Shown piece after piece: positions 1 through 64,000 of a stretch of 64,000 bases of DNA. The notes below the pieces were generated by a model. That model had not been told where the DNA came from. It was given only the letters and a program-made list of their open reading frames with translations, and did no database searches. Position 1 is the stretch's first letter; the number at the start of each line of letters is the position of its first letter. The position numbers and the translations under genes are program-made. Location: positions 398,661 through 462,660 of the forward strand of contig CALFYW010000016.1 in NCBI GenBank assembly GCA_937952265.1. Direction: 5' to 3'. Source of the DNA: an uncultured bacterium. GTDB taxonomy: Bacteria; Patescibacteriota; Minisyncoccia; Phycocordibacterales; GCA-2401445.

Positions 1-660
1 TTTATAATCTCCCGGGGTAACAATTGAACCAAACGGGGTTTCAATAATAATTCCCATTGAGTCAGGTATAGTATGGGTAACTGCAAAAAATCGAACAAAA
101 AGATTTCCAATAGGAATGCGAGCGTCTTTTTCAATCGTATGAATTTCCAATTGTTTCAAATGAGGGAATTCTGCCTGTCGTTTTTTTAACATGATTGCCG
201 TCAGGTTGCGGGTATAGATTGGAGGAAATCCGATCCGATCAATGATATAGGGCACTCCACCAATATGATCAAGGTGTCCGTGGGTAATAAATACTGCTTT
301 GATCTTTTCTTTTCTTTCTTCAAGGTAGGTAGTGTTGGGAAGGATATAGTCGATACCAGGAGTTTCTTCTTCTTTAAACTGGAATCCCATATCAATCACG
401 ATAATTTCATCTCGGTATTCTATGGCGGTCATATTTTTGCCGATTTCTTCAACTCCTCCAAGGGGAATAATCCGGATATTCTCTCCAGCAGGTGGAATTG
501 GAGTTGATTTTCTGGGTTCGAGATTTCGCTTGGAGGGAGCGAAGGGTTGTTGTCGTGGTCGCATCGAGCGATTTGTGCGACGGCGTCGCGTTGGGGAGCT
601 ACGACGATCTCCCGTTGCATGTCTTCGGTTTGTCTGCTGATGATGGGTGTGTGGTGTCAT
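1..660 (-). CDS. rnj: Ribonuclease J (metallo-beta-lactamase/beta-CASP family), N-terminal part. The gene continues off the left edge of the window.
   Basis: Minus-strand ATG at 660-658 opens a frame that runs in-frame to position 1. The translation contains FITHGHLDHIGGVPYII, the His-x-His-x-Asp-His motif of MBL-fold RNases. The N-terminus carries an Arg-rich ~45 aa extension. Confidence 0.7.
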   Translation of the reverse strand, partial: MTPHTHHQQTNRRHATGDRRSSPTRRRRTNRSMRPRQQPFAPSKRNLEPRKSTPIPPAGENIRIIPLGGVEEIGKNMTAIEYRDEIIVIDMGFQFKEEETPGIDYILPNTTYLEERKEKIKAVFITHGHLDHIGGVPYIIDRIGFPPIYTRNLTAIMLKKRQAEFPHLKQLEIHTIEKDARIPIGNLFVRFFAVTHTIPDSMGIIIETPFGSIVTPGDYK

Positions 661-710
661 GGTAATTATTTTTTTAACAAAATCTAATAGATACTATTTT
701 ATTTTTTTGA

Positions 711-2468
711 TTATTTTACAAAGATCTTCCAAACCTTCTCGGTATTGGTATACCATTCGTGAACATTGAGGAATCGTTCAGAGGGAATAGTAAGGTGTCC
801 GAGAGAAATGTTTTGGGTTCCTGGTGAGACAAGATAGATGAAATGGGGAACGTAGAGGAAGACCGCGGGCGTATCATTCTGTATTTCTTCGTTGAATTCT
901 TGGTATTTACGCGCGCGCGCTTCTGGATCAAAGGTGATACGGGCGTCTTCCAGGAGTTTGTCCGTGGTGATGTTGGCGTAGAGCGCGATATTAAGACCCG
1001 GATCATTTCGTTGTGAAGAATGCCAGAATGCGAAAAAATCAAGGTCTCTTCCAATGATTTCTCCAAAAAGGAGGGCGTCGTACCGCCGAGGTCTGATGAC
1101 ATTCTGATTGAGGTCGCTGGTATCAAAAACTTTTATCTCGACTGAAGCCCCGATAGCATCCCATGCTTCCTTGAGTATCGTGGCAACTGCTTTTAATTCA
1201 GGAACATTTGACGTTGAGAGCGAGAAGGACAGACGTAGCACTTCGCCACCTTTCTCCTTTTCGCGTATACCAGTCTCTGGATTAAGTTCCCACCCATTAT
1301 CCTCGAGTAGTTCAATTGCTTTTTCTGGATCGTACGCATGGTCACCGTTTTCTTCACCGTTAAGAAGCGCGAGAATACCCGGTGGTATTGGTTGGTTTAA
1401 TGGTTCGCCAAATCCTTTAAGCACTTCTTCCACAATATGTTCTCGGTCTACGGAAACCTCAAGCGCTTCCCGTACTGATTGGTCCGCAAAGAGAGGAGCT
1501 TGATTTTGATTGAAAAATACTCCAAAGATACGCGGAAGCGGGACGGTGATACCAACCGTATTTAGATTTTCTTCAATGAGGGTGACCGCATGTTCAGGGA
1601 GAATACTATTAATATGTGCTATTTTTTTATTCTGATATGCCTCAATCAATGCTTGCTCGTTAGTGTAGAAAGAGATATTCAGATTGCTGATATAGGGAGC
1701 CCCAAGCGCGTAGTCTTTAAATGAAGCGAGGGAGTAGGTATCTGGGACGCCAGACGCGTTTCTGCGAATTTTTTTTATTTTGTATGGACCTGATCCGATG
1801 GGTTCAATATTGTATTGGCTAAACTGAAATTCTTCAGCGCCGGCATTTTGCCAGATATGCTTGGGGAGAATACCGAGAGTGGCATTCTCGAGAAAAGGTG
1901 CGTAAGGTTGTGAGAGAAGAATGCGGACCACACGATCAGATATCTTCTCAGCAACGACCCCTTCCCAGTTAGCGCGTTTGGGGCTTCGGAGTGCCTGGTC
2001 TTGGGCGCGAGTGATCGTAAAGACGACATCATCAGCGGTTACTCGGCGTCCGTCATGAAAAACCACGTCATCGCGAAGGATAAAGGTATACGAGAGATGA
2101 TCTTCCGCAATAGTTACTGATTCTGCAATATCCGGAATGAGTCCTCCTTCAGGTGTCGCTTTCATTAATCCTGAATAAATAAGTTGGGTGAGGTCTCGAT
2201 CCGCGTCTGAAAGAGCAAGGAGTGGGTTAATAAAGCGCGGAGATCCAATGACGCCCTCAGTAACAGTTCCGCCTTTGACTGGAACCGCGACGCTGAAAAA
2301 GGTATTCACTTGTCCAACCAGCGCGAGCGCGCTTATTGAAAGACCTAAGAAAAACATGCCAAAAATAAGGCGTTCAGTAAACGAGAATGAAGCCACAATA
2401 GTGTTGATTTGTTTTGATTTTGGGATTGAATAGTGTTTCCCAAAAAGCTGCGCAATCTTTGCTTTCAC
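711..2468 (-). CDS. ABC transporter substrate-binding protein, family 5 (oligopeptide/dipeptide/nickel-binding, DppA/OppA-like), with an N-terminal membrane anchor.
   Basis: 585 aa ORF with an N-terminal hydrophobic segment and SBP_bac_5-like composition. No permease or ATPase partner lies within the window. Confidence 0.55.
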   Translation of the reverse strand: MKAKIAQLFGKHYSIPKSKQINTIVASFSFTERLIFGMFFLGLSISALALVGQVNTFFSVAVPVKGGTVTEGVIGSPRFINPLLALSDADRDLTQLIYSGLMKATPEGGLIPDIAESVTIAEDHLSYTFILRDDVVFHDGRRVTADDVVFTITRAQDQALRSPKRANWEGVVAEKISDRVVRILLSQPYAPFLENATLGILPKHIWQNAGAEEFQFSQYNIEPIGSGPYKIKKIRRNASGVPDTYSLASFKDYALGAPYISNLNISFYTNEQALIEAYQNKKIAHINSILPEHAVTLIEENLNTVGITVPLPRIFGVFFNQNQAPLFADQSVREALEVSVDREHIVEEVLKGFGEPLNQPIPPGILALLNGEENGDHAYDPEKAIELLEDNGWELNPETGIREKEKGGEVLRLSFSLSTSNVPELKAVATILKEAWDAIGASVEIKVFDTSDLNQNVIRPRRYDALLFGEIIGRDLDFFAFWHSSQRNDPGLNIALYANITTDKLLEDARITFDPEARARKYQEFNEEIQNDTPAVFLYVPHFIYLVSPGTQNISLGHLTIPSERFLNVHEWYTNTEKVWKIFVK

Positions 2469-2562
2469 AGTAGTCGAGGTGTATCGCGGTGAAAATGGAG
2501 CCTGCTCCGTATCACGGCGGTTTTTGTTATATGATTAATTTTGATTTTTCTTTTGGAGGTTT

Positions 2563-2838
2563 TTAGAGAATAAGTGCGAGAAAAGCCGATAGTGCGAAAA
2601 GTACGCCAAGAATAATAGTGACATTAAATAATGTTTTTTCAAGCCCTCGTCTGGTTGCGGGAGCTCCGCTACCATCACTTCCGCCAAATGCGCCACCGGC
2701 ACCGGTTCCTGTCTGCTGCAACAATATGGTCGTAATAATAAGAAGTGAGAGGATAATTTGTACGTACGGAAGTATCCCGCGAACAATCTCCATTGGAGGA
2801 ATAATAGCACGGGAATAAGATAATGCAAATCTTGACAT
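2563..2838 (-). CDS. secG: Preprotein translocase subunit SecG.
   Basis: Two TM helices flank the Gly-rich LLQQTGTGAGGAFGGSDGSG loop typical of SecG. Start chosen at the internal Met (MSRF...); the Met at 2793 is an alternative start. Confidence 0.6.
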   Translation of the reverse strand: MSRFALSYSRAIIPPMEIVRGILPYVQIILSLLIITTILLQQTGTGAGGAFGGSDGSGAPATRRGLEKTLFNVTIILGVLFALSAFLALIL

Positions 2839-2966
2839 ATTTTCTATACTTTTATCCTCTAAAATCTCATTTCCAGAAATGTGGTAGCGTGGAATGCGCC
2901 ACCATTGTTTTGTGCTCAATACCTATCTCTAGCCCAAATGAGGAGGTTTTTATGGATACAATCGTA

Positions 2967-2994
2967 TTGACATTTTCAATTTACTTAGTACAAT
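2967..2994 (+). promoter_or_regulatory. Sigma70-like promoter candidate for groES-groEL (TTGACA-16 nt-TACAAT).
   Basis: TTGACA at 2967-2972, a 16-nt spacer, TACAAT at 2989-2994, ~45 nt upstream of the groES ATG. No CIRCE inverted repeat was found. Confidence 0.35.
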
Positions 2995-3037
2995 ACCACA
3001 CACAACGTAGCATTATCAGCCTTAAAAAGTTTAGCGT

Positions 3038-3418
3038 ATGGCTATCAAAAGAAAAAAGACAGTGATGAAAAAGAAGAAATCAGCACCTTCTAAGAAAAGT
3101 GGGATATCTCATGCCCAACCCGCACGAAAAGGAGTTATTCCTCTTGGAGACCGGATTCTTATTGAAGAAATAAAAAAGGAAGAGAGTGAGAAGCGTGTTG
3201 CGGGTATTATCATTCCTGCAACCGTAAAAGAGGATCGCGAAACAAAGCGAGGGCGAGTGGTCGCGGTTGGCGAAGGGAAGGTGGTTGATGGTACTCGTGT
3301 TCCCGTAGAAGTTATGCGTGGAGACACAGTGCTCTTTCAGTGGGGAGACCAGTTGGTGATTGATGATAAAGAGTATTATATTGTCAGCGAATCAAGTATT
3401 TTAGCAGTCATTAGGTAA
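3038..3418 (+). CDS. groES: Co-chaperonin GroES with a Lys-rich ~30 aa N-terminal extension.
   Basis: Core GVIPLGDRILIEE...VAVGEGK...GDTVLF is canonical GroES. It lies directly upstream of groEL. Confidence 0.85.
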   Translation: MAIKRKKTVMKKKKSAPSKKSGISHAQPARKGVIPLGDRILIEEIKKEESEKRVAGIIIPATVKEDRETKRGRVVAVGEGKVVDGTRVPVEVMRGDTVLFQWGDQLVIDDKEYYIVSESSILAVIR

Positions 3419-3437
3419 CATTTTGATGTTTTAAGAT

Positions 3438-5078
3438 ATGAGTAAACAAATCTATTACAATGAAGAAGCTCGGAAAGCGCTTAAGCGGGGTATTGATGCG
3501 GTAGCGCATGCCGTAAAGGTAACCATCGGACCTCGTGGGCGTAATGTGGTACTAGATAAAGGCTATGGTGCCCCTACAATTACCAATGATGGCGTTTCTA
3601 TCGCAAAAGATATCTCGCTCAAGGATAAGTTTGAAAATATGGGGGCTGAGATTATTAAGGAGGTTGCAAATAAGACGAACGATACTGCAGGAGACGGAAC
3701 AACGACCTCAGTAATCTTAACGCAAGCGATGGTTGTAGAAGGATTGCGACACACAACCATGGGAGTTAATGCCATGGGAATTCGTCTTGGTATCGAAAAA
3801 GCAGCTTTGGCAGTAGTTGATGCTTTGAAGAAAATTGCAAAGCCAATGAAAGGCAAAGATGAGATAAAACATGTTGCCACTATTTCTGCGGAATCAGAGT
3901 CTATCGGATCAATTATTGCAGAGACGATTGAGAAGGTTGGTAAAGATGGAGTTGTGACGGTTGAAGAATCGCAGTCATTTGGCGTTGAGTCTGAGGTAGT
4001 AGAAGGACTTGAATTTGATAAAGGATATGTCTCACCGTATATGATTACCGATGGTGAGCGCATGGAGGCTGTATATAAAGATGTAGCGATCCTTATTACC
4101 GATAAAAAAGTTTCAGTAATTAAGGAAGTACTTCCTCTTCTTGAGAAACTTGCGCAAAGTGGAAAGAAAGAATTGGTAATTATTGCGGAGGATGTTGATG
4201 GAGAAGCACTAACGACCTTTGTGCTCAATAAGCTTCGAGGCGCATTCCATGTATTAGCTGTTAAAGCTCCAGGATATGGTGATCGCAAGAAAGAATTGCT
4301 TCAGGATATTGCGGTAACCGTTGGCGCAAAAGTGGTATCTGAGGACCTTGGATTAAAACTAGAGACCGCTGACGTGGATGTGCTTGGAAAAGCAATGAAG
4401 ATTGTCTCAAGTAAAGATAATACCGTTATCGTCGGCGGTAAGGGACAAAAAGCCGCGATTGATGAGCGGGTTAAACAGTTAAAGAAGCAAAAAGAGCAAA
4501 GTGACTCGAAATTTGATCGTGAAAAATTTGAAGAGCGAATCGCAAAACTTTCAGGTGGTGTCGCCGTGATTCGAGTTGGGGCTGCGACTGAAACTGAAAT
4601 GAAATATCTTAAATTGAAAATTGAGGATGCAGTAAACGCAACCAAAGCCGCGATCGAAGAAGGCATTGTTCCTGGTGGCGGTAGTGCTTTGATTCGTGCA
4701 GCACACAAGGTTTCAAGTGCATCAGGAGCTTCTCGAAGTCGAGAAGAAGAGGTTGGGTTTGAAATTGTGCTTAAAGCACTCGAAGCCCCACTACGCCAAA
4801 TTGCCGTGAATGCTGGCAAGGATGATGGCTCAGTGATTGTCGAAAAGGTGAAAGAGCTCGGAGATAATGGTGGCTATGATGCAAACAAGGATGTATTAGT
4901 CGATGATATGCTTAAAGAAGGTATTATTGATCCGGTAAAAGTAACTCGCAGTTCTGTTGAAAACGCTGCTTCTGCTGCCGCAATGCTACTTACTACCGAG
5001 GTCGCTATTACGGATGAACCAAAAGAAGAGAAGGATACCCCACCGGTTCCAGGTGGCGGTATGGGTATGGACTACTAA
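3438..5078 (+). CDS. groEL: Chaperonin GroEL (Hsp60).
   Basis: 546 aa with AGDGTTT and GGGSALI motifs and a C-terminal GGGMGMDY tail. Confidence 0.95.
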   Translation: MSKQIYYNEEARKALKRGIDAVAHAVKVTIGPRGRNVVLDKGYGAPTITNDGVSIAKDISLKDKFENMGAEIIKEVANKTNDTAGDGTTTSVILTQAMVVEGLRHTTMGVNAMGIRLGIEKAALAVVDALKKIAKPMKGKDEIKHVATISAESESIGSIIAETIEKVGKDGVVTVEESQSFGVESEVVEGLEFDKGYVSPYMITDGERMEAVYKDVAILITDKKVSVIKEVLPLLEKLAQSGKKELVIIAEDVDGEALTTFVLNKLRGAFHVLAVKAPGYGDRKKELLQDIAVTVGAKVVSEDLGLKLETADVDVLGKAMKIVSSKDNTVIVGGKGQKAAIDERVKQLKKQKEQSDSKFDREKFEERIAKLSGGVAVIRVGAATETEMKYLKLKIEDAVNATKAAIEEGIVPGGGSALIRAAHKVSSASGASRSREEEVGFEIVLKALEAPLRQIAVNAGKDDGSVIVEKVKELGDNGGYDANKDVLVDDMLKEGIIDPVKVTRSSVENAASAAAMLLTTEVAITDEPKEEKDTPPVPGGGMGMDY

Positions 5079-5105
5079 TAATTTACTTTGGTTAGAATGT
5101 GGAAA

Positions 5106-5144
5106 ATAAAAACCCCTAGCTGAGAAACTCAGTTAGGGGTTTTG
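5106..5144. terminator. Bidirectional rho-independent terminator between convergent groEL and the minus-strand gene.
   Basis: A-run, then a 12-bp stem (cccctagctgag / ctcagttagggg, one G-U wobble) with an AAA loop, then a T-run. Confidence 0.6.
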
Positions 5145-5158
5145 CTTACCACTCACTA

Positions 5159-5611
5159 CTATTCAAGTGAGTATGTTCGATTGGTAGGTGCCAGGAAAGG
5201 GATTTCATTGATACGCACTGCCCGAGCCTTTGCGTACCCCCGTTGTGCCAGCTCTTCCGCTGAATTTTCAGCGTAAGTGATGATTCGGATACGGGATGGG
5301 TCTGAGGTGAGCGGTTGTATCGTAGCGGCAAAAAAGTATCCGTTGGTACGAAACCCGTGATCTCTTGTTGCTCTGGCAGTGAGCGTAACTGCTTCAAGGG
5401 AGTGGTTTTTCGATCCTGCGAGATCAGAGAAACTTCTCTCCAGGTGAATCAGTCCGTCGAGAATTTTTGCTTGATCAGAGGCAAATTCCGAACTGATGAT
5501 AGCGGTTCGGTTTATTTGGGGCTCCAGTGCTCTGTGATGTTCTTTTCTGAACACCATTGCTCCAATGGTGAGTACACATACGGTATAAGGCACGAGAAAA
5601 GATCTTGTCAT
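5159..5611 (-). CDS. Hypothetical membrane-anchored protein.
   Basis: 150 aa ORF with an N-terminal TM helix, convergent with groEL, sharing the bidirectional terminator. Confidence 0.4.
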   Translation of the reverse strand: MTRSFLVPYTVCVLTIGAMVFRKEHHRALEPQINRTAIISSEFASDQAKILDGLIHLERSFSDLAGSKNHSLEAVTLTARATRDHGFRTNGYFFAATIQPLTSDPSRIRIITYAENSAEELAQRGYAKARAVRINEIPFLAPTNRTYSLE

Positions 5612-5656
5612 AAAAATTCCTTTCGTCTAGTCTGGATTGTACCGAGATCTCCATCT

Positions 5657-5685
5657 TTGTCAAACAAAAAAGTTCGTGGTAAAAT
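5657..5685 (+). promoter_or_regulatory. Promoter candidate for lemA-htpX (TTGTCA-17-TAAAAT).
   Basis: Spacing and hexamers read directly from the sequence upstream of 5721. Confidence 0.3.
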
Positions 5686-5720
5686 ATACCCGCTTATTAG
5701 CCTAATCATTTGCTATTTCT

Positions 5721-6281
5721 ATGAGCATAGTTTTATACATTGTTTTAGGTGTTGCGGTGGTCGGAGTATTTTGGATCATTGCGGCATATAACGGATTTGT
5801 GCGATTAGTTAATCGTTCAAAAGAAGCATGGGCAGATATTGATGTTCAGCTTAAGCGCCGATATGACCTCATTCCCAATCTGGTGAATACAGTTAAAGGG
5901 TATGCAGCACATGAAGCAGGGACATTCGAGAAGGTCACTGAAGCACGCACGCGCGCAATGCAGGCAGGAAATGTACATGATAAAGAACAAGCGGAGAATA
6001 TGCTCACGGGAGCGTTGAAATCACTATTTGCGGTTGCGGAAAGCTACCCAGATCTTAAGGCAAATCAGAATTTTTTGGAGCTCCAGCGCGAGCTTTCTGA
6101 CACTGAAAATAAGATCCAAGCTGCCCGCCGTTTTTACAATGGCAATGTGAGAGACCTCAATACTAAGATTGAGACTTTCCCCTCAAATATTGTTGCTGGA
6201 ATGTTTCGCTTTGATAAACGTGACTTTTTCGAACTTGAAGAAGGTGGGGAAGCACGTGAAGCAGTTCAGGTTAACTTCTAA
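5721..6281 (+). CDS. lemA: LemA family protein.
   Basis: N-terminal TM followed by the AAYNGFV...IPNLVNTVKGYAAHE...RRFYNGNVRDLN pattern characteristic of LemA. Classic LemA-HtpX pairing. Confidence 0.8.
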   Translation: MSIVLYIVLGVAVVGVFWIIAAYNGFVRLVNRSKEAWADIDVQLKRRYDLIPNLVNTVKGYAAHEAGTFEKVTEARTRAMQAGNVHDKEQAENMLTGALKSLFAVAESYPDLKANQNFLELQRELSDTENKIQAARRFYNGNVRDLNTKIETFPSNIVAGMFRFDKRDFFELEEGGEAREAVQVNF

Positions 6282-6308
6282 GCTTCTCTTCGGTGGTAGA
6301 GACTTTAT

Positions 6309-7217
6309 ATGGCAACTTTATACACCCACCAAGATCAAAATATTCGGAAAACATGGGTACTCATGACGCTTTTCCTCGTGAGCGTGATTGGGATTGGGTG
6401 GGCATTTAGCTTTGTGCTCGACAATGTATTCATTCTTTATGTCGCCGTGGCGGTGAGTATCCTCATGAACATATGGAGTTATTGGTATTCGGACAAGATT
6501 GTCTTAGCAATTGCCGGAGGAAAGCAGGTAAGTCGCGAGGCATATCCTGATCTTTGGAATATCACGGAGAATCTCGCAATTACTGCTGGTCTGCCAATGC
6601 CCAAGCTCTATCTTATTCATGATGACGCACCTAACGCGTTTGCAACCGGAAGAGACAAAACGCATGCGGCAGTCGCGGTTACAACAGGGCTTCTCTCAAT
6701 GCTTGATCGTAGCGAGATTGAGGGGGTGATTGCGCACGAACTCGCCCATATTGGTAATCGAGACATTTTATTAACCACTATCGTGGTAATTTTGGTCGGG
6801 TTTGTAACCTTGCTGTCAGATTTCTTCCTACGCATGACTTTTTATGGACATGGCGGTGGACGTGATCGTGACGGGAGAGTACAGATGATTCTACTGCTTA
6901 TTGGCATTGTGCTCGCGATTGTGGCTCCACTCGTAGCGATGGTTATACAACTTGCGATTTCAAGAAAACGTGAATTCTTGGCTGATGCGAGCGGCGCGCT
7001 ATTAACTCGCTATCCCGAAGGTTTAGCACGCGCGCTTGAGAAGATCTTTTCATATACTCAAGACTTGAAGCGCGCGAATCATGCAACCGCGCATCTCTAT
7101 ATTGCGAACCCTTTTAATTCGCAAAAAAGTCGCCGAGGATTTTTTACGAAACTTTTTATGACGCATCCTCCGGTTGAAGAGCGGATTGCCGCGCTTCGCG
7201 GCAGGAGAGAGGTATAA
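6309..7217 (+). CDS. htpX: Zinc metalloprotease HtpX (peptidase M48).
   Basis: HELAH zinc motif, four TM segments and a C-terminal THPPVEERI tail. Confidence 0.85.
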   Translation: MATLYTHQDQNIRKTWVLMTLFLVSVIGIGWAFSFVLDNVFILYVAVAVSILMNIWSYWYSDKIVLAIAGGKQVSREAYPDLWNITENLAITAGLPMPKLYLIHDDAPNAFATGRDKTHAAVAVTTGLLSMLDRSEIEGVIAHELAHIGNRDILLTTIVVILVGFVTLLSDFFLRMTFYGHGGGRDRDGRVQMILLLIGIVLAIVAPLVAMVIQLAISRKREFLADASGALLTRYPEGLARALEKIFSYTQDLKRANHATAHLYIANPFNSQKSRRGFFTKLFMTHPPVEERIAALRGRREV

Positions 7218-7227
7218 GAGTTATCAC

Positions 7228-7312
7228 GGAGGGTTCGCATAGTGGTCGAGTGCGCTCGCTTGGAGAGCGAGTAAGGGTTACACCTTCGAGGGTTCGAATC
7301 CCTCACCCTCCG
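7228..7312 (+). tRNA. tRNA-Ser (anticodon GGA), class II tRNA with a long variable arm.
   Basis: The 7-bp acceptor stem GGAGGGT pairs with ACCCTCC. The anticodon stem-loop is CTCGC-TTGGAGA-GCGAG, followed by a 16-nt variable arm and a GGTTCGAATCC T-loop. Confidence 0.8.
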
Positions 7313-7316
7313 CAAA

Positions 7317-8295
7317 TCGTAACTTCGCGTTCTGACAGTGCGGTCGCGCGCCGTGATGGGCGCACGGCGCGCGACAATTTTCCTCGCCGCTTCGCGGCGA
7401 AATGGCTCGGCGGGGTGAATTCAAAAAGAGCGGATTTGTCACGAACCCGAGGGTTCGTTCCGATTTTTTGGACGAACGACTTTATTTCATGTAGATTGTC
7501 CGACTTCGCCAAAAAATCGGCCTGTTTCGTCTAAAATCCATGCCTGCAGGGGTTCGACTTTTGAACGCGGCGAACAAAGCAACCTACGCCAACAAGGAAG
7601 CGCCGAAAGTCGCGCCCTCCCGCCTCAAATCCGAGGACTATCATTTTGAACAGGACGGCTTGATATATCACGATACCTATTTTGGCGGGCGCGACTTTAT
7701 CGGCGGAGAAATCGTATATGAAAGCGAAAAGCCGGTCTGGGGTGCAAATTATTTCGGCTTCGTGCTAGACGAAAATATTAGCGAGAAAGATGTATACGAT
7801 TTTTTGCGTAGTGCGCTTATGCAGGAATATGACGATGTTATTCCCGTGCGCGCACTGGGTGGGAGGGGCAAGCACAATACCAATTTTGTATCTTGCCATT
7901 CATTCTTGATAAAATGGTATGGCAAGATTCTTTTTTTGGAGCCGCATTTTTTCGCCGAAACGCATTCAAGCGAGGGCGCGGCGGGAGGAGGGGGATGGGG
8001 GGAGGAATCCCGCCGCGCCCGAGCTTCCCGCCGGAGCGAAGCGGAGGCGGGTCAGTTCCCTTCAAAAAAGGTTCGTGCAAAGTGTAATATTTCACCGCAA
8101 TGATTCACGAAGGACAGCCTTGAGGCTGTCCGAGTGAAGCATCATTGCGAGACGGGCAAGGAGATGAGAAAGACGGAGCGAATACCGAGCCAGCAGGCGA
8201 GGTCGCGAGTCGGGGTCGCAGAAATTTCCGAGTGACGACGAGGAAATTATCAGTGACCGAATCCCTGCCGGCAGGCAAGCTTCACCCTCCGCAAA
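7317..8295. mobile_element. Putative remnant of a tRNA-Ser-integrated element: a ~1 kb GC-rich islet bounded by the tRNA 3' end and a partial downstream copy of it.
   Basis: The tRNA T-arm/acceptor segment 7295-7316 (CGAATCCCT...CACCCTCCGCAAA) recurs at 8257-8295. The downstream copy has a 16-nt insertion, and the distal 14-mer TCACCCTCCGCAAA is identical. The enclosed DNA is visibly more GC-rich than its flanks. No integrase is present. Confidence 0.4.
7540..8103 (+). pseudogene. Decayed DUF5680-like gene. The N-terminal ~130 aa look protein-like; the C-terminus dissolves into GC-rich low-complexity sequence.
   Basis: The N-terminal segment resembles DUF5680-family proteins from memory. After ~aa 130 the frame reads SSEGAAGGGGWGEESRRARASRRSEAEAG, which is not protein-like. 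Confidence 0.3.
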
Positions 8296-8425
8296 ATAAT
8301 GAAGCGAAATATATTTTGCGAGACGTTAGTCTTAAACAATTCGTTCTTGACCCCAAAGACGCTAAGCGCGGGGGTTGAGGAAATGATCGAAAGTAAATCA
8401 CAGGTTATTAATAATCAACAAATTT

Positions 8426-8845
8426 ATGAATAACATGATCACCATTCAGACAACCGTCAAAGCTCCTATTGAAAAGGTGTGGGAGTGTTGGACAAAGCCC
8501 GATCACATTTCCATGTGGGCGGCGAGTGGCGATTGGGAAGCAATCGCTAAAAGCAATGACTTACGCGTTGGCGGTACGTTTAACACGCGCATGCAAGCAA
8601 AAGACGGCAGTGCCGGCTTTGATTTTATTGGCGAGTACACCGCTGTTGTTCCTCATGAGCGTATCGAGTACACCATGGATGATGGTCGTAAGGTAAAGGT
8701 GGTGTTTGAGACAGAGTCAAAAGGAGTAAAAATTGTTGAAAGTTTTGAAGCTGAGAAAGAGAATTCAGAAAAGGTACAAAGAGATGGTTGGCAAGGGATA
8801 CTTGATAGTTTTAAGACGTATGCTGAAAAGGCAATTAAAAAATAA
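8426..8845 (+). CDS. SRPBCC-superfamily protein (AHSA1/Aha1-like, activator of Hsp90 ATPase homolog domain).
   Basis: 139 aa with the typical N-terminal I-T-V-APxEKVWECWTKPDHISMW AHSA1-domain pattern. Confidence 0.65.
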   Translation: MNNMITIQTTVKAPIEKVWECWTKPDHISMWAASGDWEAIAKSNDLRVGGTFNTRMQAKDGSAGFDFIGEYTAVVPHERIEYTMDDGRKVKVVFETESKGVKIVESFEAEKENSEKVQRDGWQGILDSFKTYAEKAIKK

Positions 8846-8855
8846 GTAACAATAT

Positions 8856-9911
8856 ATGAATCTTAAGGATCGTATCGCTACTGAAGCACAACAAGCAATA
8901 GATGATCATGTGTTTCCTGGGTGTGTAATTGGTATTGTATACAAGGATGGAACCGGCTCTATACTGCCATTTGGGCATTTCACCTATCAGCAATCATCCT
9001 CACGTGTAAAAGAGGACAGTATGTATGATGTTGCGTCAATTACCAAATCGATCCCTACCGGAAGTATTGCCCTTCAGTTGATTGACCAAGGAAAGTTGCA
9101 TGTCACTGACAAACTCATTGAGTATGTCCCTGAGTTTAGAAATAGTGATCGAGAACGAGTTTTAATTAAACACCTGCTCACGTACACACTAGATGGCTAT
9201 GGTCTGGCCTCATTAAAAGAGAAGAGTGCAGATCAACTCTTTGAGATATTACTTACACACGATTTTGAAAAACGTCCAGGAACGGTATTTAAATATTCAA
9301 ATATTCCCGCAGCATTACTTGGCTTGGTGGTTGAGCGGATTACTGGAAGAACACTTGATCAAGTTGCGGATGAGTGTTTTTTCAATCCGCTCGGTATGGA
9401 ACGTACGACGTTTTATCCGGAAAATTATTTAATTGATGATATTGTCCCAACTGAACGTGATGATTGGCGTGGTCTGGTGCACGGTGTTGTGCATGATGAA
9501 AGCGCGTATATTTTTAAGAGAAGTGGCAAAATTGTTGGGCACGCGGGTTTATTCTCCACCGCTCCTGATTTATTAAAGTTTCTCGAGATGCTTCTGCACA
9601 AGGGTGTTTTTAATGGAAGGAGGTATCTTTCAGAAACAATAATTACCCGCATGACAGAGAATCAAATCCCCTTGCTTGATGATACTACGGGACTTGGCTG
9701 GGAACTTAATCAGCCTCGATATATGGGGGAATATGCGGGATCGAACACTTTTGGAAAGACCGGTTTTACCGGTACACTTTGTGTGGTAGATATTTCGAGA
9801 GGGGTTGCGTACACCATCCTTTCTAATCGGATCTTCCCACAACGACCTCCCAATTCTCACTCTATTAATAGGTTTAGGAAAATTATCGGGGAAATTGTTC
9901 TGAAGCCGTAA
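8856..9911 (+). CDS. Serine hydrolase of the class C beta-lactamase / PBP4* family.
   Basis: All three motifs are present: S-x-x-K (SITKS), Y-x-N (YSN) and K-T-G (FGKTGFTGT). Confidence 0.75.
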   Translation: MNLKDRIATEAQQAIDDHVFPGCVIGIVYKDGTGSILPFGHFTYQQSSSRVKEDSMYDVASITKSIPTGSIALQLIDQGKLHVTDKLIEYVPEFRNSDRERVLIKHLLTYTLDGYGLASLKEKSADQLFEILLTHDFEKRPGTVFKYSNIPAALLGLVVERITGRTLDQVADECFFNPLGMERTTFYPENYLIDDIVPTERDDWRGLVHGVVHDESAYIFKRSGKIVGHAGLFSTAPDLLKFLEMLLHKGVFNGRRYLSETIITRMTENQIPLLDDTTGLGWELNQPRYMGEYAGSNTFGKTGFTGTLCVVDISRGVAYTILSNRIFPQRPPNSHSINRFRKIIGEIVLKP

Positions 9912-10250
9912 TTTTTTAATTGTGGATTCTTTTTTTCTCTGATAAGGTGTACATATGAAAAACACATCACGAGATACGATATGGCAGAAGATTCAGCATG
10001 GCGTGTTTATTATTGCTGAAGCAGGCAAAAATTTTATTCAAACCGAAGAAGAAAAGACGGTTGTTGCTTGATGAGATCAGTGTTGATCTCCGGAAGATTG
10101 GCTCAGGTGATATTCCCGATTTTGTGATGCTTGACTATTCTTACGGGTGAATTATTTTTTGCTTTTTCTGAGGCGAGGTGATAAAGTCTTCGATGGGAGA
10201 TCTGACAGTATTAACTAGTACAGTAGAAGTGATCAACAAAAGGAGCATGG

Positions 10251-10406
10251 ATGTCGTCGAGAAAAAAATCAACACGGACAAGAGCTAATCGCCGTGACAG
10301 ACGAAAAGCGAAAGCATCAGGAAATTTTCGTCGTCCAGGAAGAAGCAATCCTCGAAAGGTTGGCCACGGTGGAAGCGGCATGAAAACAAGAGGGAAGCCA
10401 GATTAA
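10251..10406 (+). CDS. Small highly basic protein (51 aa), possibly nucleic-acid- or ribosome-associated. Too short to appear in the ORF track.
   Basis: AAAGGAG Shine-Dalgarno 6 nt upstream of the ATG. The ORF is MSSRKKSTRTRANRRDRRKAKASGNFRRPGRSNPRKVGHGGSGMKTRGKPD. A strong terminator follows 26 nt downstream. Confidence 0.5.
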   Translation: MSSRKKSTRTRANRRDRRKAKASGNFRRPGRSNPRKVGHGGSGMKTRGKPD

Positions 10407-10432
10407 CCTCAATAATCGTGCTTTATCAAAAA

Positions 10433-10461
10433 CCCGTACAACAACATGTGCGGGTTTTTTT
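10433..10461 (+). terminator. Rho-independent terminator after the small basic ORF.
   Basis: 8-bp stem cccgtaca / tgtgcggg (one G-U wobble), 6-nt loop, then TTTTTTT. Confidence 0.7.
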
Positions 10462-10552
10462 ATTACTATCAATCCGAAATTTATTTAAACCATGTTTTTG
10501 CTACCATGTCCGGTGTGTAGAAATCTTATTTTGAACTTGTTACTATAACTGC

Positions 10553-11836
10553 ATGGTAGTCAAAGAGCTTAAGGAATCCTGCACTGCGCTACTTATTGGA
10601 GGTATTTTACTACTCTTTTTATGGGGTGTTATGATGACTTCGGCGCCCCCTACTCCAGAGGAATCAGAGAATATTGAGGATGTAAGAGTCTCAGGTATGC
10701 CACAGCTCCTTATACAGGAGAGCGGAAGTTTGGGGGGTCTTAATAATTTGATTTTCAATCAAGAAGAGGAGCGTTACGTACCTGTTAAGGATCATCTTAT
10801 TTCATACGTCCTCTATGGAAGCGGTATTCGGGCGCGGCGAAGTGATGCAGTCGGTGGAACCTTGGCAATACCAAGCGCGCTTGCGCCAATTGGTGAGCAT
10901 GTATTTGCTATGATCCCTTCATATCATACGCTACTTAAGTTAGATCGGGATCTCTCTGTCCGTACTCAAGAAAATTTCGGACCATTTACCTATGCAGGGT
11001 CATTCACTCGATTTATGCGCGCGCATAACAATCACCTGTTTTTCTTTTATGATGATCCGAATGAAGGCACGATATTATTCGCGTACGATCGGGATCTTAA
11101 TCGAGTTGGATCTTTGTCCATCCCTCTTCACCCTTCAGGGGGTTATGCGTACAATCTCAATCAATTTTTGATTGTTGAAAATACGCTTTATGTAATCGCA
11201 GGGGCTGATGCATTTCCCGCAGTCCGTTGTGCTAGCGAAGCACGTATGTCAGAAGAGGAGCTTGAATTTGAGATAGTATCCGGGTGTAGCAATGCGCACA
11301 CAATTGTATTTGGCGCGATTGATATTCACGACCCAAAGCATATGCGGATTGAGATGTTTAAGCAGGTTACGGACGAATCCATTCCTGAATCTTTTATGGC
11401 TCGAATTGATTCAAAACGGAAACAGACCCTCATGGTTGAAATCGGTTCTTCAGGAGAATCCATATTCACGTTACGTTCACCAGAGTCAATGACGAAGCTA
11501 CTTTCAAAAGAGTCGAGAAATGTGAGAATTCTTGCGCTTACGCAAGAAAATCCTTTTTATGCACTTGTAGAGAAGCAGGGGGGTGTTTTCCTTCTACCTA
11601 TTTCACTTGAGGGAGAAACCCTTACATTTGGAGAAATGCTCAATCTCAATTTATCGACCAGGGATATATTAGGGACCCCGTTAATGAAGCGTTTCAGCAG
11701 TATGCTTTTTATCGTACTTCAGGATCAACTTCGAGTTGCCCAAGTTGTCGATACTCCAGAGCTTGTATTGACGCAGAATCTCTCAAATCTCTCTGGAGAA
11801 CCGTCGTATGTTTCTGATTTCTTTTTCTGGGATTAA
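10553..11836 (+). CDS. Hypothetical protein with an N-terminal membrane anchor.
   Basis: 427 aa ORF with a TM at aa 10-30 and no recognisable motif. Confidence 0.45.
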   Translation: MVVKELKESCTALLIGGILLLFLWGVMMTSAPPTPEESENIEDVRVSGMPQLLIQESGSLGGLNNLIFNQEEERYVPVKDHLISYVLYGSGIRARRSDAVGGTLAIPSALAPIGEHVFAMIPSYHTLLKLDRDLSVRTQENFGPFTYAGSFTRFMRAHNNHLFFFYDDPNEGTILFAYDRDLNRVGSLSIPLHPSGGYAYNLNQFLIVENTLYVIAGADAFPAVRCASEARMSEEELEFEIVSGCSNAHTIVFGAIDIHDPKHMRIEMFKQVTDESIPESFMARIDSKRKQTLMVEIGSSGESIFTLRSPESMTKLLSKESRNVRILALTQENPFYALVEKQGGVFLLPISLEGETLTFGEMLNLNLSTRDILGTPLMKRFSSMLFIVLQDQLRVAQVVDTPELVLTQNLSNLSGEPSYVSDFFFWD

Positions 11837-11878
11837 CGTTTTTCGTATTATTCTTTTCAAAAAGGTATACTTGAGGTA

Positions 11879-12304
11879 ATGAATGAATCATTCAAGGAGA
11901 AACGTGAAGATGACTGGAAGAAATCGCTTACGCCAGCCCAGTTCCATATTCTTCGAGAAGGGGGTACCGAACCTGCGTTTTCAGGGGTGTATCATGATAT
12001 GAAAAAATCGGGAGTATATCGTTGTGCCGGCTGTGGTAGTGTGTTATTTGATTCGCGCACAAAATTTGATTCTGGTACCGGATGGCCCTCTTTCTATGAT
12101 GCAGTAGAAGATAGTATTCGACTTCATGATGATAGGAAATTTTTTATGCGCCGTACCGAAGTTCGTTGTTCCGTGTGTAATGGGCACCTCGGGCATGTGT
12201 TTGATGATGGGCCGGATCCAACAGGGAAACGGTACTGTATTAATTCAGGGGCGCTTGATTTCTCTGAAGAAAGTGGCGTCCAAGATAATGGATCGATAAA
12301 GTAA
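11879..12304 (+). CDS. msrB: Peptide-methionine (R)-S-oxide reductase MsrB.
   Basis: Two CxxC zinc pairs (CAGCGS, CSVCNGHLGHVF) and the catalytic RYCINS signature. Confidence 0.85.
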   Translation: MNESFKEKREDDWKKSLTPAQFHILREGGTEPAFSGVYHDMKKSGVYRCAGCGSVLFDSRTKFDSGTGWPSFYDAVEDSIRLHDDRKFFMRRTEVRCSVCNGHLGHVFDDGPDPTGKRYCINSGALDFSEESGVQDNGSIK

Positions 12305-12311
12305 GAATTTA

Positions 12312-12767
12312 TTGGTATGGTCATGGTTATCAATGGAAGCAAATCGTAATATGTCATGGATTATTTATGCGCTTCTCGCGGCATTCTTTGCGGCATTGGT
12401 GGCGATATTCGGAAAGATCGGTGTTCAAAAGATTGACCCAACACTTGCAACAACCGTGCGCGCGGTCATTATGGCGGGTTTCTTGCTTATAGTGGCTTTT
12501 AGTCTGGGCAAGCTTAAATTTATCGCAACCATTGATAGTCGAGCGCTCTTTTTTATCGTGCTTGCGGGTATTGCGGGCGCGCTTTCGTGGATCTTTTATT
12601 TTGCGGCATTGAAATCAGGTGAACCAACTGCGGTGGTTGCGCTCGATCGATTAAGTATCGTGTTTGTCTTGATATTTTCGGTCATCTTTTTTTCCTCTAA
12701 GGTGAGCTTCGCATCAGTAAGTGGGGCGCTCTTGGTAACTATTGGAGCAATTCTTCTATCATTATGA
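12312..12767 (+). CDS. EamA-like small transporter (DMT superfamily, 4-5 TM).
   Basis: Hydrophobic 151 aa ORF with an EamA-type composition. The true start is probably the internal Met (MSWIIYALL). Confidence 0.55.
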   Translation: MVWSWLSMEANRNMSWIIYALLAAFFAALVAIFGKIGVQKIDPTLATTVRAVIMAGFLLIVAFSLGKLKFIATIDSRALFFIVLAGIAGALSWIFYFAALKSGEPTAVVALDRLSIVFVLIFSVIFFSSKVSFASVSGALLVTIGAILLSL

Positions 12768-12810
12768 GCTGTATTGCCAGGGGTATGGCGCCTATGGCAT
12801 TATTTTCCCT

Positions 12811-13950
12811 ATGAGTAAAGATACGCCCTCGGGCTTACGAACCTGGATTACGGTTGATCAAGCAGCAATACAGAAAAATTATCAGTCATTTCGGGATTTT
12901 ATTCCGAAAGAGACAGACATTATGGCCGTCGTGAAGTCGAATGCCTACGGTCATGGGCTCGTTCCATTTGCCCGCGAAATGGAAAAATTACACGTATCCT
13001 GGCTTGGAGTTGATTCGATGGTGGAAGGACTTGCAATTCGAAAAAGTGGAGTTACGACTCCAATCCTCAACTTGGGCGCAGTCCTTGAGAGCCGATTAAA
13101 AGAAGCGTTCCTTCAAAAAATATCGGTTACGGTGTCTTCTTTTGATGGATTTCGTGCGCTAAAGCGGGCTCGACTTCCTGGTCTTTCGATACAGGTGAAA
13201 GTCGATACGGGAATGCATCGACAGGGGTTTGATGAAAAAGATCTGCCAGAGGTGCTCCGAGTGGTTTCAGAGGGTGAAGGAAAGTTTTTTACGCTCACTG
13301 GGCTTTATACGCATTTTGCTTCAGCAAAAAACCCTGCATTTCCGGAGTATACGCATATCCAAATTGAAGCTTTTAAGCGATGGAAGAAAGCATTTAACGA
13401 TCAGGGTTTTTCTCCGATAGCGCACGCGGGCGCAACAGGGGGCGCGCTCCTATTTCCTGAATCACATTTCGATATGGTGCGTATCGGTATTGGTATGTAC
13501 GGATTGTGGCCATCACTTCCGGTACGTCGGGCAAGAGAAGAGAATCTTGCGCTTTTTCCTGCGCTTTCCTGGTACAGTGTCGTTGTGGGTGTAAAAGAGG
13601 TCCCATGTGGAGCACGCGTAGGGTATGATTTAACGGAGACACTCACTCGCGATACACGATATGCGGTTATTCCCATAGGATATTGGCATGGGTACCCTCG
13701 AATACTTTCAAGCATTGGGGAGGTCATGATTCATAGAATGCGCGCACGAATTCTCGGTAGAATCTCTATGGATATGATGATTGTTGATATTACCGATATC
13801 CCGGATGTTTCGAATGGAGATAAGGTAACACTTATCGGAGGTGAAGCAGGATCGCGGATTTCTGCTGAAGAGCTCGCGCTTCTCGGGGATTCAATTAATT
13901 ATGAATTGGTAACCCGTATTAATCCATTAATTGAAAGAATATACCAATAA
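12811..13950 (+). CDS. alr: Alanine racemase.
   Basis: PLP-lysine motif AVVKSNAYGHG and a C-terminal racemase domain. The start is moved to the internal Met, because the longer ORF (from 12742) overlaps the upstream gene. Confidence 0.8.
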   Translation: MSKDTPSGLRTWITVDQAAIQKNYQSFRDFIPKETDIMAVVKSNAYGHGLVPFAREMEKLHVSWLGVDSMVEGLAIRKSGVTTPILNLGAVLESRLKEAFLQKISVTVSSFDGFRALKRARLPGLSIQVKVDTGMHRQGFDEKDLPEVLRVVSEGEGKFFTLTGLYTHFASAKNPAFPEYTHIQIEAFKRWKKAFNDQGFSPIAHAGATGGALLFPESHFDMVRIGIGMYGLWPSLPVRRAREENLALFPALSWYSVVVGVKEVPCGARVGYDLTETLTRDTRYAVIPIGYWHGYPRILSSIGEVMIHRMRARILGRISMDMMIVDITDIPDVSNGDKVTLIGGEAGSRISAEELALLGDSINYELVTRINPLIERIYQ

Positions 13951-14507
13951 TGGAAGATTCATCGCATCGAAATAATCAGCATGAGGAAGTACAGATTCCT
14001 ATCGGAGGTTCCCTTTTTGTGGCGGGAATTTGTATTATCGCGGCAGTTATGATTTGGTCGCTTTTTACACAGGAGGCGCCAGTGGACGATTCTTTGAATA
14101 AAGGAAATGTTGCCACCACAACCCCGATAGTTAACCAGCATCCTCTTTTCTACGAGGTGCGAGACCTTATGGTTGGGAGTACCACGATCAGTGTTGAGAT
14201 TGCTGATACTGATAAGAAGCGCACACAAGGGCTTTCAGGGAGAGAGGGTCTTTCTCCTGAATCAGGGATGCTCTTTTTATTTCCTTCTCCGGGAATATAC
14301 CCTTTTTGGATGCACGAGATGCAGTTTGCCCTTGATATTATCTGGATCAATACCGAAGGGGTGATTGTTTCTGCGTATGAGTCGGTGGCTCCAGATACAT
14401 TTCCAGAATTTTTTACTCCCAATGCTGAAGCACTGATGGTACTTGAGGTGCCAGGTGGATTTATGGAGCGGTACGGAATTCAGATTGGGGATCTGGTGAC
14501 ATTTTAA
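13950..14507 (+). CDS. DUF192 (COG1430) domain protein with an N-terminal TM.
   Basis: C-terminal domain with the DUF192 core pattern ADTDKKRTQGLSGRE...MLFLFP...FWMHEMQFALDIIWIN. Confidence 0.65.
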   Translation: MEDSSHRNNQHEEVQIPIGGSLFVAGICIIAAVMIWSLFTQEAPVDDSLNKGNVATTTPIVNQHPLFYEVRDLMVGSTTISVEIADTDKKRTQGLSGREGLSPESGMLFLFPSPGIYPFWMHEMQFALDIIWINTEGVIVSAYESVAPDTFPEFFTPNAEALMVLEVPGGFMERYGIQIGDLVTF

Positions 14508-14633
14508 AAAAATAAGACTAAATAGGTTTTATTTTCTGATTATTTTTCTCTATCACTTTACAGTGTATTTTTTTTGTTTTTGAAATGTTTATCCACAATT
14601 TTTTACCCCTCGAGAAAGATATAATTGACAGTA

Positions 14634-14659
14634 CCAAACAGCATAACATGCTGTGTTGG
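14634..14659. promoter_or_regulatory. Imperfect palindrome (ccaaacagcat-aac-atgctgtgttgg) in the RNR leader, 4 nt downstream of a TTGACA hexamer. Operator candidate.
   Basis: Read directly from the sequence. Flanked by two copies of TTACCCCT (14603, 14667) and followed by a second AT-rich inverted repeat at 14671-14699. Confidence 0.3.
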
Positions 14660-14710
14660 GATAGCTTACCCCTAAAAAATTATTAGCGTTATTTTTAGGC
14701 ATAAAAAACT

Positions 14711-17023
14711 ATGGGTAAAGAGAAAAAAGCAGGGAAACGTGTGGTCGATATGGTAAAGGAGGTGAAAAAGAGAGATGGGAGCGTGGTCCCTTTTGACCTT
14801 ACCCGTATTGTGAATGCAATTCATAAGGCAATGTTGCAGACGAATGAGGGCTCAAAGGAAGAAGCAGCACTTGTCGCTAATAAGGTATTAAGTGATTTGG
14901 TAAAAATCATCAGAAAACATAGTAATTTTATTCCAACCGTAGAAGGAATTCAGGATAGTGTTGAAAATGAACTGATTCTTTCTGAATATGTAAAGACCGC
15001 AAAATCATACATTCTTTATCGGGAGAAACGAGCTCATTTGCGAGAAAAAGGATTCCATGTGCCTGAAGAGGTTCGTTCTTTGGTTGAAAAAAGTAAAAGC
15101 TATTTCCGCGATTCCTTGGGTGAATTTGTGTATTACCGAACGTATTCACGATGGATTCCAGAAAAAGGGCGGCGAGAAACCTGGATTGAATCGGTTGATC
15201 GATACATGGATTTTATGAAAGAGAATCTTGGGAAAAAATTGAAAGCTCCAGAATACCAAGAACTTCGCGAGGCAATTTTAAAGCAGGAGATCATGCCCTC
15301 CATGCGTTTGCTACAGTTTGCGGGTCCGGCAGCCAGCAAAACAAATATTTGCGCGTACAATTGTTCCTATATCGCGCCTGCCAGTATTCAGGATTTTGCG
15401 GAGATTATGTACCTTTCAATGTGTGGAACCGGAGTTGGCTGGTCTGCAGAAAGTCAAAATATTCAAAAACTTCCTCAAGTAAAACAGCAAAGCGGGGTCA
15501 AGCTCCCAGTGCATGCAATTGGAGATAGTAAAGAAGGGTGGTGCGATGCATTAGCTCTTGGTATGCGCGCGTGGTTTAAGGGAGAGGATATCGAATTTGA
15601 TTATAGCCTCCTGCGTCCAGCAGGTGCACGTCTTAAAACCATGGGAGGAAAGAGCGCGGGTCCGGCACCACTACGTTCGATTCTCGATTTTACCCGAGAG
15701 AAGATTTTATCACGGCAAGGGAAGCGTCTCCGCAACATTGATGCGCATGATATCATCTGTAAGATCGGCGAAGGAGTAGTATCTGGCGGGGTGCGTCGTA
15801 GCGCAATGATCTCACTCTCTGATTTTGATGATGAGGAAGTTCGTGATGCAAAGAAAGGGCAGTTTTATTTAACCGAGCCGCAACGAAGTCTCGCAAACAA
15901 TTCTGCGGTATATGTGATGAAGCCCTCGAACCTCGAGTTTTTGGATGAATGGATTGCGCTCATGAAAAGTGGATCTGGTGAGCGGGGTATTTTTAACCGA
16001 GGATCACTCGCAAAAACCTTACCGGCGCGTCGTCTTGAGGTATTTCGCGCGCATGGATATTTTGATCGTTCAGGGGAGCATGTTGTTGGTCCAGTGGGAA
16101 CAAATCCATGTGGAGAAATTATTCTTCAGTCAAAACAGTTTTGTAATCTCTCAGAAGTGGTTGCACGCGCTGAGGATACCGAAGCGACGCTTTTGCGGAA
16201 GGTGCGTCTTGCGACCATACTTGGTACCTACCAGGCAACACTTACGCATTTTCCCTACCTCTCAAAAGAATGGAAGAAAAACTGTGAGGAGGAGCGCTTA
16301 CTCGGAGTCTCAATTACCGGACAGTGGGATTCAAAGGTGGTTCGAAATGCAAAAGTATTAGAGAAGATGAAGGCCGCAGCACTAGAGACTAATGAGGGCT
16401 ACGCAAAGCGCTTTGGTATCAATCGTTCAACGTGTGTGACCTGTGTCAAACCATCAGGAACCGTTTCGCAAACCGTTGATTGTGCCTCAGGTATGCATCC
16501 TCGACACGCGCCATTTTATATCCGCCGTATCCGAATTTCGGCAACAGATGCGCTCTTTAAGATGCTTCGTGACCAAGGTGTTCCGTATCATCCTGAAGTA
16601 GGACAGTCTCTTGAAACGGCGAACACATTTGTACTTGAATTTCCAGTTAAAGCGCCAAAAGGAGCAGTATTTAAAGATGATGTGAGCGCGCTCGATCAAC
16701 TCGAACACTGGAAGCTCGTTAAGAAGCATTATACCGAGCATAATCCGTCGGTTACCGTTTCGGTGGGAGAGGATGAGTGGATTCAGACTGCTAACTGGCT
16801 CTATAGTAATTGGGATATGATTGGCGGACTCTCGTTTCTTCCTCGATCAAATCATGTGTACCAACTTGCGCCATATGAACCGATTTCAGAGGAGCAATAT
16901 GATGAGATGGTAAAACGACTTGGACACATCGATTTCTCAAAGATCGTTACGTACGAAAAAGATGATGAGACGGAAGTAAAGAAAGAGCTCGCGTGTGTGG
17001 CAGGTGTGTGTGATGTGGTATAG
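14711..17023 (+). CDS. nrdJ: Ribonucleotide reductase, class II (adenosylcobalamin-dependent) type, with an N-terminal ATP-cone.
   Basis: ATP-cone (VVKRDGSVVPFDLTRIVNAI), active-site NPCGEI motif and a C-terminal Cys pair (CVAGVCDVV). The class assignment is inference from these motifs. Confidence 0.7.
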   Translation: MGKEKKAGKRVVDMVKEVKKRDGSVVPFDLTRIVNAIHKAMLQTNEGSKEEAALVANKVLSDLVKIIRKHSNFIPTVEGIQDSVENELILSEYVKTAKSYILYREKRAHLREKGFHVPEEVRSLVEKSKSYFRDSLGEFVYYRTYSRWIPEKGRRETWIESVDRYMDFMKENLGKKLKAPEYQELREAILKQEIMPSMRLLQFAGPAASKTNICAYNCSYIAPASIQDFAEIMYLSMCGTGVGWSAESQNIQKLPQVKQQSGVKLPVHAIGDSKEGWCDALALGMRAWFKGEDIEFDYSLLRPAGARLKTMGGKSAGPAPLRSILDFTREKILSRQGKRLRNIDAHDIICKIGEGVVSGGVRRSAMISLSDFDDEEVRDAKKGQFYLTEPQRSLANNSAVYVMKPSNLEFLDEWIALMKSGSGERGIFNRGSLAKTLPARRLEVFRAHGYFDRSGEHVVGPVGTNPCGEIILQSKQFCNLSEVVARAEDTEATLLRKVRLATILGTYQATLTHFPYLSKEWKKNCEEERLLGVSITGQWDSKVVRNAKVLEKMKAAALETNEGYAKRFGINRSTCVTCVKPSGTVSQTVDCASGMHPRHAPFYIRRIRISATDALFKMLRDQGVPYHPEVGQSLETANTFVLEFPVKAPKGAVFKDDVSALDQLEHWKLVKKHYTEHNPSVTVSVGEDEWIQTANWLYSNWDMIGGLSFLPRSNHVYQLAPYEPISEEQYDEMVKRLGHIDFSKIVTYEKDDETEVKKELACVAGVCDVV

Positions 17024-17030
17024 AAAGCAA

Positions 17031-17056
17031 AACTCCCCACGATAGTGGGGAGTTTT
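17031..17056. terminator. Hairpin terminator shared by convergent nrdJ (+) and rnpB (-).
   Basis: 10-bp stem aactccccac / gtggggagtt with a GATA loop, 8 nt after the RNR stop codon. Confidence 0.5.
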
Positions 17057-17063
17057 GATATGT

Positions 17064-17453
17064 TGGCAACTATGCCTATAAGCCGAATTCTGTACTGATG
17101 CCATAGCGGAATCAGCGATAGTCATTTATCTAGCCCTATAATTACTTATAGGGTCAAGCGGCACTCTGAAATCTTAAAAAGAGATCAGCACGGCCTTGCA
17201 CTTAGGTAAGGATTTAGCCGTTTCAATTTTTACGTTACCGTAAAAACTCATCCATTGTTATGATCACAGTGGATGTCAGACTGCTTTCGCATCCTGACGT
17301 CTCTGCTCGCACCTCTATCCATAACATAGTTAATAAATTATGGATTGACGGGCGTTACCCGCTACCGTGCTCCGAGCTTTTAATGGCTCGGAAGTGTTCG
17401 GACTTTCCTCTCCAGGAGTTAAACTCCTAGAGCGACTATCCGGCATAATCACT
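17064..17453 (-). ncRNA. rnpB: RNase P RNA (bacterial type A-like), rnpB.
   Basis: The reverse complement contains GAGGAAAGTCCGAACAC (P4 5' strand) and ACAGAATTCGGCTTATAGGCATAG (P4 3' strand plus P1), as well as AGATAAATGACTATCGCTG, GGTAACGCCCG and a P3 hairpin (ctaggag-ttta-actcctgg). The P1 pairing TTATGCC / GGCATAG defines the ends. Length ~390 nt. Confidence 0.8.
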
Positions 17454-17460
17454 AGTTATA

Positions 17461-17489
17461 ATTATAGCACATTTTATTATTTTTGCAAT
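17461..17489 (-). promoter_or_regulatory. Near-consensus sigma70 promoter for rnpB (TTGCAA-17-TATAAT on the minus strand).
   Basis: -10 TATAAT is the reverse complement of 17461-17466. -35 TTGCAA lies at 17484-17489. The inferred TSS coincides with the rnpB 5' end (~17453). Confidence 0.5.
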
Positions 17490-17569
17490 AGTTTGTTTGC
17501 CCTTTGTACACATTGCGTCTATAACCCCTCTCACGTACAATAAATGGGCATATAAAGAGCCTTCGGTTT

Positions 17570-20110
17570 ATGAACGACATTACCAACAAAAACATTCCTC
17601 CTGAAAGTTCTGCGGTTATTGAAATTGAGAGACAAGAGGATTCCGGAGTTTTAGCTTCAGAAGAGAGGGTTTCGGATACACAAAAGCCTCAAAAAGGAAA
17701 ACTCGAAATGCTTCTTTTGTGGCTCCTTACCGCGACGACATTGCTTCTTCCGCTTATCTTTCTTCCAAGTGTACATTTTCCATTACCAGCAACCAAGAGT
17801 GTGTTTTTAGGGTTGTCAGTATTTTTCTCTCTTATTCTCTGGATCATTATCATTTTCCGGAATGGCCATATTGAGATCCCTAAAACCCCGCTGATCCCTG
17901 TTTCAATCGGTATCCTTTTTGCGTACCTTGCCTCTACGTTGTTTGCGAACCCTATTGGTGTTTCTTTTTGGGGACAGGGTTTTGAAACAGGAACCTTCCT
18001 TGCTACTTTTGCCTTTGTGGTGCTGTTTATTGTCTCTGCTTCAGTCTTAAACACGAAGGCGCGAATGTTAAACATTTTTTCTGCGCTCTTTATCGCTTTC
18101 TTTGTCGTTGCGCTTTATCAGGTCATCCACTTGCTCGGGGTATTTTTTGGTTCTGGGGAACCATTCCTCTCATGGGGTCTCTTTGTTGGATCAACTGCTA
18201 ACCTTCTTGGCCGTTGGTACGATCTTGGAATTTTCTTTGGACTTGGAATCATCCTCTCCTTGATGGCGCTTGAAACACTCACACTCAATCGTCGAGTTTC
18301 AGTATTTCTCTCGGCAACACTCCTGATGAGCCTACTTTTGCTTAGTGTGATCAATTTTACTATTGCGTGGTTCGTCGTTGTTATCTTTTGCGCCATCTTT
18401 CTTATTTATCGTATTACTCTTGATACGATGCGGACCTCTGTTGAGAAAAAAGGCTTTGAGGGAAGAGGAAAAAATTATATTCGCGGACTGAAGCAACACA
18501 AGAAAGTCGTGGGGATCTTGATAATCGGGCTTATTTTTGTATTAAATCCTCCGTTGATTAATCCTCAAGAGTCAAGTCGTTTCGAGGACGGAACGCTTGC
18601 GGACATCGTTACCACGGTTACCGATACTCGTTATCTTGAAGTAAGGCCTTCTTGGGGAACAACCTTCATTATTCTAAAGGAGACACTTAAGGAGAGCGCA
18701 TTTCTGGGTTCTGGGCCGAACATGTTTACAAAACAAATGAACCAGTTCAAGCCGTCCGCAGTAAATGAGTCTCTCTTTTGGGGCGTTGATTTTAATGCGG
18801 GTATTGGTTTCATTCCTACAGCGTTTATTACCACTGGATTATTTGGGGCAGTGGTATGGATCCTATTTTTACTCTTGTTTCTCAGAGCAGGGTACCGCTC
18901 TCTTTTTGCGGATATCTCGGATCCGCTTGCTCGATTTATCGTACAAGGATCCTTTTTCGGCGCGCTCTACTTATGGGTTATGGCAGTTGTGTATGCTCCG
19001 TCAATCGTTATCTTAGGAATAACGATGATTCTAACGGGATCTTTTGTTGGCGGACTTGCCATTGCAAAATTGCGACCAATACGGAAAATCATGTTAGTGT
19101 CAAATCCAAAATTTGGTTTTATTTCAATAACCCTGCTACTCTTTTTATTGTTAGGAAGCATCTTTTTCTCTTATCACACCGCATCATCATACATTTCCCT
19201 CGCGCGCTTTCAAAAAGGTGTTGGGGTTTTGAATGCCACGGGTAATATTGGACAAGCCGAAACACTGATTCGAAAAGCAAGTACGCGCAGTGATAATGAT
19301 CTTTACCACCGAACGTTGGTCGACATTAATATTCTCAAGCTCAACCAATTGCTTCAGACGCAAGGACTTTCCCAAGAAGAGGTGCAAGAGCAGTTCCGTC
19401 TTTTGGTAGATGATGCGGTTGAGCAGTCGCAGTTGGGAATTGGTGTTGATCCAAACAATTATCAAAACTGGCTTTCTTTGGGACGTATTTATGAGGCAAT
19501 TGTTCCATTGGGTATTGAGGGTGCCTATGAAGAAGCAATTCAGGCATACACCCAAGCCCTTGCGACAAGTCCAAGGAACCCCTCAATCCATTTATCAATT
19601 GCGCGCTTGGAACTTGCTCGTGGAAATAGGGAGGCCGCACGAGAAGCAATTGCTGAAGCAAAGCGTTTAAAATCGAATTATACTGAAGCCGCATACCTCC
19701 TTTCGCAGATTGCGGCACAAGAAGGAAAACTTGATGAAGCGCTTAGTTCAGCAGAGTCAGCATCATTCTTAGCCCCTGGAGATCCAGTAGTATGGTTTCA
19801 AGTTGGGTTTCTTCAGTACAATAAGCCAAATTATGAAAAAGCCATTGAGGCGCTTCAACGTGCAGTCTCATTAAATCCCGAATATGCGAATGCTCGGTAT
19901 TTTCTCGGATTGAGTTACGCCCGTACAGGGAGGGGTGAGGACGCACTCGCGCAATTCATTGAAATCGAAAAGACAAATTTAGATAATCAGGAAGTTAAAA
20001 CCATTATTAACAATTTAGAGCGCGGACTTGATCCGCTCGTGCATCTTGAAGATCTCGATACTGCTCCTGAAGATCGTGAATCACTTCCGCTTGAAGAGGT
20101 TGAGTTATAA
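17570..20110 (+). CDS. Large polytopic membrane protein (O-antigen ligase/Wzy_C-like region, ~10 TM) fused to C-terminal tetratricopeptide repeats.
   Basis: 846 aa. The N-terminal 520 aa are highly hydrophobic. The C-terminal 300 aa contain TPR-like repeats (AYTQALATSPRNPSIHLSIARLELARGN..., AIEALQRAVSLNPEYANARYFLGLSY). Confidence 0.45.
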   Translation: MNDITNKNIPPESSAVIEIERQEDSGVLASEERVSDTQKPQKGKLEMLLLWLLTATTLLLPLIFLPSVHFPLPATKSVFLGLSVFFSLILWIIIIFRNGHIEIPKTPLIPVSIGILFAYLASTLFANPIGVSFWGQGFETGTFLATFAFVVLFIVSASVLNTKARMLNIFSALFIAFFVVALYQVIHLLGVFFGSGEPFLSWGLFVGSTANLLGRWYDLGIFFGLGIILSLMALETLTLNRRVSVFLSATLLMSLLLLSVINFTIAWFVVVIFCAIFLIYRITLDTMRTSVEKKGFEGRGKNYIRGLKQHKKVVGILIIGLIFVLNPPLINPQESSRFEDGTLADIVTTVTDTRYLEVRPSWGTTFIILKETLKESAFLGSGPNMFTKQMNQFKPSAVNESLFWGVDFNAGIGFIPTAFITTGLFGAVVWILFLLLFLRAGYRSLFADISDPLARFIVQGSFFGALYLWVMAVVYAPSIVILGITMILTGSFVGGLAIAKLRPIRKIMLVSNPKFGFISITLLLFLLLGSIFFSYHTASSYISLARFQKGVGVLNATGNIGQAETLIRKASTRSDNDLYHRTLVDINILKLNQLLQTQGLSQEEVQEQFRLLVDDAVEQSQLGIGVDPNNYQNWLSLGRIYEAIVPLGIEGAYEEAIQAYTQALATSPRNPSIHLSIARLELARGNREAAREAIAEAKRLKSNYTEAAYLLSQIAAQEGKLDEALSSAESASFLAPGDPVVWFQVGFLQYNKPNYEKAIEALQRAVSLNPEYANARYFLGLSYARTGRGEDALAQFIEIEKTNLDNQEVKTIINNLERGLDPLVHLEDLDTAPEDRESLPLEEVEL

Positions 20111-20125
20111 CGTTCTTCAGGAAGT

Positions 20126-21805
20126 ATGGTACGTCGAATTTTACGGATCTTAGTGCGTGATATACGAGGGCTTCATGAAGCCGCCTACCTCCTTGGTCTT
20201 TTCGCGATTCTCTCTCAGTTGTTAGGTTTAGTGCGAGATCGGATTCTTGCGCATATTTTTGGCGCGACCCAATCACTCGATGTCTATTACGCGTCTTTTC
20301 GGATTCCTGATCTCATTTTTGCGTCGGTAGCTTCGATCGTTTCAGTGTCCGTACTGATTCCGTTTTTGGCACAGTACATTGAAGGTGATCCAAAGCGACT
20401 CCGAGCTTTTATTAATAGCATTTTTTCCTTTTTCTCTTTCCTGATTATTGGGGTAAGTATCGCAGTGTTTTTTTTAATACCCCAGATTCTTTCAGTACTT
20501 TTTCCCTCAATCGCATTGAGCGATCTTTCAGATGATTTTATTCTCTTAACAAGAATACTTCTTCTTTCGCCAATTCTACTTGGGTTATCAAATTTTTTTG
20601 GAAGTATCACTCAGGTACGCCGTGCGTTTTTTTTATACGGGTTAAGCCCCTTTCTTTATAACAGCGGAATTATTCTAGGGATTCTCCTCTTTTATCCTGC
20701 TATGGGAATTCCAGGGCTTGGGTTAGGAGTAGTTCTTGGAGCCCTACTCCACATGGGAATGCAGTTACCGATTCTATTTCGCGAGAAACTCTTTCCTCGT
20801 TTTACGTTCACTCCTAACTATCAGGACGTTTTTTCTGTGGTAAAACTATCACTGCCGAGGACGATTACGCTCTCAATACACCACGTAACGCTCCTCATTC
20901 TCATCATGTTTTCCGCGCGTATTGGAGAGGGAATTATCTCAGTGTTTAATCTATCCTCGAACCTCCAGTCGGTACTACTCTCTATTGTAGGGGTGAGTTA
21001 TTCGGTAGCGGCATTTCCAACGCTCGCACGACTTTTTTCTAATGGTGATCAGGTTCAATTTTTTGAGAAGGTTTCCACTGCCGCACGACATATTATTTTT
21101 TGGTCATTACCAGGAGCCATCCTGTTTATTGTGCTTCGTGCGCAGATCGTTCGCGTCATATTAGGTTCTGGGTCGTTTGATTGGACCGCAACCCGACTGA
21201 CGGCTGCGGCACTCGCGATTTTCTCAGTATCTTTAATTGCGCAAGGTCTATCCCTCCTTTTTGTACGCGGATATTACGCATCAGGAAAAACATTTCGACC
21301 GCTTCTGGTTAATCTTTGCGGAGGTGTTGTCGCTGTCGGGTCTGCGTATGGACTCTGGAGACTTTTTGAAAACGTACCTGTAGTAAGGTATTTTTTCGAG
21401 TCACTTTTGAAAGTCTCAGATCTTCCCGGAACTGCCGTACTGATGCTCCCCCTTGGGTATTCAGTGGGTATGATTGTGAATGCGCTTTTGTTTTGGATCA
21501 TATTCCAACGTGATTTTAGTAAATTCTCGCATACCCTCTTTCGAACGTTCTTTCAAAGCCTTGCCGCGTCAGTGGTAATGGGTTTTGTCGCGTATCAAGT
21601 CTTGAACATTCTGGGTACGATATTTAATCTAAACACACTGTTGGGGATCTTTTTTCAAGGATTTATTGCGGGTATGGTCGGTATTATTGCTGGGATTGGT
21701 ATTTTGCGCATTCTTGGTAACCCTGAGTTGGGTGAGGCAATTCGGGCTTTTCGCCAGCGTTTTTGGAAATCAGCACCCATTTACCCTGAACAAAAAGAGC
21801 TTTAA
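20126..21805 (+). CDS. murJ: Lipid II flippase MurJ (MviN).
   Basis: N-terminal LGLVRDRILAHIFGATQSLDVYYASFRIPDLIF signature and 14 predicted TM segments. Confidence 0.8.
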   Translation: MVRRILRILVRDIRGLHEAAYLLGLFAILSQLLGLVRDRILAHIFGATQSLDVYYASFRIPDLIFASVASIVSVSVLIPFLAQYIEGDPKRLRAFINSIFSFFSFLIIGVSIAVFFLIPQILSVLFPSIALSDLSDDFILLTRILLLSPILLGLSNFFGSITQVRRAFFLYGLSPFLYNSGIILGILLFYPAMGIPGLGLGVVLGALLHMGMQLPILFREKLFPRFTFTPNYQDVFSVVKLSLPRTITLSIHHVTLLILIMFSARIGEGIISVFNLSSNLQSVLLSIVGVSYSVAAFPTLARLFSNGDQVQFFEKVSTAARHIIFWSLPGAILFIVLRAQIVRVILGSGSFDWTATRLTAAALAIFSVSLIAQGLSLLFVRGYYASGKTFRPLLVNLCGGVVAVGSAYGLWRLFENVPVVRYFFESLLKVSDLPGTAVLMLPLGYSVGMIVNALLFWIIFQRDFSKFSHTLFRTFFQSLAASVVMGFVAYQVLNILGTIFNLNTLLGIFFQGFIAGMVGIIAGIGILRILGNPELGEAIRAFRQRFWKSAPIYPEQKEL

Positions 21806-21855
21806 TTTTTTCAGGGACTTTTCTTTTAGGTAATTTTTCATTACTATCCTCGTAT

Positions 21856-23646
21856 ATGCAGGAAATAAGGAATTTTACAATTATTGCCCATATTGACCAT
21901 GGGAAATCCACACTTGCTGACCGCATGCTTGAAATTACTGAAACGGTGGCAAAACGAAAGCTTGTTGCCCAAACTTTAGACCAGATGGATCTCGAACGCG
22001 AGCGTGGTATTACGATAAAAATGCAACCCGTACGAATGCAGTATAAGGGTGCGATGCTTCATCTTATTGATACTCCTGGGCATATTGATTTCTCGTATGA
22101 AGTTTCGAGGGCGCTTAAAGCCGTTGAAGGCGCGGTACTGTTAGTTGACGCAACACAAGGGGTGCAAGCGCAGACACTTTCAGTATTAAGTATGGCGCGT
22201 GCTGAAGGCCTTGCTATTATTCCGGTAGTGAATAAGGTTGATTCACCTCTGGCTCGTGTAGACGAGGTTACCGATCAAATTGCCCGATTAATGGATATTC
22301 CTCCTCAGAGCGTGCTTGAGGTATCCGGAAAAACAGGACAAGGAGTCGAGGCACTACTCGATAAGATTGTGTCTACCGTTCCTCCTCCTCAAAAGCACGG
22401 GATCAGTGGTAATTTTCGTTCTCTTGTATTTGATTCAAATTATTCAGACCATAGAGGAGTGATTGTCTATGTCCGTGTTTTCGATGGGAGCATACGACGT
22501 GGGGATAGTGTAGTTTTTAAGGTAGCTCAAAAGAAGTTTTCCGTACTTGAGGTGGGAACATTTTCTCCTCGGGATGTACCACTTGATTCACTTTCTTCTG
22601 GTGAGGTTGGTTACATTGTAACGGGCATTAAAGAGCCGGGGGTTGCTCGTGTTGGAGATACCGTTGCTTCAGAAAAAGACACCCGAGATCCCCTTCGTGG
22701 ATATCAAGAACCTAAACCAGTGGTATGGGCTTCAGTGTATCCGGAAAGCCAAGATGACTTTCTAGAACTTAAACACTCGCTATCTCGGCTGAAACTCTCA
22801 GATTCCTCGCTTTCTTTTGAAGAAGAAACATCGGGAGTATTAGGGCGCGGCTTCCGTATTGGTTTTTTAGGAATGCTTCACTTGGAGATTGTCACCGAAC
22901 GACTTAAGCGTGAATTCGATCTTTCTTTGGTGGTTACCACGCCATCAATTACGTATCGAATTCTGCTCAAGAACGGAAAGGAAGAAGTGGTGTATACTCC
23001 CTCTCGTTTTCCTGATGATTCTGAAATTGAAAAGATTTTTGAACCGTGGGTATCGCTTACGATTATTACCCCATCGAAATACCTCGGCTCGCTATTACCC
23101 CTTCTGTATGAGCATGAGGCAGTAGTGGGGCATTCAGAAACGGTGGGCGAGGATCGAACATCTCTCTCGGCAAAAATACCGCTTCGTGAATTGATGCGCC
23201 ACCTCTTTGATGAGATTAAGAGCGTTTCTTCTGGATATGCATCAATTTCTTATGAAATTATCGACGAAGAGGAAGCATTGGTAACACGGCTTGATGTGTG
23301 TGTCGCTGAGGAAATTGTCCCTGCGTTTTCTCGGGTAGTCGCTCGCCGGCGTCTTCAGGAAGAAGCTGAGCAAGTAGTTGAGCGTTTAGAAAAGCTCCTT
23401 CCTCGACAGCTTTTTGTTACGAAGATTCAGGCGAAGGGAGCGGGAAGAATCCTTTCATCACGGAGTATTTCTGCGCTGAAAAAAGATGTGACGGGGTATC
23501 TTTATGGTGGAGACATTACTCGAAAAATGAAGTTGCGGGAAAAACAGAAGCGAGGTAAAAAACGCATGCAGTCTCGTGGTAAAGTTCACATTCCACATGA
23601 TGTATTCATGAAGATGATGCGTGGAAGGGATACGGGATCTTCCTAG
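21856..23646 (+). CDS. lepA: Elongation factor 4 (LepA).
   Basis: IRNFTIIAHIDHGKSTLADR G1 motif, DTPGHIDF and the LepA-specific C-terminal domain. Confidence 0.95.
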   Translation: MQEIRNFTIIAHIDHGKSTLADRMLEITETVAKRKLVAQTLDQMDLERERGITIKMQPVRMQYKGAMLHLIDTPGHIDFSYEVSRALKAVEGAVLLVDATQGVQAQTLSVLSMARAEGLAIIPVVNKVDSPLARVDEVTDQIARLMDIPPQSVLEVSGKTGQGVEALLDKIVSTVPPPQKHGISGNFRSLVFDSNYSDHRGVIVYVRVFDGSIRRGDSVVFKVAQKKFSVLEVGTFSPRDVPLDSLSSGEVGYIVTGIKEPGVARVGDTVASEKDTRDPLRGYQEPKPVVWASVYPESQDDFLELKHSLSRLKLSDSSLSFEEETSGVLGRGFRIGFLGMLHLEIVTERLKREFDLSLVVTTPSITYRILLKNGKEEVVYTPSRFPDDSEIEKIFEPWVSLTIITPSKYLGSLLPLLYEHEAVVGHSETVGEDRTSLSAKIPLRELMRHLFDEIKSVSSGYASISYEIIDEEEALVTRLDVCVAEEIVPAFSRVVARRRLQEEAEQVVERLEKLLPRQLFVTKIQAKGAGRILSSRSISALKKDVTGYLYGGDITRKMKLREKQKRGKKRMQSRGKVHIPHDVFMKMMRGRDTGSS

Positions 23647-23784
23647 TCTTAGTATAAGAAGGTTGGGGTGTAAAGGGCAATCATGCTGATAATAATCAAA
23701 ACACCCACGATAATAGAAAGCCCCTTAACCATTTTTTGGTACTTTTTATTAAACATTGAATAGGAGTATACTATACTTTGACCT

Positions 23785-24183
23785 ATGCGTGAACTGGAAA
23801 AGAGACGTCGAATTAAGGAGATTTTATATTCACGAGTTACCCTGGTAGTACTTCTGATCGCGGCACTCTTTAGCGCGGAGGCACTCTGGGGTATGATCCG
23901 TAAGGAGCGTGATGTTCGGGAGAAGCGTCTTTCGGTTGAAACTGAAGTAGAGGAGTTGAAAGATCGGATCACCTTTCTTGATGGTGAAATTGAGAAGTTT
24001 AATACTTCTCGTGGGATCGAAGAAGAGATTCGTGAGAAATTTAGAGTAGTTCGAGGTGATGAACAAGTGGCCATTATCATTGATAATGAGGGAGAAAAAA
24101 CGAATGAGAGTAGCGAGCTTGCTCCCGAGCCTCGCTGGTGGAGTAGGATATTAGGATCTATCGGGGGCTTATTTGATAAATAA
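23785..24183 (+). CDS. FtsB/DivIC-like septum-formation initiator (TM plus coiled coil).
   Basis: 132 aa with an N-terminal TM (VTLVVLLIAALFSA) followed by a heptad-rich coiled coil. It ends 1 nt before tRNA-Gly. Confidence 0.5.
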   Translation: MRELEKRRRIKEILYSRVTLVVLLIAALFSAEALWGMIRKERDVREKRLSVETEVEELKDRITFLDGEIEKFNTSRGIEEEIREKFRVVRGDEQVAIIIDNEGEKTNESSELAPEPRWWSRILGSIGGLFDK

Positions 24184-24254
24184 GCGGGTATAGTTTAGTG
24201 GTAGAATGATTGCTTCCCAAGCAATAGGCGAGAGTTCGATTCTCTCTACCCGCA
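24184..24254 (+). tRNA. tRNA-Gly (anticodon CCC).
   Basis: Acceptor GCGGGTA / TACCCGC, anticodon arm ATTGC-TTCCCAA-GCAAT, T-loop GAGTTCGATTCTC. Confidence 0.8.
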
Positions 24255-24359
24255 CAAAAATCCGAGCAAAGCCAAGGTGTACCCCCGTTGGTTCATTTGT
24301 TTTTTATCTGGTATCATATATCATGATACGAAGCAATTATTAATAACATCAAGATATTT

Positions 24360-24593
24360 ATGAAGAAGGTTGTCATCTATACCACCCCAACATGTACCTA
24401 TTGTAAGCAGACAAAAGACTTTTTTAAGGAGAACAGTATTTCCTATGAAGAATATGACGTGGCATCTGACATGGATAAAAGAAAGGAGATGGTAGAAAAG
24501 AGTGGTCAGATGGGAGTGCCGGTTATTTTTGTTGACGATCAGATGTTCGTTGGGTTTGATAAAGAAGGGTTATCGCAAGCACTTGGTCTTTAA
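24360..24593 (+). CDS. Glutaredoxin-like protein (CxxC thioredoxin fold; NrdH/Grx-like).
   Basis: 77 aa with VVIYTTPTCTYCKQ...GVPVIF, the glutaredoxin active-site pattern. Confidence 0.75.
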   Translation: MKKVVIYTTPTCTYCKQTKDFFKENSISYEEYDVASDMDKRKEMVEKSGQMGVPVIFVDDQMFVGFDKEGLSQALGL

Positions 24594-24617
24594 GGTGAAA
24601 AAATAAAAGTAGTAACA

Positions 24618-24644
24618 AAACTCGCCAGTCACAGGCGAGTTTTG
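24618..24644 (+). terminator. Hairpin terminator after the glutaredoxin gene.
   Basis: aaactcgcc / ggcgagttt stem with an 8-nt loop, followed by TTT. Confidence 0.5.
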
Positions 24645-24727
24645 TGCTATAGTTCATGGTATAGGATGGTTTACTCCCCCTTTTGGGGCGAGGTTCAGGT
24701 TCTAATTTGATTACGGTTCAAAGTATT

Positions 24728-25057
24728 ATGTCGAGAAAAGAATATCAAAAATTAGTGCGAGATAGTATTCCAGGCATTATCAAAGAGAATGGAGGGTCTC
24801 CAAAAATTTTAGAACTTGATGAAAAACAGTTTATTTCATTGCTCAAAGAAAAACTTACTGAGGAAGTCGGGGAATTACAAAAGGCAGAAAATAGATCAGA
24901 GATTTTGGAAGAGCTTGCGGATATCACCGAAATACTTGAGTCAGTCGGACATTACTACCACATTTTATCTGATGAGATACACGCACATAAAAAAGAGAAG
25001 AGAAAACAACGAGGAGGTTTTGAAAAACGTATTTTTCTTGAGTATGTAGATGAATGA
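24728..25057 (+). CDS. MazG/HisE-like nucleoside-triphosphate pyrophosphohydrolase (all-alpha NTP-PPase).
   Basis: EExxE...EELADITEILESV acidic-helix pattern. The start is placed at the internal Met (MSRKEYQKL); the ORF track begins at 24683. Confidence 0.5.
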   Translation: MSRKEYQKLVRDSIPGIIKENGGSPKILELDEKQFISLLKEKLTEEVGELQKAENRSEILEELADITEILESVGHYYHILSDEIHAHKKEKRKQRGGFEKRIFLEYVDE

Positions 25058-25121
25058 AAGTCTTGTTTGGGTATATGAAAATTCCGCTTCAAATGGAGCT
25101 TTTATGTTATAGTCTTGGTAC

Positions 25122-25193
25122 GCCGCTGTAGTTCAATGGATAGAACGAGGGACTCCTAAGCCCTAGATGTAGGTTCGATTCCTGCCAGTGGCA
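25122..25193 (+). tRNA. tRNA-Arg (anticodon CCT).
   Basis: Acceptor GCCGCTG / CAGTGGC (one G-U), anticodon loop CTCCTAA, T-arm GTAGG-TTCGATT-CCTGC. The 31-39 pair is an A-G mismatch. Confidence 0.7.
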
Positions 25194-25268
25194 TGGATAC
25201 TAATAATATATTAATACATCTCAAGATCTGAGTTCCTTGAGGTTGTGATTGCATGCTAGTATAGCGAT

Positions 25269-26618
25269 ATGCGCAGAGAAGAATATCAACACTATTTTAA
25301 AGATAAAAAAGTAATTGTTATGGGGCTTGGTCTCTTAGGCCGCGGCATTGCTGATGCGCGATTTTTGGCGGAGTGTGGCGCGGAGGTCTTAGTAACTGAT
25401 CTTAAAGATGAAAAGGTGCTTAAAACCTCAGTTGATCAACTGCGTAAATTTTCAAATATCACCTTCATCCTTGGAGAACACCGTCCGGAGGATTTCCGTA
25501 ATTGCGATTTCGTTTTGAAAGCAGCGGGAGTGCCACTTGAGTCCCCATTTCTTGAAGAAGCACGGAAAAACCGTATCCCAATTGAGATGGATGAATCTCT
25601 CTTTGCAAAAATTGCCCAAGGAGTGACCTTGGTTGGTATTACTGGAACGCGCGGAAAGAGTACCACTACCCATTTGATTTTTGAGATGCTTAAAAAGAAA
25701 TATGAAAAGAAGGTTTTTCTTGCTGGAAATATTCGAGGAAAAGCAACGTTACCGCTTTTGAGTGAGGTATCACCAGGGGATATTATAGTGCTCGAACTTT
25801 CTTCGTGGCAATTACAAGGCTTTCATGATGCAGCAGTAAGCCCGAATGTCGGAGTCTTCACAAATTTTCTTGATGATCATTTAAATTATTATCACGGAGA
25901 TCGTGATCTGTATTTTAAAGATAAGGCGGCAATTTTTCGGTTTCAGAAGAAAGGGGATACCTGTGTTGTTGGAGCGCAAGTAGCACCTTTACTCGCTGAA
26001 GAATCGCTCCAGGGGAACCTTATTGTGGCAAGAAAAGAAGACGTTCCATCTTCTTGGAAGCGAGTATTGCCCGGGGAGCATAATCAGGAAAACATTGCGT
26101 GTGCAATTCATGTAGCCCGCACATTAGAAGTCTCTGATAAAGATATTCAGGAAGTAGTTGAGACTTTTAAGGGTGTGGAGGGAAGGCTTCAATTAGTTCG
26201 AGAGAGTAACGGCGTCGCTTTTTATAATGATACGACCGCCACAACACCTGATGCGACGTTCGCGGGGCTTAAAGCTTTAGGTGGTAAGAAGCCTTTGGTA
26301 CTTATTATGGGCGGGACTGATAAAGGTCTCTCTTTTGATCAAGTGCTTCGTGCATTTCCTCAGTACGCACAAGGTGTAGTTTTGCTCCCCGGTACTGGCA
26401 CTGAGCGCATCATCACTCATATTCAAAAACTCTCTTTTGAAAAAGGGGTACACCAAGAAGATACCTTAACGGGAGCTTTAAACAAAGCACAGACACTACT
26501 GCATGGTGAGAAACAGGGAATTATCCTCTTTAGTCCTGGCTTTGCGTCTTTTGGAATGTTTCAAAATGAGTTTGACCGCAGTGATCAATTTCTTGCGCTT
26601 GTTGAAACATTAAACTGA
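25269..26618 (+). CDS. murD: UDP-N-acetylmuramoyl-L-alanine--D-glutamate ligase MurD.
   Basis: N-terminal Rossmann VIVMGLGLLGRG and P-loop GITGTRGKSTTTHL. Mur ligase middle and C domains. Located upstream of murC. Confidence 0.75.
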   Translation: MRREEYQHYFKDKKVIVMGLGLLGRGIADARFLAECGAEVLVTDLKDEKVLKTSVDQLRKFSNITFILGEHRPEDFRNCDFVLKAAGVPLESPFLEEARKNRIPIEMDESLFAKIAQGVTLVGITGTRGKSTTTHLIFEMLKKKYEKKVFLAGNIRGKATLPLLSEVSPGDIIVLELSSWQLQGFHDAAVSPNVGVFTNFLDDHLNYYHGDRDLYFKDKAAIFRFQKKGDTCVVGAQVAPLLAEESLQGNLIVARKEDVPSSWKRVLPGEHNQENIACAIHVARTLEVSDKDIQEVVETFKGVEGRLQLVRESNGVAFYNDTTATTPDATFAGLKALGGKKPLVLIMGGTDKGLSFDQVLRAFPQYAQGVVLLPGTGTERIITHIQKLSFEKGVHQEDTLTGALNKAQTLLHGEKQGIILFSPGFASFGMFQNEFDRSDQFLALVETLN

Positions 26619-26622
26619 TACT

Positions 26623-26643
26623 GTCCGAGGTCGGACCTCGGAC
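26623..26643. terminator. Perfect 9-bp stem-loop (gtccgaggt-cgg-acctcggac) after murD; weak terminator or RNA-processing site.
   Basis: Read from the sequence. Followed by an A-run and then TTTTT, rather than an immediate T-run. Confidence 0.3.
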
Positions 26644-26742
26644 AAAAAAGGTTTTTAGTGTGCTCGTAAATGCGTTATGAGGTATTTCAGATTAAGCGAT
26701 TCTATCTTTTAATGTGGTTGTTACCATGCTATCCTCATCATT

Positions 26743-28041
26743 ATGGAAGATTTACGGATAAACCCCCTGCAGGTCAAACGCGTGCATTTTATTGGTATTG
26801 GGGGTATTGGCCTGTCTGCAATTGCGCGTATGTTTTTTCTCCAAGGCGCACGAGTTACGGGTTCTGACCTTGCAGGGTCCCCAGTCACTGAATCATTGAG
26901 AGATCTCGGTATTACGGTCTCACTCGGACATCAGGCAGAAAATATACCTCATGGAACTGAGTTAGTGATCTATACTATCGCTCTCGATAAAAATGATCTC
27001 GAATTTCGTGCCGCGAAGGCAAGAGGTATTCCCATGCTCTCTTATCCTGAATCACTTCGGTGGCTCTCAAAGGATAAATACACAATTGCCGTAGCAGGTA
27101 CTCATGGTAAGACCACCACCACTGCTATGATTGCCCAGGTGTTAATTGAAGCAGGGTATGATCCTACGGTCATCGTGGGTAGCTTGCTTCGTCGTGGTAG
27201 AGAGCATGCAAGCAATTTTATTGCCGGTAAAAGCAATTATTTTATTGTTGAGGCGTGCGAGTATCGGCGGTCTTTTTTAAATATTTTTCCACAAGTGCTC
27301 GTGATTACAAATATTGAAGCTGATCACCTTGATTATTATCACGATATCGATGAGGTAGTTCTCGCATTCCGTGAATTAGCAATGCGCGTGCCAAAGAATG
27401 GTTTTATTATCTGCGATAAAGAAGATAGTAATATTTTGAACGCTCTTAAAGGTGTACCAGCTTCAATTATTGATTATAACGAGTTTGAGTATAAAGGTGT
27501 ACTTCAGGTATTTGGAGCACATAACAGAAGTAATGCAAATGCGGCAAAAAGTGTTGGAAGAGTACTTGAAATACCTGATTCAGCGCTTGATACTTCACTC
27601 GGTTCATTTCAGGGTGTGTGGAGACGGTTTGAGTATCGAGGAAAAACCCATGCGGGTGCGTTGGTTTATGATGATTACGCCCATCATCCAACGGAGATCA
27701 GAGCAACCATTAATGGTGCGAGAGAAGCTCACCCAGAAAAGAAAATCGTGGTAGTGTTCCAACCCCATCTCTATAGCCGAACCAAATCTCTTTTCACAGC
27801 ATTTGCAGAAGCGCTTTCTCTGGCTGACCAAGTGCTACTCTTACCTATCTATGGCGCGCGTGAACAGATTGATCGTACAGTGAAAAGTGAAGATTTATTA
27901 CCATTTATTACTTCTCCATCAACATATACGGAGTCTTTTGAAGAAGCGACTTCTTTGCTTAGCGGGAATAAGGGAGAGTGTGTAATTATTACCCTTGGGG
28001 CTGGTAATGTTTATGAAGTAGCAGATGCTCTTGTTGTATAA
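26743..28041 (+). CDS. murC: UDP-N-acetylmuramate--L-alanine ligase MurC.
   Basis: HFIGIGGIGLSAIA N-terminal signature and P-loop AVAGTHGKTTTTAM. Confidence 0.85.
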   Translation: MEDLRINPLQVKRVHFIGIGGIGLSAIARMFFLQGARVTGSDLAGSPVTESLRDLGITVSLGHQAENIPHGTELVIYTIALDKNDLEFRAAKARGIPMLSYPESLRWLSKDKYTIAVAGTHGKTTTTAMIAQVLIEAGYDPTVIVGSLLRRGREHASNFIAGKSNYFIVEACEYRRSFLNIFPQVLVITNIEADHLDYYHDIDEVVLAFRELAMRVPKNGFIICDKEDSNILNALKGVPASIIDYNEFEYKGVLQVFGAHNRSNANAAKSVGRVLEIPDSALDTSLGSFQGVWRRFEYRGKTHAGALVYDDYAHHPTEIRATINGAREAHPEKKIVVVFQPHLYSRTKSLFTAFAEALSLADQVLLLPIYGAREQIDRTVKSEDLLPFITSPSTYTESFEEATSLLSGNKGECVIITLGAGNVYEVADALVV

Positions 28042-28049
28042 AGTGTGAT

Positions 28050-28739
28050 ATGAAGAAATCAGGTACATTTTTTGTAGTGGGGACACCTATTGGAAATCTT
28101 AAAGATATTACATTACGTGCGATTGAAGTATTAACGCAAGTACAGTTGATTCTCTGTGAAGATACTCGCGTTACAAAAAAATTACTCGCGCATTATCATA
28201 TTGTCCAACCAACGGCTACTTTTCACGCGCATAGTCAGCACCGTATATTTGAACGAATCCTCTCTGATTTAGAAGAAGGAAAAGACATTGCATTAGTTTC
28301 AGATGCGGGAATGCCGGGCGTTTCTGACCCTGGAGAGCGTCTGGTCGCGTTTATTCGAGAGCGATCCCCAGAAATTTCTATTGTTTCAATCCCTGGACCG
28401 AGCGCCGTGCTGAGCGCGTTATCAGTTAGTGGCATTCCGTCATCCGAGTTTGTTTTTTTAGGTTTTCTGCCCCATAAGAAGGGAAGGAATACACGCTTAG
28501 CGGAGATCGCGGACTCAAAGCGCGTCATTGTTTTTTACGAATCAGTCCACCGAATTGAAAAGACACTTTACGCTTTAAAGGAAAGCATACCAGAACGTTA
28601 CGCAGTAGTTTCTCGTGAGCTCACTAAACTACATGAGGAATCAGTGTCGGGGAGTATGGAGTACCTTTATGAATATTTCAAAAAACACCCCGATCATATA
28701 CGCGGCGAATTTACTATTGTGGTCTCACCAAAAAAATAG
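28050..28739 (+). CDS. rsmI: 16S rRNA (cytidine1402-2'-O)-methyltransferase RsmI (tetrapyrrole-methylase fold).
   Basis: FFVVGTPIGNLKDITLRAIEVL...LILCEDTRVTKKLL is the RsmI N-terminal signature. Confidence 0.8.
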   Translation: MKKSGTFFVVGTPIGNLKDITLRAIEVLTQVQLILCEDTRVTKKLLAHYHIVQPTATFHAHSQHRIFERILSDLEEGKDIALVSDAGMPGVSDPGERLVAFIRERSPEISIVSIPGPSAVLSALSVSGIPSSEFVFLGFLPHKKGRNTRLAEIADSKRVIVFYESVHRIEKTLYALKESIPERYAVVSRELTKLHEESVSGSMEYLYEYFKKHPDHIRGEFTIVVSPKK

Positions 28740-28766
28740 ACCCACTGTCTTTTGTTGACTATGGGT

Positions 28767-29171
28767 CTAAGTGATGGTGACGACCTCTTCTTCACTAATA
28801 TTCTCACAATCCCCAGGGGGGAATAAGGTGAGAATTTCTTTAGATGAGGTGGTAATTACTACTCGTTTGTTCGGAAGCGTGGTGATTTTCGTCGGAGTGA
28901 ATTTCATTTCATAATGCTCTCTTCTAAAAAAGTGCTTCCGTGCAATGTTTCGAAAGAACCGAAATGTTCGGGTGAGTTTTGAACCAGCCTCTTTCTCAGC
29001 ATAGGCGTACCACTGAAGCGTAATCACAAGCTCGTCTTTCGGGCTAATCGAGATAACCTCGATTGGGCCATGGAGAAGTTCTCCATAGGCCGTCTGAAGA
29101 CGAATTTGTTTGGCATCAAGCAGTTTCTCGTTCTTTGGGCGGTTTTTCCATGCAAAACTTGGCATTGGCAA
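28767..29171 (-). CDS. Hypothetical protein.
   Basis: 134 aa ORF divergent from the downstream + strand genes. No recognisable motif. Confidence 0.35.
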   Translation of the reverse strand: MPMPSFAWKNRPKNEKLLDAKQIRLQTAYGELLHGPIEVISISPKDELVITLQWYAYAEKEAGSKLTRTFRFFRNIARKHFFRREHYEMKFTPTKITTLPNKRVVITTSSKEILTLFPPGDCENISEEEVVTIT

Positions 29172-29284
29172 ATCACCTCCTTTCTCTTACTACTGTAGTG
29201 TGCTTACTCCAAGAAGTCAATTTTAACAGTAGAGATATTGTGGAAATCCTCCTATGGTATACTAGAGCTATTATTTTTTAAATT

Positions 29285-29545
29285 ATGATTTCCATGCGTA
29301 CTTACCGCCCCATCATTATTTTAGGTGTTCTTGTTGCATTAGTACCTTATATCGGGATTCCTTTTGAGTGGCGCAATACGCTTTTGGTTTTTCTCGGTGT
29401 CATGATTATCTTTTTTGGTTTAGTGGTTCGTCACCGTTCACCGAGTCAATATAAGCGTGTTTCAACTGACACCTATACAGAGCAAGAGAGAGACACGGTT
29501 TCAAATTCAAGAGAGGATATGTTTGAAACAAGTTCTGATCATTAA
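29285..29545 (+). CDS. Small hypothetical membrane protein (2 TM).
   Basis: 86 aa with two hydrophobic helices and a charged tail. Confidence 0.35.
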   Translation: MISMRTYRPIIILGVLVALVPYIGIPFEWRNTLLVFLGVMIIFFGLVVRHRSPSQYKRVSTDTYTEQERDTVSNSREDMFETSSDH

Positions 29546-29574
29546 TTTTAATCATCTTAAGCCCCTAAGATATT

Positions 29575-30822
29575 GTGTCGCGACGCAATTTTCTCATAAG
29601 TAAGAAAAAATACGGAGTTTTTTTAATAATGAGCCTCGGTGTCGTGAGCGTCTTTCTGTTTGTGTTTTTGGTAATTCCAGACCTCTCTTCAATCACCTAT
29701 GGATCACCAGAAAAAGAGACAGCATCCATTTCAGTAAGAGAAGTTGTAAATACAGAACCATTAGTGAAAGAAGTGCTGCACCTCCCCACACCTCAAGAGG
29801 TAAAGGGGATTTATATGACAAGTTGGGTTGCAGGAACCCCATCTCTTCGGGATGAGCTCATTGCGCTCATTGAAGAAACCGAACTCAATAGTCTGGTTCT
29901 TGATATTAAGGATTATAGTGGAAAGATCGCGTTCAATGTATCTGACCCACTGCTTCTCTCGTACGGGGCTGTTGAAGAGAGGATTCCTGATATCAAAGAG
30001 TTAATCCGTGATTTGCACGATCGAGGTATTTACGTGATTGGAAGAATCTCTGTCTTTCAAGATCCGCATCTTGCGCACCATCGCCCCGACCTCGCGGTGT
30101 TACGAGAGAGTGATGGCAAGGTGTGGCGCGATTACAAAGGTCTCTCATGGCTTGATCCTGGGTCCCCTGAGGTTTGGAAGTATATTATTGCCCTCGCGCG
30201 TGAATCACACGAGCTCGGTTTTGATGAAATTAATTTTGATTATATTCGATTCCCTTCAGACGGAAATATGAAAGATATTTATTATCCTTGGAGTGAGGAA
30301 TCAATAAATGCATTTAAGCCCGCATCAAGCACGGAGAGTATTATACGGACAGGGAAATCCGATATTATTCGCCGTTTTGGGGAATATGCAAAAAAAGAGA
30401 TGCAAGGCACGGGCGCCGTGCTTTCTGCTGATTTTTTTGGTATGACTGCTACCAATATCGATGATTTAAATATTGGACAATTGCTTGAGAACGCGCTCGA
30501 AGCATTTGATTATGTCTCGCCTATGGTCTATCCATCTCATTATCCTTCAGGATTTCTTGGGTATCAAAACCCTGCTTCATTTCCTTATGAGATAGTCCAT
30601 TACTCAATGGAGCGCGCGGCTGCACGGGCGAGCACTACCCCAGAGAAGATCAGGCCGTGGCTTCAGGATTTTGATTTAGGTGCAGATTATTCGGGAGCAG
30701 AGGTTCGTGCGCAAATACAGGCAACCTATGATGCGGGCCTTACAAGCTGGCTATTGTGGAATGCATCGAATCGCTACACCAGAAGCGGTCTCGAGCCATC
30801 TGAGGAAGTATTGACGCGGTGA
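29575..30822 (+). CDS. Putative TIM-barrel glycoside-hydrolase-like protein (DUF4015/GHL family) with a signal anchor.
   Basis: The N-terminal TM and motifs WLDPGSPEVWKYIIALARE and GFDEINFDYIRFPSDG resemble GHL/DUF4015 proteins from memory. The track start at 29575 is GTG; an ATG at 29629 is an alternative. Confidence 0.4.
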   Translation: MSRRNFLISKKKYGVFLIMSLGVVSVFLFVFLVIPDLSSITYGSPEKETASISVREVVNTEPLVKEVLHLPTPQEVKGIYMTSWVAGTPSLRDELIALIEETELNSLVLDIKDYSGKIAFNVSDPLLLSYGAVEERIPDIKELIRDLHDRGIYVIGRISVFQDPHLAHHRPDLAVLRESDGKVWRDYKGLSWLDPGSPEVWKYIIALARESHELGFDEINFDYIRFPSDGNMKDIYYPWSEESINAFKPASSTESIIRTGKSDIIRRFGEYAKKEMQGTGAVLSADFFGMTATNIDDLNIGQLLENALEAFDYVSPMVYPSHYPSGFLGYQNPASFPYEIVHYSMERAAARASTTPEKIRPWLQDFDLGADYSGAEVRAQIQATYDAGLTSWLLWNASNRYTRSGLEPSEEVLTR

Positions 30823-31128
30823 GTGATGAGGCATACTATGATCTATAGACCATAGGGAGCGCAATTGCTACTCTCACTATGTATGGTTTCTTAACGTTCA
30901 TGCGAAAGGGCGAAAGGAATGCAATGAAGAGGAGAAACACCAAAAAGAAGAAGGTGTCGCGCGGGGATGATAGCAGTGATGCAGGCGGTGACGAAATACA
31001 CCAGAAAGGTTGTGTCATTGTCTGCAAGTCTCCTCTGTCTGCTGGGGAAGTATTTTCCCCGGGAAGTAGCTCGCGTCATCGTGAAAGGTTTTATCTCCAC
31101 GAATGATTGATGGGCACACTCAGTAAAA

Positions 31129-31173
31129 GCCCTAACCGTGTTTCGATTTTGTATACACGGTTAGGGCTTTTTT
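31129..31173 (+). terminator. Strong hairpin plus T-run (12-bp stem gccctaaccgtg / cacggttagggc, 15-nt loop, TTTTTT), ending 3 nt before the ATG of the VirD4-like gene.
   Basis: Read directly from the sequence. It overlaps the 5' part of the track ORF 31107..32948, so the real start of that gene must lie downstream at 31176. Confidence 0.6.
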
Positions 31174-31175
31174 GC

Positions 31176-32948
31176 ATGTCTGATTTAACCTATACTGTAT
31201 ATATGGTTAAAGAAAATACGATCACCTTTTTTGCTCAAACTGATTCCCGAAATCGAAAGATTCCTTTTGGAATCAAATCTCATGATCGTACGAAGCACAT
31301 GTATGTTATCGGGAAAACCGGTATGGGAAAATCAACGCTTCTCGAAAATATGGTAGTGCAGGATATTCAGAATGGAGAAGGGGTTGCGTTTATTGATCCG
31401 CATGGAAAATCTGCAGAACTGCTTCTTGATTATGTACCACGAGAGCGAATCAATGATGTACTTTATTTCGCGCCGTTTGATATGGAGCATCCAGTTTCTT
31501 TCAATGTAATGGAGGATGTGGGTGCTGATAAACGTCATTTGGTCGCTAATGGTTTGATGAGTGCGTTCAAGAAAATCTGGGTTGACGCATGGTCGGCCCG
31601 AATGGAATATATTTTAAATAATATCCTCCTTGCATTGCTTGAGTATCCCGGTTCGACACTCATTGGGGTTAATCGGATGCTTGCAGATAAAGACTATCGA
31701 AAGAAGGTGGTTGAGAATATCACTGATCCCTCGGTCCGGTCATTCTGGATTGATGAATTTGCTCGATATGGCGATCGATATATGCAAGAAGCTGGGGCCG
31801 CAATTCAAAATAAAATTGGCCAATTTATTTCGAACCCGCTTGTCCGTAATATTATCGGCCAACCGAAATCAACCTTCGATATTCGCACACTCATGGATGA
31901 TCGGAAGATTTTAGTGATCAACCTTTCTAAGGGGCGCGTCGGTGAGGCAAACGCAAATCTTTTAGGGAGTATGATCATTACTAAGATCTATCTTGCGGCT
32001 ATGTCTCGAGCAGATGTGCACGATAAGGTGCTTCAAACACTGCCCAACTTTTATTTATATGTTGATGAATTCCAGTCTTTTGCGAACGAATCCTTTGCGG
32101 ATATTCTTTCTGAGGCCAGGAAGTACAAACTTAATTTAACGATTGCGCATCAATATATTGAACAGATGTCGGATGAGGTACGAGCTGCGGTGTTTGGTAA
32201 TGTTGGAACCATGATTACGTTTCGGGTTGGCGCCTATGACGCGGAAGTGCTCGAAAAAGAATTTTCTCCGCAATTTAGCGCTCAGGATTTAGTGAATTTA
32301 GGATTTGCGCAGATTTATTTGAAACTCATGATTGATGGTATCAGCTCGCACCCATTCTCTGCGACCACACTAACTCCTATTGCGCCACCCCCGGAAAGTT
32401 TTAAAGAAAAAATTATCACACATTCTCGAGAAACTTTTGCTCGGCCGAGAGCAGAGGTTGAAAAAGAGATACGCGATTGGCATCAACCCGAATCAGTAAC
32501 TACAGAACAAAGAAATCAAAAGCGAGAAGGAGGTAGTGGGGGAAATTATCACCGCGGTAAGACGGGAGTTTTGCCTCAAAAAGAAGAAGAGAAAAAAAGA
32601 GAAATCTCAAATTATCAGACCCCTCGTTCGGTAATGGTTCCGCTTGATTCATTAAAGAAGAAAAATCATCAAAAAGGTGGAGAAGGGCATTCGAAACCCT
32701 TAATGAACAAAAACCCTTCACCAAAAAATATGTCTGCATTGCGGGAGGCGCTTTCAAGGGCTATGGAAAAACATGAGGAAGATAAAAAAGAAAATCAGAA
32801 ATTAAATCCCGAGAAGAAAGAAGAAGCACCAGAATCAATTCTGAAGGAGAGGGAAAAAGAAATGCGTCCTTTTGTACCCCCTCGGCGCGAGATCCCGGAA
32901 GAAGCATTAAGAAAGGTTCTTGATGTTCCAAAGCCGGAAAAGCAATGA
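31176..32948 (+). CDS. P-loop ATPase of the VirD4/TraD/TrwB (type IV coupling protein) or DUF87 superfamily, with a ~170 aa K/E-rich disordered C-terminal tail.
   Basis: Walker A VIGKTGMGKST, Walker B FYLYVDEFQSF and LVINLSKGRVGE. The C-terminal third is low-complexity, K/E/R-rich. Confidence 0.5.
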   Translation: MSDLTYTVYMVKENTITFFAQTDSRNRKIPFGIKSHDRTKHMYVIGKTGMGKSTLLENMVVQDIQNGEGVAFIDPHGKSAELLLDYVPRERINDVLYFAPFDMEHPVSFNVMEDVGADKRHLVANGLMSAFKKIWVDAWSARMEYILNNILLALLEYPGSTLIGVNRMLADKDYRKKVVENITDPSVRSFWIDEFARYGDRYMQEAGAAIQNKIGQFISNPLVRNIIGQPKSTFDIRTLMDDRKILVINLSKGRVGEANANLLGSMIITKIYLAAMSRADVHDKVLQTLPNFYLYVDEFQSFANESFADILSEARKYKLNLTIAHQYIEQMSDEVRAAVFGNVGTMITFRVGAYDAEVLEKEFSPQFSAQDLVNLGFAQIYLKLMIDGISSHPFSATTLTPIAPPPESFKEKIITHSRETFARPRAEVEKEIRDWHQPESVTTEQRNQKREGGSGGNYHRGKTGVLPQKEEEKKREISNYQTPRSVMVPLDSLKKKNHQKGGEGHSKPLMNKNPSPKNMSALREALSRAMEKHEEDKKENQKLNPEKKEEAPESILKEREKEMRPFVPPRREIPEEALRKVLDVPKPEKQ

Positions 32949-34447
32949 AAAGTTTTTGTTTCTACCTCGGTATCATAGTAGGGTGTTCTATTTTCCCGTT
33001 TTCCGCGGAGGCGCTCGTGGTTACTGAAATCATGTATGATCTGCCAGCAGGAGATGCCGGGCATGAATGGATTGAAGTATACAACGATAGTGATACTGAG
33101 ATTGACCTTACCCTCTGGAGGTTTTTCGAAGGAGAGCAAGGTCACTTAATAAAAAATGCTTCTGGGAATCCACCACTTCCCCCTCAAGGGATTGCCATCA
33201 TTGCGGATAATGAAGCGCAATTCAGAGCAGATTGGCCGTCATTTTCTGGAAGTCTCTTTGATAGTAGTTTTTCTTTGCACAATACTGGTGAAGAGCTTTC
33301 ATTTAAAGATGAAAATGGATTAGTGCATGGAAAAATCACCTATGCTTCAGAGTGGGGCGGGTCTGGCGATGGGAACTCCCTCTCTCTTTTTCAGGGGGCG
33401 TGGCATGGCAGGAGTCCTTCGCCAGGCACTTTTGATAAAACATCCGATGATACGAGCGGGACTTCCCAAGATCAAGATGGGTCACATGAATCTAGTTCTT
33501 CAGAAACTATTGATCCAGTAGCGAAGCCAAAGAAAGAATCACAAGCATCATTTGTGGTGCCCAATATTTATGCTGAAGCACACATGAATCAACGAGCAGT
33601 TGTGGGTGCGCAGAGTGAGTTTACTGCGGATGTGTTTGGGCTTCAAGGAGAACCAATTGACAATGCTCGATTTTTATGGAATTTTGGAGATGGTTCAGTT
33701 CAGGAAGGGAAGCGTGTTTACCACGCCTATGAGTATCCCGGTTCTTATGTGGTGGTGCTTTCCGTGAGCGCGGGGAAATACCATGTTACTGATCGTGGAG
33801 AGATAGTAGCAGTGTCTTCTCCAATCAATGTAAGTAATGCGGTAAGTATGGGGAATGAAGGGTTTATTGAGGTTTCTAATACAGGGGATTTTGAGATTGA
33901 TATATCTCGTTGGATCCTATCTCACGAAGATCGACATTATGTGTTTCCCAAATATAGCATCATTCGGGCTCGTGCCGAGACGCGTTTTCCCTTAAAGACA
34001 ACCCTTATTGCCTTAAATCAGGCATCTCCTATTGTACTCTCGTATCCAAATGGCATTACTGCATCGACATATCATTTTCCTATCTTACGCACCGCAGATC
34101 ATGAAGGTACGGTGGTTCCGGATGTGGTACGAAGAGAAGTGGTATCAATAGAATCATCGAATATCCAAAGTGGGGCGAATATCGCACCTGCTTCCTTAAG
34201 CCAGAGCGCATCCGTAGCGTTTACAATTCCTGGTGAGAGCGAGTTATCAGAATTGAGCACCTCATCAGACGATGGCTCTCGTGCTGAAGCTTTGATTCAG
34301 ACTGAAATTGAAACCAATGAGACGTCAGGGAATTCTCTCGCGTGGATTCTCGCATTTACCTTTATCGTGGTGATTTCGGTACTCGGCATTATTTTTATTC
34401 GACGAGAAAAACAAGATGAAGATAATGACATTACCTTATTAGATTGA
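32945..34447 (+). CDS. Lamin-tail-domain (LTD) surface protein with a signal peptide and a C-terminal TM anchor.
   Basis: VVTEIMYDLPAGDAGHEWIEVYN...DLTLW is the LTD signature. A second beta-rich region and a C-terminal hydrophobic anchor (LAWILAFTFIVVISVLGIIFI) follow. The ATGA junction with the upstream ATPase gene indicates translational coupling. Confidence 0.6.
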   Translation: MKSFCFYLGIIVGCSIFPFSAEALVVTEIMYDLPAGDAGHEWIEVYNDSDTEIDLTLWRFFEGEQGHLIKNASGNPPLPPQGIAIIADNEAQFRADWPSFSGSLFDSSFSLHNTGEELSFKDENGLVHGKITYASEWGGSGDGNSLSLFQGAWHGRSPSPGTFDKTSDDTSGTSQDQDGSHESSSSETIDPVAKPKKESQASFVVPNIYAEAHMNQRAVVGAQSEFTADVFGLQGEPIDNARFLWNFGDGSVQEGKRVYHAYEYPGSYVVVLSVSAGKYHVTDRGEIVAVSSPINVSNAVSMGNEGFIEVSNTGDFEIDISRWILSHEDRHYVFPKYSIIRARAETRFPLKTTLIALNQASPIVLSYPNGITASTYHFPILRTADHEGTVVPDVVRREVVSIESSNIQSGANIAPASLSQSASVAFTIPGESELSELSTSSDDGSRAEALIQTEIETNETSGNSLAWILAFTFIVVISVLGIIFIRREKQDEDNDITLLD

Positions 34448-34448
34448 T

Positions 34449-35612
34449 ATGAAGCATATTTTGATTTTTAGTACAAATTATCTACCCTCTCTCGGCGGTG
34501 CGGAGATTGCCGTAAAAGAGATTACGGATCGTATTCCTCGTGATCAATATTCATTCTCCATGATTACGGCTCGAATGTCTCGAAAAAATCCGGCACAAGA
34601 AGTTGTTGGAAACATCTCCGTATATCGGGTTGGGTTTGGTATTTGGTTTGATAAATTCCTTTTACCTTTTTTGGGAATGCGCGTTGCGCGTTCAATACAT
34701 AGCAGACAGCCGATCTCTCTTTTGTGGTCAATTATGGCAAGTCAGGGAGGAATTGCGGCGGTGCGTTTTAAACGCGTATTTCCAAAAATGAAGCTCCTGC
34801 TCACCCTTCAAGAAGGTGATGAAGAGACGCATCTCAGGCGCTATGTACTCGGTATTACATTTTTATACCGTCTTTTTATTCAACCTTTCTATCATTCAGT
34901 TTTTTTTGCCGCCGATTCAATTACGGTAATTAGTAACTATTTGAAAGCGCGTGCGGAGAGAATTGGGGTCCAGGTTCCAATTATCCGGATTCCAAATGGG
35001 GTAGATGTGGCACATTTCGAAAACCATGATTCTTGTTCAAAAGAAGTGTATCAAGGCAAAAAGGAAGGTGTCCGTTATCTTGTTACCGTATCACGTCTGG
35101 TGGAAAAGAATGGAGTCGATGATTTAATTAGCGCTTTTGCGCTACTTCCGAATACGACTCGTCTGGTGATTATCGGTACTGGTAAAGAGTATAAAAGGTT
35201 GTTACAGCAAACAATGCGGTTGGGAGTTAAAGATCGCGTTGATTTCTTAGGTATGATTCAGCACGAGATACTCCCGTGTTATTTAAAAGACGCGGATGTA
35301 TTTGTTCGGACATCACGCTCTGAAGGATTAGGAAACGCATTCCTTGAAGCAATGGCATCAGGTATTCCGGTAGTTGGTACTCCTGTTGGAGGTATTACTG
35401 ATTTTCTTCAACATAGGGTTACTGGATTTATAGCCCGTGTCGGAGATCCGGATGACATTAAACAGAAGATCCTATCCGCGTTAGAGGAAAATGAGTCGCG
35501 TTTACAAATACTGAATAACGCCCGTGCTTTGATCGATCGAGAGTATAAATGGAGTGTTATCGTCTCTCGCTTTGAGAAAGAAGTCCTTGATAAACTCACC
35601 ATGGGTCAGTAG
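34449..35612 (+). CDS. Glycosyltransferase family 4 (GT-B).
   Basis: C-terminal RTSRSEGLGNAFLEAMASGIPVVGT (E-x7-E) motif. Confidence 0.75.
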   Translation: MKHILIFSTNYLPSLGGAEIAVKEITDRIPRDQYSFSMITARMSRKNPAQEVVGNISVYRVGFGIWFDKFLLPFLGMRVARSIHSRQPISLLWSIMASQGGIAAVRFKRVFPKMKLLLTLQEGDEETHLRRYVLGITFLYRLFIQPFYHSVFFAADSITVISNYLKARAERIGVQVPIIRIPNGVDVAHFENHDSCSKEVYQGKKEGVRYLVTVSRLVEKNGVDDLISAFALLPNTTRLVIIGTGKEYKRLLQQTMRLGVKDRVDFLGMIQHEILPCYLKDADVFVRTSRSEGLGNAFLEAMASGIPVVGTPVGGITDFLQHRVTGFIARVGDPDDIKQKILSALEENESRLQILNNARALIDREYKWSVIVSRFEKEVLDKLTMGQ

Positions 35613-35634
35613 TATTGGCAGGGGTTTAAACGTT

Positions 35635-36744
35635 ATGGATTATAAAAATAAACGACGAATTCTTATTGCAACGGGTATCTTTCCTCCTGATATTGGAGGG
35701 CCTGCAACCTATAGTGCGTTACTAGAGAAAGAGCTTACCACTCGAGGTTTTACCGTAAACATCGCATCATTTTCTTCGGTGAGAAAATGGCCTCGCCTGA
35801 TTCGGCATAGTATCTTTTTTTTACGAGTGATAAAACGGGCGTGCTCTGCTGATACTGTTTTTGCCCAGGATCCAGTGAGTGTTGGATTCCCCGCATATTG
35901 CGCGGCGCGACTGTGTAGGCGTCGATTTGTCCTCAAGGTGGTAGGAGATTATGCATGGGAGCAGTATGCGTTAGCACATCCTCATAATTTCCCTACGATT
36001 GAAGATTTTCAGCACCTTTCTCTCGGTGGTATCACACTGCTTCGTCGCACGATAGAGCGATTTGTGGCTCGACACGCAGATGCGGTTGTGGTACCAAGCA
36101 TGTTTCTCAAGAAAATCATATTATCATGGGGGGTCTCAGCTGAACGGGTGCATGTGATTTACAATGCAGCCAATCTCCCAGATAGAGAGAATCATGATCC
36201 CCTCCTTTCAATCCCAGAAGGAGAACCGCTATTAATGAGTGCGGGACGAGAGGTTCCTTGGAAAGGCTTCGATCAGATTATTGACTCATTAACATTACTC
36301 GAGAAGAAATTTCCTCGCGTTAAACTTCTGCTTATTGGTGATGGGCCGGATCGGAGACGTCTTCAAGAAAAGGTAAGAGAACATAAAGTTGAACATCTGG
36401 TAGTGTTTCTAGGTAATTTAGAGAGAGAAACCCTCTTTAGGTATTTATCTTCTGCTGATATTTTTATTTTGAACACCCTCTATGAAGGTTTCCCTCATCA
36501 GATTCTTGAGGTTATGCATCTTGGTGTGCCTATTATTACGACTGATGTTGGTGGTATACGGGAATTAGTAGATGAGAGATCGGTGTGTTTTGTAAAGCCG
36601 AAAAATACCGAGGCATTGGTGAAAGCAGTAATATCAGTCCTTGGGGAATCTAGTATGAGAACGGAACGTATTGCCAACGCAAAAAAACGGGCAGCATCTT
36701 TTACAAGTCGTGATATGATTACTTCGCTTTTGCCACTCTTATGA
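35635..36744 (+). CDS. Glycosyltransferase family 4.
   Basis: EGFPHQILEVMHLGVPIITTDVGGIRELV. Start placed at the internal Met (MDYKNKRR) rather than the track start 35554, which overlaps the upstream gene. Confidence 0.7.
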   Translation: MDYKNKRRILIATGIFPPDIGGPATYSALLEKELTTRGFTVNIASFSSVRKWPRLIRHSIFFLRVIKRACSADTVFAQDPVSVGFPAYCAARLCRRRFVLKVVGDYAWEQYALAHPHNFPTIEDFQHLSLGGITLLRRTIERFVARHADAVVVPSMFLKKIILSWGVSAERVHVIYNAANLPDRENHDPLLSIPEGEPLLMSAGREVPWKGFDQIIDSLTLLEKKFPRVKLLLIGDGPDRRRLQEKVREHKVEHLVVFLGNLERETLFRYLSSADIFILNTLYEGFPHQILEVMHLGVPIITTDVGGIRELVDERSVCFVKPKNTEALVKAVISVLGESSMRTERIANAKKRAASFTSRDMITSLLPLL

Positions 36745-37877
36745 AATTGTTAATGATATCAAGTGATCAGAAAATATTTGAGGACAATAGTCCGGTACGG
36801 CAACGTATGGAAGCGTTTAGTAGTTCAGTTGACATGCTCCATATCTTAGTGATTGCGCGTCGCCATACCACTGAAGCGCCTGTTGTGTCTGGAAAGAAGA
36901 TGGTGATATATCCGATCACTATTAATTTTTGGGCTTTTAAGAAAATTTTTCTCGCGCTTCGAGAAGCGCGAGAAATCGTCCAAGCTGATATAACAGGGAG
37001 GTGGGTAGTCACTGCGCAAGACCCTTTTTTTATGGGGTTATTTGGATGGCTCATTGCGCGTAAAAAAATTCCACTTGAGCTTCAGGTGCACACTGATATT
37101 GGGAGTCCTTTTTTCGTCACAGAATCAATAATGAATCGAATAAAATTATCTCTTGCACGATTCCTCCTCCCGCGTGCGAGTCTTGTTCGTGTCGTATCAG
37201 TGCGTGTTAAAAATGCGCTCCTGCGTGATTTTAAGGTCTCTGAAGATCGTATTGTAGTATTGCCGGTATATGTGGATCCAAACCGAAGTGCTTTTCCCCA
37301 AGATGAGACCATGAAGAAACCGTATCCGATTACGATCCTCATGATGTCTCGACTTACCCCTGAAAAAGATTTTATCACCGCGCTCCGCGCATTTAAAATT
37401 GTCGCGCAAAAAAATCCAGACGCAGGGCTCCTTATCGTAGGGGATGGTCCAGACAAGAATCTCATTCAGAGGAAAGTTAATGATTTCTCACTTTTTCGAA
37501 AAGTTACTTTTTATCCGTGGAGTAGTGCGATTGGAACCTATTTTAAGCATGCTGATATTTTTCTGTTAACTTCTCGATATGAAGGATACGGAATGACTCT
37601 TATTGAAAGTGGGATGGCACGATGCCCGATTGTGACGACCGATGTTGGTATTGTTGGTGAACTTATTCAGGATCGCCAAAGTGCGCTCGTATGTCGCGTT
37701 GGAGACCATCGCTCTCTGGCACGAGCATTACAAGAGCTTATTGATGAACCTTCTCTGCGCGAAGCACTGCGCTCTCATTTTCGTGAATCTCTAACCCGAC
37801 ACCTTCCTGCGAACCAAGATATGTATCTTGCCCAATACAAACTCGCACTCCAGCGACTTTTTAGTGTTACCTTATGA
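36741..37877 (+). CDS. Glycosyltransferase family 4.
   Basis: SRYEGYGMTLIESGMARCPIVTTDVGIVGELI. ATGA overlap with the upstream gene. Confidence 0.75.
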   Translation: MKLLMISSDQKIFEDNSPVRQRMEAFSSSVDMLHILVIARRHTTEAPVVSGKKMVIYPITINFWAFKKIFLALREAREIVQADITGRWVVTAQDPFFMGLFGWLIARKKIPLELQVHTDIGSPFFVTESIMNRIKLSLARFLLPRASLVRVVSVRVKNALLRDFKVSEDRIVVLPVYVDPNRSAFPQDETMKKPYPITILMMSRLTPEKDFITALRAFKIVAQKNPDAGLLIVGDGPDKNLIQRKVNDFSLFRKVTFYPWSSAIGTYFKHADIFLLTSRYEGYGMTLIESGMARCPIVTTDVGIVGELIQDRQSALVCRVGDHRSLARALQELIDEPSLREALRSHFRESLTRHLPANQDMYLAQYKLALQRLFSVTL

Positions 37878-38908
37878 ACATTTTAGTAATTACTCAAAAA
37901 GTAGATCAAGATGATACCGTCCTTGGATTTTTTCATGGCTGGCTAAACGCATTGGGAGAAAAGTTTGACCATGTCTCGGTGATTTGTCTTGAGAAAGGAT
38001 CCACCGATTTACCTCAAGATATGCCAGTGTATTCCTTAGGAAAGGAATCGGGATTTTCGCGTATTCGTTATGTATGGAATTTATTTTTTTATCTTGGAAA
38101 ACTTCACCATCGTTATGATTGCGTATTAGTACACATGAATTATGAGTACGTACTTTTGGCTGGTTGGTGGTGGAGACTGTTTGGGCGGAAGATTGGATTT
38201 TGGTATAACCATACATACGGAAATATCTTTTCTCGTATTGCATTCATGATTGCGCACCGAGTTTTTCATACATCCCCCTTTGCTTTTTCAGCAGGAAGGT
38301 CAAACTCAGTATCTATGCCGGCTGGGATTGATACAAAACTTTTTTCAACTACTCAAAATCAAGTTCCTAACACTATTCTTTTTGTAGGTCGTATTGCTCC
38401 CGTGAAAGGGCTCATCACCTTAATTAAGGCTGTTCAACTTTTAGTTCAAAGGGGTGTTTCGGTTTCTCTTAACATATATGGAGAAGCGCTTTCTCGAGAC
38501 AGAAAGTATCAGGAGCGTGTTCACGTAGAGGCTCAAAATTTAGTGACACGTGGAATAGTGAAATTCCATAACGGGGTAGCCTATGATCAGGTACCGCAAT
38601 TATTTGCTTCACATGAGTTTTTTGTTAACCTCACTCCAAAGGGAAATTTTGATAAGACCGTGTTAGAGGCTATGGCTAGTGGTGCAATACCGGTGGTTTC
38701 AAGCACGGCATTCTCAGACCTCTTACCCCCACCCACTTTTTTTAAAGAGCATGACGCGGACGATCTTGCTCGCCAGCTCGAATATTTAATGAAGCTCTCT
38801 TTCGAGGAGAAGTCGAAGATTAGAGGGTTGTTACGCAAACGTGTCGAGAAGAAGCATGATCTCCATGTGCTCGTGTCGCGGTTAGCGGAAGAATTTGATA
38901 CATTATGA
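37874..38908 (+). CDS. Glycosyltransferase (GT4-like).
   Basis: FVGRIAPVKG...TVLEAMASGAIPVVSS. ATGA overlap. Confidence 0.6.
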   Translation: MNILVITQKVDQDDTVLGFFHGWLNALGEKFDHVSVICLEKGSTDLPQDMPVYSLGKESGFSRIRYVWNLFFYLGKLHHRYDCVLVHMNYEYVLLAGWWWRLFGRKIGFWYNHTYGNIFSRIAFMIAHRVFHTSPFAFSAGRSNSVSMPAGIDTKLFSTTQNQVPNTILFVGRIAPVKGLITLIKAVQLLVQRGVSVSLNIYGEALSRDRKYQERVHVEAQNLVTRGIVKFHNGVAYDQVPQLFASHEFFVNLTPKGNFDKTVLEAMASGAIPVVSSTAFSDLLPPPTFFKEHDADDLARQLEYLMKLSFEEKSKIRGLLRKRVEKKHDLHVLVSRLAEEFDTL

Positions 38909-40050
38909 TGAAGAAGATTTATTATATTGCAAATGCTCGGATGCCAACCGAACGAGCTCATGGTATACAACTTGCAAAGATGTGCGAAGCATTTCTTGAT
39001 ATTGGTGTTCCACTAACGCTCGTCGTTCCAAAACGTAAAACAGTAGGAGAGCAGGTCGCGTCTTTTTATGGACTTGCGAGAGAAATTCCAATCGTGAAGC
39101 TCCCTATTATCGACACGTTTCTTTTTGGTCGTCTCGGTTTTATTTTTGGGACGATTTCTTTTATGGCATCGTATAGCGTATTCCTTCTTCGGAAGAAACT
39201 CTCCGGGGAGGACTTTGTGGTATATACCATTGATATGGATCAGTTTTCATTTTTGCCACTCATTATATTTAATATTCCATATGTGATTGAAGTACACGAT
39301 GCAAAGCCGAAACGCTTTTTATTTCGGCTTTTATTTCGGCGTGCTCGGGCAGTGATGGTTATCAATCGTTTAATTCTGGAAAAGATCCATCGTTATTTTA
39401 ATGTGCCGAAACACCATATCTTTGTGGTCCCGAACGCCATTGATCCAAATTTTATGAATAAGGCTCAGCTAAGAGATGCTTTTCGAAAGAAAGAAGGTAT
39501 TCCACCTAAAGCGTTTCTTCTCTTATACGTGGGAAAATTTTACGAATGGAAAGGTTTTGAGATTTTATATCAACTCGCTCAAGACCTTGATCCTTCCGTA
39601 AACATTGGGTTGGTTGGAGGATCAAAGGAAGAACTCGAAGAGTTAATTGGAAAGCATGTCCCCGAGAATATATTTTGTTTTGGAGCTCGGCCTTATGAAG
39701 AGGTGCCGTCCTGGATCGAGGCTTCGGATGCGTTACTCGTGCTTGGAACTAAAGCAAATGAGTATTCTTATTACCATACATCCCCGATGAAATTATTTGA
39801 ATATCTTGTTTCGGGTCGCCCAATTATTGCAAGTAAGACCCCGGCGATTTGTGATATTGTGAGTGAGAAGGAAGTTTTATTTTATATGCCTGATGATAAG
39901 GAAGATTTAAAGCGCGCTATCTTACGTGTTCAATCGAACCCAGCATCCTTCCATAATCGAGTAAAAGCCGCAAAGGAGTTAAGCACCTCATTTACCTGGC
40001 ATTCTCGAGCGAAGAAAATTAATCAATTTATAAAGGACCGACTATCATGA
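38905..40050 (+). CDS. Glycosyltransferase family 4.
   Basis: SPMKLFEYLVSGRPIIASKTP. ATGA overlap. Confidence 0.65.
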   Translation: MMKKIYYIANARMPTERAHGIQLAKMCEAFLDIGVPLTLVVPKRKTVGEQVASFYGLAREIPIVKLPIIDTFLFGRLGFIFGTISFMASYSVFLLRKKLSGEDFVVYTIDMDQFSFLPLIIFNIPYVIEVHDAKPKRFLFRLLFRRARAVMVINRLILEKIHRYFNVPKHHIFVVPNAIDPNFMNKAQLRDAFRKKEGIPPKAFLLLYVGKFYEWKGFEILYQLAQDLDPSVNIGLVGGSKEELEELIGKHVPENIFCFGARPYEEVPSWIEASDALLVLGTKANEYSYYHTSPMKLFEYLVSGRPIIASKTPAICDIVSEKEVLFYMPDDKEDLKRAILRVQSNPASFHNRVKAAKELSTSFTWHSRAKKINQFIKDRLS

Positions 40051-41135
40051 GAATTGGCATTTTCCTTCATCCTTATAATGAAAAAAAACCAGCAGGATTA
40101 GGCAGGTTTATTTTCTATTTAAGCAGGCACTTGATTGAAAACGCGCCGCAACACACCTTTTACCTTTTTGTTAAAAGTGCCCCAAAGGTGAAGCCGGATA
40201 TCTCTGGTTCAAACTGGTCTGTCATAGAATGCGGCCGCGGATTATTTTGGATGGATCGTGGAATTTCAAAAGCGCCAAAAGCTGATATATACCTTTTTAA
40301 CACACCAATAATACCTGTTTGGAGAAGCGTGAAAAAAAGTGTGGTAATTGCGCTTGATTTTGCCTATCTTGATTTCCACTCTCCGGGCATACTACACGCG
40401 TTAAAACGATACATCCTTAAACAATACCACCGCTTCTCTCTTAAACGTTCTGATCAGATAATTGCAATCTCGCACGCGACAGAGGGGGATGTGATTCAGA
40501 GGTTTCATATTCCTCAACAAAAAATTCGTGTTATCTACCCCGGTTTTTCATCGGTGTGTGAGATAAGCCCTAAATATGTGTCGGTACCCAAACCATTTTT
40601 TCTTTTCATTGGGGTGATAAAAGAGAGGAAGAATGTACATGGAGTTATCGAGGCTTTTATAAAGCTTCTAAAAGAGGATGCGACAGTGTCTCTTGTGGTT
40701 GCGGGTAATGGAGAGGGGGATTACTATGAGCAGATTATATCGCGGGTAAAAACCGCGAATGCTCTTAATCGAATTTATTTTCTAGGTCATATTTCAGCAG
40801 CAGAAGTTTCTTATCTTTTTCAAAATGCGCGAGCGTTAGTATTCCCGAGTTTAACAGAAGGGTTTGGTTTTCCAGTACTTGAGGGTATGGAATGTGGTAT
40901 TCCCGTCATTACGTCAAATAGTTCGTCTTTAGTTGAGCTCGGAGGTGATGCCGCGTATTTAGTTGATCCGCGTGATCCCGAATCAATCTATAAGGGGATG
41001 AAAGCACTGCTTTATGATGAGAATATCCATCAAAAATTGATTCTTCGCGGTTACGAGCAAGTTAAAAAATTTTCTTGGAATCGTTCAGCCCGAGAATTTT
41101 TATTAGTGCTAGAAGAATTATGCGGCCAGAAATAA
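40047..41135 (+). CDS. Glycosyltransferase family 4.
   Basis: LTEGFGFPVLEGMECGIPVITSN. ATGA overlap. Confidence 0.75.
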   Translation: MRIGIFLHPYNEKKPAGLGRFIFYLSRHLIENAPQHTFYLFVKSAPKVKPDISGSNWSVIECGRGLFWMDRGISKAPKADIYLFNTPIIPVWRSVKKSVVIALDFAYLDFHSPGILHALKRYILKQYHRFSLKRSDQIIAISHATEGDVIQRFHIPQQKIRVIYPGFSSVCEISPKYVSVPKPFFLFIGVIKERKNVHGVIEAFIKLLKEDATVSLVVAGNGEGDYYEQIISRVKTANALNRIYFLGHISAAEVSYLFQNARALVFPSLTEGFGFPVLEGMECGIPVITSNSSSLVELGGDAAYLVDPRDPESIYKGMKALLYDENIHQKLILRGYEQVKKFSWNRSAREFLLVLEELCGQK

Positions 41136-42253
41136 GAAAAAAAATTTTAGTATCCTTAACGTTGGTGTGTTCACCCATACTTCTCTTGCTTCTACACTTT
41201 AGAAACACCCGAAAGTCTGAAAATCCGCGAATACTAGTTATTCCGCAACTGACCCGTATTGGTGATCTCATTTCTGTCACACCGATATTTCGGGAAATCA
41301 AAAGAAAGTTCCCTCACGCGTATGTTGCTGTATTAGTGAGTAAGAAAAACATGGGAGTAGTAATTGAAAATCCTCACATTGACGAAATCATTCATTATCA
41401 AAGCATTAGGTTATTTGCTGTTTTGAGAGCAATCTATCAGGGGCATTTTGATATAAGCATTAATGCGGGCGCAACGAGCGAAGGAACCGCTATATCCCTC
41501 TGGGGCCAAATCCCAGAGCGGATCAAGCTTACCTATTCAGGTCGTCCATTGTTTGAGGTGCTCACTGATTGGATGAACACGCACTCCATGCGATACACGC
41601 ATCAAACGTATCTCCCATCATTTTTTCTGCAACTTCTACATCCTCTTGGGATTAAGGCAGAGAATACCGATCCTGAAGTTTTCGTGACTCATCGTGGCAG
41701 AAAAGTGCGCGATAATTTTCTGGTCGAGAAAGGTATTCAGGGTGGGAAATATATCGGAATAAGTATTACGGCGGGAAATAAAATAAAAGAGTGGGGTGAT
41801 GATCGGTTTAAGGAGTTAATAAAAAAAATTCTTAACCGTTTTCCCTACTACATTTTTCTGATTGGAGGAGCGGGGGATCGGGAACGGATAATGAGCTTTC
41901 GGGAAAGATTTTCTCGAGAAGAAGCCGAACGGATCGTTCCTGTCTGCGGTATTCCGCTTGAAATACTTTCTGCCTTTTTTGAGAAACTCTCATTGTTTAT
42001 TGCGGTTGATACTGGTTTAATTCATATGGCACACGCGCTTGATGTACCACTTATTGATATTCTTGGACCGGTTGATTCAGAAGAGCTTTCCCCTAAGAGT
42101 AGGAAGAGCAGGTTACTGCTTCCGCTCAATACCAGACCGAGTGTCTTTGCTTTTAAGCGTCCCGGATCTGCGGAAGATGCTCGGCGCGCCCTTTCTTCTA
42201 TTAGTGTGGATCAGGTCGAGTCTGCATGTGAAGACCTTTTGTCGGAGAATTGA
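41119..42253 (+). CDS. Glycosyltransferase family 9 (ADP-heptose:LPS heptosyltransferase-like).
   Basis: LIGGAGDRERI...LFIAVDTGLIHMAHALDVPLIDILGP matches the GT9 C-terminal signature. Start at the Met (MRPEIRKK) at 41119. Confidence 0.65.
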
Positions 42254-42303
42254 ATCAACGAGGGTGAGAGGGTATAGTTCCATAAAGGGATATTTTATTT
42301 TTT

Positions 42304-42861
42304 ATGATGACAGCAAAAAAACTTAATCTTGGTTGCGGGACTGATATTCGATCAGGCTGGGTAAATCTTGACAAGTATGACCTTCCTGGTGTTGAGGTCG
42401 TACATGACCTTGAGGTACTCCCGCTTCCTTTTTCTGATCATTCTTTTGACGAGATTCTTTGTCAGGATATTTTGGAGCACGTGGCGTATCCAGTACTCCT
42501 TAAAGAGCTTTATCGGATTCTAAAGAAGGAAGGTGTTCTTAAGATTCGTGTGCCTCATTTTACCTCGAAAAATAATTTTATTGATCCAACACACCAAAAG
42601 ATGTTCAGTGTTCGAACTTTTTATTTTTTTGTTACTGATCATGGGTTTAAGAAATACCATCGAAAGTATTACTTTGATTTCTCTTTTAGAAAGATTACGT
42701 CATTGCGCATCACCTTTGAGGGGAGTTCTCGCTTTTTTTTCTATAATCGATTTATCGAGTGGGTAGTTAATAGGAGCGAGGATACCCAGTATCTCTATGA
42801 AGCGACCGGCTTTTCCCGTATTTTTCCTGCAGAAAATATAGAAATTACTTTAATCAAATAA
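42304..42861 (+). CDS. Class I SAM-dependent methyltransferase (Methyltransf_11/23-like).
   Basis: LNLGCGTDIRSGWVNLD...FDEILCQDILEHV. Paralogous to the gene at 55847. Confidence 0.6.
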   Translation: MMTAKKLNLGCGTDIRSGWVNLDKYDLPGVEVVHDLEVLPLPFSDHSFDEILCQDILEHVAYPVLLKELYRILKKEGVLKIRVPHFTSKNNFIDPTHQKMFSVRTFYFFVTDHGFKKYHRKYYFDFSFRKITSLRITFEGSSRFFFYNRFIEWVVNRSEDTQYLYEATGFSRIFPAENIEITLIK

Positions 42862-42869
42862 AATGTATT

Positions 42870-44081
42870 ATGAACATTGCGTTAATTGTACGAAGGCTTG
42901 ATACTCGCGGAGGTACCCAACGCCAAGCTCTTGCGCTTGCTCACACCCTAAAGGAGCGGGGAAACAATGTCGTAGTATACACCTTTCGATATCAACCATC
43001 AGAGACCTTCTCAGAATCGCTTAAAGGTATACGAGTTGTCGCACTAGATCAGAAAGAAGGTAAGGATTATTCGCACTCGATACCTTTTCTTCCGAAGTTT
43101 TTTTCAGATTATCTCAATGATAACCGATGTGCTCGTGCGCTTGCGCGATGTATTGATGTCGACACACACGTGCTTAACCCTCATGATCAAGTAAGTTATC
43201 GTGTCGCGGTGTATTTCAAAAAAAAGGTGAAACAAATTCCATCTGTGTGGATGATGAATGATATGCCCACTAAGTATGCGTCTATGATACGTGAACGAGA
43301 AGTATACGGATATCATCGAACTTCGCTATTAAAACGAATCATATATAAGTTTTTTGATTTCTTTGAGATCCGATGTTTTATCAAGCCACAAGATGCCATT
43401 GTTGTGTTAGATCATCGAGATAAAAAGTGGGCTCAAGAATTTTTCAAAAAAGATGCTTTTGTGGTACGAAGTGGTCTTGATCACAATCGTTTTACTTATC
43501 GAGAACGCACCCTGTCTTCAAATAAAAGGATTAATATTCTTACGACAAGCATTTTTCTTCCGCATCGGAGATTTGAAGACACGCTTCGTGCTATTCGGAT
43601 GCTTTTAAACACAAAAGAGTACGACATACAGTTCTCAATTGTTGGAGGATTTCATAATAAGGGATATGTAGAGTTTATTCGAAAAGTGATAAAGGAAGAG
43701 AAGCTTCAGCATAACGTGTCTCTCCTCGGAGCAGTCTCTGATGAGAAATTACAGGCTCTCTATAGAGATGCAGATATTTTTGTATTTGTGAGCCATATGC
43801 AGAGTTGGGGTATTGCGGTTTTTGAAGCGCTCGCATCAGGGATCCCAACAGTCGTATCAGAAACCACTGGAGCATCGGAAATTCTTAAGAATGGTCTTCA
43901 TGCGATAACAGTTCCTCCGAAAAATCCACGCAGGATTGCGGACGCGCTTAATACACTCATTACTGATCCAGATCTTTATCAGAGTTTAAGCAGAGAAGGT
44001 CGAGCTTTAGTACTCAGTGAGATCTCATGGGAGCAATATAGCAAGAAGATGGAGGCTATTATGGAACATGTTATGAGATAG
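42870..44081 (+). CDS. Glycosyltransferase family 4.
   Basis: SHMQSWGIAVFEALASGIPTVVSETTGASEIL. Confidence 0.7.
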   Translation: MNIALIVRRLDTRGGTQRQALALAHTLKERGNNVVVYTFRYQPSETFSESLKGIRVVALDQKEGKDYSHSIPFLPKFFSDYLNDNRCARALARCIDVDTHVLNPHDQVSYRVAVYFKKKVKQIPSVWMMNDMPTKYASMIREREVYGYHRTSLLKRIIYKFFDFFEIRCFIKPQDAIVVLDHRDKKWAQEFFKKDAFVVRSGLDHNRFTYRERTLSSNKRINILTTSIFLPHRRFEDTLRAIRMLLNTKEYDIQFSIVGGFHNKGYVEFIRKVIKEEKLQHNVSLLGAVSDEKLQALYRDADIFVFVSHMQSWGIAVFEALASGIPTVVSETTGASEILKNGLHAITVPPKNPRRIADALNTLITDPDLYQSLSREGRALVLSEISWEQYSKKMEAIMEHVMR

Positions 44082-44119
44082 TTTATCTGTTTGCGAAAGT
44101 AGGGTAGTATGTTGAAATT

Positions 44120-45466
44120 ATGAAGACCGTTGTAATTACCAGTTTTCACCCCCATATTTCAAGGAATATTTTAAGCACGGAAGCATTTCGTATTTTAGTC
44201 CAAAATCCAAAGCTTCGAATTGTGCTCGCGGTTCCTGATTATAAGGTGGATTTTTTTACTAAAGAATACGCTACCAACGAGCGCATTTCAGTATTTGGTA
44301 TTGAACCCTATCAGGCTTCTCGAACGCTACGCGGGCGATTTTTTAAGCGCCTAGGGGTATTTCTTTTTGATACCCAAACCGCTCGAAACAGAAAAAAATA
44401 TGAATACTATTTTCATGGTAAATATATTATTTATTATTTTTCTCGACTACTTGGTATAATTGGCCACTCTTTTATTTTTCGTCGATTGGTACGTTTTCTT
44501 GATCTGTGGTGCGCTCCAAAAACAAGTGCTTCACGCATGCTTTCTGAAATTAAACCGGACATGCTCTTTTCAACTGATCTTCAAAATGAAAATGATGTGA
44601 GCATCATGCACGCGGCACGCAAGGGAAAAATTCCTATTTTAGGAATGTTACGTTCATGGGATAATCCAACTCAGCGTATTCTACGAGTTTTACCAGAAAA
44701 AATGATTGTAGGGTCAAACGTGCTTGAAGAAGAAGTTCGCTTGCTGTATCGATACCCACCAGCACAAATCGTTATTACGGGAAATCCGCATTATGACCGA
44801 TATCTTAAGGGTCCCACGATGAGTAAGGATAAATTTCTAAAGTCTCTCAATCTTCCCCTCGATAAAAAACTTATTTTATATGCGCCAGTTAGTGATGCGC
44901 TCATCTACCATAATGATATTGATGAATATGTGCTCTCCCTACTTGGAGATGTTGACGCATCAGTATTAGTTCGTTTTCCTCCAGAAAAGCCGGTTCGTCT
45001 CTCGGGTGATTTTAAACAACCTCAGAACATGGTCTATGATCGTCCGGGCGTATCTTTTAATGCTCGTCGGGTTGGTGATCGTGAGATTCGTCGCGAGGAT
45101 GATAGTCGCCTTATTGATTCTTTGTATCATGCGGATGTGGTGGTAACTGGCCCGACGAGCATTACCATTGATGCTGCATTAATTGATCGTCCGGTAATCG
45201 CGGTTCATTTTTATCCTACGCCACGTGAGTTTTTCCGTTCTGTATACCGTTACGAGGATAATCAGATCGTTAAAGTTCGAGAAACGGGAGGTATTCATGT
45301 GAGCGTTACAAAAGAAGATTTTTTAAAAACTCTTGCTTCTTATTTAGAAAATCCAAGACGTGATGCAAAAGGAAGAGAGAAAATACGATCAATGTGGTTT
45401 TCGCATGCAGATGGAAGTGCTGGCAGGCGTGTGGCGGACGCGGTACTTGATTTTCTAACGGTATGA
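44120..45466 (+). CDS. TagB/TagF-family CDP-alditol/glycerol phosphotransferase-like protein (Glyphos_transf), paralog 1.
   Basis: SWDN motif, LILYAP, and ADVVVTGPTSITIDAALIDRPVIAV (cf. TagF LITDYSS...DKPIIFY). Confidence 0.45.
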   Translation: MKTVVITSFHPHISRNILSTEAFRILVQNPKLRIVLAVPDYKVDFFTKEYATNERISVFGIEPYQASRTLRGRFFKRLGVFLFDTQTARNRKKYEYYFHGKYIIYYFSRLLGIIGHSFIFRRLVRFLDLWCAPKTSASRMLSEIKPDMLFSTDLQNENDVSIMHAARKGKIPILGMLRSWDNPTQRILRVLPEKMIVGSNVLEEEVRLLYRYPPAQIVITGNPHYDRYLKGPTMSKDKFLKSLNLPLDKKLILYAPVSDALIYHNDIDEYVLSLLGDVDASVLVRFPPEKPVRLSGDFKQPQNMVYDRPGVSFNARRVGDREIRREDDSRLIDSLYHADVVVTGPTSITIDAALIDRPVIAVHFYPTPREFFRSVYRYEDNQIVKVRETGGIHVSVTKEDFLKTLASYLENPRRDAKGREKIRSMWFSHADGSAGRRVADAVLDFLTV

Positions 45467-46842
45467 AAACAATTCTAATTCCAATCACAACAAATTTCTT
45501 TTCTCGAACGTTTCTTCAAACTGACGCTCTATCCGAATTATTGAAAGATCCAGAAATTCGTATTGTCTGCTTATCCCCGAAGAATAGGAGATATTATTAC
45601 GAAAAAACATTCGGGCATGACCGATTACTTTTTGATGAACTTCCAGACACCAGTGCAAAGACCATTGAGTCAGTATTTAGATTTTTGGAAGTGTGGAGTA
45701 TTAAAAGTAAAACACAGAAACTGATTATCGATGCGGAATTTCACCGCAAGGGAAGTAAAGCCTCTTTCTTCTTACGCCTCATTACTTTTATGTTAAAAAA
45801 ATCCTTATGGTTTTTGGGAGCTTTCCGTTGGTGGCGACAGGGGATCCGTTTTTGCTACAGCGTATTTTCGAGCACTGATTACCATGCTTTGTTTGGAGTC
45901 TATCATCCGGAATTAGTATTTGCTCCTACGATGCTTCCTGCTGATGCGCACATACTTCGAGAGGCAAAAAAATTCGGTATTAAGACTGCTGGGGTAGTAC
46001 TAAGCTGGGATAATCTTTATAGTAAAACATTTTTTCGTGTACATCCTGATCGAGTCATGGTTGCGTCAAAGACATTGGAAGATCTTGCGGTAGAGAAAGC
46101 TGATTATCCGCGGAATAAGCTAGAGGTGATCGGTATTCCCCAGTACGATCGTTACGCGAATAAAAAACCCTCACTTTCTCGTGATGAGTTTATTCGCAAA
46201 CTCGGCGGCGATCCTTCAAAAAAATTAATACTTTACGCGCTGTCAGGAAAAAAAGGCATATCTATCGAACATGGTATTATTGAATTGCTGTATCGCATAG
46301 TAAAGGAGAACATGCTTAAAGAGCCTGTTGAGGTGCTCATACGCCCTTATCCTCGCTATGATTTTTCTGAAGAAAAATTATCGAAGTGGCGACATGAATA
46401 TGGGTTTCGAGCCGAATCATCACTCGCACATATTGACGGTAAAGCAGATGAATGGGAATTTGATGATGTATCACTTGATTTTTTGCAGAATAGTCTTGCT
46501 CATGCGGATGTGATTATTACCATGTATTCTACTTTTTTTATTGAGGGAGCGATTCACGATAAGCCGTTAGTCGCGATAGGGTTTGATGGTTTAGAAGATG
46601 AAAATTATTGGAATTCAAGTCGGCGTTTTTTTGAGTGGGATCATTTGAAGTCATTATTGCCGTGTGATGGGATTACCTTCGCCCGTAGCTTCCAAGGTTT
46701 AGCCGAATCAATTAATAGCTCGCTCATGGATCCGAAATTAAAACGGGAAGGAAGAAAATGTATCGTAAATCAGCAGGCAACGTTTAACGATGGAAAATCA
46801 GGCATTCGTCTGGGAAAGTCACTTTATACCTTGATGAAATAA
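45463..46842 (+). CDS. TagB/TagF-family phosphotransferase-like protein, paralog 2.
   Basis: VLSWDNLYS and ADVIITMYSTFFIEGAIHDKPLVAIGFDG. ATGA overlap with paralog 1. Confidence 0.45.
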   Translation: MKTILIPITTNFFSRTFLQTDALSELLKDPEIRIVCLSPKNRRYYYEKTFGHDRLLFDELPDTSAKTIESVFRFLEVWSIKSKTQKLIIDAEFHRKGSKASFFLRLITFMLKKSLWFLGAFRWWRQGIRFCYSVFSSTDYHALFGVYHPELVFAPTMLPADAHILREAKKFGIKTAGVVLSWDNLYSKTFFRVHPDRVMVASKTLEDLAVEKADYPRNKLEVIGIPQYDRYANKKPSLSRDEFIRKLGGDPSKKLILYALSGKKGISIEHGIIELLYRIVKENMLKEPVEVLIRPYPRYDFSEEKLSKWRHEYGFRAESSLAHIDGKADEWEFDDVSLDFLQNSLAHADVIITMYSTFFIEGAIHDKPLVAIGFDGLEDENYWNSSRRFFEWDHLKSLLPCDGITFARSFQGLAESINSSLMDPKLKREGRKCIVNQQATFNDGKSGIRLGKSLYTLMK

Positions 46843-46854
46843 TATTGTTTCGTT

Positions 46855-48252
46855 ATGCATAAAAAAACAATCGCCATTACGTTAGGATCTGCGGCCGCGT
46901 TTCGGAACCTCTTTTTCTTCCCAGGGAGCGTGTTCGAACAGCTTCGAGTATATGCGAAAAAAAATAATATTCGAATTCTTGTCTGCATTACGCCAAAAGA
47001 CTATGAAAAGTATCAGCCAATTATTAACCCTGATGGGGAATATGTGTGCTATGAGAAAATTTCAGTCGCTCCTGCGCGCAGATCTCTTGAGCGCGTATTC
47101 TACTTTTTCTATTCCTACTTAGTGTATACCGGAACGACGAAAGTGTTAGCTACCATGGCGATTCGTCCTGATGAGCCCCCAGCCGGAGGAAAGTCGTATT
47201 TAGTATTCTTGAAGTGGACAATTTCTCGTTTTTTTGGATGGAGTCGTTTTTTGAAACGAAATGTTATCCCTTTTTTATTTCACAAAATTTTTATTGAGAG
47301 ACCCTTCAGAGATACAATCGAATCATACCAACCTGATCTTATGGTGAGTACCCATATCTATGGATGGTTTGATACTCAGTTTCTTCGAGAAGCAAAAGCG
47401 CAAGGCATTAAGACCATCGGCATGCCTGCTGGGTGGGATCATCTCGATAAGTATTTTCTACCATTTCACCCTGATACCCTTTTAGTTCCAAGTAAAGAAC
47501 TCTCAAATGCCGCAGTAAAATACCAAGCATACGCGAAATTTGAAATACAAATTGTAGGGTACGCGCATTTTGATTTTATTCTAAACCCAGAAATTCAAAA
47601 AACACGAGACGAGGTGTTGCGTTTCTTGAATTTTCCACCCCATGCCAAGTATCTTCTCTATGTGTCTGGAAGCGCGTATTGCCCGGATGAACCCGATATT
47701 ATAGAGACATTGCTTCAATGGTTTGAGGAGAAGCAGGTTGGTGATGAGGACGTTTACCTGGTTATCCGCCCTTACTTAGGAGGGAGAGGGAAAGACCGTG
47801 AATTTGATGAGAAAAAGTTTAATCGTTTTAAGACGCACCCAAGAGTTTATTTTTTTGATAAACCACTTTGGAATGATGTTGAAAATAGTGCCTCATTTAT
47901 TAATATTATGCGATACGCGGATGTGGTGCTTGGTATGTATACCACAATTGTGCTTGAGGCAAGCGTATTTGATCGACCGCTTATTGCCGCCGGATTTGAC
48001 GGTTATACTACACGCCCCATGAAGCGCTCAATTCGTCGGTTTGAGTATCTTGAGCATTTTAAGGATGTTCTGAAGACAGGAGCACTTCCAACCGCTTATA
48101 ATTTTTCGGAGTTACAAGAGTTGCTCAAACTCACGTTAGCTGATCCTCATAGTCGGTCACATGAACGCGAGAAATTGCGACATTCACTCGCAGGGGTCCT
48201 TGACGGGGCATCTTCTCGTCGTATAGTAGATGCATTAATTAACGCGCTCTGA
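46855..48252 (+). CDS. TagB/TagF-family phosphotransferase-like protein, paralog 3.
   Basis: PAGWDHLDKYF and ADVVLGMYTTIVLEASVFDRPLIAAGFDG. Confidence 0.45.
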   Translation: MHKKTIAITLGSAAAFRNLFFFPGSVFEQLRVYAKKNNIRILVCITPKDYEKYQPIINPDGEYVCYEKISVAPARRSLERVFYFFYSYLVYTGTTKVLATMAIRPDEPPAGGKSYLVFLKWTISRFFGWSRFLKRNVIPFLFHKIFIERPFRDTIESYQPDLMVSTHIYGWFDTQFLREAKAQGIKTIGMPAGWDHLDKYFLPFHPDTLLVPSKELSNAAVKYQAYAKFEIQIVGYAHFDFILNPEIQKTRDEVLRFLNFPPHAKYLLYVSGSAYCPDEPDIIETLLQWFEEKQVGDEDVYLVIRPYLGGRGKDREFDEKKFNRFKTHPRVYFFDKPLWNDVENSASFINIMRYADVVLGMYTTIVLEASVFDRPLIAAGFDGYTTRPMKRSIRRFEYLEHFKDVLKTGALPTAYNFSELQELLKLTLADPHSRSHEREKLRHSLAGVLDGASSRRIVDALINAL

Positions 48253-48253
48253 T

Positions 48254-49216
48254 ATGAAAATTTCGATAGTTACTCCACTGTTTAACGAAGAGGAAAGTGT
48301 AGCTCCTTTCTTAAGGGAGTTACGAAGCGTACTAAAGAAGACGGGTCTGGCGTATCAAGTGGTTGCGATCGATGATGGTTCAACTGATAAAACCTATGAT
48401 GAAATGTCTGCTTTCTCCTCTCGTTTTCCTGAGTTATTGATTATTAGATTCAGTCGTAATTTCGGGCAAACCGCGGCATTATCAGCGGGATTAAAGCACG
48501 CAGAGGGAGAGGTAATAATTACGATTGATAGTGATCTTGAAAATGATCCTCACGATATCAATAAGTTGGTCGACAAGATCAAAGAGGGGTTTGATGTTGT
48601 TTCCGGTTGGCGCAAAAGTCGATGGGAAGGTCACACTTTTTCTCGAAAGATTCCTTCTTTAGTTGCTAACTGGCTGATTTCAAAAATTGGAGGAGTACCG
48701 CTTCACGATTACGGCTGCACACTAAAAGCATATCGTCGTAGCGTAATTGAGGGGCTTTCTTTGTATGGCGACATGCACCGTTTTATTCCTATTTATGTAC
48801 ACGGGAGGGGTGCACGTATTACCGAGATTCCGGTAGCACATCGGTCGAGGCGCTTCGGAAAAAGCAAATACGGCATATCGAGAACATTCCGTGTACTCCT
48901 AGATCTTTTCTTTATTAAATTCTTTACGGGTTACCTCAATCGGCCGATCCACTTTTTTGGTGGTATCGGACTTATTTGTTTACTCCTTGGTACTATTGCT
49001 GGAGTATGGTCAATTGCTTTAAAAATTTTGGCGTTGCGAACTTTTGTCTCCACCCCACTTCCTACCTTTGCGGCTCTTTTTCTCATTATTGGAGTACAAC
49101 TTATCATTATGGGTATCTTGGCAGAAATGATGATGCGTACCTATTATGAATCACAACAGAAAACCCCTTACGTGATTCGAGAAAAAATTTCTCAGGGTCG
49201 TATCGTAGAATCATAA
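48254..49216 (+). CDS. GT2 polyprenyl-phosphate glycosyltransferase (GtrB/ArnC/DPM1-like) with C-terminal TM helices.
   Basis: ISIVTPLFNEEESV...AIDDGSTD...TIDSDLENDP (DxD). Two C-terminal TM segments. Confidence 0.8.
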   Translation: MKISIVTPLFNEEESVAPFLRELRSVLKKTGLAYQVVAIDDGSTDKTYDEMSAFSSRFPELLIIRFSRNFGQTAALSAGLKHAEGEVIITIDSDLENDPHDINKLVDKIKEGFDVVSGWRKSRWEGHTFSRKIPSLVANWLISKIGGVPLHDYGCTLKAYRRSVIEGLSLYGDMHRFIPIYVHGRGARITEIPVAHRSRRFGKSKYGISRTFRVLLDLFFIKFFTGYLNRPIHFFGGIGLICLLLGTIAGVWSIALKILALRTFVSTPLPTFAALFLIIGVQLIIMGILAEMMMRTYYESQQKTPYVIREKISQGRIVES

Positions 49217-49218
49217 TT

Positions 49219-51105
49219 ATGTGTGGCATTGCAGGATTTGTTGGAAGTGGAAATCAAGCTGATCTTAACTTGATGCTAAAGCGTATTGCGCATCGGGGTC
49301 CTGATAGTGAGGGAAAATTCACCCGGGGGAATGTGTTCTTTGGCCACCGGCGTTTATCGATCATTGATTTGAGTAGCGCGGGAAACCAACCTATGTGGAA
49401 TGAGGAGGGAAATATCGCGCTTATTTTTAATGGTGAGATCTATAATTTTCAGGAATTACGGAAAGAGCTTCTTGCTACTCGGCGGCATACGTTTCAGAGT
49501 AATACTGACACCGAGGTGATCATCCATCTTTATGAAGATCTTGGAGTTCAGTGTTTTAAGAAGCTCTCAGGGATGTTTGCATTAGCGATTTATGATTTTC
49601 GATCTAATCGTTTAATATTGGCTCGAGATCGAATTGGCAAGAAACCTCTTTATTGGTCGCGACAAGGAGATACGATCATTTTTGCGTCAGAACTTAAATC
49701 AATACTTGCGCACCAGTTAATCCCTAAAGCGATTGATCCAATGATGCTCAATCAGTATCTTCAATATGACTATGTGCCGACCCCATATACGATGGTTCAA
49801 GGAGTGAGGAAGCTTTTAGCCGGAAACTACCTTCTCTGGGATGGGAAGAAACACAGCCTCCATTCATTTTGGGAGCAATCATTTCTACCTAAGCACTCTG
49901 AAGAGTCAATCGAGGCAACACTTTCTCAGCTTAACAAGCACCTCACCAAGAGTGTTTCAGAGAGGCTGGTTGCTGATGTACCGGTGGGAGTCTTTCTAAG
50001 TGGTGGGTTGGATAGCGCGGTTATGGCATACTATGCGTCTATCTTACAACCTTCTTCAGTACGGACATTTTCTGTTGGATTTCGAGAGAAGACTTTTGAT
50101 GAATCAAGTTATGCACGCATGGTAGCAGAATATTTAAATACCGATCATACCGAGCGTTATGTGACTGTTCAGGATATGCTCGATGCAACACTTAGTATTA
50201 CCGATTTTCTCGATGACCCTATTGCTGATACCTCAATTATTCCAACGTATTTATTATCTAAGTTTGCCCGTGAGTCAGTCACGGTTGTACAGAGTGGTGA
50301 TGGCGGAGATGAGCTCTTCGCGGGGTACCCTACTTTTTTTGCGGAGTTTTTTGCACGTTTCTATGAGAAGGTCCCCCGCGCAATCCATCATCATGTAGTT
50401 CGTCGAATAACTCAGTTATTCCTCTCTCCGCACGATAAGTACTTTAGTCTCGAATTCAAAGTTAAAAAGTTCTTAGAAGGATTTGAAGATATGAGACATC
50501 GTCGACATGCTATCTGGCTCGGTAGCCACTCAAGGGATAGTAGATCAAACCTATTATCTGAATCGTTATGGAGTGAGGTTGGAGGAGAAAATGAATTTGC
50601 GTTAGTTGATGCTTTTTTTGAACGTTTTAGGAATGAGGATTCGCTCAGTCAACTTCTTGCTTTCTATCAGCGATTTTATTTGATGGATCAGGTTTTGGTA
50701 AAGGTGGATCGCGCAAGTATGGCGCACGGATTAGAAGTTCGATCTCCTTTTCTTTCCTATGAACTCGTTGATTATGTCAACCGCATGCCTTCAGATCTAA
50801 AGTATCGGATGTTTACCTCAAAGTGGATTTTGAAGAGGTTGATGCATGGGAAGCTTCCACCTCAAATTATCAATCGAAAGAAACAAGGGTTTGCAACACC
50901 GCTTTCTCTATGGTTTAAAAATGAACTCAAGGGATTTATCTCAGAGGTTCTACTTTCCTCAGGGGTGAAGCAGGACGGTTTCTTTAACACGGTATACATT
51001 GAACGCTTAATTCATGAGCATGTCTCCGGGAAAGAAAACCATACCAAAAGGATCTGGTCTTTATTGGTATTCGAACTTTGGAAGAACCGGTGGCTTAAGC
51101 GTTAA
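49219..51105 (+). CDS. asnB: Asparagine synthetase (glutamine-hydrolysing) AsnB-family amidotransferase.
   Basis: N-terminal MCGIAG nucleophile. PP-loop SGGLDS. Confidence 0.85.
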   Translation: MCGIAGFVGSGNQADLNLMLKRIAHRGPDSEGKFTRGNVFFGHRRLSIIDLSSAGNQPMWNEEGNIALIFNGEIYNFQELRKELLATRRHTFQSNTDTEVIIHLYEDLGVQCFKKLSGMFALAIYDFRSNRLILARDRIGKKPLYWSRQGDTIIFASELKSILAHQLIPKAIDPMMLNQYLQYDYVPTPYTMVQGVRKLLAGNYLLWDGKKHSLHSFWEQSFLPKHSEESIEATLSQLNKHLTKSVSERLVADVPVGVFLSGGLDSAVMAYYASILQPSSVRTFSVGFREKTFDESSYARMVAEYLNTDHTERYVTVQDMLDATLSITDFLDDPIADTSIIPTYLLSKFARESVTVVQSGDGGDELFAGYPTFFAEFFARFYEKVPRAIHHHVVRRITQLFLSPHDKYFSLEFKVKKFLEGFEDMRHRRHAIWLGSHSRDSRSNLLSESLWSEVGGENEFALVDAFFERFRNEDSLSQLLAFYQRFYLMDQVLVKVDRASMAHGLEVRSPFLSYELVDYVNRMPSDLKYRMFTSKWILKRLMHGKLPPQIINRKKQGFATPLSLWFKNELKGFISEVLLSSGVKQDGFFNTVYIERLIHEHVSGKENHTKRIWSLLVFELWKNRWLKR

Positions 51106-51157
51106 GTGGTATATGTGATATGATGCTTTTTGTTTATTATTGTAACTTTCTTAAACC

Positions 51158-52747
51158 ATGTTTTCTCTATTAAAGGATCGGTCGTGGCGTTTGGCCATCA
51201 TCACTATTTTGGGATTATCGTTTCTCCTGCTTGAAATAGTAATTTTGGTATTATATCGCGAGACATGGTTTGACGAACTACTCTATCTATTTAAAGGAAG
51301 GGCGGCAATTGGAGGTTCTCTTGTTCCTTTCCAGGATATGATCATTGCTCATCCACCGCTTGCGTTCCTTCTTCATGGAATTACCCAGTATATTTGGGGC
51401 CCAAGCATCCTGCTCGGAAGGATCGTATCCTCAATTATTTTTTTTGGTATCTTATGGATTATGTATGTGATCGCAGATCGCTATGCGGGTGCTCTTGCTG
51501 GAGTAGGGGCGCTCTTTTTGATGGTGAGCAATGTTTTTCTAGTAGGGAACTATGTATCAGCTGTTCCGTTTGGGCTTTCGGTTATTTTTATTTTATTGAG
51601 TATCTGGGTTGAGTTATTAAAAATATCTTCTCAAAGAAAAACACTCTTATCAGCTTTCCTTATTGGGCTTGCGGTATTAACACGAATTAACCTATTACCT
51701 GCTGCAATTATGTATGTTCTATTTCTTGCGGTAACTCGTCGTGGTTGGAGGGAAATAGGGTCTTTCAGTATTGTGTTTGTGGTAATACTCTTTTTAGGAT
51801 TCACCCCTTTTCTTTTGTTGGATTTTTCACTTGCGATAAGTGTTATTCTGGCGCCATTTGTGAGTATCGGACTTCTTTCATCACTTCCATCATCGGTGAA
51901 AGCCGATGGATTTTCCTTTTCAGAATTTTTACCAACCATCGTTTCCTTTGTTCGGGAATATGATTTAACACTGCTCCTGTTCTTTGCGGTGACAAGTCTC
52001 CTCTTATTTTCGGTTTGGAATACGCGGGATCGTTTTCTTAAGACTGAGCCAGTATACGTACTCTTGCTCATGATAGGGACTGGGCTTTTTATACCACACT
52101 ATTTTTATTGGAAAATTAGCGGAAGCTTAGTTTACGCGAATTATTTCTTCCCATTTTTGATCCTCGCGATTGTGATTGGAATATTCCGATTTTTTCCAGA
52201 GAAAAAAGTTTTAATTGTCTTTCTGGTTGGGGTGATTAGTCTGAATTTCTTAGGAAATATGTTTCGGACCGATATCATTTCTCACCCAAATGATGAGACT
52301 GATCTCGAACGAATTAATCGTGGAGCAATGCTTCTAAAGAAACATACCAATCCCGAGGATTTAATCATCGCTTTCGATAATTCAATTTTCCACGTGTTTG
52401 CTGCGGATCGGGTCACCAAAGGTCCCTTGCTTAACAGAAATTTTATGTTTGTGGGTTTGCCGGATACATCATTAGTAAATCGGATTCTCCATTATAATCC
52501 TGAAATACTCCTCACGTGGATCGACAACGCGGATTATGTTGTACTTCATGAAGAAAAATGGCCGTGGACATTTCGTAGAACATTTCGATCAGTAGATGGT
52601 TATGACAGTGAAGCATTTATCCATCAAGTTGAGCGGCTGTTAAATGATCGGTATGTTTTGGAAGATCGTGCGTTTAATGTATATCCACGGAAATATACTG
52701 AGGGAAATGATGGAGGTACCCTTCTTTTATACCGTCGCATTAAGTGA
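51158..52747 (+). CDS. Polytopic membrane protein, GT-C fold glycosyltransferase-like (ArnT/PMT family-like).
   Basis: 529 aa with ~11 TM segments. Lies immediately after the GtrB-like polyprenyl-P-sugar synthase; the pairing suggests a lipid-linked sugar acceptor transferase. Confidence 0.45.
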   Translation: MFSLLKDRSWRLAIITILGLSFLLLEIVILVLYRETWFDELLYLFKGRAAIGGSLVPFQDMIIAHPPLAFLLHGITQYIWGPSILLGRIVSSIIFFGILWIMYVIADRYAGALAGVGALFLMVSNVFLVGNYVSAVPFGLSVIFILLSIWVELLKISSQRKTLLSAFLIGLAVLTRINLLPAAIMYVLFLAVTRRGWREIGSFSIVFVVILFLGFTPFLLLDFSLAISVILAPFVSIGLLSSLPSSVKADGFSFSEFLPTIVSFVREYDLTLLLFFAVTSLLLFSVWNTRDRFLKTEPVYVLLLMIGTGLFIPHYFYWKISGSLVYANYFFPFLILAIVIGIFRFFPEKKVLIVFLVGVISLNFLGNMFRTDIISHPNDETDLERINRGAMLLKKHTNPEDLIIAFDNSIFHVFAADRVTKGPLLNRNFMFVGLPDTSLVNRILHYNPEILLTWIDNADYVVLHEEKWPWTFRRTFRSVDGYDSEAFIHQVERLLNDRYVLEDRAFNVYPRKYTEGNDGGTLLLYRRIK

Positions 52748-52770
52748 TCCTCTAAGGTTATAGTTAATAT

Positions 52771-53943
52771 ATGCGAATTTTAATCATTGCACCGACACCT
52801 TTTTTTTCACATCGAGGATGTCATATAAGAATTTTTGAAGAAGCACGAGCACTGCTTGAACGGGGTCATTCGGTTGAAGTAGTAACGTACCATATCGGTG
52901 AAGATCTTCCGGATATTTCTATAAAGAGGATCCCTAATTTTTTTTGGTATCAGGAAAAAGGAACACATGTAACGTGGCATAAACTTTATTTTGATTTTTT
53001 TCTTCTCCTGCGCGCTTTTTATTCTCTGTTGCGTTTTCGTCCTCATGTCTTACATTGTCATCTCCACGAGGGAGCGCTTATCGGTATTATTTTACGTCTA
53101 ATTACGCGAAAACCGATGGTTTTTGATAGCCAAGGGAGCCTTGTAGCAGAGCTTAAAGAGTTAAAGGCGATCAACCAAAATTCATTTTCGTACCGATTAT
53201 TCTTGTGGATTGAAAAGTTTATTTATTGGCTGAGCCCCATTATCTTAGTAAGTAATGAGGCTAATAGAGTAGAATTGATAACTTCATTTAAGGTACCAGA
53301 GAGGAAGGTAAAATTATTGGAGGACGGCATTTCAATTGCCGATTGCAAGGTTTCGAAATCTACCGCTCAGCGTTTTCGAAAGGAAATTCGTGTTCCCCCC
53401 AGCAAAAAGGTTATTATTTTTGTTGGGGGGTTATATCAAAAAAAAGGAGTAGGGGATATTATTGAGTTAGCGTATGAACTAGCCAAGAAGCGTGATGATC
53501 TCTTCTGGATTATTCGAGGGTTTCCTTATGTCACATGGTACCAAGAAGAGGTAAACAAGAAGCATCTTCAAAGCGTAGTCCATGTTGGTGGAAAAATACC
53601 GTATACTGATCTATGGAGCCTGTTTTCAATTGCCCACTTTGCAATTAGTCTAAAACCTCCAACTGTAGAGGGGAGCGGTAAGCTCTTGCATTATGCGCAG
53701 GCAGGTCTTCCCGTAATTTGCTATGATCAGTTATCCAATCGGTCGATATTAGGCGAGCACGCATTCTATCTTTCTTTTAATTCGTCCATGGAAGAGAATG
53801 CGTCGCATGTAAGTGATTATCTAGATCTTGAACCAGAAATACATAAGGAGAGCGTTAAGGCAATGCAGGAAATGGTGTTGCATACCTATGAGTGGAAACA
53901 AATTATTAAAGAATTAGAACATATCTATGGAGGTCTTATCTAA
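52771..53943 (+). CDS. Glycosyltransferase family 4.
   Basis: MRILIIAPTPFFSHRGCHIRIFEEARAL N-terminus and GGLYQKKGVGDIIELA. Confidence 0.65.
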   Translation: MRILIIAPTPFFSHRGCHIRIFEEARALLERGHSVEVVTYHIGEDLPDISIKRIPNFFWYQEKGTHVTWHKLYFDFFLLLRAFYSLLRFRPHVLHCHLHEGALIGIILRLITRKPMVFDSQGSLVAELKELKAINQNSFSYRLFLWIEKFIYWLSPIILVSNEANRVELITSFKVPERKVKLLEDGISIADCKVSKSTAQRFRKEIRVPPSKKVIIFVGGLYQKKGVGDIIELAYELAKKRDDLFWIIRGFPYVTWYQEEVNKKHLQSVVHVGGKIPYTDLWSLFSIAHFAISLKPPTVEGSGKLLHYAQAGLPVICYDQLSNRSILGEHAFYLSFNSSMEENASHVSDYLDLEPEIHKESVKAMQEMVLHTYEWKQIIKELEHIYGGLI

Positions 53944-54844
53944 ATGCACAATTTGTGGAAGCTCTCGCGTTCGCGAAGTAGGTCGCGGCGGCGATCTCTC
54001 CTTCTCTCATGATGAAATTTTCGTGTTTTCAGTATGCCTCAAGTGTCATGTGTTTTTTCTTTCAACAAGACCCCGAGAAGATGAAGCGTATAAGTTTTAT
54101 GGGGTTGAGTATGACCCATACACCGCATCATACACAAAACTGTCTGAACTCTTTATTCGCTTACGTACCTTGCGAGAACTCGATAGTATCGTTCGTTTCT
54201 TGCCTCCTAGGGACAAGAAGCGGCTGCTTGAAATTGGCTCATCGTGGGGGAAATACCTTCTACTTGCTCGTAATGAACGGAACTTTGAAGTCGTAGGAGT
54301 CGAGATGTCTAACGCAATGTGCCAAAAAGGGCGCGAAGAACACGGACTTCTTATCTATCCGGGAGATCTGCGCAATCAAGATTTTTCTCCTTCAGAATTT
54401 GATGTGGTAGTTATGAACCATGTGTTAGAGCATCTTTATCATCCGAAGGAAACGATAGCAATGATAGCCAAAATTTTAAATAAAAGAGGAGTGCTTCTTT
54501 TGCGAACTCCGGTTGTTGGGACTCTTGAGCAGAAAATTTTTGGAAAGTATTGGCATGCGTATGAATTTCCTCGGCACGTTACACTCTTTAGTGAGAAAAA
54601 CCTAGTTGATTTGCTTGAACAACAGGGATTTGAAATTAAAAAAATCAGATATGAGGGCGTGCCAAATAATTTAATTCTTTCCTTTAAGAATTTTTTTCAA
54701 ATGAAGCTTGGTAGTGGGGTTATTGCAAATTTATTTTCAATCAAGAATCCATTGATGCTCGCACTCTTTTCCCCATTATCTTTTCTGCTTGGTTTTTTTC
54801 ATCAGAGCGGAAGAATTATGATCATTGCTCAAAAACATAAATGA
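53927..54844 (+). CDS. Class I SAM-dependent methyltransferase with an N-terminal Cys-rich (zinc-ribbon-like) segment.
   Basis: CTICGS...CLKCH, then LEIGSSWG...FDVVVMNHVLEHL. Confidence 0.55.
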   Translation: MEVLSKCTICGSSRVREVGRGGDLSFSHDEIFVFSVCLKCHVFFLSTRPREDEAYKFYGVEYDPYTASYTKLSELFIRLRTLRELDSIVRFLPPRDKKRLLEIGSSWGKYLLLARNERNFEVVGVEMSNAMCQKGREEHGLLIYPGDLRNQDFSPSEFDVVVMNHVLEHLYHPKETIAMIAKILNKRGVLLLRTPVVGTLEQKIFGKYWHAYEFPRHVTLFSEKNLVDLLEQQGFEIKKIRYEGVPNNLILSFKNFFQMKLGSGVIANLFSIKNPLMLALFSPLSFLLGFFHQSGRIMIIAQKHK

Positions 54845-55830
54845 GAAAAAAATTTTTCATACTTTTAAAAATCGGAATAAGTTTCTCTCTTATTTATCTT
54901 GTCATCACGAGAATTGATGGGGTTGAGGTGCTCTCTACGCTGCGCTCTGTTCACCCGGGCATTCTCTTACTCGCATTCCTTATTTTTGTAGTTGCCCACT
55001 ATCTTAATACCTTTAAGTGGCAGATTTTACTTAAGGTGCTTTCGATCTCTGAGGATATGGGGAAGTTATTTGAACTCCACCTTATTGGCATCTTTTATAC
55101 CATGTTTCTACCTGGGGGTCAGCTTACCGGAGAAGCAGTCAAGGCATACCGAACAAAAAATCATCTGGGACAGACTGAAAAAATAGTAGCCTCTATTCTC
55201 GTTGATCGTGTTACCGGATTGTTTCCCTTTTTAGTACTTGGGGTGGTCGGAGCATCTTTTTCGTCCGCGCTTCTTCATACAGAAGGTCGAGGCGGAATCT
55301 TTGTTGTTTTTTGGATATCAATAGTGGTTCTTTCATTAGCGGGTATTTTATTTCATAAGAGTTTTCTTCCTATGGTGAGCCGATTACAGAAACTGGCAGC
55401 TCGTCTAAATACCCCTCGCTTCATACGAGGAACCATACATAAAGTTTTGGAAGTAATAAGTGCTTATGCGGGAAAATCATCCGCGCTTTTGGCGGGTCTT
55501 TTGTTTGGTTTTTTGTTTCAAATATTAAATATCCTCGTAGTATATTTTCTGGCGTATTCAATTGGGACTCCAATCTCAATTTTTGATATTATGTGGGTCT
55601 ACTCATTAGTAAGCGTTATTCTTATTTTACCAGTGAGTATTATGGGTTTGGGGCAGCGAGAAGTGAGTTTCATTTTTTTGCTAGGTTTGGTAGGTGTCTC
55701 TGGAGTAGTCGCGACAAGTCTTTCAGTGCTTATCTTTATATTCGCACTCGCACTCGGCGTTCTAGGTGGTATTATTGAGGGGTATCATTGGTGGATTCGC
55801 GATAGAGTCCCTCCCGTTAAAAATGTTTAG
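54841..55830 (+). CDS. Flippase-like membrane protein (UPF0104 / lysyl-PG-synthase TM-region family).
   Basis: 8 TM segments. The N-terminal KIGISFSLIYLVITRID...HYLNTFKWQILLKVL pattern is typical of this family. Confidence 0.55.
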   Translation: MRKKFFILLKIGISFSLIYLVITRIDGVEVLSTLRSVHPGILLLAFLIFVVAHYLNTFKWQILLKVLSISEDMGKLFELHLIGIFYTMFLPGGQLTGEAVKAYRTKNHLGQTEKIVASILVDRVTGLFPFLVLGVVGASFSSALLHTEGRGGIFVVFWISIVVLSLAGILFHKSFLPMVSRLQKLAARLNTPRFIRGTIHKVLEVISAYAGKSSALLAGLLFGFLFQILNILVVYFLAYSIGTPISIFDIMWVYSLVSVILILPVSIMGLGQREVSFIFLLGLVGVSGVVATSLSVLIFIFALALGVLGGIIEGYHWWIRDRVPPVKNV

Positions 55831-55846
55831 TATTATTTAATTTTTT

Positions 55847-56422
55847 ATGAAGAAACTCAATCTTGGTTGTGGTGATTTTAAAAAAGAAGGATTCGTTAAC
55901 CTTGATATCAATCCACATACCCATCCCGACATTGTGTGGGACCTCGACACGTATCCGTACCCATTCGAAGACAAAACGTTCGATCTTATTGAGGCTGACC
56001 ACGTGCTTGAACATGTGAAAGACCCTTTTCGCACGATGCACGAACTTCATCGAATTTTGGGGAATGACAAAGAGTTAATTGTGCGGGTACCACACTTCTC
56101 GCGAGGATTTACGCACGCAGACCATAAGCGTGGGTTTGATGTGGGATTCCCGTTTTATTTCCAGCGGGATTTCCAGGGAGGGTATAGTGGTGTTGAATTT
56201 AAGAGTAGTAGCGTAAAGCTTACTTGGTTTTCTCAGCCATACCTCAAGAGGAGTGTGTTAGGACCTATCTCATTTTATGTTGGGTGGACGTGTGGAAAGA
56301 TATTTGATTTTTTTGCCCAACTTTCTCCCTTCTTTTGTTCACGAGTGTGGTGTTTTTGGGTTGGCGGTTTTGAACAGGTTGAATTCCGTTTTCGAGCAAT
56401 TCACACTTCGGAGGGACGCTAG
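55847..56422 (+). CDS. Class I SAM-dependent methyltransferase (paralog of the gene at 42304).
   Basis: MKKLNLGCGDFKKEGFVNLD...FDLIEADHVLEHV. Confidence 0.6.
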   Translation: MKKLNLGCGDFKKEGFVNLDINPHTHPDIVWDLDTYPYPFEDKTFDLIEADHVLEHVKDPFRTMHELHRILGNDKELIVRVPHFSRGFTHADHKRGFDVGFPFYFQRDFQGGYSGVEFKSSSVKLTWFSQPYLKRSVLGPISFYVGWTCGKIFDFFAQLSPFFCSRVWCFWVGGFEQVEFRFRAIHTSEGR

Positions 56423-56425
56423 AAA

Positions 56426-58417
56426 TTATTTTCTCTTGGTGTGAGAAAATATCTGGACCATTTCATTTTCATAAATTAGTTTTATTGAATCTGTTTCTTT
56501 AATATTTCCTCCAAGGAGTCGCTCTCGTGGGCCGAGATAGAGGTAGTCAAGATGGAAAGAATTTTCAATTGGTAGAGCAGTTTCAGTGTATTCCTGATAT
56601 TGCTCAAGAAGCTTCGTGTGGTCTTCGTCTGAAATATACGGGGGAAGGAATCCTTTATTTGTAAAAATACTTCCTGGTTGCTTTGCACGAAGCATGTCCC
56701 CATATAGGTAACTCAATCCTTCAAATTCATAGCTTGCTGGAGGATAAGTTTCTTCTGTGGCAAAGAAATGAGCAAAGACATCCGAGGTAATCATAAATAG
56801 GTGCGAGATCTCCATAAATCGTTTTGTAATTTCTTCATTTGGAGCGATAGAGGTAAGCCCGTTTGGCGCATAGAGATTGTTGAAAGTGAGGTTAGCAAGA
56901 TAGGTATTTGAAAGAAATGATGGTGTACCAACGACACTTCCTGGCTGGGTGTTTTCATTAAGCCACTTAAAACTCTCAGATTCATATTGTGGAATCATGG
57001 CACGGGCCTTGCTCTCCTCGATAAAATTTTCTTGCGCCATCATTCCTTTGATAAAAAGCAAACCAATAGCGATCCAAAGAAGGAAGATGAGGTATTCGCG
57101 GTGTGATATGTTAAACAGGTATCGAAACCCCCAGAGTATGTAAAGGAGGGTGATAAATCCTGCAATACCAAAAACTCCAAACATGACCACCGTGCTTTCG
57201 GTGGTAATCCCAATAATCGAAAGTGGAATAACCAGGGTGAGAGTGATCAAGGCGCTTTTTTTCTCCGATGGTACTTTACATTTGTGCTGGAGGAAGTAGT
57301 ACGCAAGTACGAAGAATGAAAGTGTTAATACTACTTGTTGTGGTTTTATCCAGTGATCTGGCTGAGGATTAAATCCAGTAATAATTTGGAAATTATAAAT
57401 AACAAATACTGGAAGGAGTAAGCTGGCAAACCACACACCATTATTGCTTTTTGTATTTCGATAAAGGAACAAAAAGAGAATTGCAAGTACCGCATGTTGA
57501 ACATAAAAGAATAAAACTCGAGGGTACCACAATGGTTTATGAGTATGCTCTGGTCCAAGCCTTAGTGCGAGATCTGAATATGAGGGAAGTGCTTGAACCG
57601 CAAAAAAAGAAATCCAGTATGGAATAGAAATCAAAAGTCCCAGCCCGATGATAATCGCGGTGTTTTTTACAACGCTCCATTTTTTTGAAAACGCGGCAAT
57701 CCCGAGCAAAAATACGAGTGCGATTCCAAGGTACGCCACATAATAAAAATAGGTATAAAAAAGAATCCCAAAGGAAATCCCCGCAAGGTAACAAGTGATT
57801 CTTTCATTGCGTTGTATAGTTCGATAGATGAGGTAGAGCGCAAGAATGAAAAAGGGGAGGGTCAGGAGCGGGTCCTCGAATCGATCAAGTGGAAGGTGTT
57901 TTGGTGCAAGGATTAGCTTTGTTAAGAACCATGATTGGTAGTATTCTGAAAAGAGTGGAAAAAAAGCGAGATAGCGGGGTAAGATAATAGAGAACATTGC
58001 AAAAAAAATCGCACCTGTCTTCTGTCTCGTAATTTCAAAAAAGAGCAGATAAAGAAAAAAGAAGGTTGCTATTGGAAAGAGGGCGTCACCTAGCATATTT
58101 GCGATCTGTATGTCCCCAACGAATCGAGCAAAATAACCCGCAATCAGATGGGGTATTGGTGGAAGAAAGTTTGGAGAATCTTGGTATTCCCAAACATTGA
58201 CATCACCCGCAGGCTCTCCATTAATAAATACTTCATTGACCCGTGCGGTGGTAAAGTGTCGTTCATCAAGGTTAACAAGCGTAGGATAGTATTCGATCCC
58301 TCTTTTCGAGAAGCTCTCAAAAAGGATGAAATGGGCAGTTCCATGGAGCAAGAAAATGGCAATGAGTAGGAGAAGCGCAATATGATGCCGGAATATAAAT
58401 GAAGCTAATCTTGACAT
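56426..58417 (-). CDS. Large polytopic membrane protein, GT-C-like (candidate oligosaccharyl/glycosyl transferase). The only minus-strand gene inside the glycan locus.
   Basis: 663 aa. The N-terminal ~450 aa have ~13 TM segments and are followed by a soluble C-terminal domain. Confidence 0.4.
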   Translation of the reverse strand: MSRLASFIFRHHIALLLLIAIFLLHGTAHFILFESFSKRGIEYYPTLVNLDERHFTTARVNEVFINGEPAGDVNVWEYQDSPNFLPPIPHLIAGYFARFVGDIQIANMLGDALFPIATFFFLYLLFFEITRQKTGAIFFAMFSIILPRYLAFFPLFSEYYQSWFLTKLILAPKHLPLDRFEDPLLTLPFFILALYLIYRTIQRNERITCYLAGISFGILFYTYFYYVAYLGIALVFLLGIAAFSKKWSVVKNTAIIIGLGLLISIPYWISFFAVQALPSYSDLALRLGPEHTHKPLWYPRVLFFYVQHAVLAILFLFLYRNTKSNNGVWFASLLLPVFVIYNFQIITGFNPQPDHWIKPQQVVLTLSFFVLAYYFLQHKCKVPSEKKSALITLTLVIPLSIIGITTESTVVMFGVFGIAGFITLLYILWGFRYLFNISHREYLIFLLWIAIGLLFIKGMMAQENFIEESKARAMIPQYESESFKWLNENTQPGSVVGTPSFLSNTYLANLTFNNLYAPNGLTSIAPNEEITKRFMEISHLFMITSDVFAHFFATEETYPPASYEFEGLSYLYGDMLRAKQPGSIFTNKGFLPPYISDEDHTKLLEQYQEYTETALPIENSFHLDYLYLGPRERLLGGNIKETDSIKLIYENEMVQIFSHTKRK

Positions 58418-58475
58418 CTAATTAGTTTTTACGTATAAAAAATACCATGGTAGACGGTTATACTATACTCGGGAT

Positions 58476-59855
58476 ATGAATTTCTCCAAACGGCAAGAGC
58501 CGTTCTCTTTTTCGCGTGCGTTTGTGCAAGGGGAACTCCACCTCGGTATTTGGAGTTTCTTTAAAAAATTTGTCGGTGTTGGAAATTCTTTCTTCGTCTT
58601 AAGCTCCCTTACTCTATATCAATACGGAGTCTATCAGCTCCTACTCTCTTTTTATGCAATTGTGTCTGATTTCTTCCACGATTTGTTTGCGAGCGTAACT
58701 TCAAATGATATTGCTCGTTTTATTGGAGAGAGAAAAGAAGCACATGCAAAACGACTCTTTCTTGAATATGCCCGATTTCGTCTTTTTATGGCTGCAATTC
58801 CTTTGGTAGGGACTTTTTTTATTGCATCTTCCGTTTCGCACCTTTATGGACCTGAAGCTATTCTTTGGGTTCAAATACTCGGTATTTTATTTATGGTAGA
58901 TGCCATACTCGCGCTTGCAATGATTCTTTTAAAACTCCGACTTGAATTTCGCATTGTCGCAACACGTCCAGCTTTTCAGAAATTTATCCAACTCGCTGTC
59001 TTAGCGTATTTCTTTTTCTTTTCTTCTATTGGGATCAAAGAGGTCTTGCTGGCACAGCTTCTTGCGCCGCTCATCACCTTGGTTTTTCTTATCCCCGCCA
59101 TTATTCGCGTTTATCACCCATGGAGAAGTTTGCGTGGATTATCAGAAGGTATTTTTGTTTCGGTGGTGCGATCTTACGGAAAGTGGGAGATCCCGCAATC
59201 ACTACTTCGCGACCTGGTAGCCAAAGTCCGACCTTGGATTATTAAGTTTTTTCTCACTACGGAAGCAGTCGGAATTTTTGGCGTTGCGAATACCGCAGTT
59301 TCTTTATTGAAGGATTTAATACCGATGCGTACCCTCTCTACTCTTGTGCCACGGAAAGTTTCTGATCGGGGGTACCTCAATTTTCTTTTTGCGTATGGAA
59401 CAAAATATTATCTTCTTCTCGGAGCAGGTCTGGTCGTGATTGGGGGGGTTGGTTTTCCTATCGCTATTAAATTCCTTTTCCCGCATTTTTCATCCGCAAT
59501 TCCGCTCTTCTATATACTGCTTCCAACGGTACTCTTCTTCGCGTTTATAAAAATCATCAGTATCTTTTTGGTTGTTGAAAGACGCCAACGGTTTATCTTC
59601 TACTTCTCTCTTTTTCAAAGTGTCATCACGCTCGCATTTCTCGTAGGTGCAGTAAGTAAATTTGGGCTCATGGGTATTGCGCTAGCTGAAGTCTTCGCGC
59701 TTGGTATTGCAATTTTGGTTAAATACCGTTATCTCTTGCGGCAGAAATTTATTAAGCCCTTTTCTTTTGGCACGCTGTTTACTTTCACCCAAGAGGATCG
59801 ACGTATTTTATCAATACTGCATTTGAATATTTTTGCCTTTTTAAAGAAAAAATAA
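58476..59855 (+). CDS. Polysaccharide/oligosaccharide flippase-like membrane protein (MOP/Wzx-like).
   Basis: 459 aa with ~12 TM segments, located within the glycan cluster. Confidence 0.45.
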   Translation: MNFSKRQEPFSFSRAFVQGELHLGIWSFFKKFVGVGNSFFVLSSLTLYQYGVYQLLLSFYAIVSDFFHDLFASVTSNDIARFIGERKEAHAKRLFLEYARFRLFMAAIPLVGTFFIASSVSHLYGPEAILWVQILGILFMVDAILALAMILLKLRLEFRIVATRPAFQKFIQLAVLAYFFFFSSIGIKEVLLAQLLAPLITLVFLIPAIIRVYHPWRSLRGLSEGIFVSVVRSYGKWEIPQSLLRDLVAKVRPWIIKFFLTTEAVGIFGVANTAVSLLKDLIPMRTLSTLVPRKVSDRGYLNFLFAYGTKYYLLLGAGLVVIGGVGFPIAIKFLFPHFSSAIPLFYILLPTVLFFAFIKIISIFLVVERRQRFIFYFSLFQSVITLAFLVGAVSKFGLMGIALAEVFALGIAILVKYRYLLRQKFIKPFSFGTLFTFTQEDRRILSILHLNIFAFLKKK

Positions 59856-59860
59856 TACTA

Positions 59861-60646
59861 TTGGAGCTTATGAATAATCGCGAACTTCAGGAATTCTATA
59901 ATCGTGTCTATAAGAAAGGAGAGCGCAAACATTACAGTAAATTCTTGCTGACAAAAGAAGGCCTTACCCAAGAGAAGAGAGCTATTTTAAATACAACGTC
60001 ATGGAATAGGAAACGAGTACTTGATATTGGATGTGGTACCGGTGAACTTGCTTACCATATTGCTCAAAAAGCAAAATATGTGTGCGGAATTGACTACGCG
60101 CCAAGTGCGATAAAAATTGCTCAGAAACATTACCAGAGAGATAATTTAACCTACTTGCAAAGTGATGTTGAATCTCTCGATGAGGCTTTTGATGTTATCG
60201 TGATGGCTGGAGTGCTAGAGCATATTGACGAACCTTTTCTATTGCTCAAGAAATTGTCACATTTACTTGCTCCCAAGGGTTCCATAATCGTGACTTGTCC
60301 AAACTGGTCGAATATGAGGGGGTATATTTTGCTCGCCCTCGCAATGCTTTTTGACGCTCGTATTACACTAGCAGATATTCATTATTTTACACCGGTTGAG
60401 TTTGAAGCTTGGGCAAGGAAGCTTCGAATGAAGCTCTCATGGAATAGTATTGAACAGGAGTGGGGCCACGGAGAGAAAATGATTGCTGATTTTAAGAAAC
60501 GTCTTCCTAAGGTGCTTCAAGATACGCAGGTAAAGATTTCTCCTCAGAAGATTTCTCGATTTATCGCGTGGCTTTCAAAACATTACGCGTTAGAAACCAA
60601 TCAAAAAGCTTCAGGCGCAGTTGGTATTTATCATCTTAAAAGGTAA
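59861..60646 (+). CDS. Class I SAM-dependent methyltransferase.
   Basis: VLDIGCGTGELAYHIA...VIVMAGVLEHI. Confidence 0.7.
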   Translation: MELMNNRELQEFYNRVYKKGERKHYSKFLLTKEGLTQEKRAILNTTSWNRKRVLDIGCGTGELAYHIAQKAKYVCGIDYAPSAIKIAQKHYQRDNLTYLQSDVESLDEAFDVIVMAGVLEHIDEPFLLLKKLSHLLAPKGSIIVTCPNWSNMRGYILLALAMLFDARITLADIHYFTPVEFEAWARKLRMKLSWNSIEQEWGHGEKMIADFKKRLPKVLQDTQVKISPQKISRFIAWLSKHYALETNQKASGAVGIYHLKR

Positions 60647-60656
60647 TAGGGAGCAC

Positions 60657-62252
60657 ATGCGAAACTTGACAGATAAAACTATTTACGATATTTTGACTCC
60701 ATTGCAGAGATCTATGGAAAGAGGAGAAACAAGCGTTTTTGATTTTAGAGATTTATTCGTCTTTGAAATGGCCAATAACCATCAAGGGAGTCTTGAGCAT
60801 GGAAAAAAGATTATTCGTGAAATGGGGGTTATTGCGAAGAAAAAAAATATACGCGGAGCTATTAAATTTCAATTTCGAGATCTAGACACATTCATCCATC
60901 CTGAATTTCGTCGAGATAAAGAAGCTAAACATATTTCCCGTTTTCTCTCCACCCGTTTGACTGAAAGTGACTTTGAGACCTTAGTGAAATATGCCCGACG
61001 ACAAGGACTTATGACGATGGCGACCCCTTTTGATGAAGTCTCAGTCGATATGATTGATCGTTTAGGAATCCAGATTATTAAAGTCGCAAGTTGCTCAGCT
61101 CATGATTGGCCACTACTCGAGAGGATCGCTCAAACAGATCGTCCGATTATTGTCTCCGTGGGTGGACTTACGCTCAAGGAAGTCGATCGTGTGGTCAGCT
61201 TCTTCGAACATCGAGGCGCACACTTCGCCCTCATGCACTGCGTGGCGGTGTATCCAACTCCTGATAAAGATTTAAATCTCAATCAAATTACGCTTATGCT
61301 AGAGCGATACCCGCATATTACTATTGGATTTTCAACGCATGAATCCCCTGATAACACGACAGCTATCGCTCTTGCGTATGCGCGCGGAGCGCGTATCTTT
61401 GAAAAACACGTTGGAGTAGCAACTGATACCATTAAACTTAATGCGTACTCTGCAGATCCGACTCAGGTAAGTCATTGGATTGATGCATATCGTAAGGCGA
61501 GGGTGTCATGTGGAGATGATGTAGAAAGGACGATTGGAACACAAGAGAAAAAAGATCTCCAAACGCTTTTACGTGGAGTGTATGTGAAGCGAAAGCTAAA
61601 AGCCGGATCAATTATTTCCAGAAACGATGTATTTTTTGCAATGCCATATCAAAGTGGCCAAATGAAGAGCGGTCGATTTAAAGAAGGTTTTACTGCTGAT
61701 CGGGATTATAAGAAAAATGAACCTCTCAATGCATACATTGAACCTCAGCGTCCTTATAAAAGAGACATTGTCTATGGAGCAATCCGTGAAGCGAAAGCGA
61801 TGCTCGCCAAAGCGCGTATTCCGCTCAATCATGAATTTTCAGTTGAAATCTCGCACCATTTTGGGCTTGATAAATTTCAGGAGACAGGTTGCATGATCAT
61901 CGAATGTATTAATCGGGAATATGCAAAGAAGCTCATTATTCAATTTCCCGGACAGAAGAATCCAGTACATTATCATAAGGAAAAAGATGAGACCTTCCAA
62001 GTTCTCTTTGGTTCACTTGAAGTAGTGGTGGAAGGGAAAAAGCGTACGCTCTTTCCTGGAGACACGCTATGGGTTCCACGTGGAGTGTGGCACGGCTTCC
62101 ATACTAATACCGGCGTCGTGTTCGAGGAGATCTCTACGGTCGCAAAGGGTAATGATTCTTATTATGTAGACAAGCAAATTGCAAGTATTCCACGAGAAAC
62201 ACGAAAAACCTACCTTCAAAACTGGGGAAGACATCAGTTTGATGAAGAGTGA
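60657..62252 (+). CDS. NeuB-family nonulosonic-acid synthase (NeuB plus SAF domains) fused to a C-terminal cupin domain.
   Basis: NeuB TIM-barrel motifs (MANNHQGSLEHGKK, MATPFDEVSVDMI, IKVASCSAHDWPLL), then a SAF domain. The tail fits both cupin motifs: G-x5-HxH-x3-E (PVHYHKEKDE) and G-x5-PxG-x2-H-x3-N (GDTLWVPRGVWHGFHTN). Start moved to the Met at 60657 to avoid overlap with the upstream gene. Confidence 0.75.
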   Translation: MRNLTDKTIYDILTPLQRSMERGETSVFDFRDLFVFEMANNHQGSLEHGKKIIREMGVIAKKKNIRGAIKFQFRDLDTFIHPEFRRDKEAKHISRFLSTRLTESDFETLVKYARRQGLMTMATPFDEVSVDMIDRLGIQIIKVASCSAHDWPLLERIAQTDRPIIVSVGGLTLKEVDRVVSFFEHRGAHFALMHCVAVYPTPDKDLNLNQITLMLERYPHITIGFSTHESPDNTTAIALAYARGARIFEKHVGVATDTIKLNAYSADPTQVSHWIDAYRKARVSCGDDVERTIGTQEKKDLQTLLRGVYVKRKLKAGSIISRNDVFFAMPYQSGQMKSGRFKEGFTADRDYKKNEPLNAYIEPQRPYKRDIVYGAIREAKAMLAKARIPLNHEFSVEISHHFGLDKFQETGCMIIECINREYAKKLIIQFPGQKNPVHYHKEKDETFQVLFGSLEVVVEGKKRTLFPGDTLWVPRGVWHGFHTNTGVVFEEISTVAKGNDSYYVDKQIASIPRETRKTYLQNWGRHQFDEE

Positions 62253-62271
62253 TTCGGTTTAAAAAGTAGGG

Positions 62272-62934
62272 ATGAAAGATATAAGATCAGAAAATATCAA
62301 GACGTTGGTTTTTGATTTTGATGGAACTCTTACTAAAGGCGGAGAATCTCTAAAGAAAGAATCATGGGTTGAGCTTGGAAAAGATGACCTCTCTTTTCAA
62401 AAAGCCCTACTTCACGCCCATAATTTTTTTGCTGGAAGTAAGAGTCGATTTGAGATTATACGATACGCGTTGGGAGAATCTTCCCATTATTCAAAAAAGA
62501 ATATTGAGGCATTGGTGGAGGGTTATGCATTTCAGTACGATCAGATTGTACAGCGTAGACTTCTAGCGAGTGGACTCATTGAAGGAACGATAAAAGGACT
62601 TGAGGTGCTTAGAAATCGATTTTCACTCTATATTAACACAAGCACCCCCGAAATCGCGGTGAAAGAGAGTTTAAAAAACTTAAATATCAGGCACCATTTT
62701 TCTGGTGTTTTCGGAAAACCTAGCTCGAAGTCTCAAAACTTAAAAAAAATAATAAAGAAAGAGAATGTGTTAGTCGAGAATGTGCTTTTTATTGGTGATA
62801 GCGAACATGATAGAGAAGTGGCGACAGATCTCGGGGTTACTTTTATTGGTGTTGCGAATAAGGAAAACCGGTGGAAGCATACTGATTTTCCCCTTATTCA
62901 TTCAGTCTTTGATTTGATCGTTTTGACCCAGTAG
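62272..62934 (+). CDS. HAD-superfamily phosphatase (candidate nonulosonate-9-phosphate or KDO-8-P-type phosphatase).
   Basis: LVFDFDGTLT motif I and a C-terminal GDSEHD motif. Confidence 0.65.
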   Translation: MKDIRSENIKTLVFDFDGTLTKGGESLKKESWVELGKDDLSFQKALLHAHNFFAGSKSRFEIIRYALGESSHYSKKNIEALVEGYAFQYDQIVQRRLLASGLIEGTIKGLEVLRNRFSLYINTSTPEIAVKESLKNLNIRHHFSGVFGKPSSKSQNLKKIIKKENVLVENVLFIGDSEHDREVATDLGVTFIGVANKENRWKHTDFPLIHSVFDLIVLTQ

Positions 62935-62961
62935 ATTTTTTGTGTAATAAATAGAGACACC

Positions 62962-63684
62962 ATGAAAATATACGCAATCATTCCCGCGCGCGGTGGGTCA
63001 AAAGGGGTCCCAGGAAAGAACACCCGCCTTTTAGCGGGAAAACCACTGATCGCATGGACCATTGAAGCCGCAAAAAAGGTACCCCATATTGATAAAGTAA
63101 TCGTGAATACCGATGACGAGGCTATTGCGCGCGTGTCGCGTGAATATGGTGCTGAAGTGTTTGATCGACCAAAAGAACTAGCAGAAGATCTAACTTTAGA
63201 TCTTCCTGTATTTGAGCATCATCTCAACACACTAAAGGAGCAGAATGATTGTCCTGACGTAATAGTTGATCTCCGCGCTACTGCCCCTTTGCGTAGGAGC
63301 GAACGTATTCGAGAGGGTATTGAGCTCTTACTTAAGCATGGTCCAGAAAAAGCAGATTCAGTACGAGCGGTGTCAAAAGCATCGAAACATCCTTACAAGA
63401 TGTGGAGGTTTCAGGATAGCTATATTGAACCACTACTTTCAGAAGACCATACAGGAATCAAGGAGCCATATAATGTGGCTCGACAAATGCTCCCGTTGGT
63501 ATATCAGAATAACGGATGTATGAATGCGTTTTGGCCACATATTGTACTTGAAAAGAATTCCATGACTGGCGCCTGTATCGCCGGATACCCAATGGAGGAT
63601 TGGGAATCAGTCAATATTGATACTGAATTCGATTTTCTTCTTGCTGAGTATCTGATGAAAAAACATCAGCATTATTTTAATTAA
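62962..63684 (+). CDS. neuA: Acylneuraminate cytidylyltransferase-family enzyme (CMP-nonulosonic acid synthetase).
   Basis: IYAIIPARGGSKGVPGKN N-terminal signature of the CMP-NeuAc/CMP-Kdo synthetase family. Confidence 0.8.
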   Translation: MKIYAIIPARGGSKGVPGKNTRLLAGKPLIAWTIEAAKKVPHIDKVIVNTDDEAIARVSREYGAEVFDRPKELAEDLTLDLPVFEHHLNTLKEQNDCPDVIVDLRATAPLRRSERIREGIELLLKHGPEKADSVRAVSKASKHPYKMWRFQDSYIEPLLSEDHTGIKEPYNVARQMLPLVYQNNGCMNAFWPHIVLEKNSMTGACIAGYPMEDWESVNIDTEFDFLLAEYLMKKHQHYFN

Positions 63685-63692
63685 ACAAATAC

Positions 63693-64000
63693 ATGTCTAT
63701 GAAAGTAAAAATTATCGGAGCGGGATCAATTGGAAATCACTTAGCGCAGGCAGCTCGTCGAATGAACTGGGAAGTCGTGGTGGTTGACCGTGATAAAAAG
63801 GCACTTAATCGAATGAAGGACGAGATCTATCCTTCTCGGTATGGGGCATGGGATCCGGAGATTTCACTTTTTGAAAGTATTAATGAGCCGAAAGGTGATT
63901 TTGATGTCATTATGGTTGGTACTCCTCCTGATGTGAGGATGAGGGTTGCCCTCGAAGCCTTAAAGGAAGAACCGCGAATTCTTCAATTAGAAAAACCTAT
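63693..64000 (+). CDS. NAD(P)-binding Rossmann-fold oxidoreductase (Gfo/Idh/MocA-like). The 5' part only; the gene continues off-window.
   Basis: MSMKVKIIGAGSIGNHLA dinucleotide-binding motif. The frame is open to the window end. Confidence 0.4.
   Translation, partial: MSMKVKIIGAGSIGNHLAQAARRMNWEVVVVDRDKKALNRMKDEIYPSRYGAWDPEISLFESINEPKGDFDVIMVGTPPDVRMRVALEALKEEPRILQLEKP

Follow-up and report, generated by a model that had tools for sequence, protein, structure and literature searches.

Three consecutive plus-strand genes in the window (the whole 64,000-nucleotide stretch of DNA that was analysed) encode an ancient triad of proteins, designated here paralogs A, B and C, whose order is conserved across Parcubacteria. 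They belong to a branch of the TagB/TagF (PF04464) GT-B superfamily that has as its signature, judged from family alignments, a W-D loop and an arginine (R-x-x-P), both invariant. With a probability of roughly one half, the gene neighbourhood and the residue patterns point to CMP-dependent GT-B enzymes, peripheral to the membrane, by which Kdn-like ulosonic acids are attached to a lipid-linked glycan. Transfer of an acidic nine-carbon sugar is considered probable, rather than teichoic acid synthesis, because both catalytic histidines of TagF are lost and the family is found next to genes for sialic-acid-like sugars.

Paralog A (44120..45466; 448 aa; orthogroup A) overlaps paralog B (45463..46842; 459 aa; orthogroup B) by 4 bp, ATGA. 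A gap of 12 bp separates B from paralog C (46855..48252; 465 aa; orthogroup C), and the gene after C begins 1 bp past its end. All of the motifs quoted in an earlier, sequence-only reading of three consecutive ~450 aa genes were located: SWDN in A (aa 179-182) and B (aa 181-184) and GWDH in C (aa 193-196); LILYAP, LILYAL and YLLYVS; and ADVVVTGPTS...DRPVIA, ADVIITMYST...DKPLVA and ADVVLGMYTT...DRPLIA, in A, B and C respectively. In BLASTP comparisons A and B are 26% identical (E 2e-34), A and C 27% (E 1e-25) and B and C 29% (E 1e-41); the three are true paralogs, with a likeness far above chance.

The match to the TagB/TagF family proposed in the same reading was borne out. In a search with Pfam PF04464 (Glyphos_transf), A scores 55.7 bits (E 5e-15) and B 29.5 bits, both over the gathering cut-off of 22.1 bits, whereas C, at 21.2 bits, lies just under it; C is homologous to the family by transitivity, given its paralogy with A and B. 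Comparison of an A+B+C profile with a bona fide TagF-family alignment gave an hhalign probability of 99.6% (E 4e-23), and the family profile matches TarL 8va1 at E 5e-4 and Cps3D at 2e-3. Kinship with TagF, as measured by these profiles, is real but distant. PF04464 is the sole consistent Pfam match of A, B and C and is matched by 20 of the 20 family members tested, none of which matches a sialyltransferase family in Pfam.

What had been taken for a tandem triplication proved to be three old orthogroups rather than a recent local expansion. Orthogroup A members score 330-496 bits within the group versus 65-160 bits between groups, B orthologs 377-490 bits to each other and C orthologs 407-528 bits; the three are kept separate at 40-56% identity across classes. 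Homologs of A number 161, and all those with an organism name are from Patescibacteria. One assembly of the same population carries a nonsense codon in B. Double-length fused family members also exist, suggesting physical interaction of paralogs.

A, B and C are each soluble enzymes built of two Rossmann domains, with a helical insertion rich in basic and aromatic residues. The AlphaFold (AF2) model of A shows a confident GT-B fold (pLDDT 92.6), in which the insertion (44303..44557; aa 62-146) forms five helices; its equivalents are aa 60-150 of B and aa 68-160 of C. The net charge of the insertion is +12, +7 and +9 in A, B and C, with 17-19 aromatic residues. No transmembrane segments were found in the three proteins, and the insertion is likely to be a monotopic membrane-binding platform. 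Comparable membrane helices are used by TagF/TarL. In Foldseek searches the model of A was not separable from generic GT-B enzymes, with MshA and UDP-GlcNAc 2-epimerases ranking above TagF.

All three paralogs keep the C-terminal half, the part aligned to PF04464, which in TagF/TarL holds the CDP-polyol donor. The sequence-only reading had looked to conservation of the catalytic histidine of TagF; however, both histidines of the phosphotransfer mechanism are replaced, WHG by W-D-N/H and K-x-H-P by R-x-P/Y-P/L. The counterparts of the TagF-family K/R-x-H-P motif are VRFPP in A (44969..44983), IRPYP in B (46339-46353) and IRPYL in C (47764-47778). R285 of A pairs in hhalign with the lysine of KMHP, and P287 (tyrosine in B and C) with the HP-motif histidine (TagF H584, TarL H433), a position occupied across the family by His in 34 of 192 members, Pro in 80, Tyr in 46 and Gln in 17. 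No histidine is common to the N-domains of A, B and C, and an invariant W-D stands in the loop of the TagF WHG motif (described in PMC11666461). The proposed counterpart of that catalytic-base loop, with Asp for His, is the SWDN motif of A (W180-D181; 44654..44665), with equivalents at 46003-46014 in B and, as GWDH, at 47431-47442 in C. In the AF2 model the W-D loop comes after N-domain strand five (aa 173-177), four strands ahead of the R-x-x-P loop, and the same four-strand spacing separates beta15 (W299-H300) from beta19 (H433) in TarL. Since the hhalign alignment of the N-domain is of low confidence, the equivalence of W-D and W-H is drawn from strand order and topology and not from superposition.

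Conservation across the family centres on these positions. The aspartate of W-D is present in 192/192 members and the W-D pair in 187/192; D226 is found in 189, R285 in 188, R419 in 180 and H382 in 167 of the 192. A, B and C keep every family-invariant residue (D159, W-D, D226, R285, R419 and R437), and A of this window has Gln at the near-invariant His382 position.

The triad lies within a larger glycan island. Upstream on the same strand (34449..44081), Pfam identifies seven GT4 genes, one GT9 gene (41075-42253) and one methyltransferase gene (42304-42861), in a gene order that recurs in other assemblies and in the related locus L004. The plus-strand genes downstream (48254..56422), assigned from Pfam, NCBIfam and TM counts, include GT4 and methyltransferase genes, a membrane-anchored GT2 (48254-49216), an AsnB-type amidotransferase (49219-51105), a PMT_2-like 9-TM GT-C (51158-52747) and an LPG_synthase_TM protein (54841-55830); the GT2, AsnB and PMT_2 genes adjoin the triad in other loci too. 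A Wzx/MOP-type flippase homolog with nine TM-like segments follows on the same strand (58476..59855). It has no Pfam match of its own and was assigned by BLAST clustering with L004 17133-18503, which carries PF01943/PF13440.

Beyond the flippase homolog is a candidate donor-supply module of four plus-strand genes (59861..63684): a methyltransferase (59861-60646), a NeuB-cupin fusion (60621-62252; Pfam NeuB 155 bits plus Cupin_2), a HAD phosphatase (62272-62934) and a CTP_transf_3 CMP-sugar synthetase (62962-63684; Pfam 92 bits). The first three stand in identical order in L004. NCBIfam matches to PseF (126 bits) and NeuB (151 bits) are both under the equivalog cut-offs; the best PDB match of the fusion is the SpsE-like 3g8r (295 bits), and its cupin part resembles D-lyxose/D-mannose isomerases. 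The NeuB module lies 12.4 kb downstream of C, with one minus-strand gene between.

An unbiased neighbour census of 84 related loci extends this association. The top neighbours are GT4 (46 loci), SDR enzymes (44), CTP_transf_3 (42) and NeuB (37), with NeuC-like Epimerase_2 in 21. NeuB or CMP synthetase occurs in 47 of the 84 loci, and in 19 of the 24 with at least 7 kb of flank on both sides; it lies no more than 300 bp away in 17 loci, a number that rises to 32 at distances of up to 2.5 kb. The evidence favours the fallback offered in the sequence-only reading, in which the donor comes from the CMP-sugar synthetase downstream. A-type R-x-P-P members directly adjoin NeuB/CMP-synthetase genes in eight cases, and in six compact loci (L065, L067, L074, L077, L079 and L088) no transferase-like gene other than that of the family member stands beside CMP synthetase and NeuB. 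Triad and NeuB or CMP-synthetase genes share one island in the window, L004, L007 and L016. Among true A-B-C triad loci, only ~4 of 15 have NeuB or CMP synthetase within 10 kb, and many instead carry GT9 with GmhA/GHMP-kinase/RfaE-type heptose genes.

Three proteobacterial relatives, independent members from outside the CPR, show the same nonulosonate linkage. In Rhizobium sp. WL3, WP_147885260, a full-length family member (161 bits) that does not match the TagF HMM, directly follows acylneuraminate cytidylyltransferase, neuC and NeuB genes; the members in Polaromonas and a Rickettsiales MAG likewise lie inside nonulosonate clusters. A more distant TagB/SpsB-like gene of B. thuringiensis abuts a full pse operon.

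Bacterial GT-B sialyltransferases (GT38, GT52, GT80; for example PmST1) work with an N-domain Asp as general base and with CMP as the group released, while a His or basic residue acts on the phosphate, chemistry that matches what is proposed here for A, B and C. The Rhizobium member, with W-D plus R-C-H-P, has an Asp and HP pair, whereas in A, B and C neither the D/E-D/E-G nor the HP motif of sialyltransferases is present, nor is there any sialyltransferase Pfam match. A precedent for a TagB-like NulO transferase that has genetic support exists only in Tannerella forsythia, where the TagB-superfamily GT-B proteins Tanf_01245 and TFUB4_00887, encoded with nonulosonate biosynthesis genes, are needed for Pse/Leg addition (PMC5420450). 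The Tannerella model NF046086 (BFO_1060 family) is the top NCBIfam match of A, B and C, with scores of 40, 38 and 28 bits where the cut-off is 200, confined to the inter-domain region; D/E-D/E-G and HP motifs are present in the Tannerella proteins, unlike A, B and C. The TagB-domain SpsB of B. subtilis and SpsB-like proteins of the B. cereus group (COG1887 TagB/SpsB) adjoin Leg or Pse operons and show weak similarity to A (E about 1e-3). Unlike the triad proteins, they retain K-P-H-P and have no W-D motif, and they are no nearer the CPR family than is TagF (40 vs 38 bits). Moreover, deletion of B. subtilis SpsB, which adjoins legionaminic-acid genes, leaves spore Leg unreduced (PMC7439481), so adjacency to nonulosonate genes is no proof of function.

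The interpretation of A, B and C as CDP-glycerol/-ribitol phosphotransferases of TagB/TarF/TagF type, acting as primase, extender and polymerase of a teichoic-acid-like phosphodiester polymer, is weak and improbable. It draws on PF04464 as the sole consistent family, on weak NCBIfam matches to TarF, TarB and TarL, and on the NCBI label of relatives ('CDP-glycerol glycerophosphotransferase family protein'). TagF-like transferases (TagB, TarF, TagF, TarL, the Cps3D CgoT domain) also have in common with A, B and C the homologous GT-B fold, the G-x-P-x-x-D linker, the YAP strand, the S/T-rich helix start, the K/R two residues ahead of the HP position, a basic helical insertion like the TagF/TarL membrane platform and, probably, CMP release. 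However, the branch has an invariant Asp for the WHG His and Pro or Tyr for the HP His; although Cps7A, a real Gro3P transferase, has Tyr for the first His, it retains the pyrophosphate-contacting one. Of the YAPT-W/F-R and ITDYSS motifs only degraded forms remain in A, B and C, T-W/F-R and DYSS being lost, and none of the three has the additional N-terminal domain found in TagF-like polymerases (PMC10901376). A TagD/TarI-like cytidylyltransferase, which the sequence-only reading had proposed to seek, was not found: the window holds no TagD/TarI/TarJ-type (CDP-glycerol or CDP-ribitol) gene and the 84 loci no credible tagD or tarI, whereas tagD or tarI adjoins in 3 of the 6 bona fide TagF loci examined. 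Five PF01467 genes in the 84 loci were rejected as TagD, being RfaE-type heptose adenylyltransferases or a PEP-mutase fusion. Overall, the earlier interpretation is partly supported.

Ordinary GT-B glycosyltransferases using an NDP-sugar (e.g. ADP-/GDP-heptose or hexose) could place neutral sugars on the same lipid-linked glycan, the PF04464 likeness then reflecting shared fold ancestry only. This is doubtful, yet it carries some weight: GT9, SIS_2 (GmhA-like), GHMP kinase, NTP-transferase-HAD and RfaE-type adenylyltransferase genes are frequent in triad loci, UDP-sugar enzymes are the best Foldseek matches, and eight members have weak N-domain matches to Glyco_transf_4. The C-terminal half nevertheless shows a specific alignment to that half of TagF-like enzymes which binds the CDP-polyol, Glycos_transf_1 or EX7E-type matches were absent from the family members tested, GT9 genes already account for heptose donors, and the family-wide linkage is to CMP synthetase (42 loci) and not to heptose genes (SIS_2 in 8, GHMP kinase in 7). 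It is unlikely that TagF-like enzymes are tied to the nonulosonate genes through their acceptor, extending or decorating a NulO glycan with another activated group while a separate, unrecognised enzyme transfers NulO. Cps7A, which is Kdo-acceptor-specific, does put glycerol-phosphate onto Kdo (PMC11666461), SpsB is dispensable for Leg transfer, and a cytidylyltransferase-PEP mutase fusion in L075 suggests other CMP-activated donors near family members; against this, the census contains no recurrent alternative donor pathway, and in the six compact loci the family member stands alone as transferase-like gene. That one or more of A, B and C are catalytically dead scaffolds partnering an active paralog is most improbable: the Gln in A, the nonsense codon in B and the double-length fusions would fit, but the invariant residues and three separate orthogroups are all conserved.

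If the preferred reading of CMP-dependent ulosonic acid transfer is correct, the donor would be neither CDP-glycerol nor CDP-ribitol but a CMP-activated ulosonic acid, and in this genome probably a Kdn-like sugar. Its synthesis would begin with ketose-to-aldose isomerisation by the cupin, followed by NeuB condensation with PEP, removal of phosphate by the HAD enzyme in the case of a phosphorylated substrate and, last, CMP activation; O-methylation is possible. With the helical insertion docking the enzyme on the cytoplasmic membrane face, Asp181 would act as general base on the acceptor hydroxyl, and Arg285 and, in most members, His382 would handle the CMP phosphate, a scheme resembling that of inverting GT-B sialyltransferases. 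A, B and C may act in succession, each with its own acceptor specificity, on a polyprenyl-linked oligosaccharide made by the flanking GT4/GT9 genes, and the Wzx homolog would flip the product for completion outside the membrane. Teichulosonic acid of Streptomyces (SCO4873-SCO4882), a Kdn-containing, phosphate-free anionic wall glycopolymer of a monoderm, is a possible functional analogue of the island product, the likeness being conceptual only. The sequence-only reading had held a teichoic-acid-like or capsule-like phosphodiester polymer unexpected in this lineage; the branch is large and common in Patescibacteria and present also in Proteobacteria, so the family is no oddity of this one genome.

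The three genes A (44120-45466, 448 aa), B (45463-46842, 459 aa) and C (46855-48252, 465 aa), which the sequence-only reading had described as consecutive TagF-like paralogs with a shared motif set, lie on the forward strand exactly where that reading had placed them, and the motif set is found in all three. The open reading frames of A and B overlap by ATGA, a gap of 12 bp separates B from C, and a GT2 gene begins 1 bp past C. Protein comparisons establish that the three are paralogous, with identities of 26% for A/B (E 2e-34), 27% for A/C (E 1e-25) and 29% for B/C (E 1e-41). The proposed membership of PF04464 (Glyphos_transf) held for A (55.7 bits) and B (29.5 bits), both above the gathering score of 22.1. 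At 21.2 bits, C falls just under this cut-off, yet it is the paralog of B. The Pfam model is covered by the alignment over its C-terminal two thirds only, and PF04464 was matched by 20 of 20 tested relatives at E<=1. In another assembly of the same population (L001, ENA ERZ869942) a single G-to-T difference (window position 46600, L001 position 12481) changes codon 380 of B from GAA to TAA and cuts the protein to 379 aa; the shortened product is catalogued as a cluster of its own. This nonsense codon could be a strain-level knockout or an assembly error.

Searches with A detected 161 homologs at 40-56% identity. Wherever an organism is named, it belongs to Patescibacteria/Parcubacteria (Giovannonibacteria, Vogelbacteria and others), and wherever a function is given, it reads 'CDP-glycerol glycerophosphotransferase family protein'. 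Among GTDB species representatives, 190 stretches were found to encode relatives, virtually all of them from Patescibacteria metagenome-assembled genomes, and an exhaustive search with a profile built from A only returned 1023 clusters (50% identity) at E<=1e-30 and 3640 at E<=1e-10. The family, a branch of the TagB/TagF superfamily marked by W-D and R-x-x-P motifs, is large and no peculiarity of the genome studied here. The order A-B-C is repeated in six distant Parcubacteria loci, and all-against-all BLAST resolves three orthogroups with within-group scores of 330-496 bits for A, 377-490 for B and 407-528 for C, against 65-160 bits across groups. The triplication is ancient because these orthogroups keep a conserved order in distant loci; the tandem triplication first suggested stands as three consecutive paralogs, with the amendment that they represent old orthogroups in a fixed order. 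Three family copies occur in 36 of 84 loci compared, and some genomes have a fourth paralog type (D). In the related locus L004 (10001-18503) one or two SAM-dependent methyltransferase genes (MT) follow each paralog, in the order A-MT-B-MT-MT-C-MT, then Wzx, MT, NeuB-cupin and HAD; this interleaving suggests methylation of each added residue. Double-length members of about 900 aa, each consisting of two tandem family domains (P0121, P0134, P0152, P0175, P0202 and L005 13214-15907), suggest that the paralogs act as physical partners. The 897-aa protein of L005 was considered as a B+C fusion and rejected, since by BLAST A and B are about equally distant from it (~170-240 bits) and C is farther (~100-130 bits).

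The distance of these proteins from characterised TagF enzymes is considerable. A phmmer search of the PDB with A alone gave no match, and a profile of A, B, C and D reached TarL at E 4.8e-4 and Cps3D at E 1.7e-3. A TagF reference set was taken from annotated plasmid records of Listeria, Staphylococcus, Lactiplantibacillus, Parabacteroides, Enterococcus and Pontibacillus; tagD or tarI adjoins three of these six loci. The invariant motifs of the reference alignment are WH(G), PR-D, YAPT-x-R, K/R-x-H-P/Y and ITDYSS. Homology of A, B, C and D with TagF is secure because hhalign aligns the two sets with a probability of 99.6% (E 4e-23).

This alignment also bears on the catalytic residues. In the C-domain, which is well aligned, R285 (numbering of A) stands opposite the Lys/Arg of TagF, and Pro287, a Tyr in B and C, stands opposite the histidine of the HP motif. 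This second essential histidine (TagF H584, TarL H433) touches the α-phosphate (PMC10901376; PMC11666461); it is absent from A, B and C, and across the family the position is His in 34 of 192 members, Pro in 80, Tyr in 46 and Gln in 17. The base histidine of TagF (H444; H300 in TarL) lies in a WHG motif after β15, four strands ahead of the HP loop after β19 (PMC10901376; PMC11666461). In the model of A, the W180-D181 pair comes after strand five (aa 173-177), likewise four strands before R285 (strand aa 281-285), and because this spacing is the same as in TarL, WHG may have become W-D-N/H, the equivalence being topological. Alignment of the N-domain by hhalign, whether global, local or with the region cut out, was of low confidence and placed WHG opposite a helix, with its histidine opposite the invariant Ala166; this register was set aside. 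The base histidine is missing under either register, and no N-domain histidine is common to the A, B and C orthogroups.

The residues found instead are highly conserved. Asp181 is present in 192 of 192 family members, the W-D pair in 187 and Arg285 in 188, and D226, R419, R437, D/E159, D/E351 and His382 (167 of 192) are also near-invariant. His382, the sole conserved C-domain histidine of the family, could be a stand-in for the lost HP histidine. In A itself residue 382 (window 45263-45265) is Gln, as in only two of the 192. The sequence-only reading had looked to conservation of the TagF catalytic histidine; both histidines are gone, and by this measure the TagF-type mechanism is not conserved in A, B and C.

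The AlphaFold model of A (pLDDT 92.6, pTM 0.90) comprises two Rossmann-like domains and a five-helix insertion (aa 62-146), so that A is predicted to have a GT-B fold with a helical insertion of the membrane-associating type. The insertion carries a net charge of +12 in A, +7 in B and +9 in C, and aromatic residues make up about 20% of it. All three proteins lack transmembrane segments, and together these features fit a monotopic membrane enzyme of the TagF or TarL kind.

The genomic setting of the family was surveyed by clustering all ORFs of 84 loci (77 from GTDB, six from metagenomes, and the window). Leaving the family itself aside, the commonest neighbours are GT4 glycosyltransferases (46 loci), SDR dehydratases/epimerases (44), CTP_transf_3 CMP-sugar synthetases (42) and NeuB (37), followed by GT2 (28), NeuC-like Epimerase_2 (21) and Wzx (19); methyltransferases are also frequent. 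Of the 84 loci, 47 contain NeuB or a CMP synthetase, which are genes of CMP-nonulosonate (CMP-NulO) biosynthesis; among the 24 loci that have at least 7 kb on both flanks, 19 do. In 17 loci a family member lies no more than 300 bp from one of these genes, and in 32 no more than 2.5 kb away; direct adjacency is seen for HP-type and A-type (R-x-P-P) members alike. The association with CMP-NulO genes is found in the window (60621-63684), family-wide and among proteobacterial members.

In the window the putative donor module (59861-63684) consists of a methyltransferase, a NeuB-cupin fusion (60621-62252), an HAD phosphatase and a CTP_transf_3 cytidylyltransferase, and L004 has the same gene order. 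Against PseF the cytidylyltransferase reaches 126 bits, and its match to KdsB is weak. The NeuB part is nearest to the uncharacterised SpsE-like structure 3g8r (295 bits), not to NeuB, PseI or LegI, and the C-terminal cupin resembles D-lyxose/D-mannose isomerases. No NeuC, PseB/C or LegB/C homolog was found in the window. From this gene content we infer a short Kdn-type route, in which a ketose would be converted to an aldose, condensed with PEP, dephosphorylated if needed and activated with CMP; the module is possibly a compact Kdn-like pathway.

The remainder of the glycan island includes seven GT4 genes, one GT9 gene and methyltransferases (34449-44081), and a Wzx homolog (58476-59855). The latter, a 459-aa membrane protein with no Pfam match at E<=0.001, falls by BLAST in a cluster with Wzx/MOP flippases (PF01943) of related loci. 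The only minus-strand gene of the island (56426-58417) encodes a 663-aa protein with about 11 transmembrane segments and a soluble C-terminus of ~200 aa; it has no Pfam or NCBIfam match, recurs in 14-16 related loci and could be a GT-C-type transferase, ligase or polymerase. Directly upstream of the island (31107-34447) are a VirD4/TraG-like coupling ATPase (T4SS-DNA_transf, TrwB_AAD_bind) and a lamin-tail/PKD surface protein, and a VirD4/TraG-like ATPase also precedes the island in L004 (1-418). Elsewhere in the window, a class A bacterial RNase P RNA (17063-17451, minus strand) has a score of only 111.7 bits, the gathering score being 100.

Relatives outside Patescibacteria were also inspected. 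The best plasmid match of A, a 'hypothetical protein' of Rhizobium sp. WL3, aligns with the family profile along its whole length (161 bits, E 1e-50), carries the motifs SWDQ and RCHP and has no match to the TagF HMM built here; its gene comes directly after an acylneuraminate cytidylyltransferase, neuC, KpsF and a gene of the NeuB family. In the NulO cluster of this strain (L094 539-3321), the NeuB-family gene is preceded by two more 'hypothetical proteins' (475 and 449 aa), which match neither the family nor the TagF HMM. Homologs of the Rhizobium protein in Polaromonas and in a Rickettsiales metagenome-assembled genome lie among CTP_transf_3, NeuB and Epimerase_2 genes, and a complete pse operon follows directly on a more distant TagB/SpsB-like gene of B. 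thuringiensis. Genetic support for a precedent exists only in Tannerella forsythia, where the TagB-domain proteins Tanf_01245 and TFUB4_00887 are needed for addition of Pse/Leg derivatives (PMC5420450). The corresponding model, NF046086 (BFO_1060 family), through which alone the comparison was made, is the top NCBIfam match of A, B and C, with 40.5, 37.9 and 28 bits against a cut-off of 200 that none of them reaches.

Taken with the residue replacements and gene linkage, these data suggest that A, B and C are CMP-ulosonate transferases, a reading to which we assign about even odds (probability roughly 0.5). In the proposed scheme the three proteins would be membrane-peripheral, CMP-dependent GT-B transferases acting sequentially on a polyprenyl-linked glycan that the neighbouring GT4, GT9 and methyltransferase genes assemble, each adding a CMP-activated ulosonic acid. 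Asp181 would serve as the base and Arg285, with His382 in most members, would handle the phosphate. The Wzx homolog would next flip the glycan, and its further processing on the outer side of the membrane would fall to the membrane-anchored GT2, a PMT_2-like GT-C and the 11-segment protein. Of this account, the homology, the fold, the replaced residues and the linkage of the genes are shown, and the donor, the parts played by the catalytic residues, the sequence of the three reactions and the end product are inferred.

A, B and C contain no [DE][DE]G sequence corresponding to the D/E-D/E-G motif, their HP dipeptides lie off the position of the sialyltransferase HP motif, and 20 family members gave no match at E<=1 to the Pfam families of GT38, GT42, GT52 and GT80. 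Nor is the donor deducible from the fold alone. Foldseek of the A model against the PDB returned generic GT-B enzymes, with MshA and UDP-GlcNAc 2-epimerases at a TM-score of ~0.55 and TagF (3l7m/3l7l) ranking 34th (E 1e-10). The three proteins might instead use NDP-sugars as ordinary glycosyltransferases; the 15 true A-B-C loci have NulO genes within 10 kb in only about four cases (the window, L004, L007 and L016), and several have GT9 and heptose-pathway genes in their place. Set beside the family-wide association with CMP-NulO genes, we regard this as unlikely. Some other chemistry on a NulO-bearing acceptor would share that association and is judged quite improbable.

Retention of TagF-type CDP-polyol phosphotransfer, as the sequence-only reading proposed, has the homology and the PF04464 match in its favour and both lost histidines against it. 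The cytidylyltransferase that such chemistry called for was also sought: no TagD, TarI or TarJ homolog occurs among all ORFs scanned in the 64-kb window, and no credible TagD/TarI-like enzyme in the 84 loci. PF01467 genes occur in five loci, never adjoining a family member, and were rejected as CDP-glycerol support; for four the top NCBIfam model is RfaE-type heptose-1-phosphate adenylyltransferase, below cut-off in every case and with the TagD model lower still, and the fifth is a cytidylyltransferase-PEP mutase fusion. All TarI matches in the 84 loci are cross-hits to the CTP_transf_3 CMP-synthetase cluster. Phosphotransfer of this kind is accordingly an improbable account of the triad. The fused gene (L075 2522-3895; PEP mutase 393 bits, TIGR02320) is separated by ~6 kb from a member of the family, and its locus also contains a CMP-sugar synthetase; the fusion hints at phosphonate decoration of the glycan in some Patescibacteria. 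That the three are pseudoenzymes is hardly credible beside the invariance of Asp181.

Overall, the analysis describes a branch of the TagB/TagF superfamily that has its own catalytic signature and keeps three genes in a conserved arrangement; the branch is uncharacterised and probably misannotated at scale: its members are currently recorded as 'CDP-glycerol glycerophosphotransferase family protein' or 'hypothetical protein'. Knowledge of transferases for bacterial nonulosonic acids is scarce (PMC5420450). No paper connecting Patescibacteria with nonulosonic acids turned up in the literature searched, nor anything specific on Patescibacteria and teichoic acids. A broader and much more speculative proposal is that the W-D / R-x-x-P branch is an unrecognised CMP-ulosonic-acid transferase family of more than 1000 clusters (50% identity) that arose from TagF-type phosphotransferases by a His to Asp swap, and that the Patescibacteria triad is a fixed, possibly hetero-oligomeric, three-step line laying Kdn-like acidic sugars. 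The product would be a phosphate-free 'teichulosonic-acid-like' anionic coat, the counterpart of teichoic acid in ultra-small host-attached bacteria.

Even if CMP-ulosonate transfer proves wrong, a PF04464 match alone is still no proof of teichoic-acid synthesis. Teichoic-acid capability is probably over-called in Patescibacteria genomes. If the CMP-ulosonate reading is right, thousands of genes are mislabelled, and the family would be a natural case of a phosphotransferase scaffold turned glycosyltransferase through two catalytic residue changes. Many Patescibacteria would then carry sialic-acid-like surface sugars, which would bear on the attachment of these episymbionts to their hosts and on phage evasion.

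Follow-up and report, generated by a model that had tools for sequence, protein, structure and literature searches.

A widespread, uncharacterised gene cassette centred on a fusion of a sugar isomerase with a NeuB-type synthase is located at the end of the window (the whole stretch of 64,000 nucleotides that was analysed). Its product is probably a non-aminated, KDN-like acid. We propose, with moderate confidence, that the cassette yields the CMP-activated form of a non-aminated 3-deoxy-2-ulosonic acid, with KDN or a close derivative as the likeliest candidate, by a route unlike those leading to Neu5Ac, legionaminic acid (Leg) and pseudaminic acid (Pse). The proposal builds on observations of which domains are present, on the conservation of catalytic residues, on the separation of the synthase clade and on gene linkage. 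No publication on the NeuB-cupin fusion was found in literature searches.

Organization of the locus

Four closely packed genes of the plus strand (60657-64000), separated by gaps of 19, 27 and 8 bp, encode the NeuB-type/cupin fusion (60657-62252, 531 aa), a HAD-superfamily hydrolase of type IA with a C1 cap (62272-62934), a predicted NeuA/PseF-like CMP-ulosonate synthetase of the CTP_transf_3 family (62962-63684), and a Gfo/Idh/MocA-fold protein, predicted to be an NAD(P) sugar dehydrogenase, of which the window end leaves only the N-terminal 102 codons (63693-64000). Between 58 and 64 kb, promoter-like sites were as numerous as expected by chance and no convincing intergenic terminator was found between the cassette genes, which fits a single operon. 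The preliminary description of this DNA had listed a NeuB-family synthase, a HAD phosphatase, a CMP-sugar synthetase and a Rossmann oxidoreductase in a row, and Pfam confirmed this order: the fusion matches PF03102 (E=2.6e-45) and Cupin_2 (E=1.1e-12), the hydrolase PF00702 (4.4e-14) and HAD_2 (7.8e-13), the cytidylyltransferase PF02348 (6e-26), and the oxidoreductase PF01408 (32.1 bits, cut-off 24). The sialic-acid-like pathway proposed there stands in part: synthesis and CMP activation of a sialic-acid-like 2-keto-3-deoxy sugar acid are plausible functions of these genes, which lie within a large surface-glycan locus, but identification of the pathway with Neu5Ac, Leg or Pse synthesis is not upheld (see below).

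Several neighbouring genes of the same strand could belong to the same process. A class I SAM-dependent methyltransferase gene (59861-60646; Methyltransf_23/11, ~1e-19), left unmentioned in the preliminary description, ends 10 bp upstream of the synthase gene; its product, a presumed member of the cassette, may O-methylate the sugar. The corresponding ORF cluster occurs in 28 related loci, often immediately 3' of the cytidylyltransferase gene. A multi-pass membrane protein of 459 aa without a Pfam match (58476-59855), recurring 5' of the cassette in CPR loci (ORF cluster c10, 10 loci), may be a glycan flippase. PF04464 matches mark three TagB/TagF-like GT-B paralogues in tandem at 44120-45466, 45463-46842 and 46855-48252, and a fourth lies just beyond the window, 3' of the Gfo/Idh/MocA gene. 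This downstream paralogue weakly matches the model of the BFO_1060 family, which comprises the T. forsythia Pse/Leg transferases with a TagB-like domain (PMC5420450). These GT-Bs could be the transferases that use CMP-ulosonic acids or CDP-glycerol.

NeuB-like synthase domain

The synthase gene starts with an ATG at 60657, preceded by a GGGAG motif, in agreement with database protein P0001 (531 aa). Its product consists of a TIM barrel and an SAF-like domain followed by the isomerase-like cupin; the synthase portion covers approximately residues 28-345 (60738-61691). Residues were aligned with those of 3g8r, 1xuu/4ipi, 8h2c and 1vli, using the numbering of N. meningitidis NeuB as the reference. 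The metal ligands H228 and H251 (NmNeuB H215 and H236) and the PEP-site residues K70, K142, S145, S167 and S226 are retained, and the equivalents of E25 and E234 are present (E37 and E249). Three other positions are substituted: E134 is replaced by S147, a serine invariant across the fusion family, D247 by N262, and R314 by M329, with M, I or F elsewhere in the family. Catalytic or contact roles have been described for E25, E134, E234 and R314, the last being the sole conserved substrate-contacting residue of the SAF domain in known NeuB proteins (PMC8208679). The loss of the E134 equivalent could alter the chemistry of the synthase domain.

The best NCBIfam matches of the cassette proteins were the NeuB, PseI and PseF models, all below the equivalog cut-offs. 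The synthase scored 151.2 bits against the NeuB equivalog TIGR03569 (cut-off 399.65) and 135.8 bits against the PseI equivalog (cut-off 340.25), while the cytidylyltransferase scored 125.8 bits against the PseF equivalog (cut-off 205.7). In a neighbor-joining tree, all 67 fused NeuB domains were monophyletic with 3G8R as their sister, and the distances of this clade to NmNeuB, CjPseI and BsSpsE were about the same as the distances among those three. KDO8PS was merely a distant fold match (Foldseek).

The preliminary description had regarded the arrangement as canonical for nonulosonic acids, that is, as a module for synthesis and activation of Neu5Ac, legionaminic or pseudaminic acid. This is very unlikely, although the NeuB and CTP_transf_3 family memberships and the top NCBIfam matches agree with it: every equivalog score is far below its cut-off, the E134 and R314 equivalents are lost in a synthase that belongs to a separate clade, and the Neu5Ac, Leg and Pse pathways have no place for an isomerase fusion. 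Inspection of the contig beyond position 64000 did reveal genes expected of such a module, namely a NeuC equivalog and SDR epimerase/dehydratase-like genes 2-6 kb downstream. However, the NeuC is already paired with its own canonical NeuB, which has an SAF domain and retains both E134 and R314 equivalents, and with a second cytidylyltransferase, in a separate NeuC/NeuB/NeuA set located 2-8 kb past the window end. Moreover, in related loci the fusion gene is accompanied by Gfo-like, HAD and cytidylyltransferase genes rather than by NeuC, which occurs within 3 kb of it in only 3/50 loci, and its neighbourhoods there contain no recurrent aminotransferase or acetyltransferase family.

Cupin domain

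The C-terminal cupin domain (61761-62252, approximately residues 369-531) was likewise absent from the preliminary description. It scored 27.3 bits against PF07385 (D-lyxose/D-mannose isomerase), above the cut-off of 20.8. Its profile matched 2y0o at 1.6e-10 across almost the entire length and 7nzo at 3.9e-10, and Foldseek gave a TM of 0.70 for both 2y0o (rmsd 2.3) and 7nzq. The metal site H438/H440/E445/H479 is invariant in the fusion family, as are K425, K443, E491 and D500. All eight metal- and sugar-contact residues listed for the TsLI active site (PMC8378251) fall on invariant columns of the family, the mapping of D163 being approximate. The domain is D-lyxose/D-mannose-isomerase-like, and we propose that it acts as an aldose-ketose isomerase.

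Hydrolase, cytidylyltransferase and oxidoreductase

The HAD hydrolase contains the complete set of motifs (DxDGT, T/S, K and GDxxxD); from its family, it is presumed to dephosphorylate a sugar phosphate in the pathway. It is not of the KdsC type by its scores against KdsC models (22.4 bits, cut-off 107; 19.8 bits, cut-off 208), and it is the weakest of the four cassette members in both linkage (35/50 loci) and conservation (~30% identity).

The N-terminal motif of CMP-nonulosonate synthetases, PARGGSKG(I/V)PxKN, is represented in the cytidylyltransferase as IIPARGGSKGVPGKN. The closest solved relatives of this protein are CMP-Neu5Ac synthetases (6ifd, 105 bits, vs. 37 bits for the best KdsB), and the best KdsB subfamily model matched weakly, at 54 bits with a cut-off of 193. 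Rosetta-stone fusions join the enzyme to the synthase (CTP_transf_3+NeuB+cupin, in P0049 and P0116) and to the Gfo-like enzyme (CTP_transf_3+Gfo, in P0214).

An eight-carbon product could be envisaged, with the cupin converting xylulose(-5-P) to D-lyxose(-5-P) and the NeuB-like domain forming a Kdo-like 3-deoxy-octulosonic acid, subsequently dephosphorylated and CMP-activated. The nearest characterised cupins do favour D-lyxose/D-xylulose (PMC8378251). The enzymes of such a scheme, from isomerase through synthase and phosphatase to cytidylyltransferase, mirror KdsD/KdsA/KdsC/KdsB, and the weak KdsB matches are in line with it, but we hold this route to be unlikely, given the distinctly higher score of the cytidylyltransferase to CMP-Neu5Ac synthetases and a synthase of the NeuB rather than the KdsA family. 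Further, Kdo requires arabinose-5-P, whose C2/C3 configuration is not lyxo/manno, and we know of no lyxose-derived octulosonic acid in nature.

The Gfo-like protein is complete on contig L001, with a length of 353-355 aa and an alternative start at 63699. Its AF2 model (pLDDT 93) has a Rossmann domain and a C-terminal alpha/beta domain and gives TM values of 0.7-0.8 to many structures of the family, the Foldseek neighbours being levoglucosan DH, NAD-dependent sulfoquinovosidases, YjhC, WlbA and scyllo-inositol DH. No sequence similarity to solved chains was detectable beyond the Rossmann motif. The model resembles enzymes that oxidise secondary alcohols of sugars, including the sialic-acid enzyme YjhC.

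Distribution and gene linkage

The NeuB-cupin fusion is present in hundreds of species genomes from more than 12 phyla. Among the carriers are many CPR bacteria, Nitrospirales/Nitrospira-labelled lineages, one Brocadiia MAG and Niveispirillum irakense DSM 11586. Every named protein among the 120 closest homologues belongs to Patescibacteria/Parcubacteria or to an unclassified MAG, and a CPR label is attached to 28 of the 80 best species loci. The fusion is common in CPR bacteria, contrary to the initial impression that such a pathway would be unusual for them.

Linkage was counted across 50 loci flanked on both sides by 4 kb or more of sequence, a partner being scored when located within 3 kb of the fusion gene. 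The cytidylyltransferase gene was linked in 45 loci, the Gfo-like gene in 43, the HAD gene in 35 (almost always directly downstream of the fusion gene), and all three in 30; a Glyphos_transf gene was found in 19. In L004, the closest species-level relative, tblastn across the locus detected neither a HAD nor a Gfo-like gene, and the sole cytidylyltransferase is encoded 9 kb from the fusion gene.

FAAL, ACP and alpha-oxoamine-synthase genes lie next to the cassette in loci labelled Nitrospirales and in deltaproteobacterial loci of the Desulfuromonadales type, as might be expected if the fusion served something other than surface-glycan biosynthesis, e.g., catabolism or natural-product formation. 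However, in this window and in CPR relatives the fusion gene is surrounded by glycosyltransferase, flippase-like and Wzy_C loci, and its constant pairing with a CMP-sugar synthetase implies that a glycosyl donor is made, leaving very little probability for such a role.

Proposed pathway

In the preferred route to a KDN-like acid, the C-terminal cupin would convert a ketose (fructose or fructose-6-P) to a manno-configured aldose, and the fused NeuB-like domain would condense this aldose with PEP; being irreversible, the condensation would drive the unfavourable isomerisation forward. The HAD phosphatase would act at one of two points, on the ketose phosphate ahead of isomerisation or on the ulosonate phosphate once condensation has taken place. 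Known D-lyxose isomerases act on free sugars, whereas the phosphatase suggests phosphorylated intermediates, and the order of the steps is therefore ambiguous. The NeuA-like enzyme would then form the CMP sugar, the Gfo/Idh/MocA enzyme would oxidise or epimerise a secondary hydroxyl, probably on the ulosonate or CMP-ulosonate, and the TagB/F-like GT-Bs of the locus would transfer the product to a surface glycan. What we infer here is which substrates are used, in which order the steps run, how many carbons the product has and what the Gfo/Idh/MocA enzyme does; the carbon number (8, 9 or 10) is not fixed by sequence. Since the role of the Gfo/Idh/MocA enzyme belongs to this inferred part, the final sugar may not be KDN itself. 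A precedent for an enzyme of this family working on a CMP-nonulosonate is ElaA (PMC13656337).

We tentatively consider that the product could be a CMP-activated ulosonic acid of a chemically undescribed type, either KDN in oxidised or epimerised form or a homologue with 8 or 10 carbons. Hundreds of bacterial species from more than 12 phyla would then carry a new acidic surface sugar. As a rival to the KDN-like acid, a keto or epimeric KDN formed via the Gfo enzyme, or a longer acid derived from D-glycero-D-manno-heptose (itself sedoheptulose-derived), appears rather doubtful. In its favour are the tighter linkage of the Gfo-like gene as compared with the HAD gene (43/50 vs. 35/50), the Gfo-like/cytidylyltransferase fusion in P0214, the divergence of the synthase substrate pocket from known NeuB proteins, and the RfaE-domain-II-like nucleotidyltransferase joined to the fusion in some CPR relatives. 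However, the latter occurs in only 6/80 loci and not in this window, nothing positive points to any particular structure, and fructose/mannose is the simplest substrate for a manno-type isomerase.

Comparison with known systems

The nearest solved relative of the synthase domain (296 bits) is 3G8R from Chromobacterium violaceum, a structural genomics entry with the putative name 'probable spore coat polysaccharide biosynthesis protein E'. It shows 42% identity and a TM of 0.92 over 332 columns in Foldseek and, like the fusion, carries Ser in place of E134 and a hydrophobic residue in place of R314; unlike the fusion, the deposited chain of 350 residues has no cupin domain. Canonical NeuB, PseI and LegI/SpsE share with the fusion the TIM barrel and SAF domain, the two metal His and the PEP-binding Lys/Ser, but score only 80-94 bits against its synthase domain, which falls more than 200 bits short of the NeuB and PseI equivalog cut-offs. 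The fusion differs from them in the replaced E134, D247 and R314, the additional isomerase domain and the gene neighbourhood.

Among D-lyxose/D-mannose isomerases, B. subtilis YdaE (2Y0O), Thermofilum TsLI (7NZO-7NZQ) and E. coli Z5688 (3KMH) were compared. These have the same His-His-Glu-His Mn site and the equivalents of K62, K86, E156 and D163, but their identity to the fusion cupin is only 22-24%. Unlike them, the latter always stands behind a NeuB-like synthase and has an extra conserved C-terminal motif, PRExRKT...NWGRHQFD.

By enzyme logic rather than sequence, the closest parallels are the KDN pathway of Bacteroides thetaiotaomicron (KDN-9-P synthase, KDN-9-P phosphatase and CMP-KDN synthetase) and the vertebrate NANS/NANP/CMAS route (PMC10483923, PMC6200933). 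Both routes, like the cassette, employ a NeuB-family synthase, a HAD phosphatase and a CTP_transf_3 enzyme without amino-sugar tailoring genes. The cassette differs from them in the synthase-cupin fusion lacking E134 and R314 equivalents, in the capped type-IA HAD, and in the Gfo/Idh/MocA enzyme as an integral partner; a KDN-9-P pathway of the B. thetaiotaomicron type calls for a NeuB-family synthase specific for mannose-6-P and a cap-less (C0) phosphatase of the KdsC type. For this last component, the known counterparts are ElaA/ElaB/ElaC of 8-epi-legionaminic acid synthesis and NanOx/YjhC, in which a hydroxyl of a (CMP-)nonulosonic acid is oxidised by a Gfo/Idh/MocA enzyme (PMC13656337, PMC7535918). 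Their Gfo/Idh/MocA enzymes act alongside a cytidylyltransferase, as would that of the cassette, which has no partner SDR reductase.

Organization of the cassette

The four genes that the preliminary description placed in a row at the window end were borne out by domain searches. They are co-directional on the plus strand in the final 3.3 kb of the window and separated by intergenic gaps of 19, 27, and 8 bp. The first gene (60657-62252) encodes a 531-aa fusion protein that joins a NeuB domain (PF03102, 2.6e-45) to a C-terminal cupin domain (Cupin_2, 1.1e-12), the latter having been overlooked in the preliminary description. It is followed by genes for a HAD hydrolase retaining the full set of four HAD motifs (62272-62934), a CTP_transf_3 cytidylyltransferase (62962-63684, 6e-26), and a Rossmann protein, present as the first 102 residues of a Gfo/Idh/MocA-like protein (63693-64000). 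A methyltransferase gene ends 10 bp upstream of the cassette. In the 58-64 kb region, promoter-like sites occurred at or near chance frequency in a promoter scan, and a terminator scan revealed no convincing terminator between the cassette genes. The remainder of the window is ordinary chromosomal context, with genes for GroEL, alanine racemase, class II RNR, MurJ, LepA, and MurC/D, followed by a glycan locus of about 30 kb.

The synthase domain

The synthase scored far below the equivalog cut-offs of both the NeuB model (151 bits vs. 400) and the PseI model (136 bits vs. 340). Its best solved relative is 3G8R, an uncharacterized protein of Chromobacterium violaceum (296 bits), while NeuB, PseI, SpsE, and Leptospira NeuB matched it at 79-94 bits; in the literature, 3G8R was found only as a modelling template. 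Mapping of residues onto N. meningitidis NeuB showed that the metal ligands (H228 and H251 of the fusion protein) and the PEP-site residues are retained. The position of meningococcal E134 is occupied by a serine invariant in the family, that of D247 by asparagine in the window synthase, and that of R314 by methionine in the window synthase and by methionine, isoleucine, or phenylalanine across the family. Among the SAF-domain residues that contact the substrate, R314 alone is conserved (PMC8208679).

By neighbour joining, the 67 cupin-fused NeuB domains all grouped in one clade, sister to 3G8R and at distances of 0.77-0.84 from N. meningitidis NeuB, C. jejuni PseI, B. subtilis SpsE, and Leptospira NeuB. 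The phylogenetic placement proposed in the preliminary description thus puts the window synthase outside the meningococcal NeuB, PseI, and SpsE references, and, judged from its sequence, the enzyme is not a canonical NeuB, PseI, or LegI.

The isomerase-like cupin domain

A profile of residues 352-531 matched the D-lyxose isomerases of B. subtilis (2Y0O, 1.6e-10) and Thermofilum (7NZO, 3.9e-10) over nearly their full length; quercetinases matched it only at the 48-residue cupin core. In the AlphaFold model of the fusion protein (mean pLDDT 85.8), the N-terminal part superimposes on 3G8R with a TM-score of 0.92, and the C-terminal part on 2Y0O (TM 0.70, rmsd 2.3 Å) and on 7NZQ, the isomerase in complex with D-mannose (TM 0.70). 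In the Thermofilum isomerase, residues K62, H75, H77, K86, E88, H143, E156, and D163 bind Mn2+ and mannose/fructose (PMC8378251); they correspond to K425, H438, H440, K443, E445, H479, E491, and D500 of the fusion protein, the last mapping being approximate, and all eight are invariant among 23 family members. Because these Mn2+- and sugar-binding residues align and stay invariant, the domain very probably functions as an aldose-ketose isomerase acting on sugars of lyxo or manno configuration. R513, R516, and K517 are likewise invariant and are candidates for a phosphate site. A search with the cupin alone yielded about 320 clusters at 50% identity with E-values of 1e-10 or better, and in most full-length members the cupin occupies approximately residues 340-510 of a protein of about 510 aa.

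Partner enzymes and the glycan locus

The cytidylyltransferase is closest to CMP-Neu5Ac synthetases: it matched 6IFD, an enzyme of this type, at 105 bits, the mouse and meningococcal CMP-Neu5Ac synthetases at 73-76 bits, the Prymnesium enzyme deposited as PpNeuA at 57 bits, and the best KdsB at 37 bits. The HAD protein is a capped type-IA enzyme, not of the KdsC type. For the Gfo-like protein, a PDB sequence search gave a Rossmann-motif match only; structure prediction (pLDDT 93) and a fold search revealed a Gfo/Idh/MocA fold, with levoglucosan dehydrogenase, NAD-dependent sulfoquinovosidases, E. coli YjhC, WlbA, and scyllo-inositol dehydrogenase as the nearest structures, all of them enzymes that oxidize secondary sugar hydroxyls. 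Precedents exist for a Gfo/Idh/MocA enzyme acting on a CMP-nonulosonate (ElaA; PMC13656337) and for a cytidylyltransferase fused to a redox enzyme (EpaA; PMC12053666).

The glycan locus contains three tandem TagB/F-like GT-B paralogues (44120-48252), mutually divergent at 25-29% identity, the third of which (46855-48252) has no Pfam hit and is clearly homologous to the other two. A fourth TagB/F-like glycosyltransferase, encoded after the Gfo-like gene, weakly matches the BFO_1060 family of Tannerella Pse/Leg transferases with a TagB-like domain (PMC5420450). Several other genes of the window were observed. First, an AsnB-type glutamine amidotransferase (49219-51105), homologues of which recur in CPR cassette loci (13 loci in one ORF cluster, c9), may amidate a sugar carboxylate. 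Second, genes for a TraG/VirD4/HerA-like coupling ATPase (613 aa) and a secreted-looking Lamin-tail/PKD protein (500 aa; 31107-34447) lie directly upstream of a seven-gene block of GT4 glycosyltransferases. Third, the only large opposite-strand gene of the glycan locus (56426-58417, minus strand) encodes a 663-aa multi-pass membrane protein without a Pfam or NCBIfam hit.

A second ulosonic-acid module beyond the window

The window synthase is identical to the database protein P0001, which is encoded on a 68-kb ENA contig (L001) that represents the same locus and extends past position 64000 (L001 coordinates equal window coordinates minus 50656). Downstream it carries, in order, the full Gfo/Idh/MocA-like gene (355 aa), the fourth TagB/F-like glycosyltransferase, a NeuC equivalog (347 bits vs. 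cut-off 236), a CysH-like PAPS/APS reductase, a UDP-sulfoquinovose-synthase-like gene, a GalE-like SDR, a second CTP_transf_3 gene, a canonical NeuB with SAF domain (343 aa), and a Wzy_C/TPR protein. Since this second NeuB retains the equivalents of E134 and R314 and groups nearest N. meningitidis NeuB, outside the fused clade, the locus encodes two distinct modules for ulosonic acids, of which the one of conventional sialic-acid type is outside the window. Inspection beyond position 64000, suggested in the preliminary description, did reveal sialic-acid-type genes (NeuC, a second cytidylyltransferase, and a canonical NeuB), as a module separate from the cassette.

In the same region, the CysH-like reductase (184 bits vs. 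cut-off 154) adjoins the UDP-sulfoquinovose-synthase-like gene (457 bits vs. cut-off 575) at L001:16905-18788, about 3.6-5.4 kb past the window end. As this would pair a sulfite supplier with an SQD1/Agl3-type enzyme, the glycan locus may also make UDP-sulfoquinovose. The latter gene is kept, at 59% identity, in L004, the locus of the closest species-level relative.

Distribution and gene linkage

All 120 closest homologues have the NeuB-cupin architecture (57-68% identity), and the named ones all belong to Patescibacteria/Parcubacteria or an unclassified MAG. When one genome per species was scanned, at least 546 pattern matches were confirmed. The best 80 of these loci comprise 28 labelled as CPR, 50 from other groups, and two unlabelled, so that CPR genomes are among the commonest carriers and the supposition that such a pathway would be unusual for them is not supported. 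The other groups among the best 80 include Nitrospirota, Gemmatimonadota, Verrucomicrobiota, Planctomycetota, Desulfobacterota, Acidobacteriota, Bacillota, Actinomycetota, Chloroflexota, Elusimicrobia, Bacteroidota, and Pseudomonadota. Carriers include the cultured Niveispirillum irakense DSM 11586 and Nitrospira sp. T9, the record of which has no MAG label. A tblastn search of 72,556 plasmids for annotated cultured examples returned only canonical NeuB/PseI (25-30% identity).

Linkage was assessed in 50 loci flanked on each side by 4 kb or more, using tblastn hits within 3 kb of the fusion gene rather than ORF calls, as a longer antisense ORF displaced the anchor gene in L041, L042, L046, L055, L061, and L078. 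The cytidylyltransferase was found in 45 of the 50 loci, the Gfo-like gene in 43, the HAD gene in 35, a TagB/F-like transferase in 19, and NeuC in three; the first three genes all occurred within 4 kb in 30/50 loci. De novo clustering of neighbouring ORFs revealed no recurrent aminotransferase or acetyltransferase. The arrangement had been described as canonical for Neu5Ac, legionaminic or pseudaminic acid; the missed equivalog cut-offs, the loss of E134 and R314, the separate clade, and the rarity of NeuC (3/50 loci) contradict this. Single-chain fusions of CTP_transf_3, NeuB, and cupin (P0116 and P0049) and of CTP_transf_3 with the Gfo-like protein (P0214) tie the parts of the cassette together.

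Gene content varies between lineages. In L004 (66% identity; L004:10001-21341), the fusion gene is followed directly by a TagB/F-like gene, NeuC, the SQD-like gene, a GalE-like gene, and one cytidylyltransferase; tblastn found no HAD or Gfo-like genes in this locus, and therefore the cassette is not invariant even among near relatives. In a CPR sublineage (L011, L012, L014, L017, L018, and L021), a small RfaE-domain-II/TagD-like nucleotidyltransferase is encoded immediately upstream of the fusion gene; it directly precedes or is fused to the NeuB-cupin gene (proteins P0049 and P0073). Found in 6/80 loci and absent from the window, it was rejected as a core step. Finally, in seven loci (L059, L066, L067, L068, L072, L074, and L079) from MAGs labelled Nitrospirales/Nitrospira, Desulfuromonadales, and Deltaproteobacteria, the cassette is preceded by a conserved block within about 0-9 kb upstream. 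It encodes a fatty acyl-AMP ligase, an SDR, an acyl carrier protein, an alpha-oxoamine synthase-like PLP enzyme, an Elm1-like GT (811 aa), and an unclassified 467-aa GT-B-like protein; together with the cassette it seems to specify a long-chain amino-alcohol lipid that bears the ulosonic acid.

Proposed pathway and comparison with known systems

In the proposed pathway, the cupin domain would convert a ketose of central metabolism to a manno-type aldose, which the fused NeuB-like domain would immediately condense with PEP. The fusion itself could be explained thereby, because the irreversible condensation would pull an unfavourable isomerization. The HAD enzyme would remove phosphate either before isomerization or after condensation, the NeuA-like enzyme would make the CMP sugar, the Gfo-like enzyme would modify a hydroxyl, and TagB/F-like enzymes would transfer the sugar to a glycan, assembled in CPR loci alongside a Wzy_C-type ligase and an initiating transferase that resembles Bac_transf by its sequence motifs. 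The product would be KDN if the substrate pair is fructose/mannose. A deaminated acid is consistent with the missing amino-sugar genes and the replacement of R314. Kdo was set aside as a product on the grounds of cytidylyltransferase similarity and isomerase stereochemistry.

Sialic-acid-like sugars shape bacterial encounters with hosts, phages, and other bacteria. To our knowledge, current genome surveys assign every NeuB homologue to Neu5Ac, Leg, or Pse; sequence comparisons place the cassette as a fourth, widespread NeuB lineage. The isomerase fusion points to a central-metabolism ketose as the direct source of the acceptor sugar, without a nucleotide-sugar precursor, which would be economical for metabolically reduced organisms, CPR bacteria among them. 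If true, bacteria would have a route to KDN-type sugars, the widespread annotations of "N-acetylneuraminate synthase" would be corrected, and lineages of environmental importance would gain a marker for an acidic glycan. The prediction is testable in cultured carriers such as N. irakense DSM 11586.

Literature searches on NeuB-cupin fusions, nonulosonic acids of Patescibacteria/CPR, and KDN in Nitrospira or anammox bacteria yielded nothing on this cassette family. Compared with characterized families, the cassette misses the equivalog thresholds and has lost two defining NeuB residues, and it is not an established member of any of them. Its enzyme logic resembles that of KDN-9-P synthesis in Bacteroides and of the NANS/NANP/CMAS route in vertebrates; however, its phosphatase is a different type of HAD enzyme, and it has two additional integral activities, a predicted isomerase and a predicted oxidoreductase.

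Follow-up and report, generated by a model that had tools for sequence, protein, structure and literature searches.

Near one end of a 64,000-nucleotide stretch of DNA from an uncultured patescibacterium (the window), a single gene appears to join a NeuB-type synthase, an antifreeze-like (SAF) domain and a C-terminal cupin domain. This raises the questions whether the fusion is real, what a cupin would do on a predicted sugar-condensing enzyme, and which acidic surface sugar the two would make together. The most economical reading is that the cupin prepares the sugar substrate for the condensing enzyme to which it is fused.

The architecture had been thought to be undescribed. This holds for the searchable literature: literature searches for a sialic acid or nonulosonic acid synthase joined to a cupin or a lyxose isomerase, and for the structure 3G8R, yielded no description of the fusion, and a large phylogeny of NulO synthases, in which the proteins were trimmed to domains, mentions neither cupin nor isomerase. 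It does not hold for the databases, which contain thousands of such sequences from many phyla, protein names from JGI and NCBI that already combine "sialic acid synthase" with "D-lyxose isomerase", and a partial crystal structure (PDB 3G8R). The NeuB-cupin family is a large, uncharacterised NeuB subfamily, and no paper appears to establish which acidic surface sugar it makes.

The fusion gene

The gene is one stop-free open reading frame on the forward strand (Table 1), and the opposite strand contains many stop codons. Its ATG at 60657 lies just behind the stop codon of the preceding gene (60644-60646). Pfam matches to NeuB and Cupin_2 both exceed their thresholds and the homologues share the architecture, which bears out the central claim of the original prediction that a NeuB synthase carries a C-terminal cupin; the cupin extension comprises about 170 residues (362-531), not the 150 or so first estimated. 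The model predicted by AF2 for the entire protein has a pLDDT of 92.1 and a pTM of 0.83.

That two neighbouring genes were merged by a sequencing or assembly error, through a missed stop or a frameshift, has practically no probability left, since gene callers predict the identical 531-residue product on three independent assemblies (ENA and Logan), the architecture is present in the best 80 genomic loci and in all 120 matches listed from three separate searches except two short fragments, and cultured Chromobacterium and Azoarcus with finished genomes carry the same fusion. The short matches were only fragments, on contigs of 1-1.5 kb. The gene is thus confirmed as a real and widely conserved fusion.

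Table 1. Features of the fusion gene and of its neighbours within the window
Feature	Position	Strand	Remarks	Basis
SAM-dependent methyltransferase	59861..60646	+	directly upstream; possible tailoring enzyme, weaker association	domain search
Shine-Dalgarno-like AGGGAG	60648..60653	+	3 nt 5' of ATG 60657	sequence
NeuB-SAF-cupin fusion gene	60657..62252	+	531 aa plus stop codon	translation, Pfam, AF2 model
NeuB-type TIM barrel	60738..61526	+	aa ~28-290; predicted PEP-dependent ulosonic acid synthase	Pfam PF03102, PDB 3g8r, Foldseek
SAF / antifreeze-like domain	61539..61736	+	aa ~295-360	weak Pfam SAF match, structural alignment
D-lyxose/D-mannose-isomerase-type cupin	61740..62249	+	aa 362-531; N-terminal helix, beta-barrel, C-terminal tail	Pfam, Foldseek, profile vs PDB
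Cupin motif 1	61950..62012	+	aa 432-452; H-x-H-x2-K-x-E; predicted metal ligands H438, H440, E445, and K443	sequence, alignment
Cupin motif 2	62058..62108	+	aa 468-484; H479, predicted fourth metal ligand	sequence, alignment
Segment E490-E491...D500-S501-x-Y503	62124..62165	+	aa 490-503; E491 aligns with TsLI E156, an essential Glu	alignment
Basic C-terminal tail PRxxRKTxLxNWGRHQ	62190..62237	+	aa 512-527; conserved	homologue alignment
HAD-IA (C1-capped) phosphatase	62272..62934	+	220 aa; directly downstream	domain and profile searches
CMP-nonulosonate synthetase, CTP_transf_3	62962..63684	+	240 aa; NeuA/PseF-like	domain search, PDB profile

The synthase part

Residues 68-288 match Pfam NeuB (PF03102) with an E value of 2.5e-45 and 155.3 bits (gathering score 22.1). 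A PDB sequence search matched 3g8r (E 1e-86), and Foldseek matched the synthase part of the model to 3g8r, NeuB and PseI structures, on which it superposes over 332-350 columns with the SAF region included. The Pfam SAF match itself is weak (E 0.09); PF08666 (SAF) is recorded among the precomputed domains of close relatives. The motifs GFSTHE (H228, E229) and FEKH (E249, H251) align to the SDH and EKH motifs of 6ncs, and in an alignment of 111 homologues (about 60% identity) E229, E249 and H251 are invariant and H228 is nearly so. We take the two histidines to be the counterparts of His215 and His236 of Neisseria meningitidis NeuB, with roles known from the structure 1XUZ.

The fold of a TIM barrel with SAF domain and the His/Glu metal motifs are common to NeuB (1XUZ/2WQP), PseI (8H2C), SpsE (1VLI) and the fusion protein, and so, presumably, is the condensation of PEP with an aldose. 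Identity to the sialic, pseudaminic and legionaminic acid synthases is only 20-25%, and, unlike NeuB, PseI and SpsE, the fusion protein has, behind its KFQ motif, a conserved loop of extended length (R74, H81, P82, H92, R95) in addition to its isomerase. It also scores far under the cut-offs of the equivalog models for N-acetylneuraminate synthase (TIGR03569, 151.3 against 399.65) and pseudaminic acid synthase (TIGR03586, 135.9 against 340.25), which marks it in sequence terms as an enzyme other than a Neu5Ac or Pse synthase. In the fold search KDO8PS and DAH7PS resembled the barrel only distantly, at the level of the barrel itself.

Structure 3G8R, a structural genomics entry from Chromobacterium violaceum named "putative spore coat polysaccharide biosynthesis protein E", represents the same NeuB subfamily; no paper on it was found. 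The crystallised chain is a 350-residue construct without the cupin. Its parent protein (495 aa, AAQ61551.1 cluster) has the full NeuB-SAF-cupin architecture and is 42% identical over the full length. 3G8R was considered as a candidate for a cupin-less sister subfamily served by a separate isomerase gene, and was rejected because the parent is itself fused.

The C-terminal domain

The domain search confirmed the cupin: Cupin_2 (PF07883) covers residues 431-486 with an E value of 1.1e-12 and 47.9 bits (threshold 27.2). Lyx_isomer (PF07385) gives a match that exceeds its threshold (27.3 against 20.8 bits) and is partial, and the NCBIfam equivalog for lyxose/mannose isomerases, NF051472, scores 18.2 against a cut-off of 350. 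Next to the NeuB-type structures, which rank first, the AF2 model is structurally closest to D-lyxose isomerases: with the cupin part, Foldseek ranked 2y0o first (E 3.6e-12, TM 0.71, rmsd 1.8, 166 columns of 171 residues), followed by 7nzo/p/q and 3kmh ahead of every other cupin.

Both cupin motifs had been reported as exact, which is true in part. Motif 1 (GQKNPVHYHKEKDETFQVLFG) is canonical with x4 rather than x3, and motif 2 (GDTLWVPRGVWHGFHTN) is canonical through its His only, with the Asn displaced to x4; G-x5-PxG-x2-H is present in all 111 homologues, the strict form including Asn in just one. The predicted His-His-Glu-His metal site is intact, as all four ligands, together with K443, are invariant in the alignment.

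Thermofilum lyxose isomerase (TsLI) binds mannose and fructose via K62, H75, H77, K86, E88, H143, E156 and D163, and mutation of the equivalents of K86, E156 or D163 abolishes lyxose isomerase activity (PMC8378251). Seven of these eight residues align with K425, H438, H440, K443, E445, H479 and E491 of the fusion protein, all invariant among the 111 homologues; D163 has no exactly aligned Asp, and an invariant Asp, D500, lies two positions off. Motif 1 aligns to the HRH...GKQE segment of the Bacillus subtilis enzyme, its TsLI counterparts being H75, H77, K86 and E88. Three residues of the basic tail (R513, R516, K517) are invariant, and R513 would lie roughly where R175 of TsLI sits, at the mouth of the pocket, as judged from the residue offset and not from coordinates.

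B. subtilis YdaE (2Y0O), TsLI (7NZO-Q) and Escherichia coli Z5688 (3KMH) match the domain in fold over its full length, with the metal site and the catalytic Lys and Glu in the same spacing. They differ in being stand-alone catabolic enzymes for free sugars, with 22-24% identity to the fused domain, in having a 6-residue insert between H-x-H and Lys that the latter lacks, and in lacking its additional invariant basic tail, RxxRKT. An RmlC-like or epimerase-type cupin, as originally suggested, was rejected: no cupin of the dTDP-4-dehydrorhamnose 3,5-epimerase type was among the Pfam, NCBIfam, PDB sequence or fold matches, and the PDB matches were mostly aldose-ketose isomerases and dioxygenases. 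By fold and active-site residues, and with the partial Lyx_isomer match, the domain is assigned to the D-lyxose/D-mannose aldose-ketose isomerase family, with a predicted isomerase activity. Its weaker matches include KdgF-type cupins, and some family members give weak AraC_binding matches.

Gene neighbourhood and distribution

The fusion gene is followed within the window by genes for a phosphatase and a CMP-nonulosonate synthetase, which is the linkage that a Kdn-9-phosphate route requires, and a gene for a Gfo/Idh/MocA oxidoreductase (GFO) sits just beyond the window end. These neighbours recur. Among 37 related loci flanked on either side by 5 kb or more of sequence, GFO was the most conserved neighbour within 5 kb (31 loci), followed by CTP_transf_3 (29) and HAD (25, or 28 when His-phosphatases are counted as well). 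The order GFO, NeuB-cupin, HAD, CTP_transf_3 returns in Nitrospirales, Planctomycetota, Proteobacteria and Actinomycetota, and rarer relatives (P0049 and P0116; 770 and 930 aa) have CTP_transf_3 fused to NeuB-cupin. The family of the upstream methyltransferase (cluster MT2) was found in 13 related loci.

Neither an aminotransferase nor an acetyltransferase nor NeuC belongs to the conserved core of these loci, and the linkage to NeuC, PseB/C or LegB/C-type genes seen with the NeuB, Pse and Leg synthases is missing. The same organism has a canonical NeuB-SAF gene with a NeuC-like epimerase and a cytidylyltransferase of its own, 9 kb downstream and past the window. A hexosamine substrate, as first proposed, is therefore not supported by a core that consists of oxidoreductase, phosphatase and CMP-transferase.

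The cytidylyltransferase matched NeuA/PseF (E 4e-29, the value for 6ifd, and 2e-36) far better than KdsB (2e-8), which favours a C9 product. The best PDB matches of the HAD enzyme are generic HAD-IA phosphatases, with N-acylneuraminate-9-phosphatase in the middle of the ranking (E ~1e-6); its scores with the KdsC models (20-22 bits) fall well short of the cut-offs (107-208), so that it does not qualify as a KdsC/YrbI-type (C0) enzyme.

Relatives of the fusion protein are encoded by 458 GTDB species genomes. A Chromobacterium sister clade, to which the 3G8R parent belongs and whose Chromobacterium orthologues NCBI names "D-lyxose/D-mannose family sugar isomerase", is 42% identical and has its genes in a CDP-3,6-dideoxyhexose cluster (RfbF, RfbG, RfbH, a ThDP enzyme and a NUDIX protein) instead of the GFO-HAD-CMP-transferase module; no HAD, GFO or CMP-transferase gene was found near them. 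The sister clade also has Gln in place of the first metal His. This different gene context and the lost ligand imply that the chemistry of the family is broader than one scheme.

Two cupins detached from NeuB gave no clear hint of a substrate: P0276 (169 aa, locus L086), which is encoded without a neighbouring NeuB gene, and P0305, in which the cupin is joined to a ThDP enzyme. A link may exist to Streptomyces coelicolor SCO4873-4882, a chemically defined cluster for a Kdn teichulosonic acid (PMC13011467); a search seeded with an actinobacterial family member returned no Streptomyces protein.

Proposed pathway and alternatives

In the proposed scheme, the metal-dependent C-terminal isomerase would convert a ketose, in the simplest case fructose 6-phosphate or fructose, to a manno-configured aldose, which might be channelled to the SAF-capped NeuB barrel and would be condensed there with PEP to a non-aminated 3-deoxy-2-nonulosonic acid, i.e. 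Kdn, Kdn-9-P or a near stereo- or redox variant. The adjoining HAD enzyme would remove the phosphate, the adjoining CTP_transf_3 enzyme would supply the surface-glycan cluster around it with a CMP-activated donor, and the Gfo/Idh/MocA oxidoreductase would contribute one redox step at an unplaced point of the route. That the fusion acts as an isomerase-synthase within a CMP-ulosonic acid pathway is probable; that its product is specifically Kdn is a tentative assignment, which we would not bet on. Our slight preference for the whole scheme, from isomerase-synthase through a manno sugar to a CMP-activated non-aminated acid of Kdn type, is a compromise between these two judgements. The specific conversion of mannose 6-phosphate to Kdn-9-P is suggested by two considerations: the isomerase family is specific for manno/lyxo sugars, and amino-sugar genes are absent.

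Several observations sit uneasily with this scheme. The conversion of fructose 6-phosphate to CMP-Kdn requires no oxidoreductase, yet Gfo/Idh/MocA is the top conserved neighbour. The Kdn route of Bacteroides uses a KdsC-type phosphatase, whereas the HAD enzyme here is a generic C1-capped HAD-IA protein. The low NF051472 score, the lack of an aligned Asp for D163 of TsLI and the deviating sister clade also weigh against it. Finally, the presence of the HAD enzyme suggests phosphorylated intermediates, at odds with the characterised lyxose isomerases, whose substrates are unphosphorylated sugars.

An alternative is that the cupin takes a free aldose released by another enzyme (the HAD enzyme here, NUDIX in the Chromobacterium-type clusters) and acts either as a C-2 epimerase via an enediol (gluco to manno) or as a ring-opener that hands the acyclic aldehyde to NeuB, with no net isomerisation of ketose to aldose. 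Both gene contexts hold such a candidate hydrolase, the core has no NeuC-type hydrolysing 2-epimerase, and KdgF-type cupins are among the weaker matches. The proposed lyxose isomerase mechanism begins with a His-assisted ring opening (PMC8378251), and bacterial NeuB, PseI and LegI enzymes take unphosphorylated sugars (PMC6200933, Table 2). On the other hand, the catalytic residues of the lyxose isomerases (Lys and two Glu) are conserved as a full, invariant set, whereas ring opening should require fewer. Furthermore, the members of the lyxose/mannose isomerase family known to us interconvert only aldoses and ketoses of the manno/lyxo type, and we regard this alternative as unlikely.

A C8 acid would result if the cupin converted xylulose 5-phosphate, a central metabolite, to lyxose 5-phosphate for condensation with PEP to a stereoisomer of Kdo. 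D-Lyxose and D-xylulose are the preferred substrate pair of the isomerase family (PMC8378251), and the four enzyme types found here (isomerase, synthase, HAD phosphatase, cytidylyltransferase) are exactly those of the Kdo scheme. A C8 product is nevertheless quite improbable, because the cytidylyltransferase resembles the synthetases for CMP-NeuAc and CMP-Pse much more than it resembles KdsB, and because every NeuB-family enzyme that has been characterised makes, to our knowledge, a C9 acid.

It is very improbable that the cupin is a non-catalytic sugar-binding domain serving allostery or oligomerisation, in the manner of AraC-type cupins or of the regulatory domains that related DAH7P synthases carry: the weak AraC_binding matches, the lost metal His of the Chromobacterium clade and the crystallisation of the synthase part alone (3G8R) would fit such a role, but none of the 111 sequences departs from the metal ligands or from the catalytic Lys and Glu, and the fold with its N- and C-terminal elements fits active isomerases over its full length.

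Relation to known pathways

The gene-set logic of the isomerase-synthase locus matches that of the Kdn route of Bacteroides thetaiotaomicron (BT1714 synthase, BT1713 phosphatase) and Prymnesium parvum, in which a NeuB-family synthase, a phosphatase and a CMP-transferase produce a deaminated nonulosonic acid from a manno sugar phosphate; the sequence Man-6-P plus PEP to Kdn-9-P, Kdn and CMP-Kdn is established in both organisms (PMC6200933). Their synthases have no fused isomerase, and the known route has no oxidoreductase. BT1713 is a KdsC-type capless (C0) HAD, in contrast to the C1-capped HAD-IA enzyme here.

The Kdo pathway (KdsD, KdsA, KdsC, KdsB) follows the same four-step logic of ketose phosphate isomerisation, PEP condensation, dephosphorylation by a HAD phosphatase and CMP activation. 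However, KdsD, a SIS/CBS protein, and KdsA, the KDO8P synthase, are separate proteins with no family-level homology to either part of the fusion. The C-terminal fusion of a cupin isomerase to an enzyme of the same pathway has a precedent in the AlgA/ManC-type (type II) phosphomannose isomerase/GDP-mannose pyrophosphorylase (TIGR01479), whose partner is a nucleotidyltransferase instead of NeuB. The fusion protein matches the AlgA/ManC cupin weakly, and its TIGR01479 score is far under threshold (14.6 bits against 373).

Significance

It is possible, if somewhat short of probable, that the fusion, the Gfo/Idh/MocA oxidoreductase, the HAD enzyme and the CMP-transferase constitute an undescribed, self-contained route that starts from a central ketose, free or phosphorylated, and ends in the CMP-activated form of a deaminated nonulosonic acid. 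This acid would be Kdn or, through the redox step, a new epimer or an oxidised relative of it. Such a route would need no nucleotide-sugar precursors and would occur widely among Patescibacteria, Nitrospirota, Planctomycetota and further environmental phyla, with the CDP-3,6-dideoxyhexose sister clade making another higher sugar. It would be a third independent solution to the sequence of isomerisation, PEP condensation, dephosphorylation and CMP activation, beside the Kdo route and the sialic acid routes of animals and Bacteroides. If the product is ordinary Kdn, the result would be a useful correction of annotation and no surprise. As the family is large, has cultured members (Chromobacterium, Azoarcus, Niveispirillum and Nitrospira) and a half-solved structure, the question of the product is directly testable.

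Nonulosonic acids have a major influence on the charge of bacterial surfaces, on phage and host recognition and on biofilm matrix properties, and the surfaces of the ultra-small Patescibacteria mediate attachment to host cells. If Kdn or a Kdn-like acid is indeed made straight from central metabolites, the fusion gene would provide a genetic marker, so far missing, by which such sugars could be traced in uncultured groups, Patescibacteria included.

Architecture and distribution of the fusion

The NeuB-SAF-cupin protein is a member of both the NeuB family and the cupin superfamily, and the original prediction that the two are covalently fused was confirmed. No open frame was found on the opposite strand, the ATG is preceded by AGGGAG (60648-60653) and by the stop codon of an upstream methyltransferase gene, and the identical 531-aa product was called in independent ENA and Logan assemblies. 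Pfam placed the NeuB domain at residues 68-288 (E 2.5e-45) and, in the C-terminal region, Cupin_2 at residues 431-486 (E 1.1e-12); the SAF match was weak. The C-terminal extension measures about 170 aa, not ~150 aa as first estimated. Its two cupin motifs, described as exact, were slightly overstated: motif 1 is canonical (residues 432-452, x4 spacing) and motif 2 is kept up to the His, with the terminal Asn shifted by one residue and not conserved.

The closest solved structure is 3G8R (E 1e-86; deposited as 'spore coat polysaccharide biosynthesis protein E'), a 350-aa construct without the natural C-terminal cupin. Since its parent, a 495-aa protein from Chromobacterium violaceum (P0121), itself bears the cupin, 3G8R cannot serve as a cupin-less relative, and using it as template or reference masks the true architecture.

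Three database searches, seeded with the window protein, the 3G8R sequence and an actinobacterial member, gave over 6000 matches apiece, and the best 120 of each combined NeuB with Cupin_2, except for two short fragments on 1-1.5 kb contigs. When each GTDB species was represented by a single genome, 458 of the genomes scanned encoded relatives; the best 80 all carried full-length fusions, and came from Patescibacteria, Nitrospirales, Planctomycetota, Verrucomicrobiota, Chloroflexota, Gemmatimonadota, Elusimicrobia, Actinomycetota and Proteobacteria. Niveispirillum irakense, a cultured organism, and a Nitrospira strain are among them. A sequencing or assembly artefact is ruled out by this shared architecture and by the independent assemblies. 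JGI labels the proteins "sialic acid synthase SpsE/D-lyxose ketol-isomerase" or "/mannose-6-phosphate isomerase-like (cupin)", whereas NCBI labels vary between "N-acetylneuraminate synthase family protein" and "D-lyxose/D-mannose family sugar isomerase". Given the thousands of matches and these dual names, the architecture is catalogued in databases and is not rare. That it was not a described architecture, as first supposed, holds for the searched literature, in which no discussion of it was found, but not for the databases. A large nonulosonic acid synthase phylogeny recorded lengths of 250-1500 aa, trimmed the proteins to domains and left the cupin unmentioned.

The synthase and cupin domains

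The His/Glu metal motifs of the NeuB domain are kept, with E229, E249 and H251 invariant and H228 nearly invariant in an alignment of 111 sequences. Identity to characterised NeuB and PseI enzymes is only 20-25%, and the scores miss the curated equivalog thresholds of Neu5Ac and pseudaminic acid synthases by a wide margin; a strict N-acetylneuraminate or pseudaminate synthase is thereby excluded. The domain represents a distinct subfamily that is, as far as the searches show, nearly always fused to a cupin.

A high-confidence AlphaFold model of the window protein was built on 111 homologues (pLDDT 92.1, pTM 0.83) and compared with the PDB by Foldseek. The N-terminal 330-350 residues matched 3G8R, NeuB and PseI, and the next matches were D-lyxose isomerases, followed by L-ribose isomerases. 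Bacillus subtilis YdaE (2Y0O) aligned over 166 of 171 residues (E 3.6e-12, TM 0.71), including the N-terminal helix and C-terminal segment besides the barrel; Thermofilum D-lyxose isomerase TsLI (7NZO/P/Q) and Escherichia coli Z5688 (3KMH) were also matched. Sequence and profile searches concurred, and Lyx_isomer scored 27.3 bits against a Pfam gathering score of 20.8; the NCBI equivalog level was not reached. TsLI is reported to bind mannose and fructose through K62, H75, H77, K86, E88, H143, E156 and D163; mutation of the equivalents of K86, E156 and D163 is reported to abolish activity, and a cis-enediol mechanism is proposed (PMC8378251). The counterparts K425, H438, H440, K443, E445, H479 and E491 are invariant in the 111-sequence alignment; D163 has no exactly aligned Asp, and the invariant D500 follows two positions later. 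Judged by residue offsets only, the invariant basic tail (R513, R516, K517) would sit roughly where R175 lines the pocket mouth of TsLI. The cupin had been likened to sugar epimerases or isomerases (RmlC-like, mannose-6-P isomerase-like), but RmlC-type and other epimerase families were absent from every search run on it. On account of this absence, the fold and the residues, we assign it, from sequence and model, as a divergent aldose-ketose isomerase of the lyxose/mannose type.

Genomic context

The fusion gene belongs to a glycan cluster of ~30 kb, which occupies the window from 34.4 kb onward.

Features of the glycan cluster and of related loci (window positions unless a locus is named; L001 is a locus on the source contig)
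Feature	Position	Strand	Remark
VirD4/TrwB-like coupling ATPase, then secreted-type protein with Lamin-tail and PKD domains	31107-34447		directly upstream of glycan cluster
Three tandem TagF-like CDP-glycerol glycerophosphotransferase paralogues (PF04464)	44120-48252		fourth just beyond window
AsnB-like glutamine amidotransferase	49219-51105		inside glycan cluster
663-aa protein	56426-58417	-	no Pfam or NCBIfam match
459-aa protein	58476-59855	+	no Pfam or NCBIfam match
NeuB-SAF-cupin fusion gene	60657-62252	+	single uninterrupted ORF, 531 codons
HAD-IA phosphatase (HAD)	62272-62934		directly after fusion gene
CTP_transf_3 cytidylyltransferase	62962-63684		after HAD
Second, canonical nonulosonic acid locus	L001:13037-21506		same contig, just beyond window end
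Sister-clade locus, Chromobacterium violaceum	L084:6846-18234		495-aa fusion
Sister-clade locus, Azoarcus sp. KH32C	L085:6751-19966		495-aa fusion

The cytidylyltransferase is near CMP-NeuAc/CMP-Pse synthetases and far from KdsB. Beyond the window the contig continues with a Gfo/Idh/MocA-like oxidoreductase, a TagF-like protein and the full canonical locus (NeuC-like Epimerase_2, PAPS_reduct, two SDR epimerase/dehydratases, CTP_transf_3 and a 343-aa NeuB+SAF).

When the ORFs of 81 related loci were clustered, the order oxidoreductase, NeuB-cupin, HAD, CTP_transf_3 recurred across phyla. Of the 37 loci flanked by 5 kb or more on either side, 31 carried the oxidoreductase within 5 kb of the fusion gene, 29 the cytidylyltransferase, 25 HAD (28 when histidine phosphatases are counted with it) and 22 a TagF-like protein. 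Members of the oxidoreductase family retain the Gfo/Idh/MocA EKP motif, and their kinship to dehydrogenases of inositol and other sugars is only distant. The conserved core contained no aminotransferase, acetyltransferase or NeuC, which argues against the hexosamine substrate originally proposed.

In eight loci outside Patescibacteria (L071, L078, L081, L083 (Nitrospirales), L049, L067, L077, L082) a ~467-aa protein without Pfam match always stands immediately upstream of the oxidoreductase gene; in the Nitrospirales loci, an 811-aa PF06258 (Mito_fiss_Elm1) protein, a class I/II aminotransferase and an SDR come before it. Some related loci combine TagF-like genes with genes for a TagD-like cytidylyltransferase, an APH-type kinase and a histidine phosphatase, a co-occurrence that hints at a teichoic-acid-like polymer. 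The 663-aa and 459-aa proteins look, by eye, rich in hydrophobic stretches. The latter recurs near the fusion gene in 13 related loci and might act on the product as polymerase, flippase or transferase. Elsewhere, AsnB-like enzymes convert sugar carboxylates to amides, and on that analogy the one in the cluster might, speculatively, modify the carboxyl group of the ulosonic acid.

Proposed pathway and wider family chemistry

A route from ketose to CMP-ulosonate is the simplest scheme, since the manno/lyxo configuration made by lyxose/mannose isomerases is the one on which NeuB-type enzymes act. The cupin would convert a ketose(-P) to a manno-aldose(-P), the NeuB barrel would condense this with PEP, HAD would dephosphorylate the product and the cytidylyltransferase would activate it to a CMP donor for consumption by the glycan cluster. 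The cupin thus probably supplies the fused synthase with substrate, as had been predicted, though as a different type of enzyme and not with a hexosamine. This mechanism is drawn mostly by analogy: the module shares its logic with the Kdo pathway, which runs through an isomerase, a PEP-condensing synthase, a HAD phosphatase and a CMP-transferase, with the isomerase and synthase steps here as if joined in one protein. It also resembles the known Kdn route, where Kdn-9-P is made from Man-6-P and PEP, then loses its phosphate and is activated with CTP (PMC6200933). The NeuA/PseF-like sequence of the cytidylyltransferase favours a nine-carbon product.

The oxidoreductase is the most conserved partner, yet a plain Fru-6-P to CMP-Kdn route has no place for it; it may serve to provide the ketose or to modify the product. 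The lyxose isomerases known so far act on unphosphorylated sugars, at odds with the phosphorylated intermediates that HAD suggests.

The Chromobacterium/Azoarcus clade, 42% identical to the window protein over the full length, has the first metal His replaced by Gln. Its fusion sits between genes for glucose-1-P cytidylyltransferase (RfbF), CDP-glucose 4,6-dehydratase (RfbG) and RfbH, all above equivalog cut-offs and constituting the CDP-3,6-dideoxyhexose pathway, and genes for a YerE-like/acetolactate-synthase-like ThDP enzyme, a C-methyltransferase, a NUDIX protein and radical SAM enzymes. No HAD, oxidoreductase or CMP-transferase lies within 10 kb of these fusions. The cluster suggests a higher or branched sugar, possibly used for flagellin glycosylation; the Azoarcus cluster adjoins flagellin.

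The cupin also occurs alone (P0276) and joined to a ThDP enzyme (P0305), and in the rarer P0049 (930 aa) and P0116 (770 aa) a cytidylyltransferase is fused at the N-terminus of NeuB-cupin. Variants among P0049, P0116, P0073 (674 aa), P0305 (414 aa) and P0303 (a 468-aa fragment) comprise CTP_transf_3-(CTP_transf_like)-NeuB-cupin, CTP_transf_like-NeuB-cupin and a cupin with a ThDP enzyme N-domain. One fragment extends beyond the cupin; the additional region has a HAD-like DVDDV motif, but Pfam recognised no HAD domain there.

Because of the oxidoreductase, the phosphorylation mismatch, the sister-clade context and the detached or ThDP-fused cupins, the chemistry of the family is wider than a single scheme, and our confidence in Kdn specifically is modest. 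The fusion is widespread and biochemically uncharacterised. By analogy, the window protein probably acts like a Kdn synthase, and, with a canonical locus beside that of the fusion, the organism probably makes two different nonulosonic acids.
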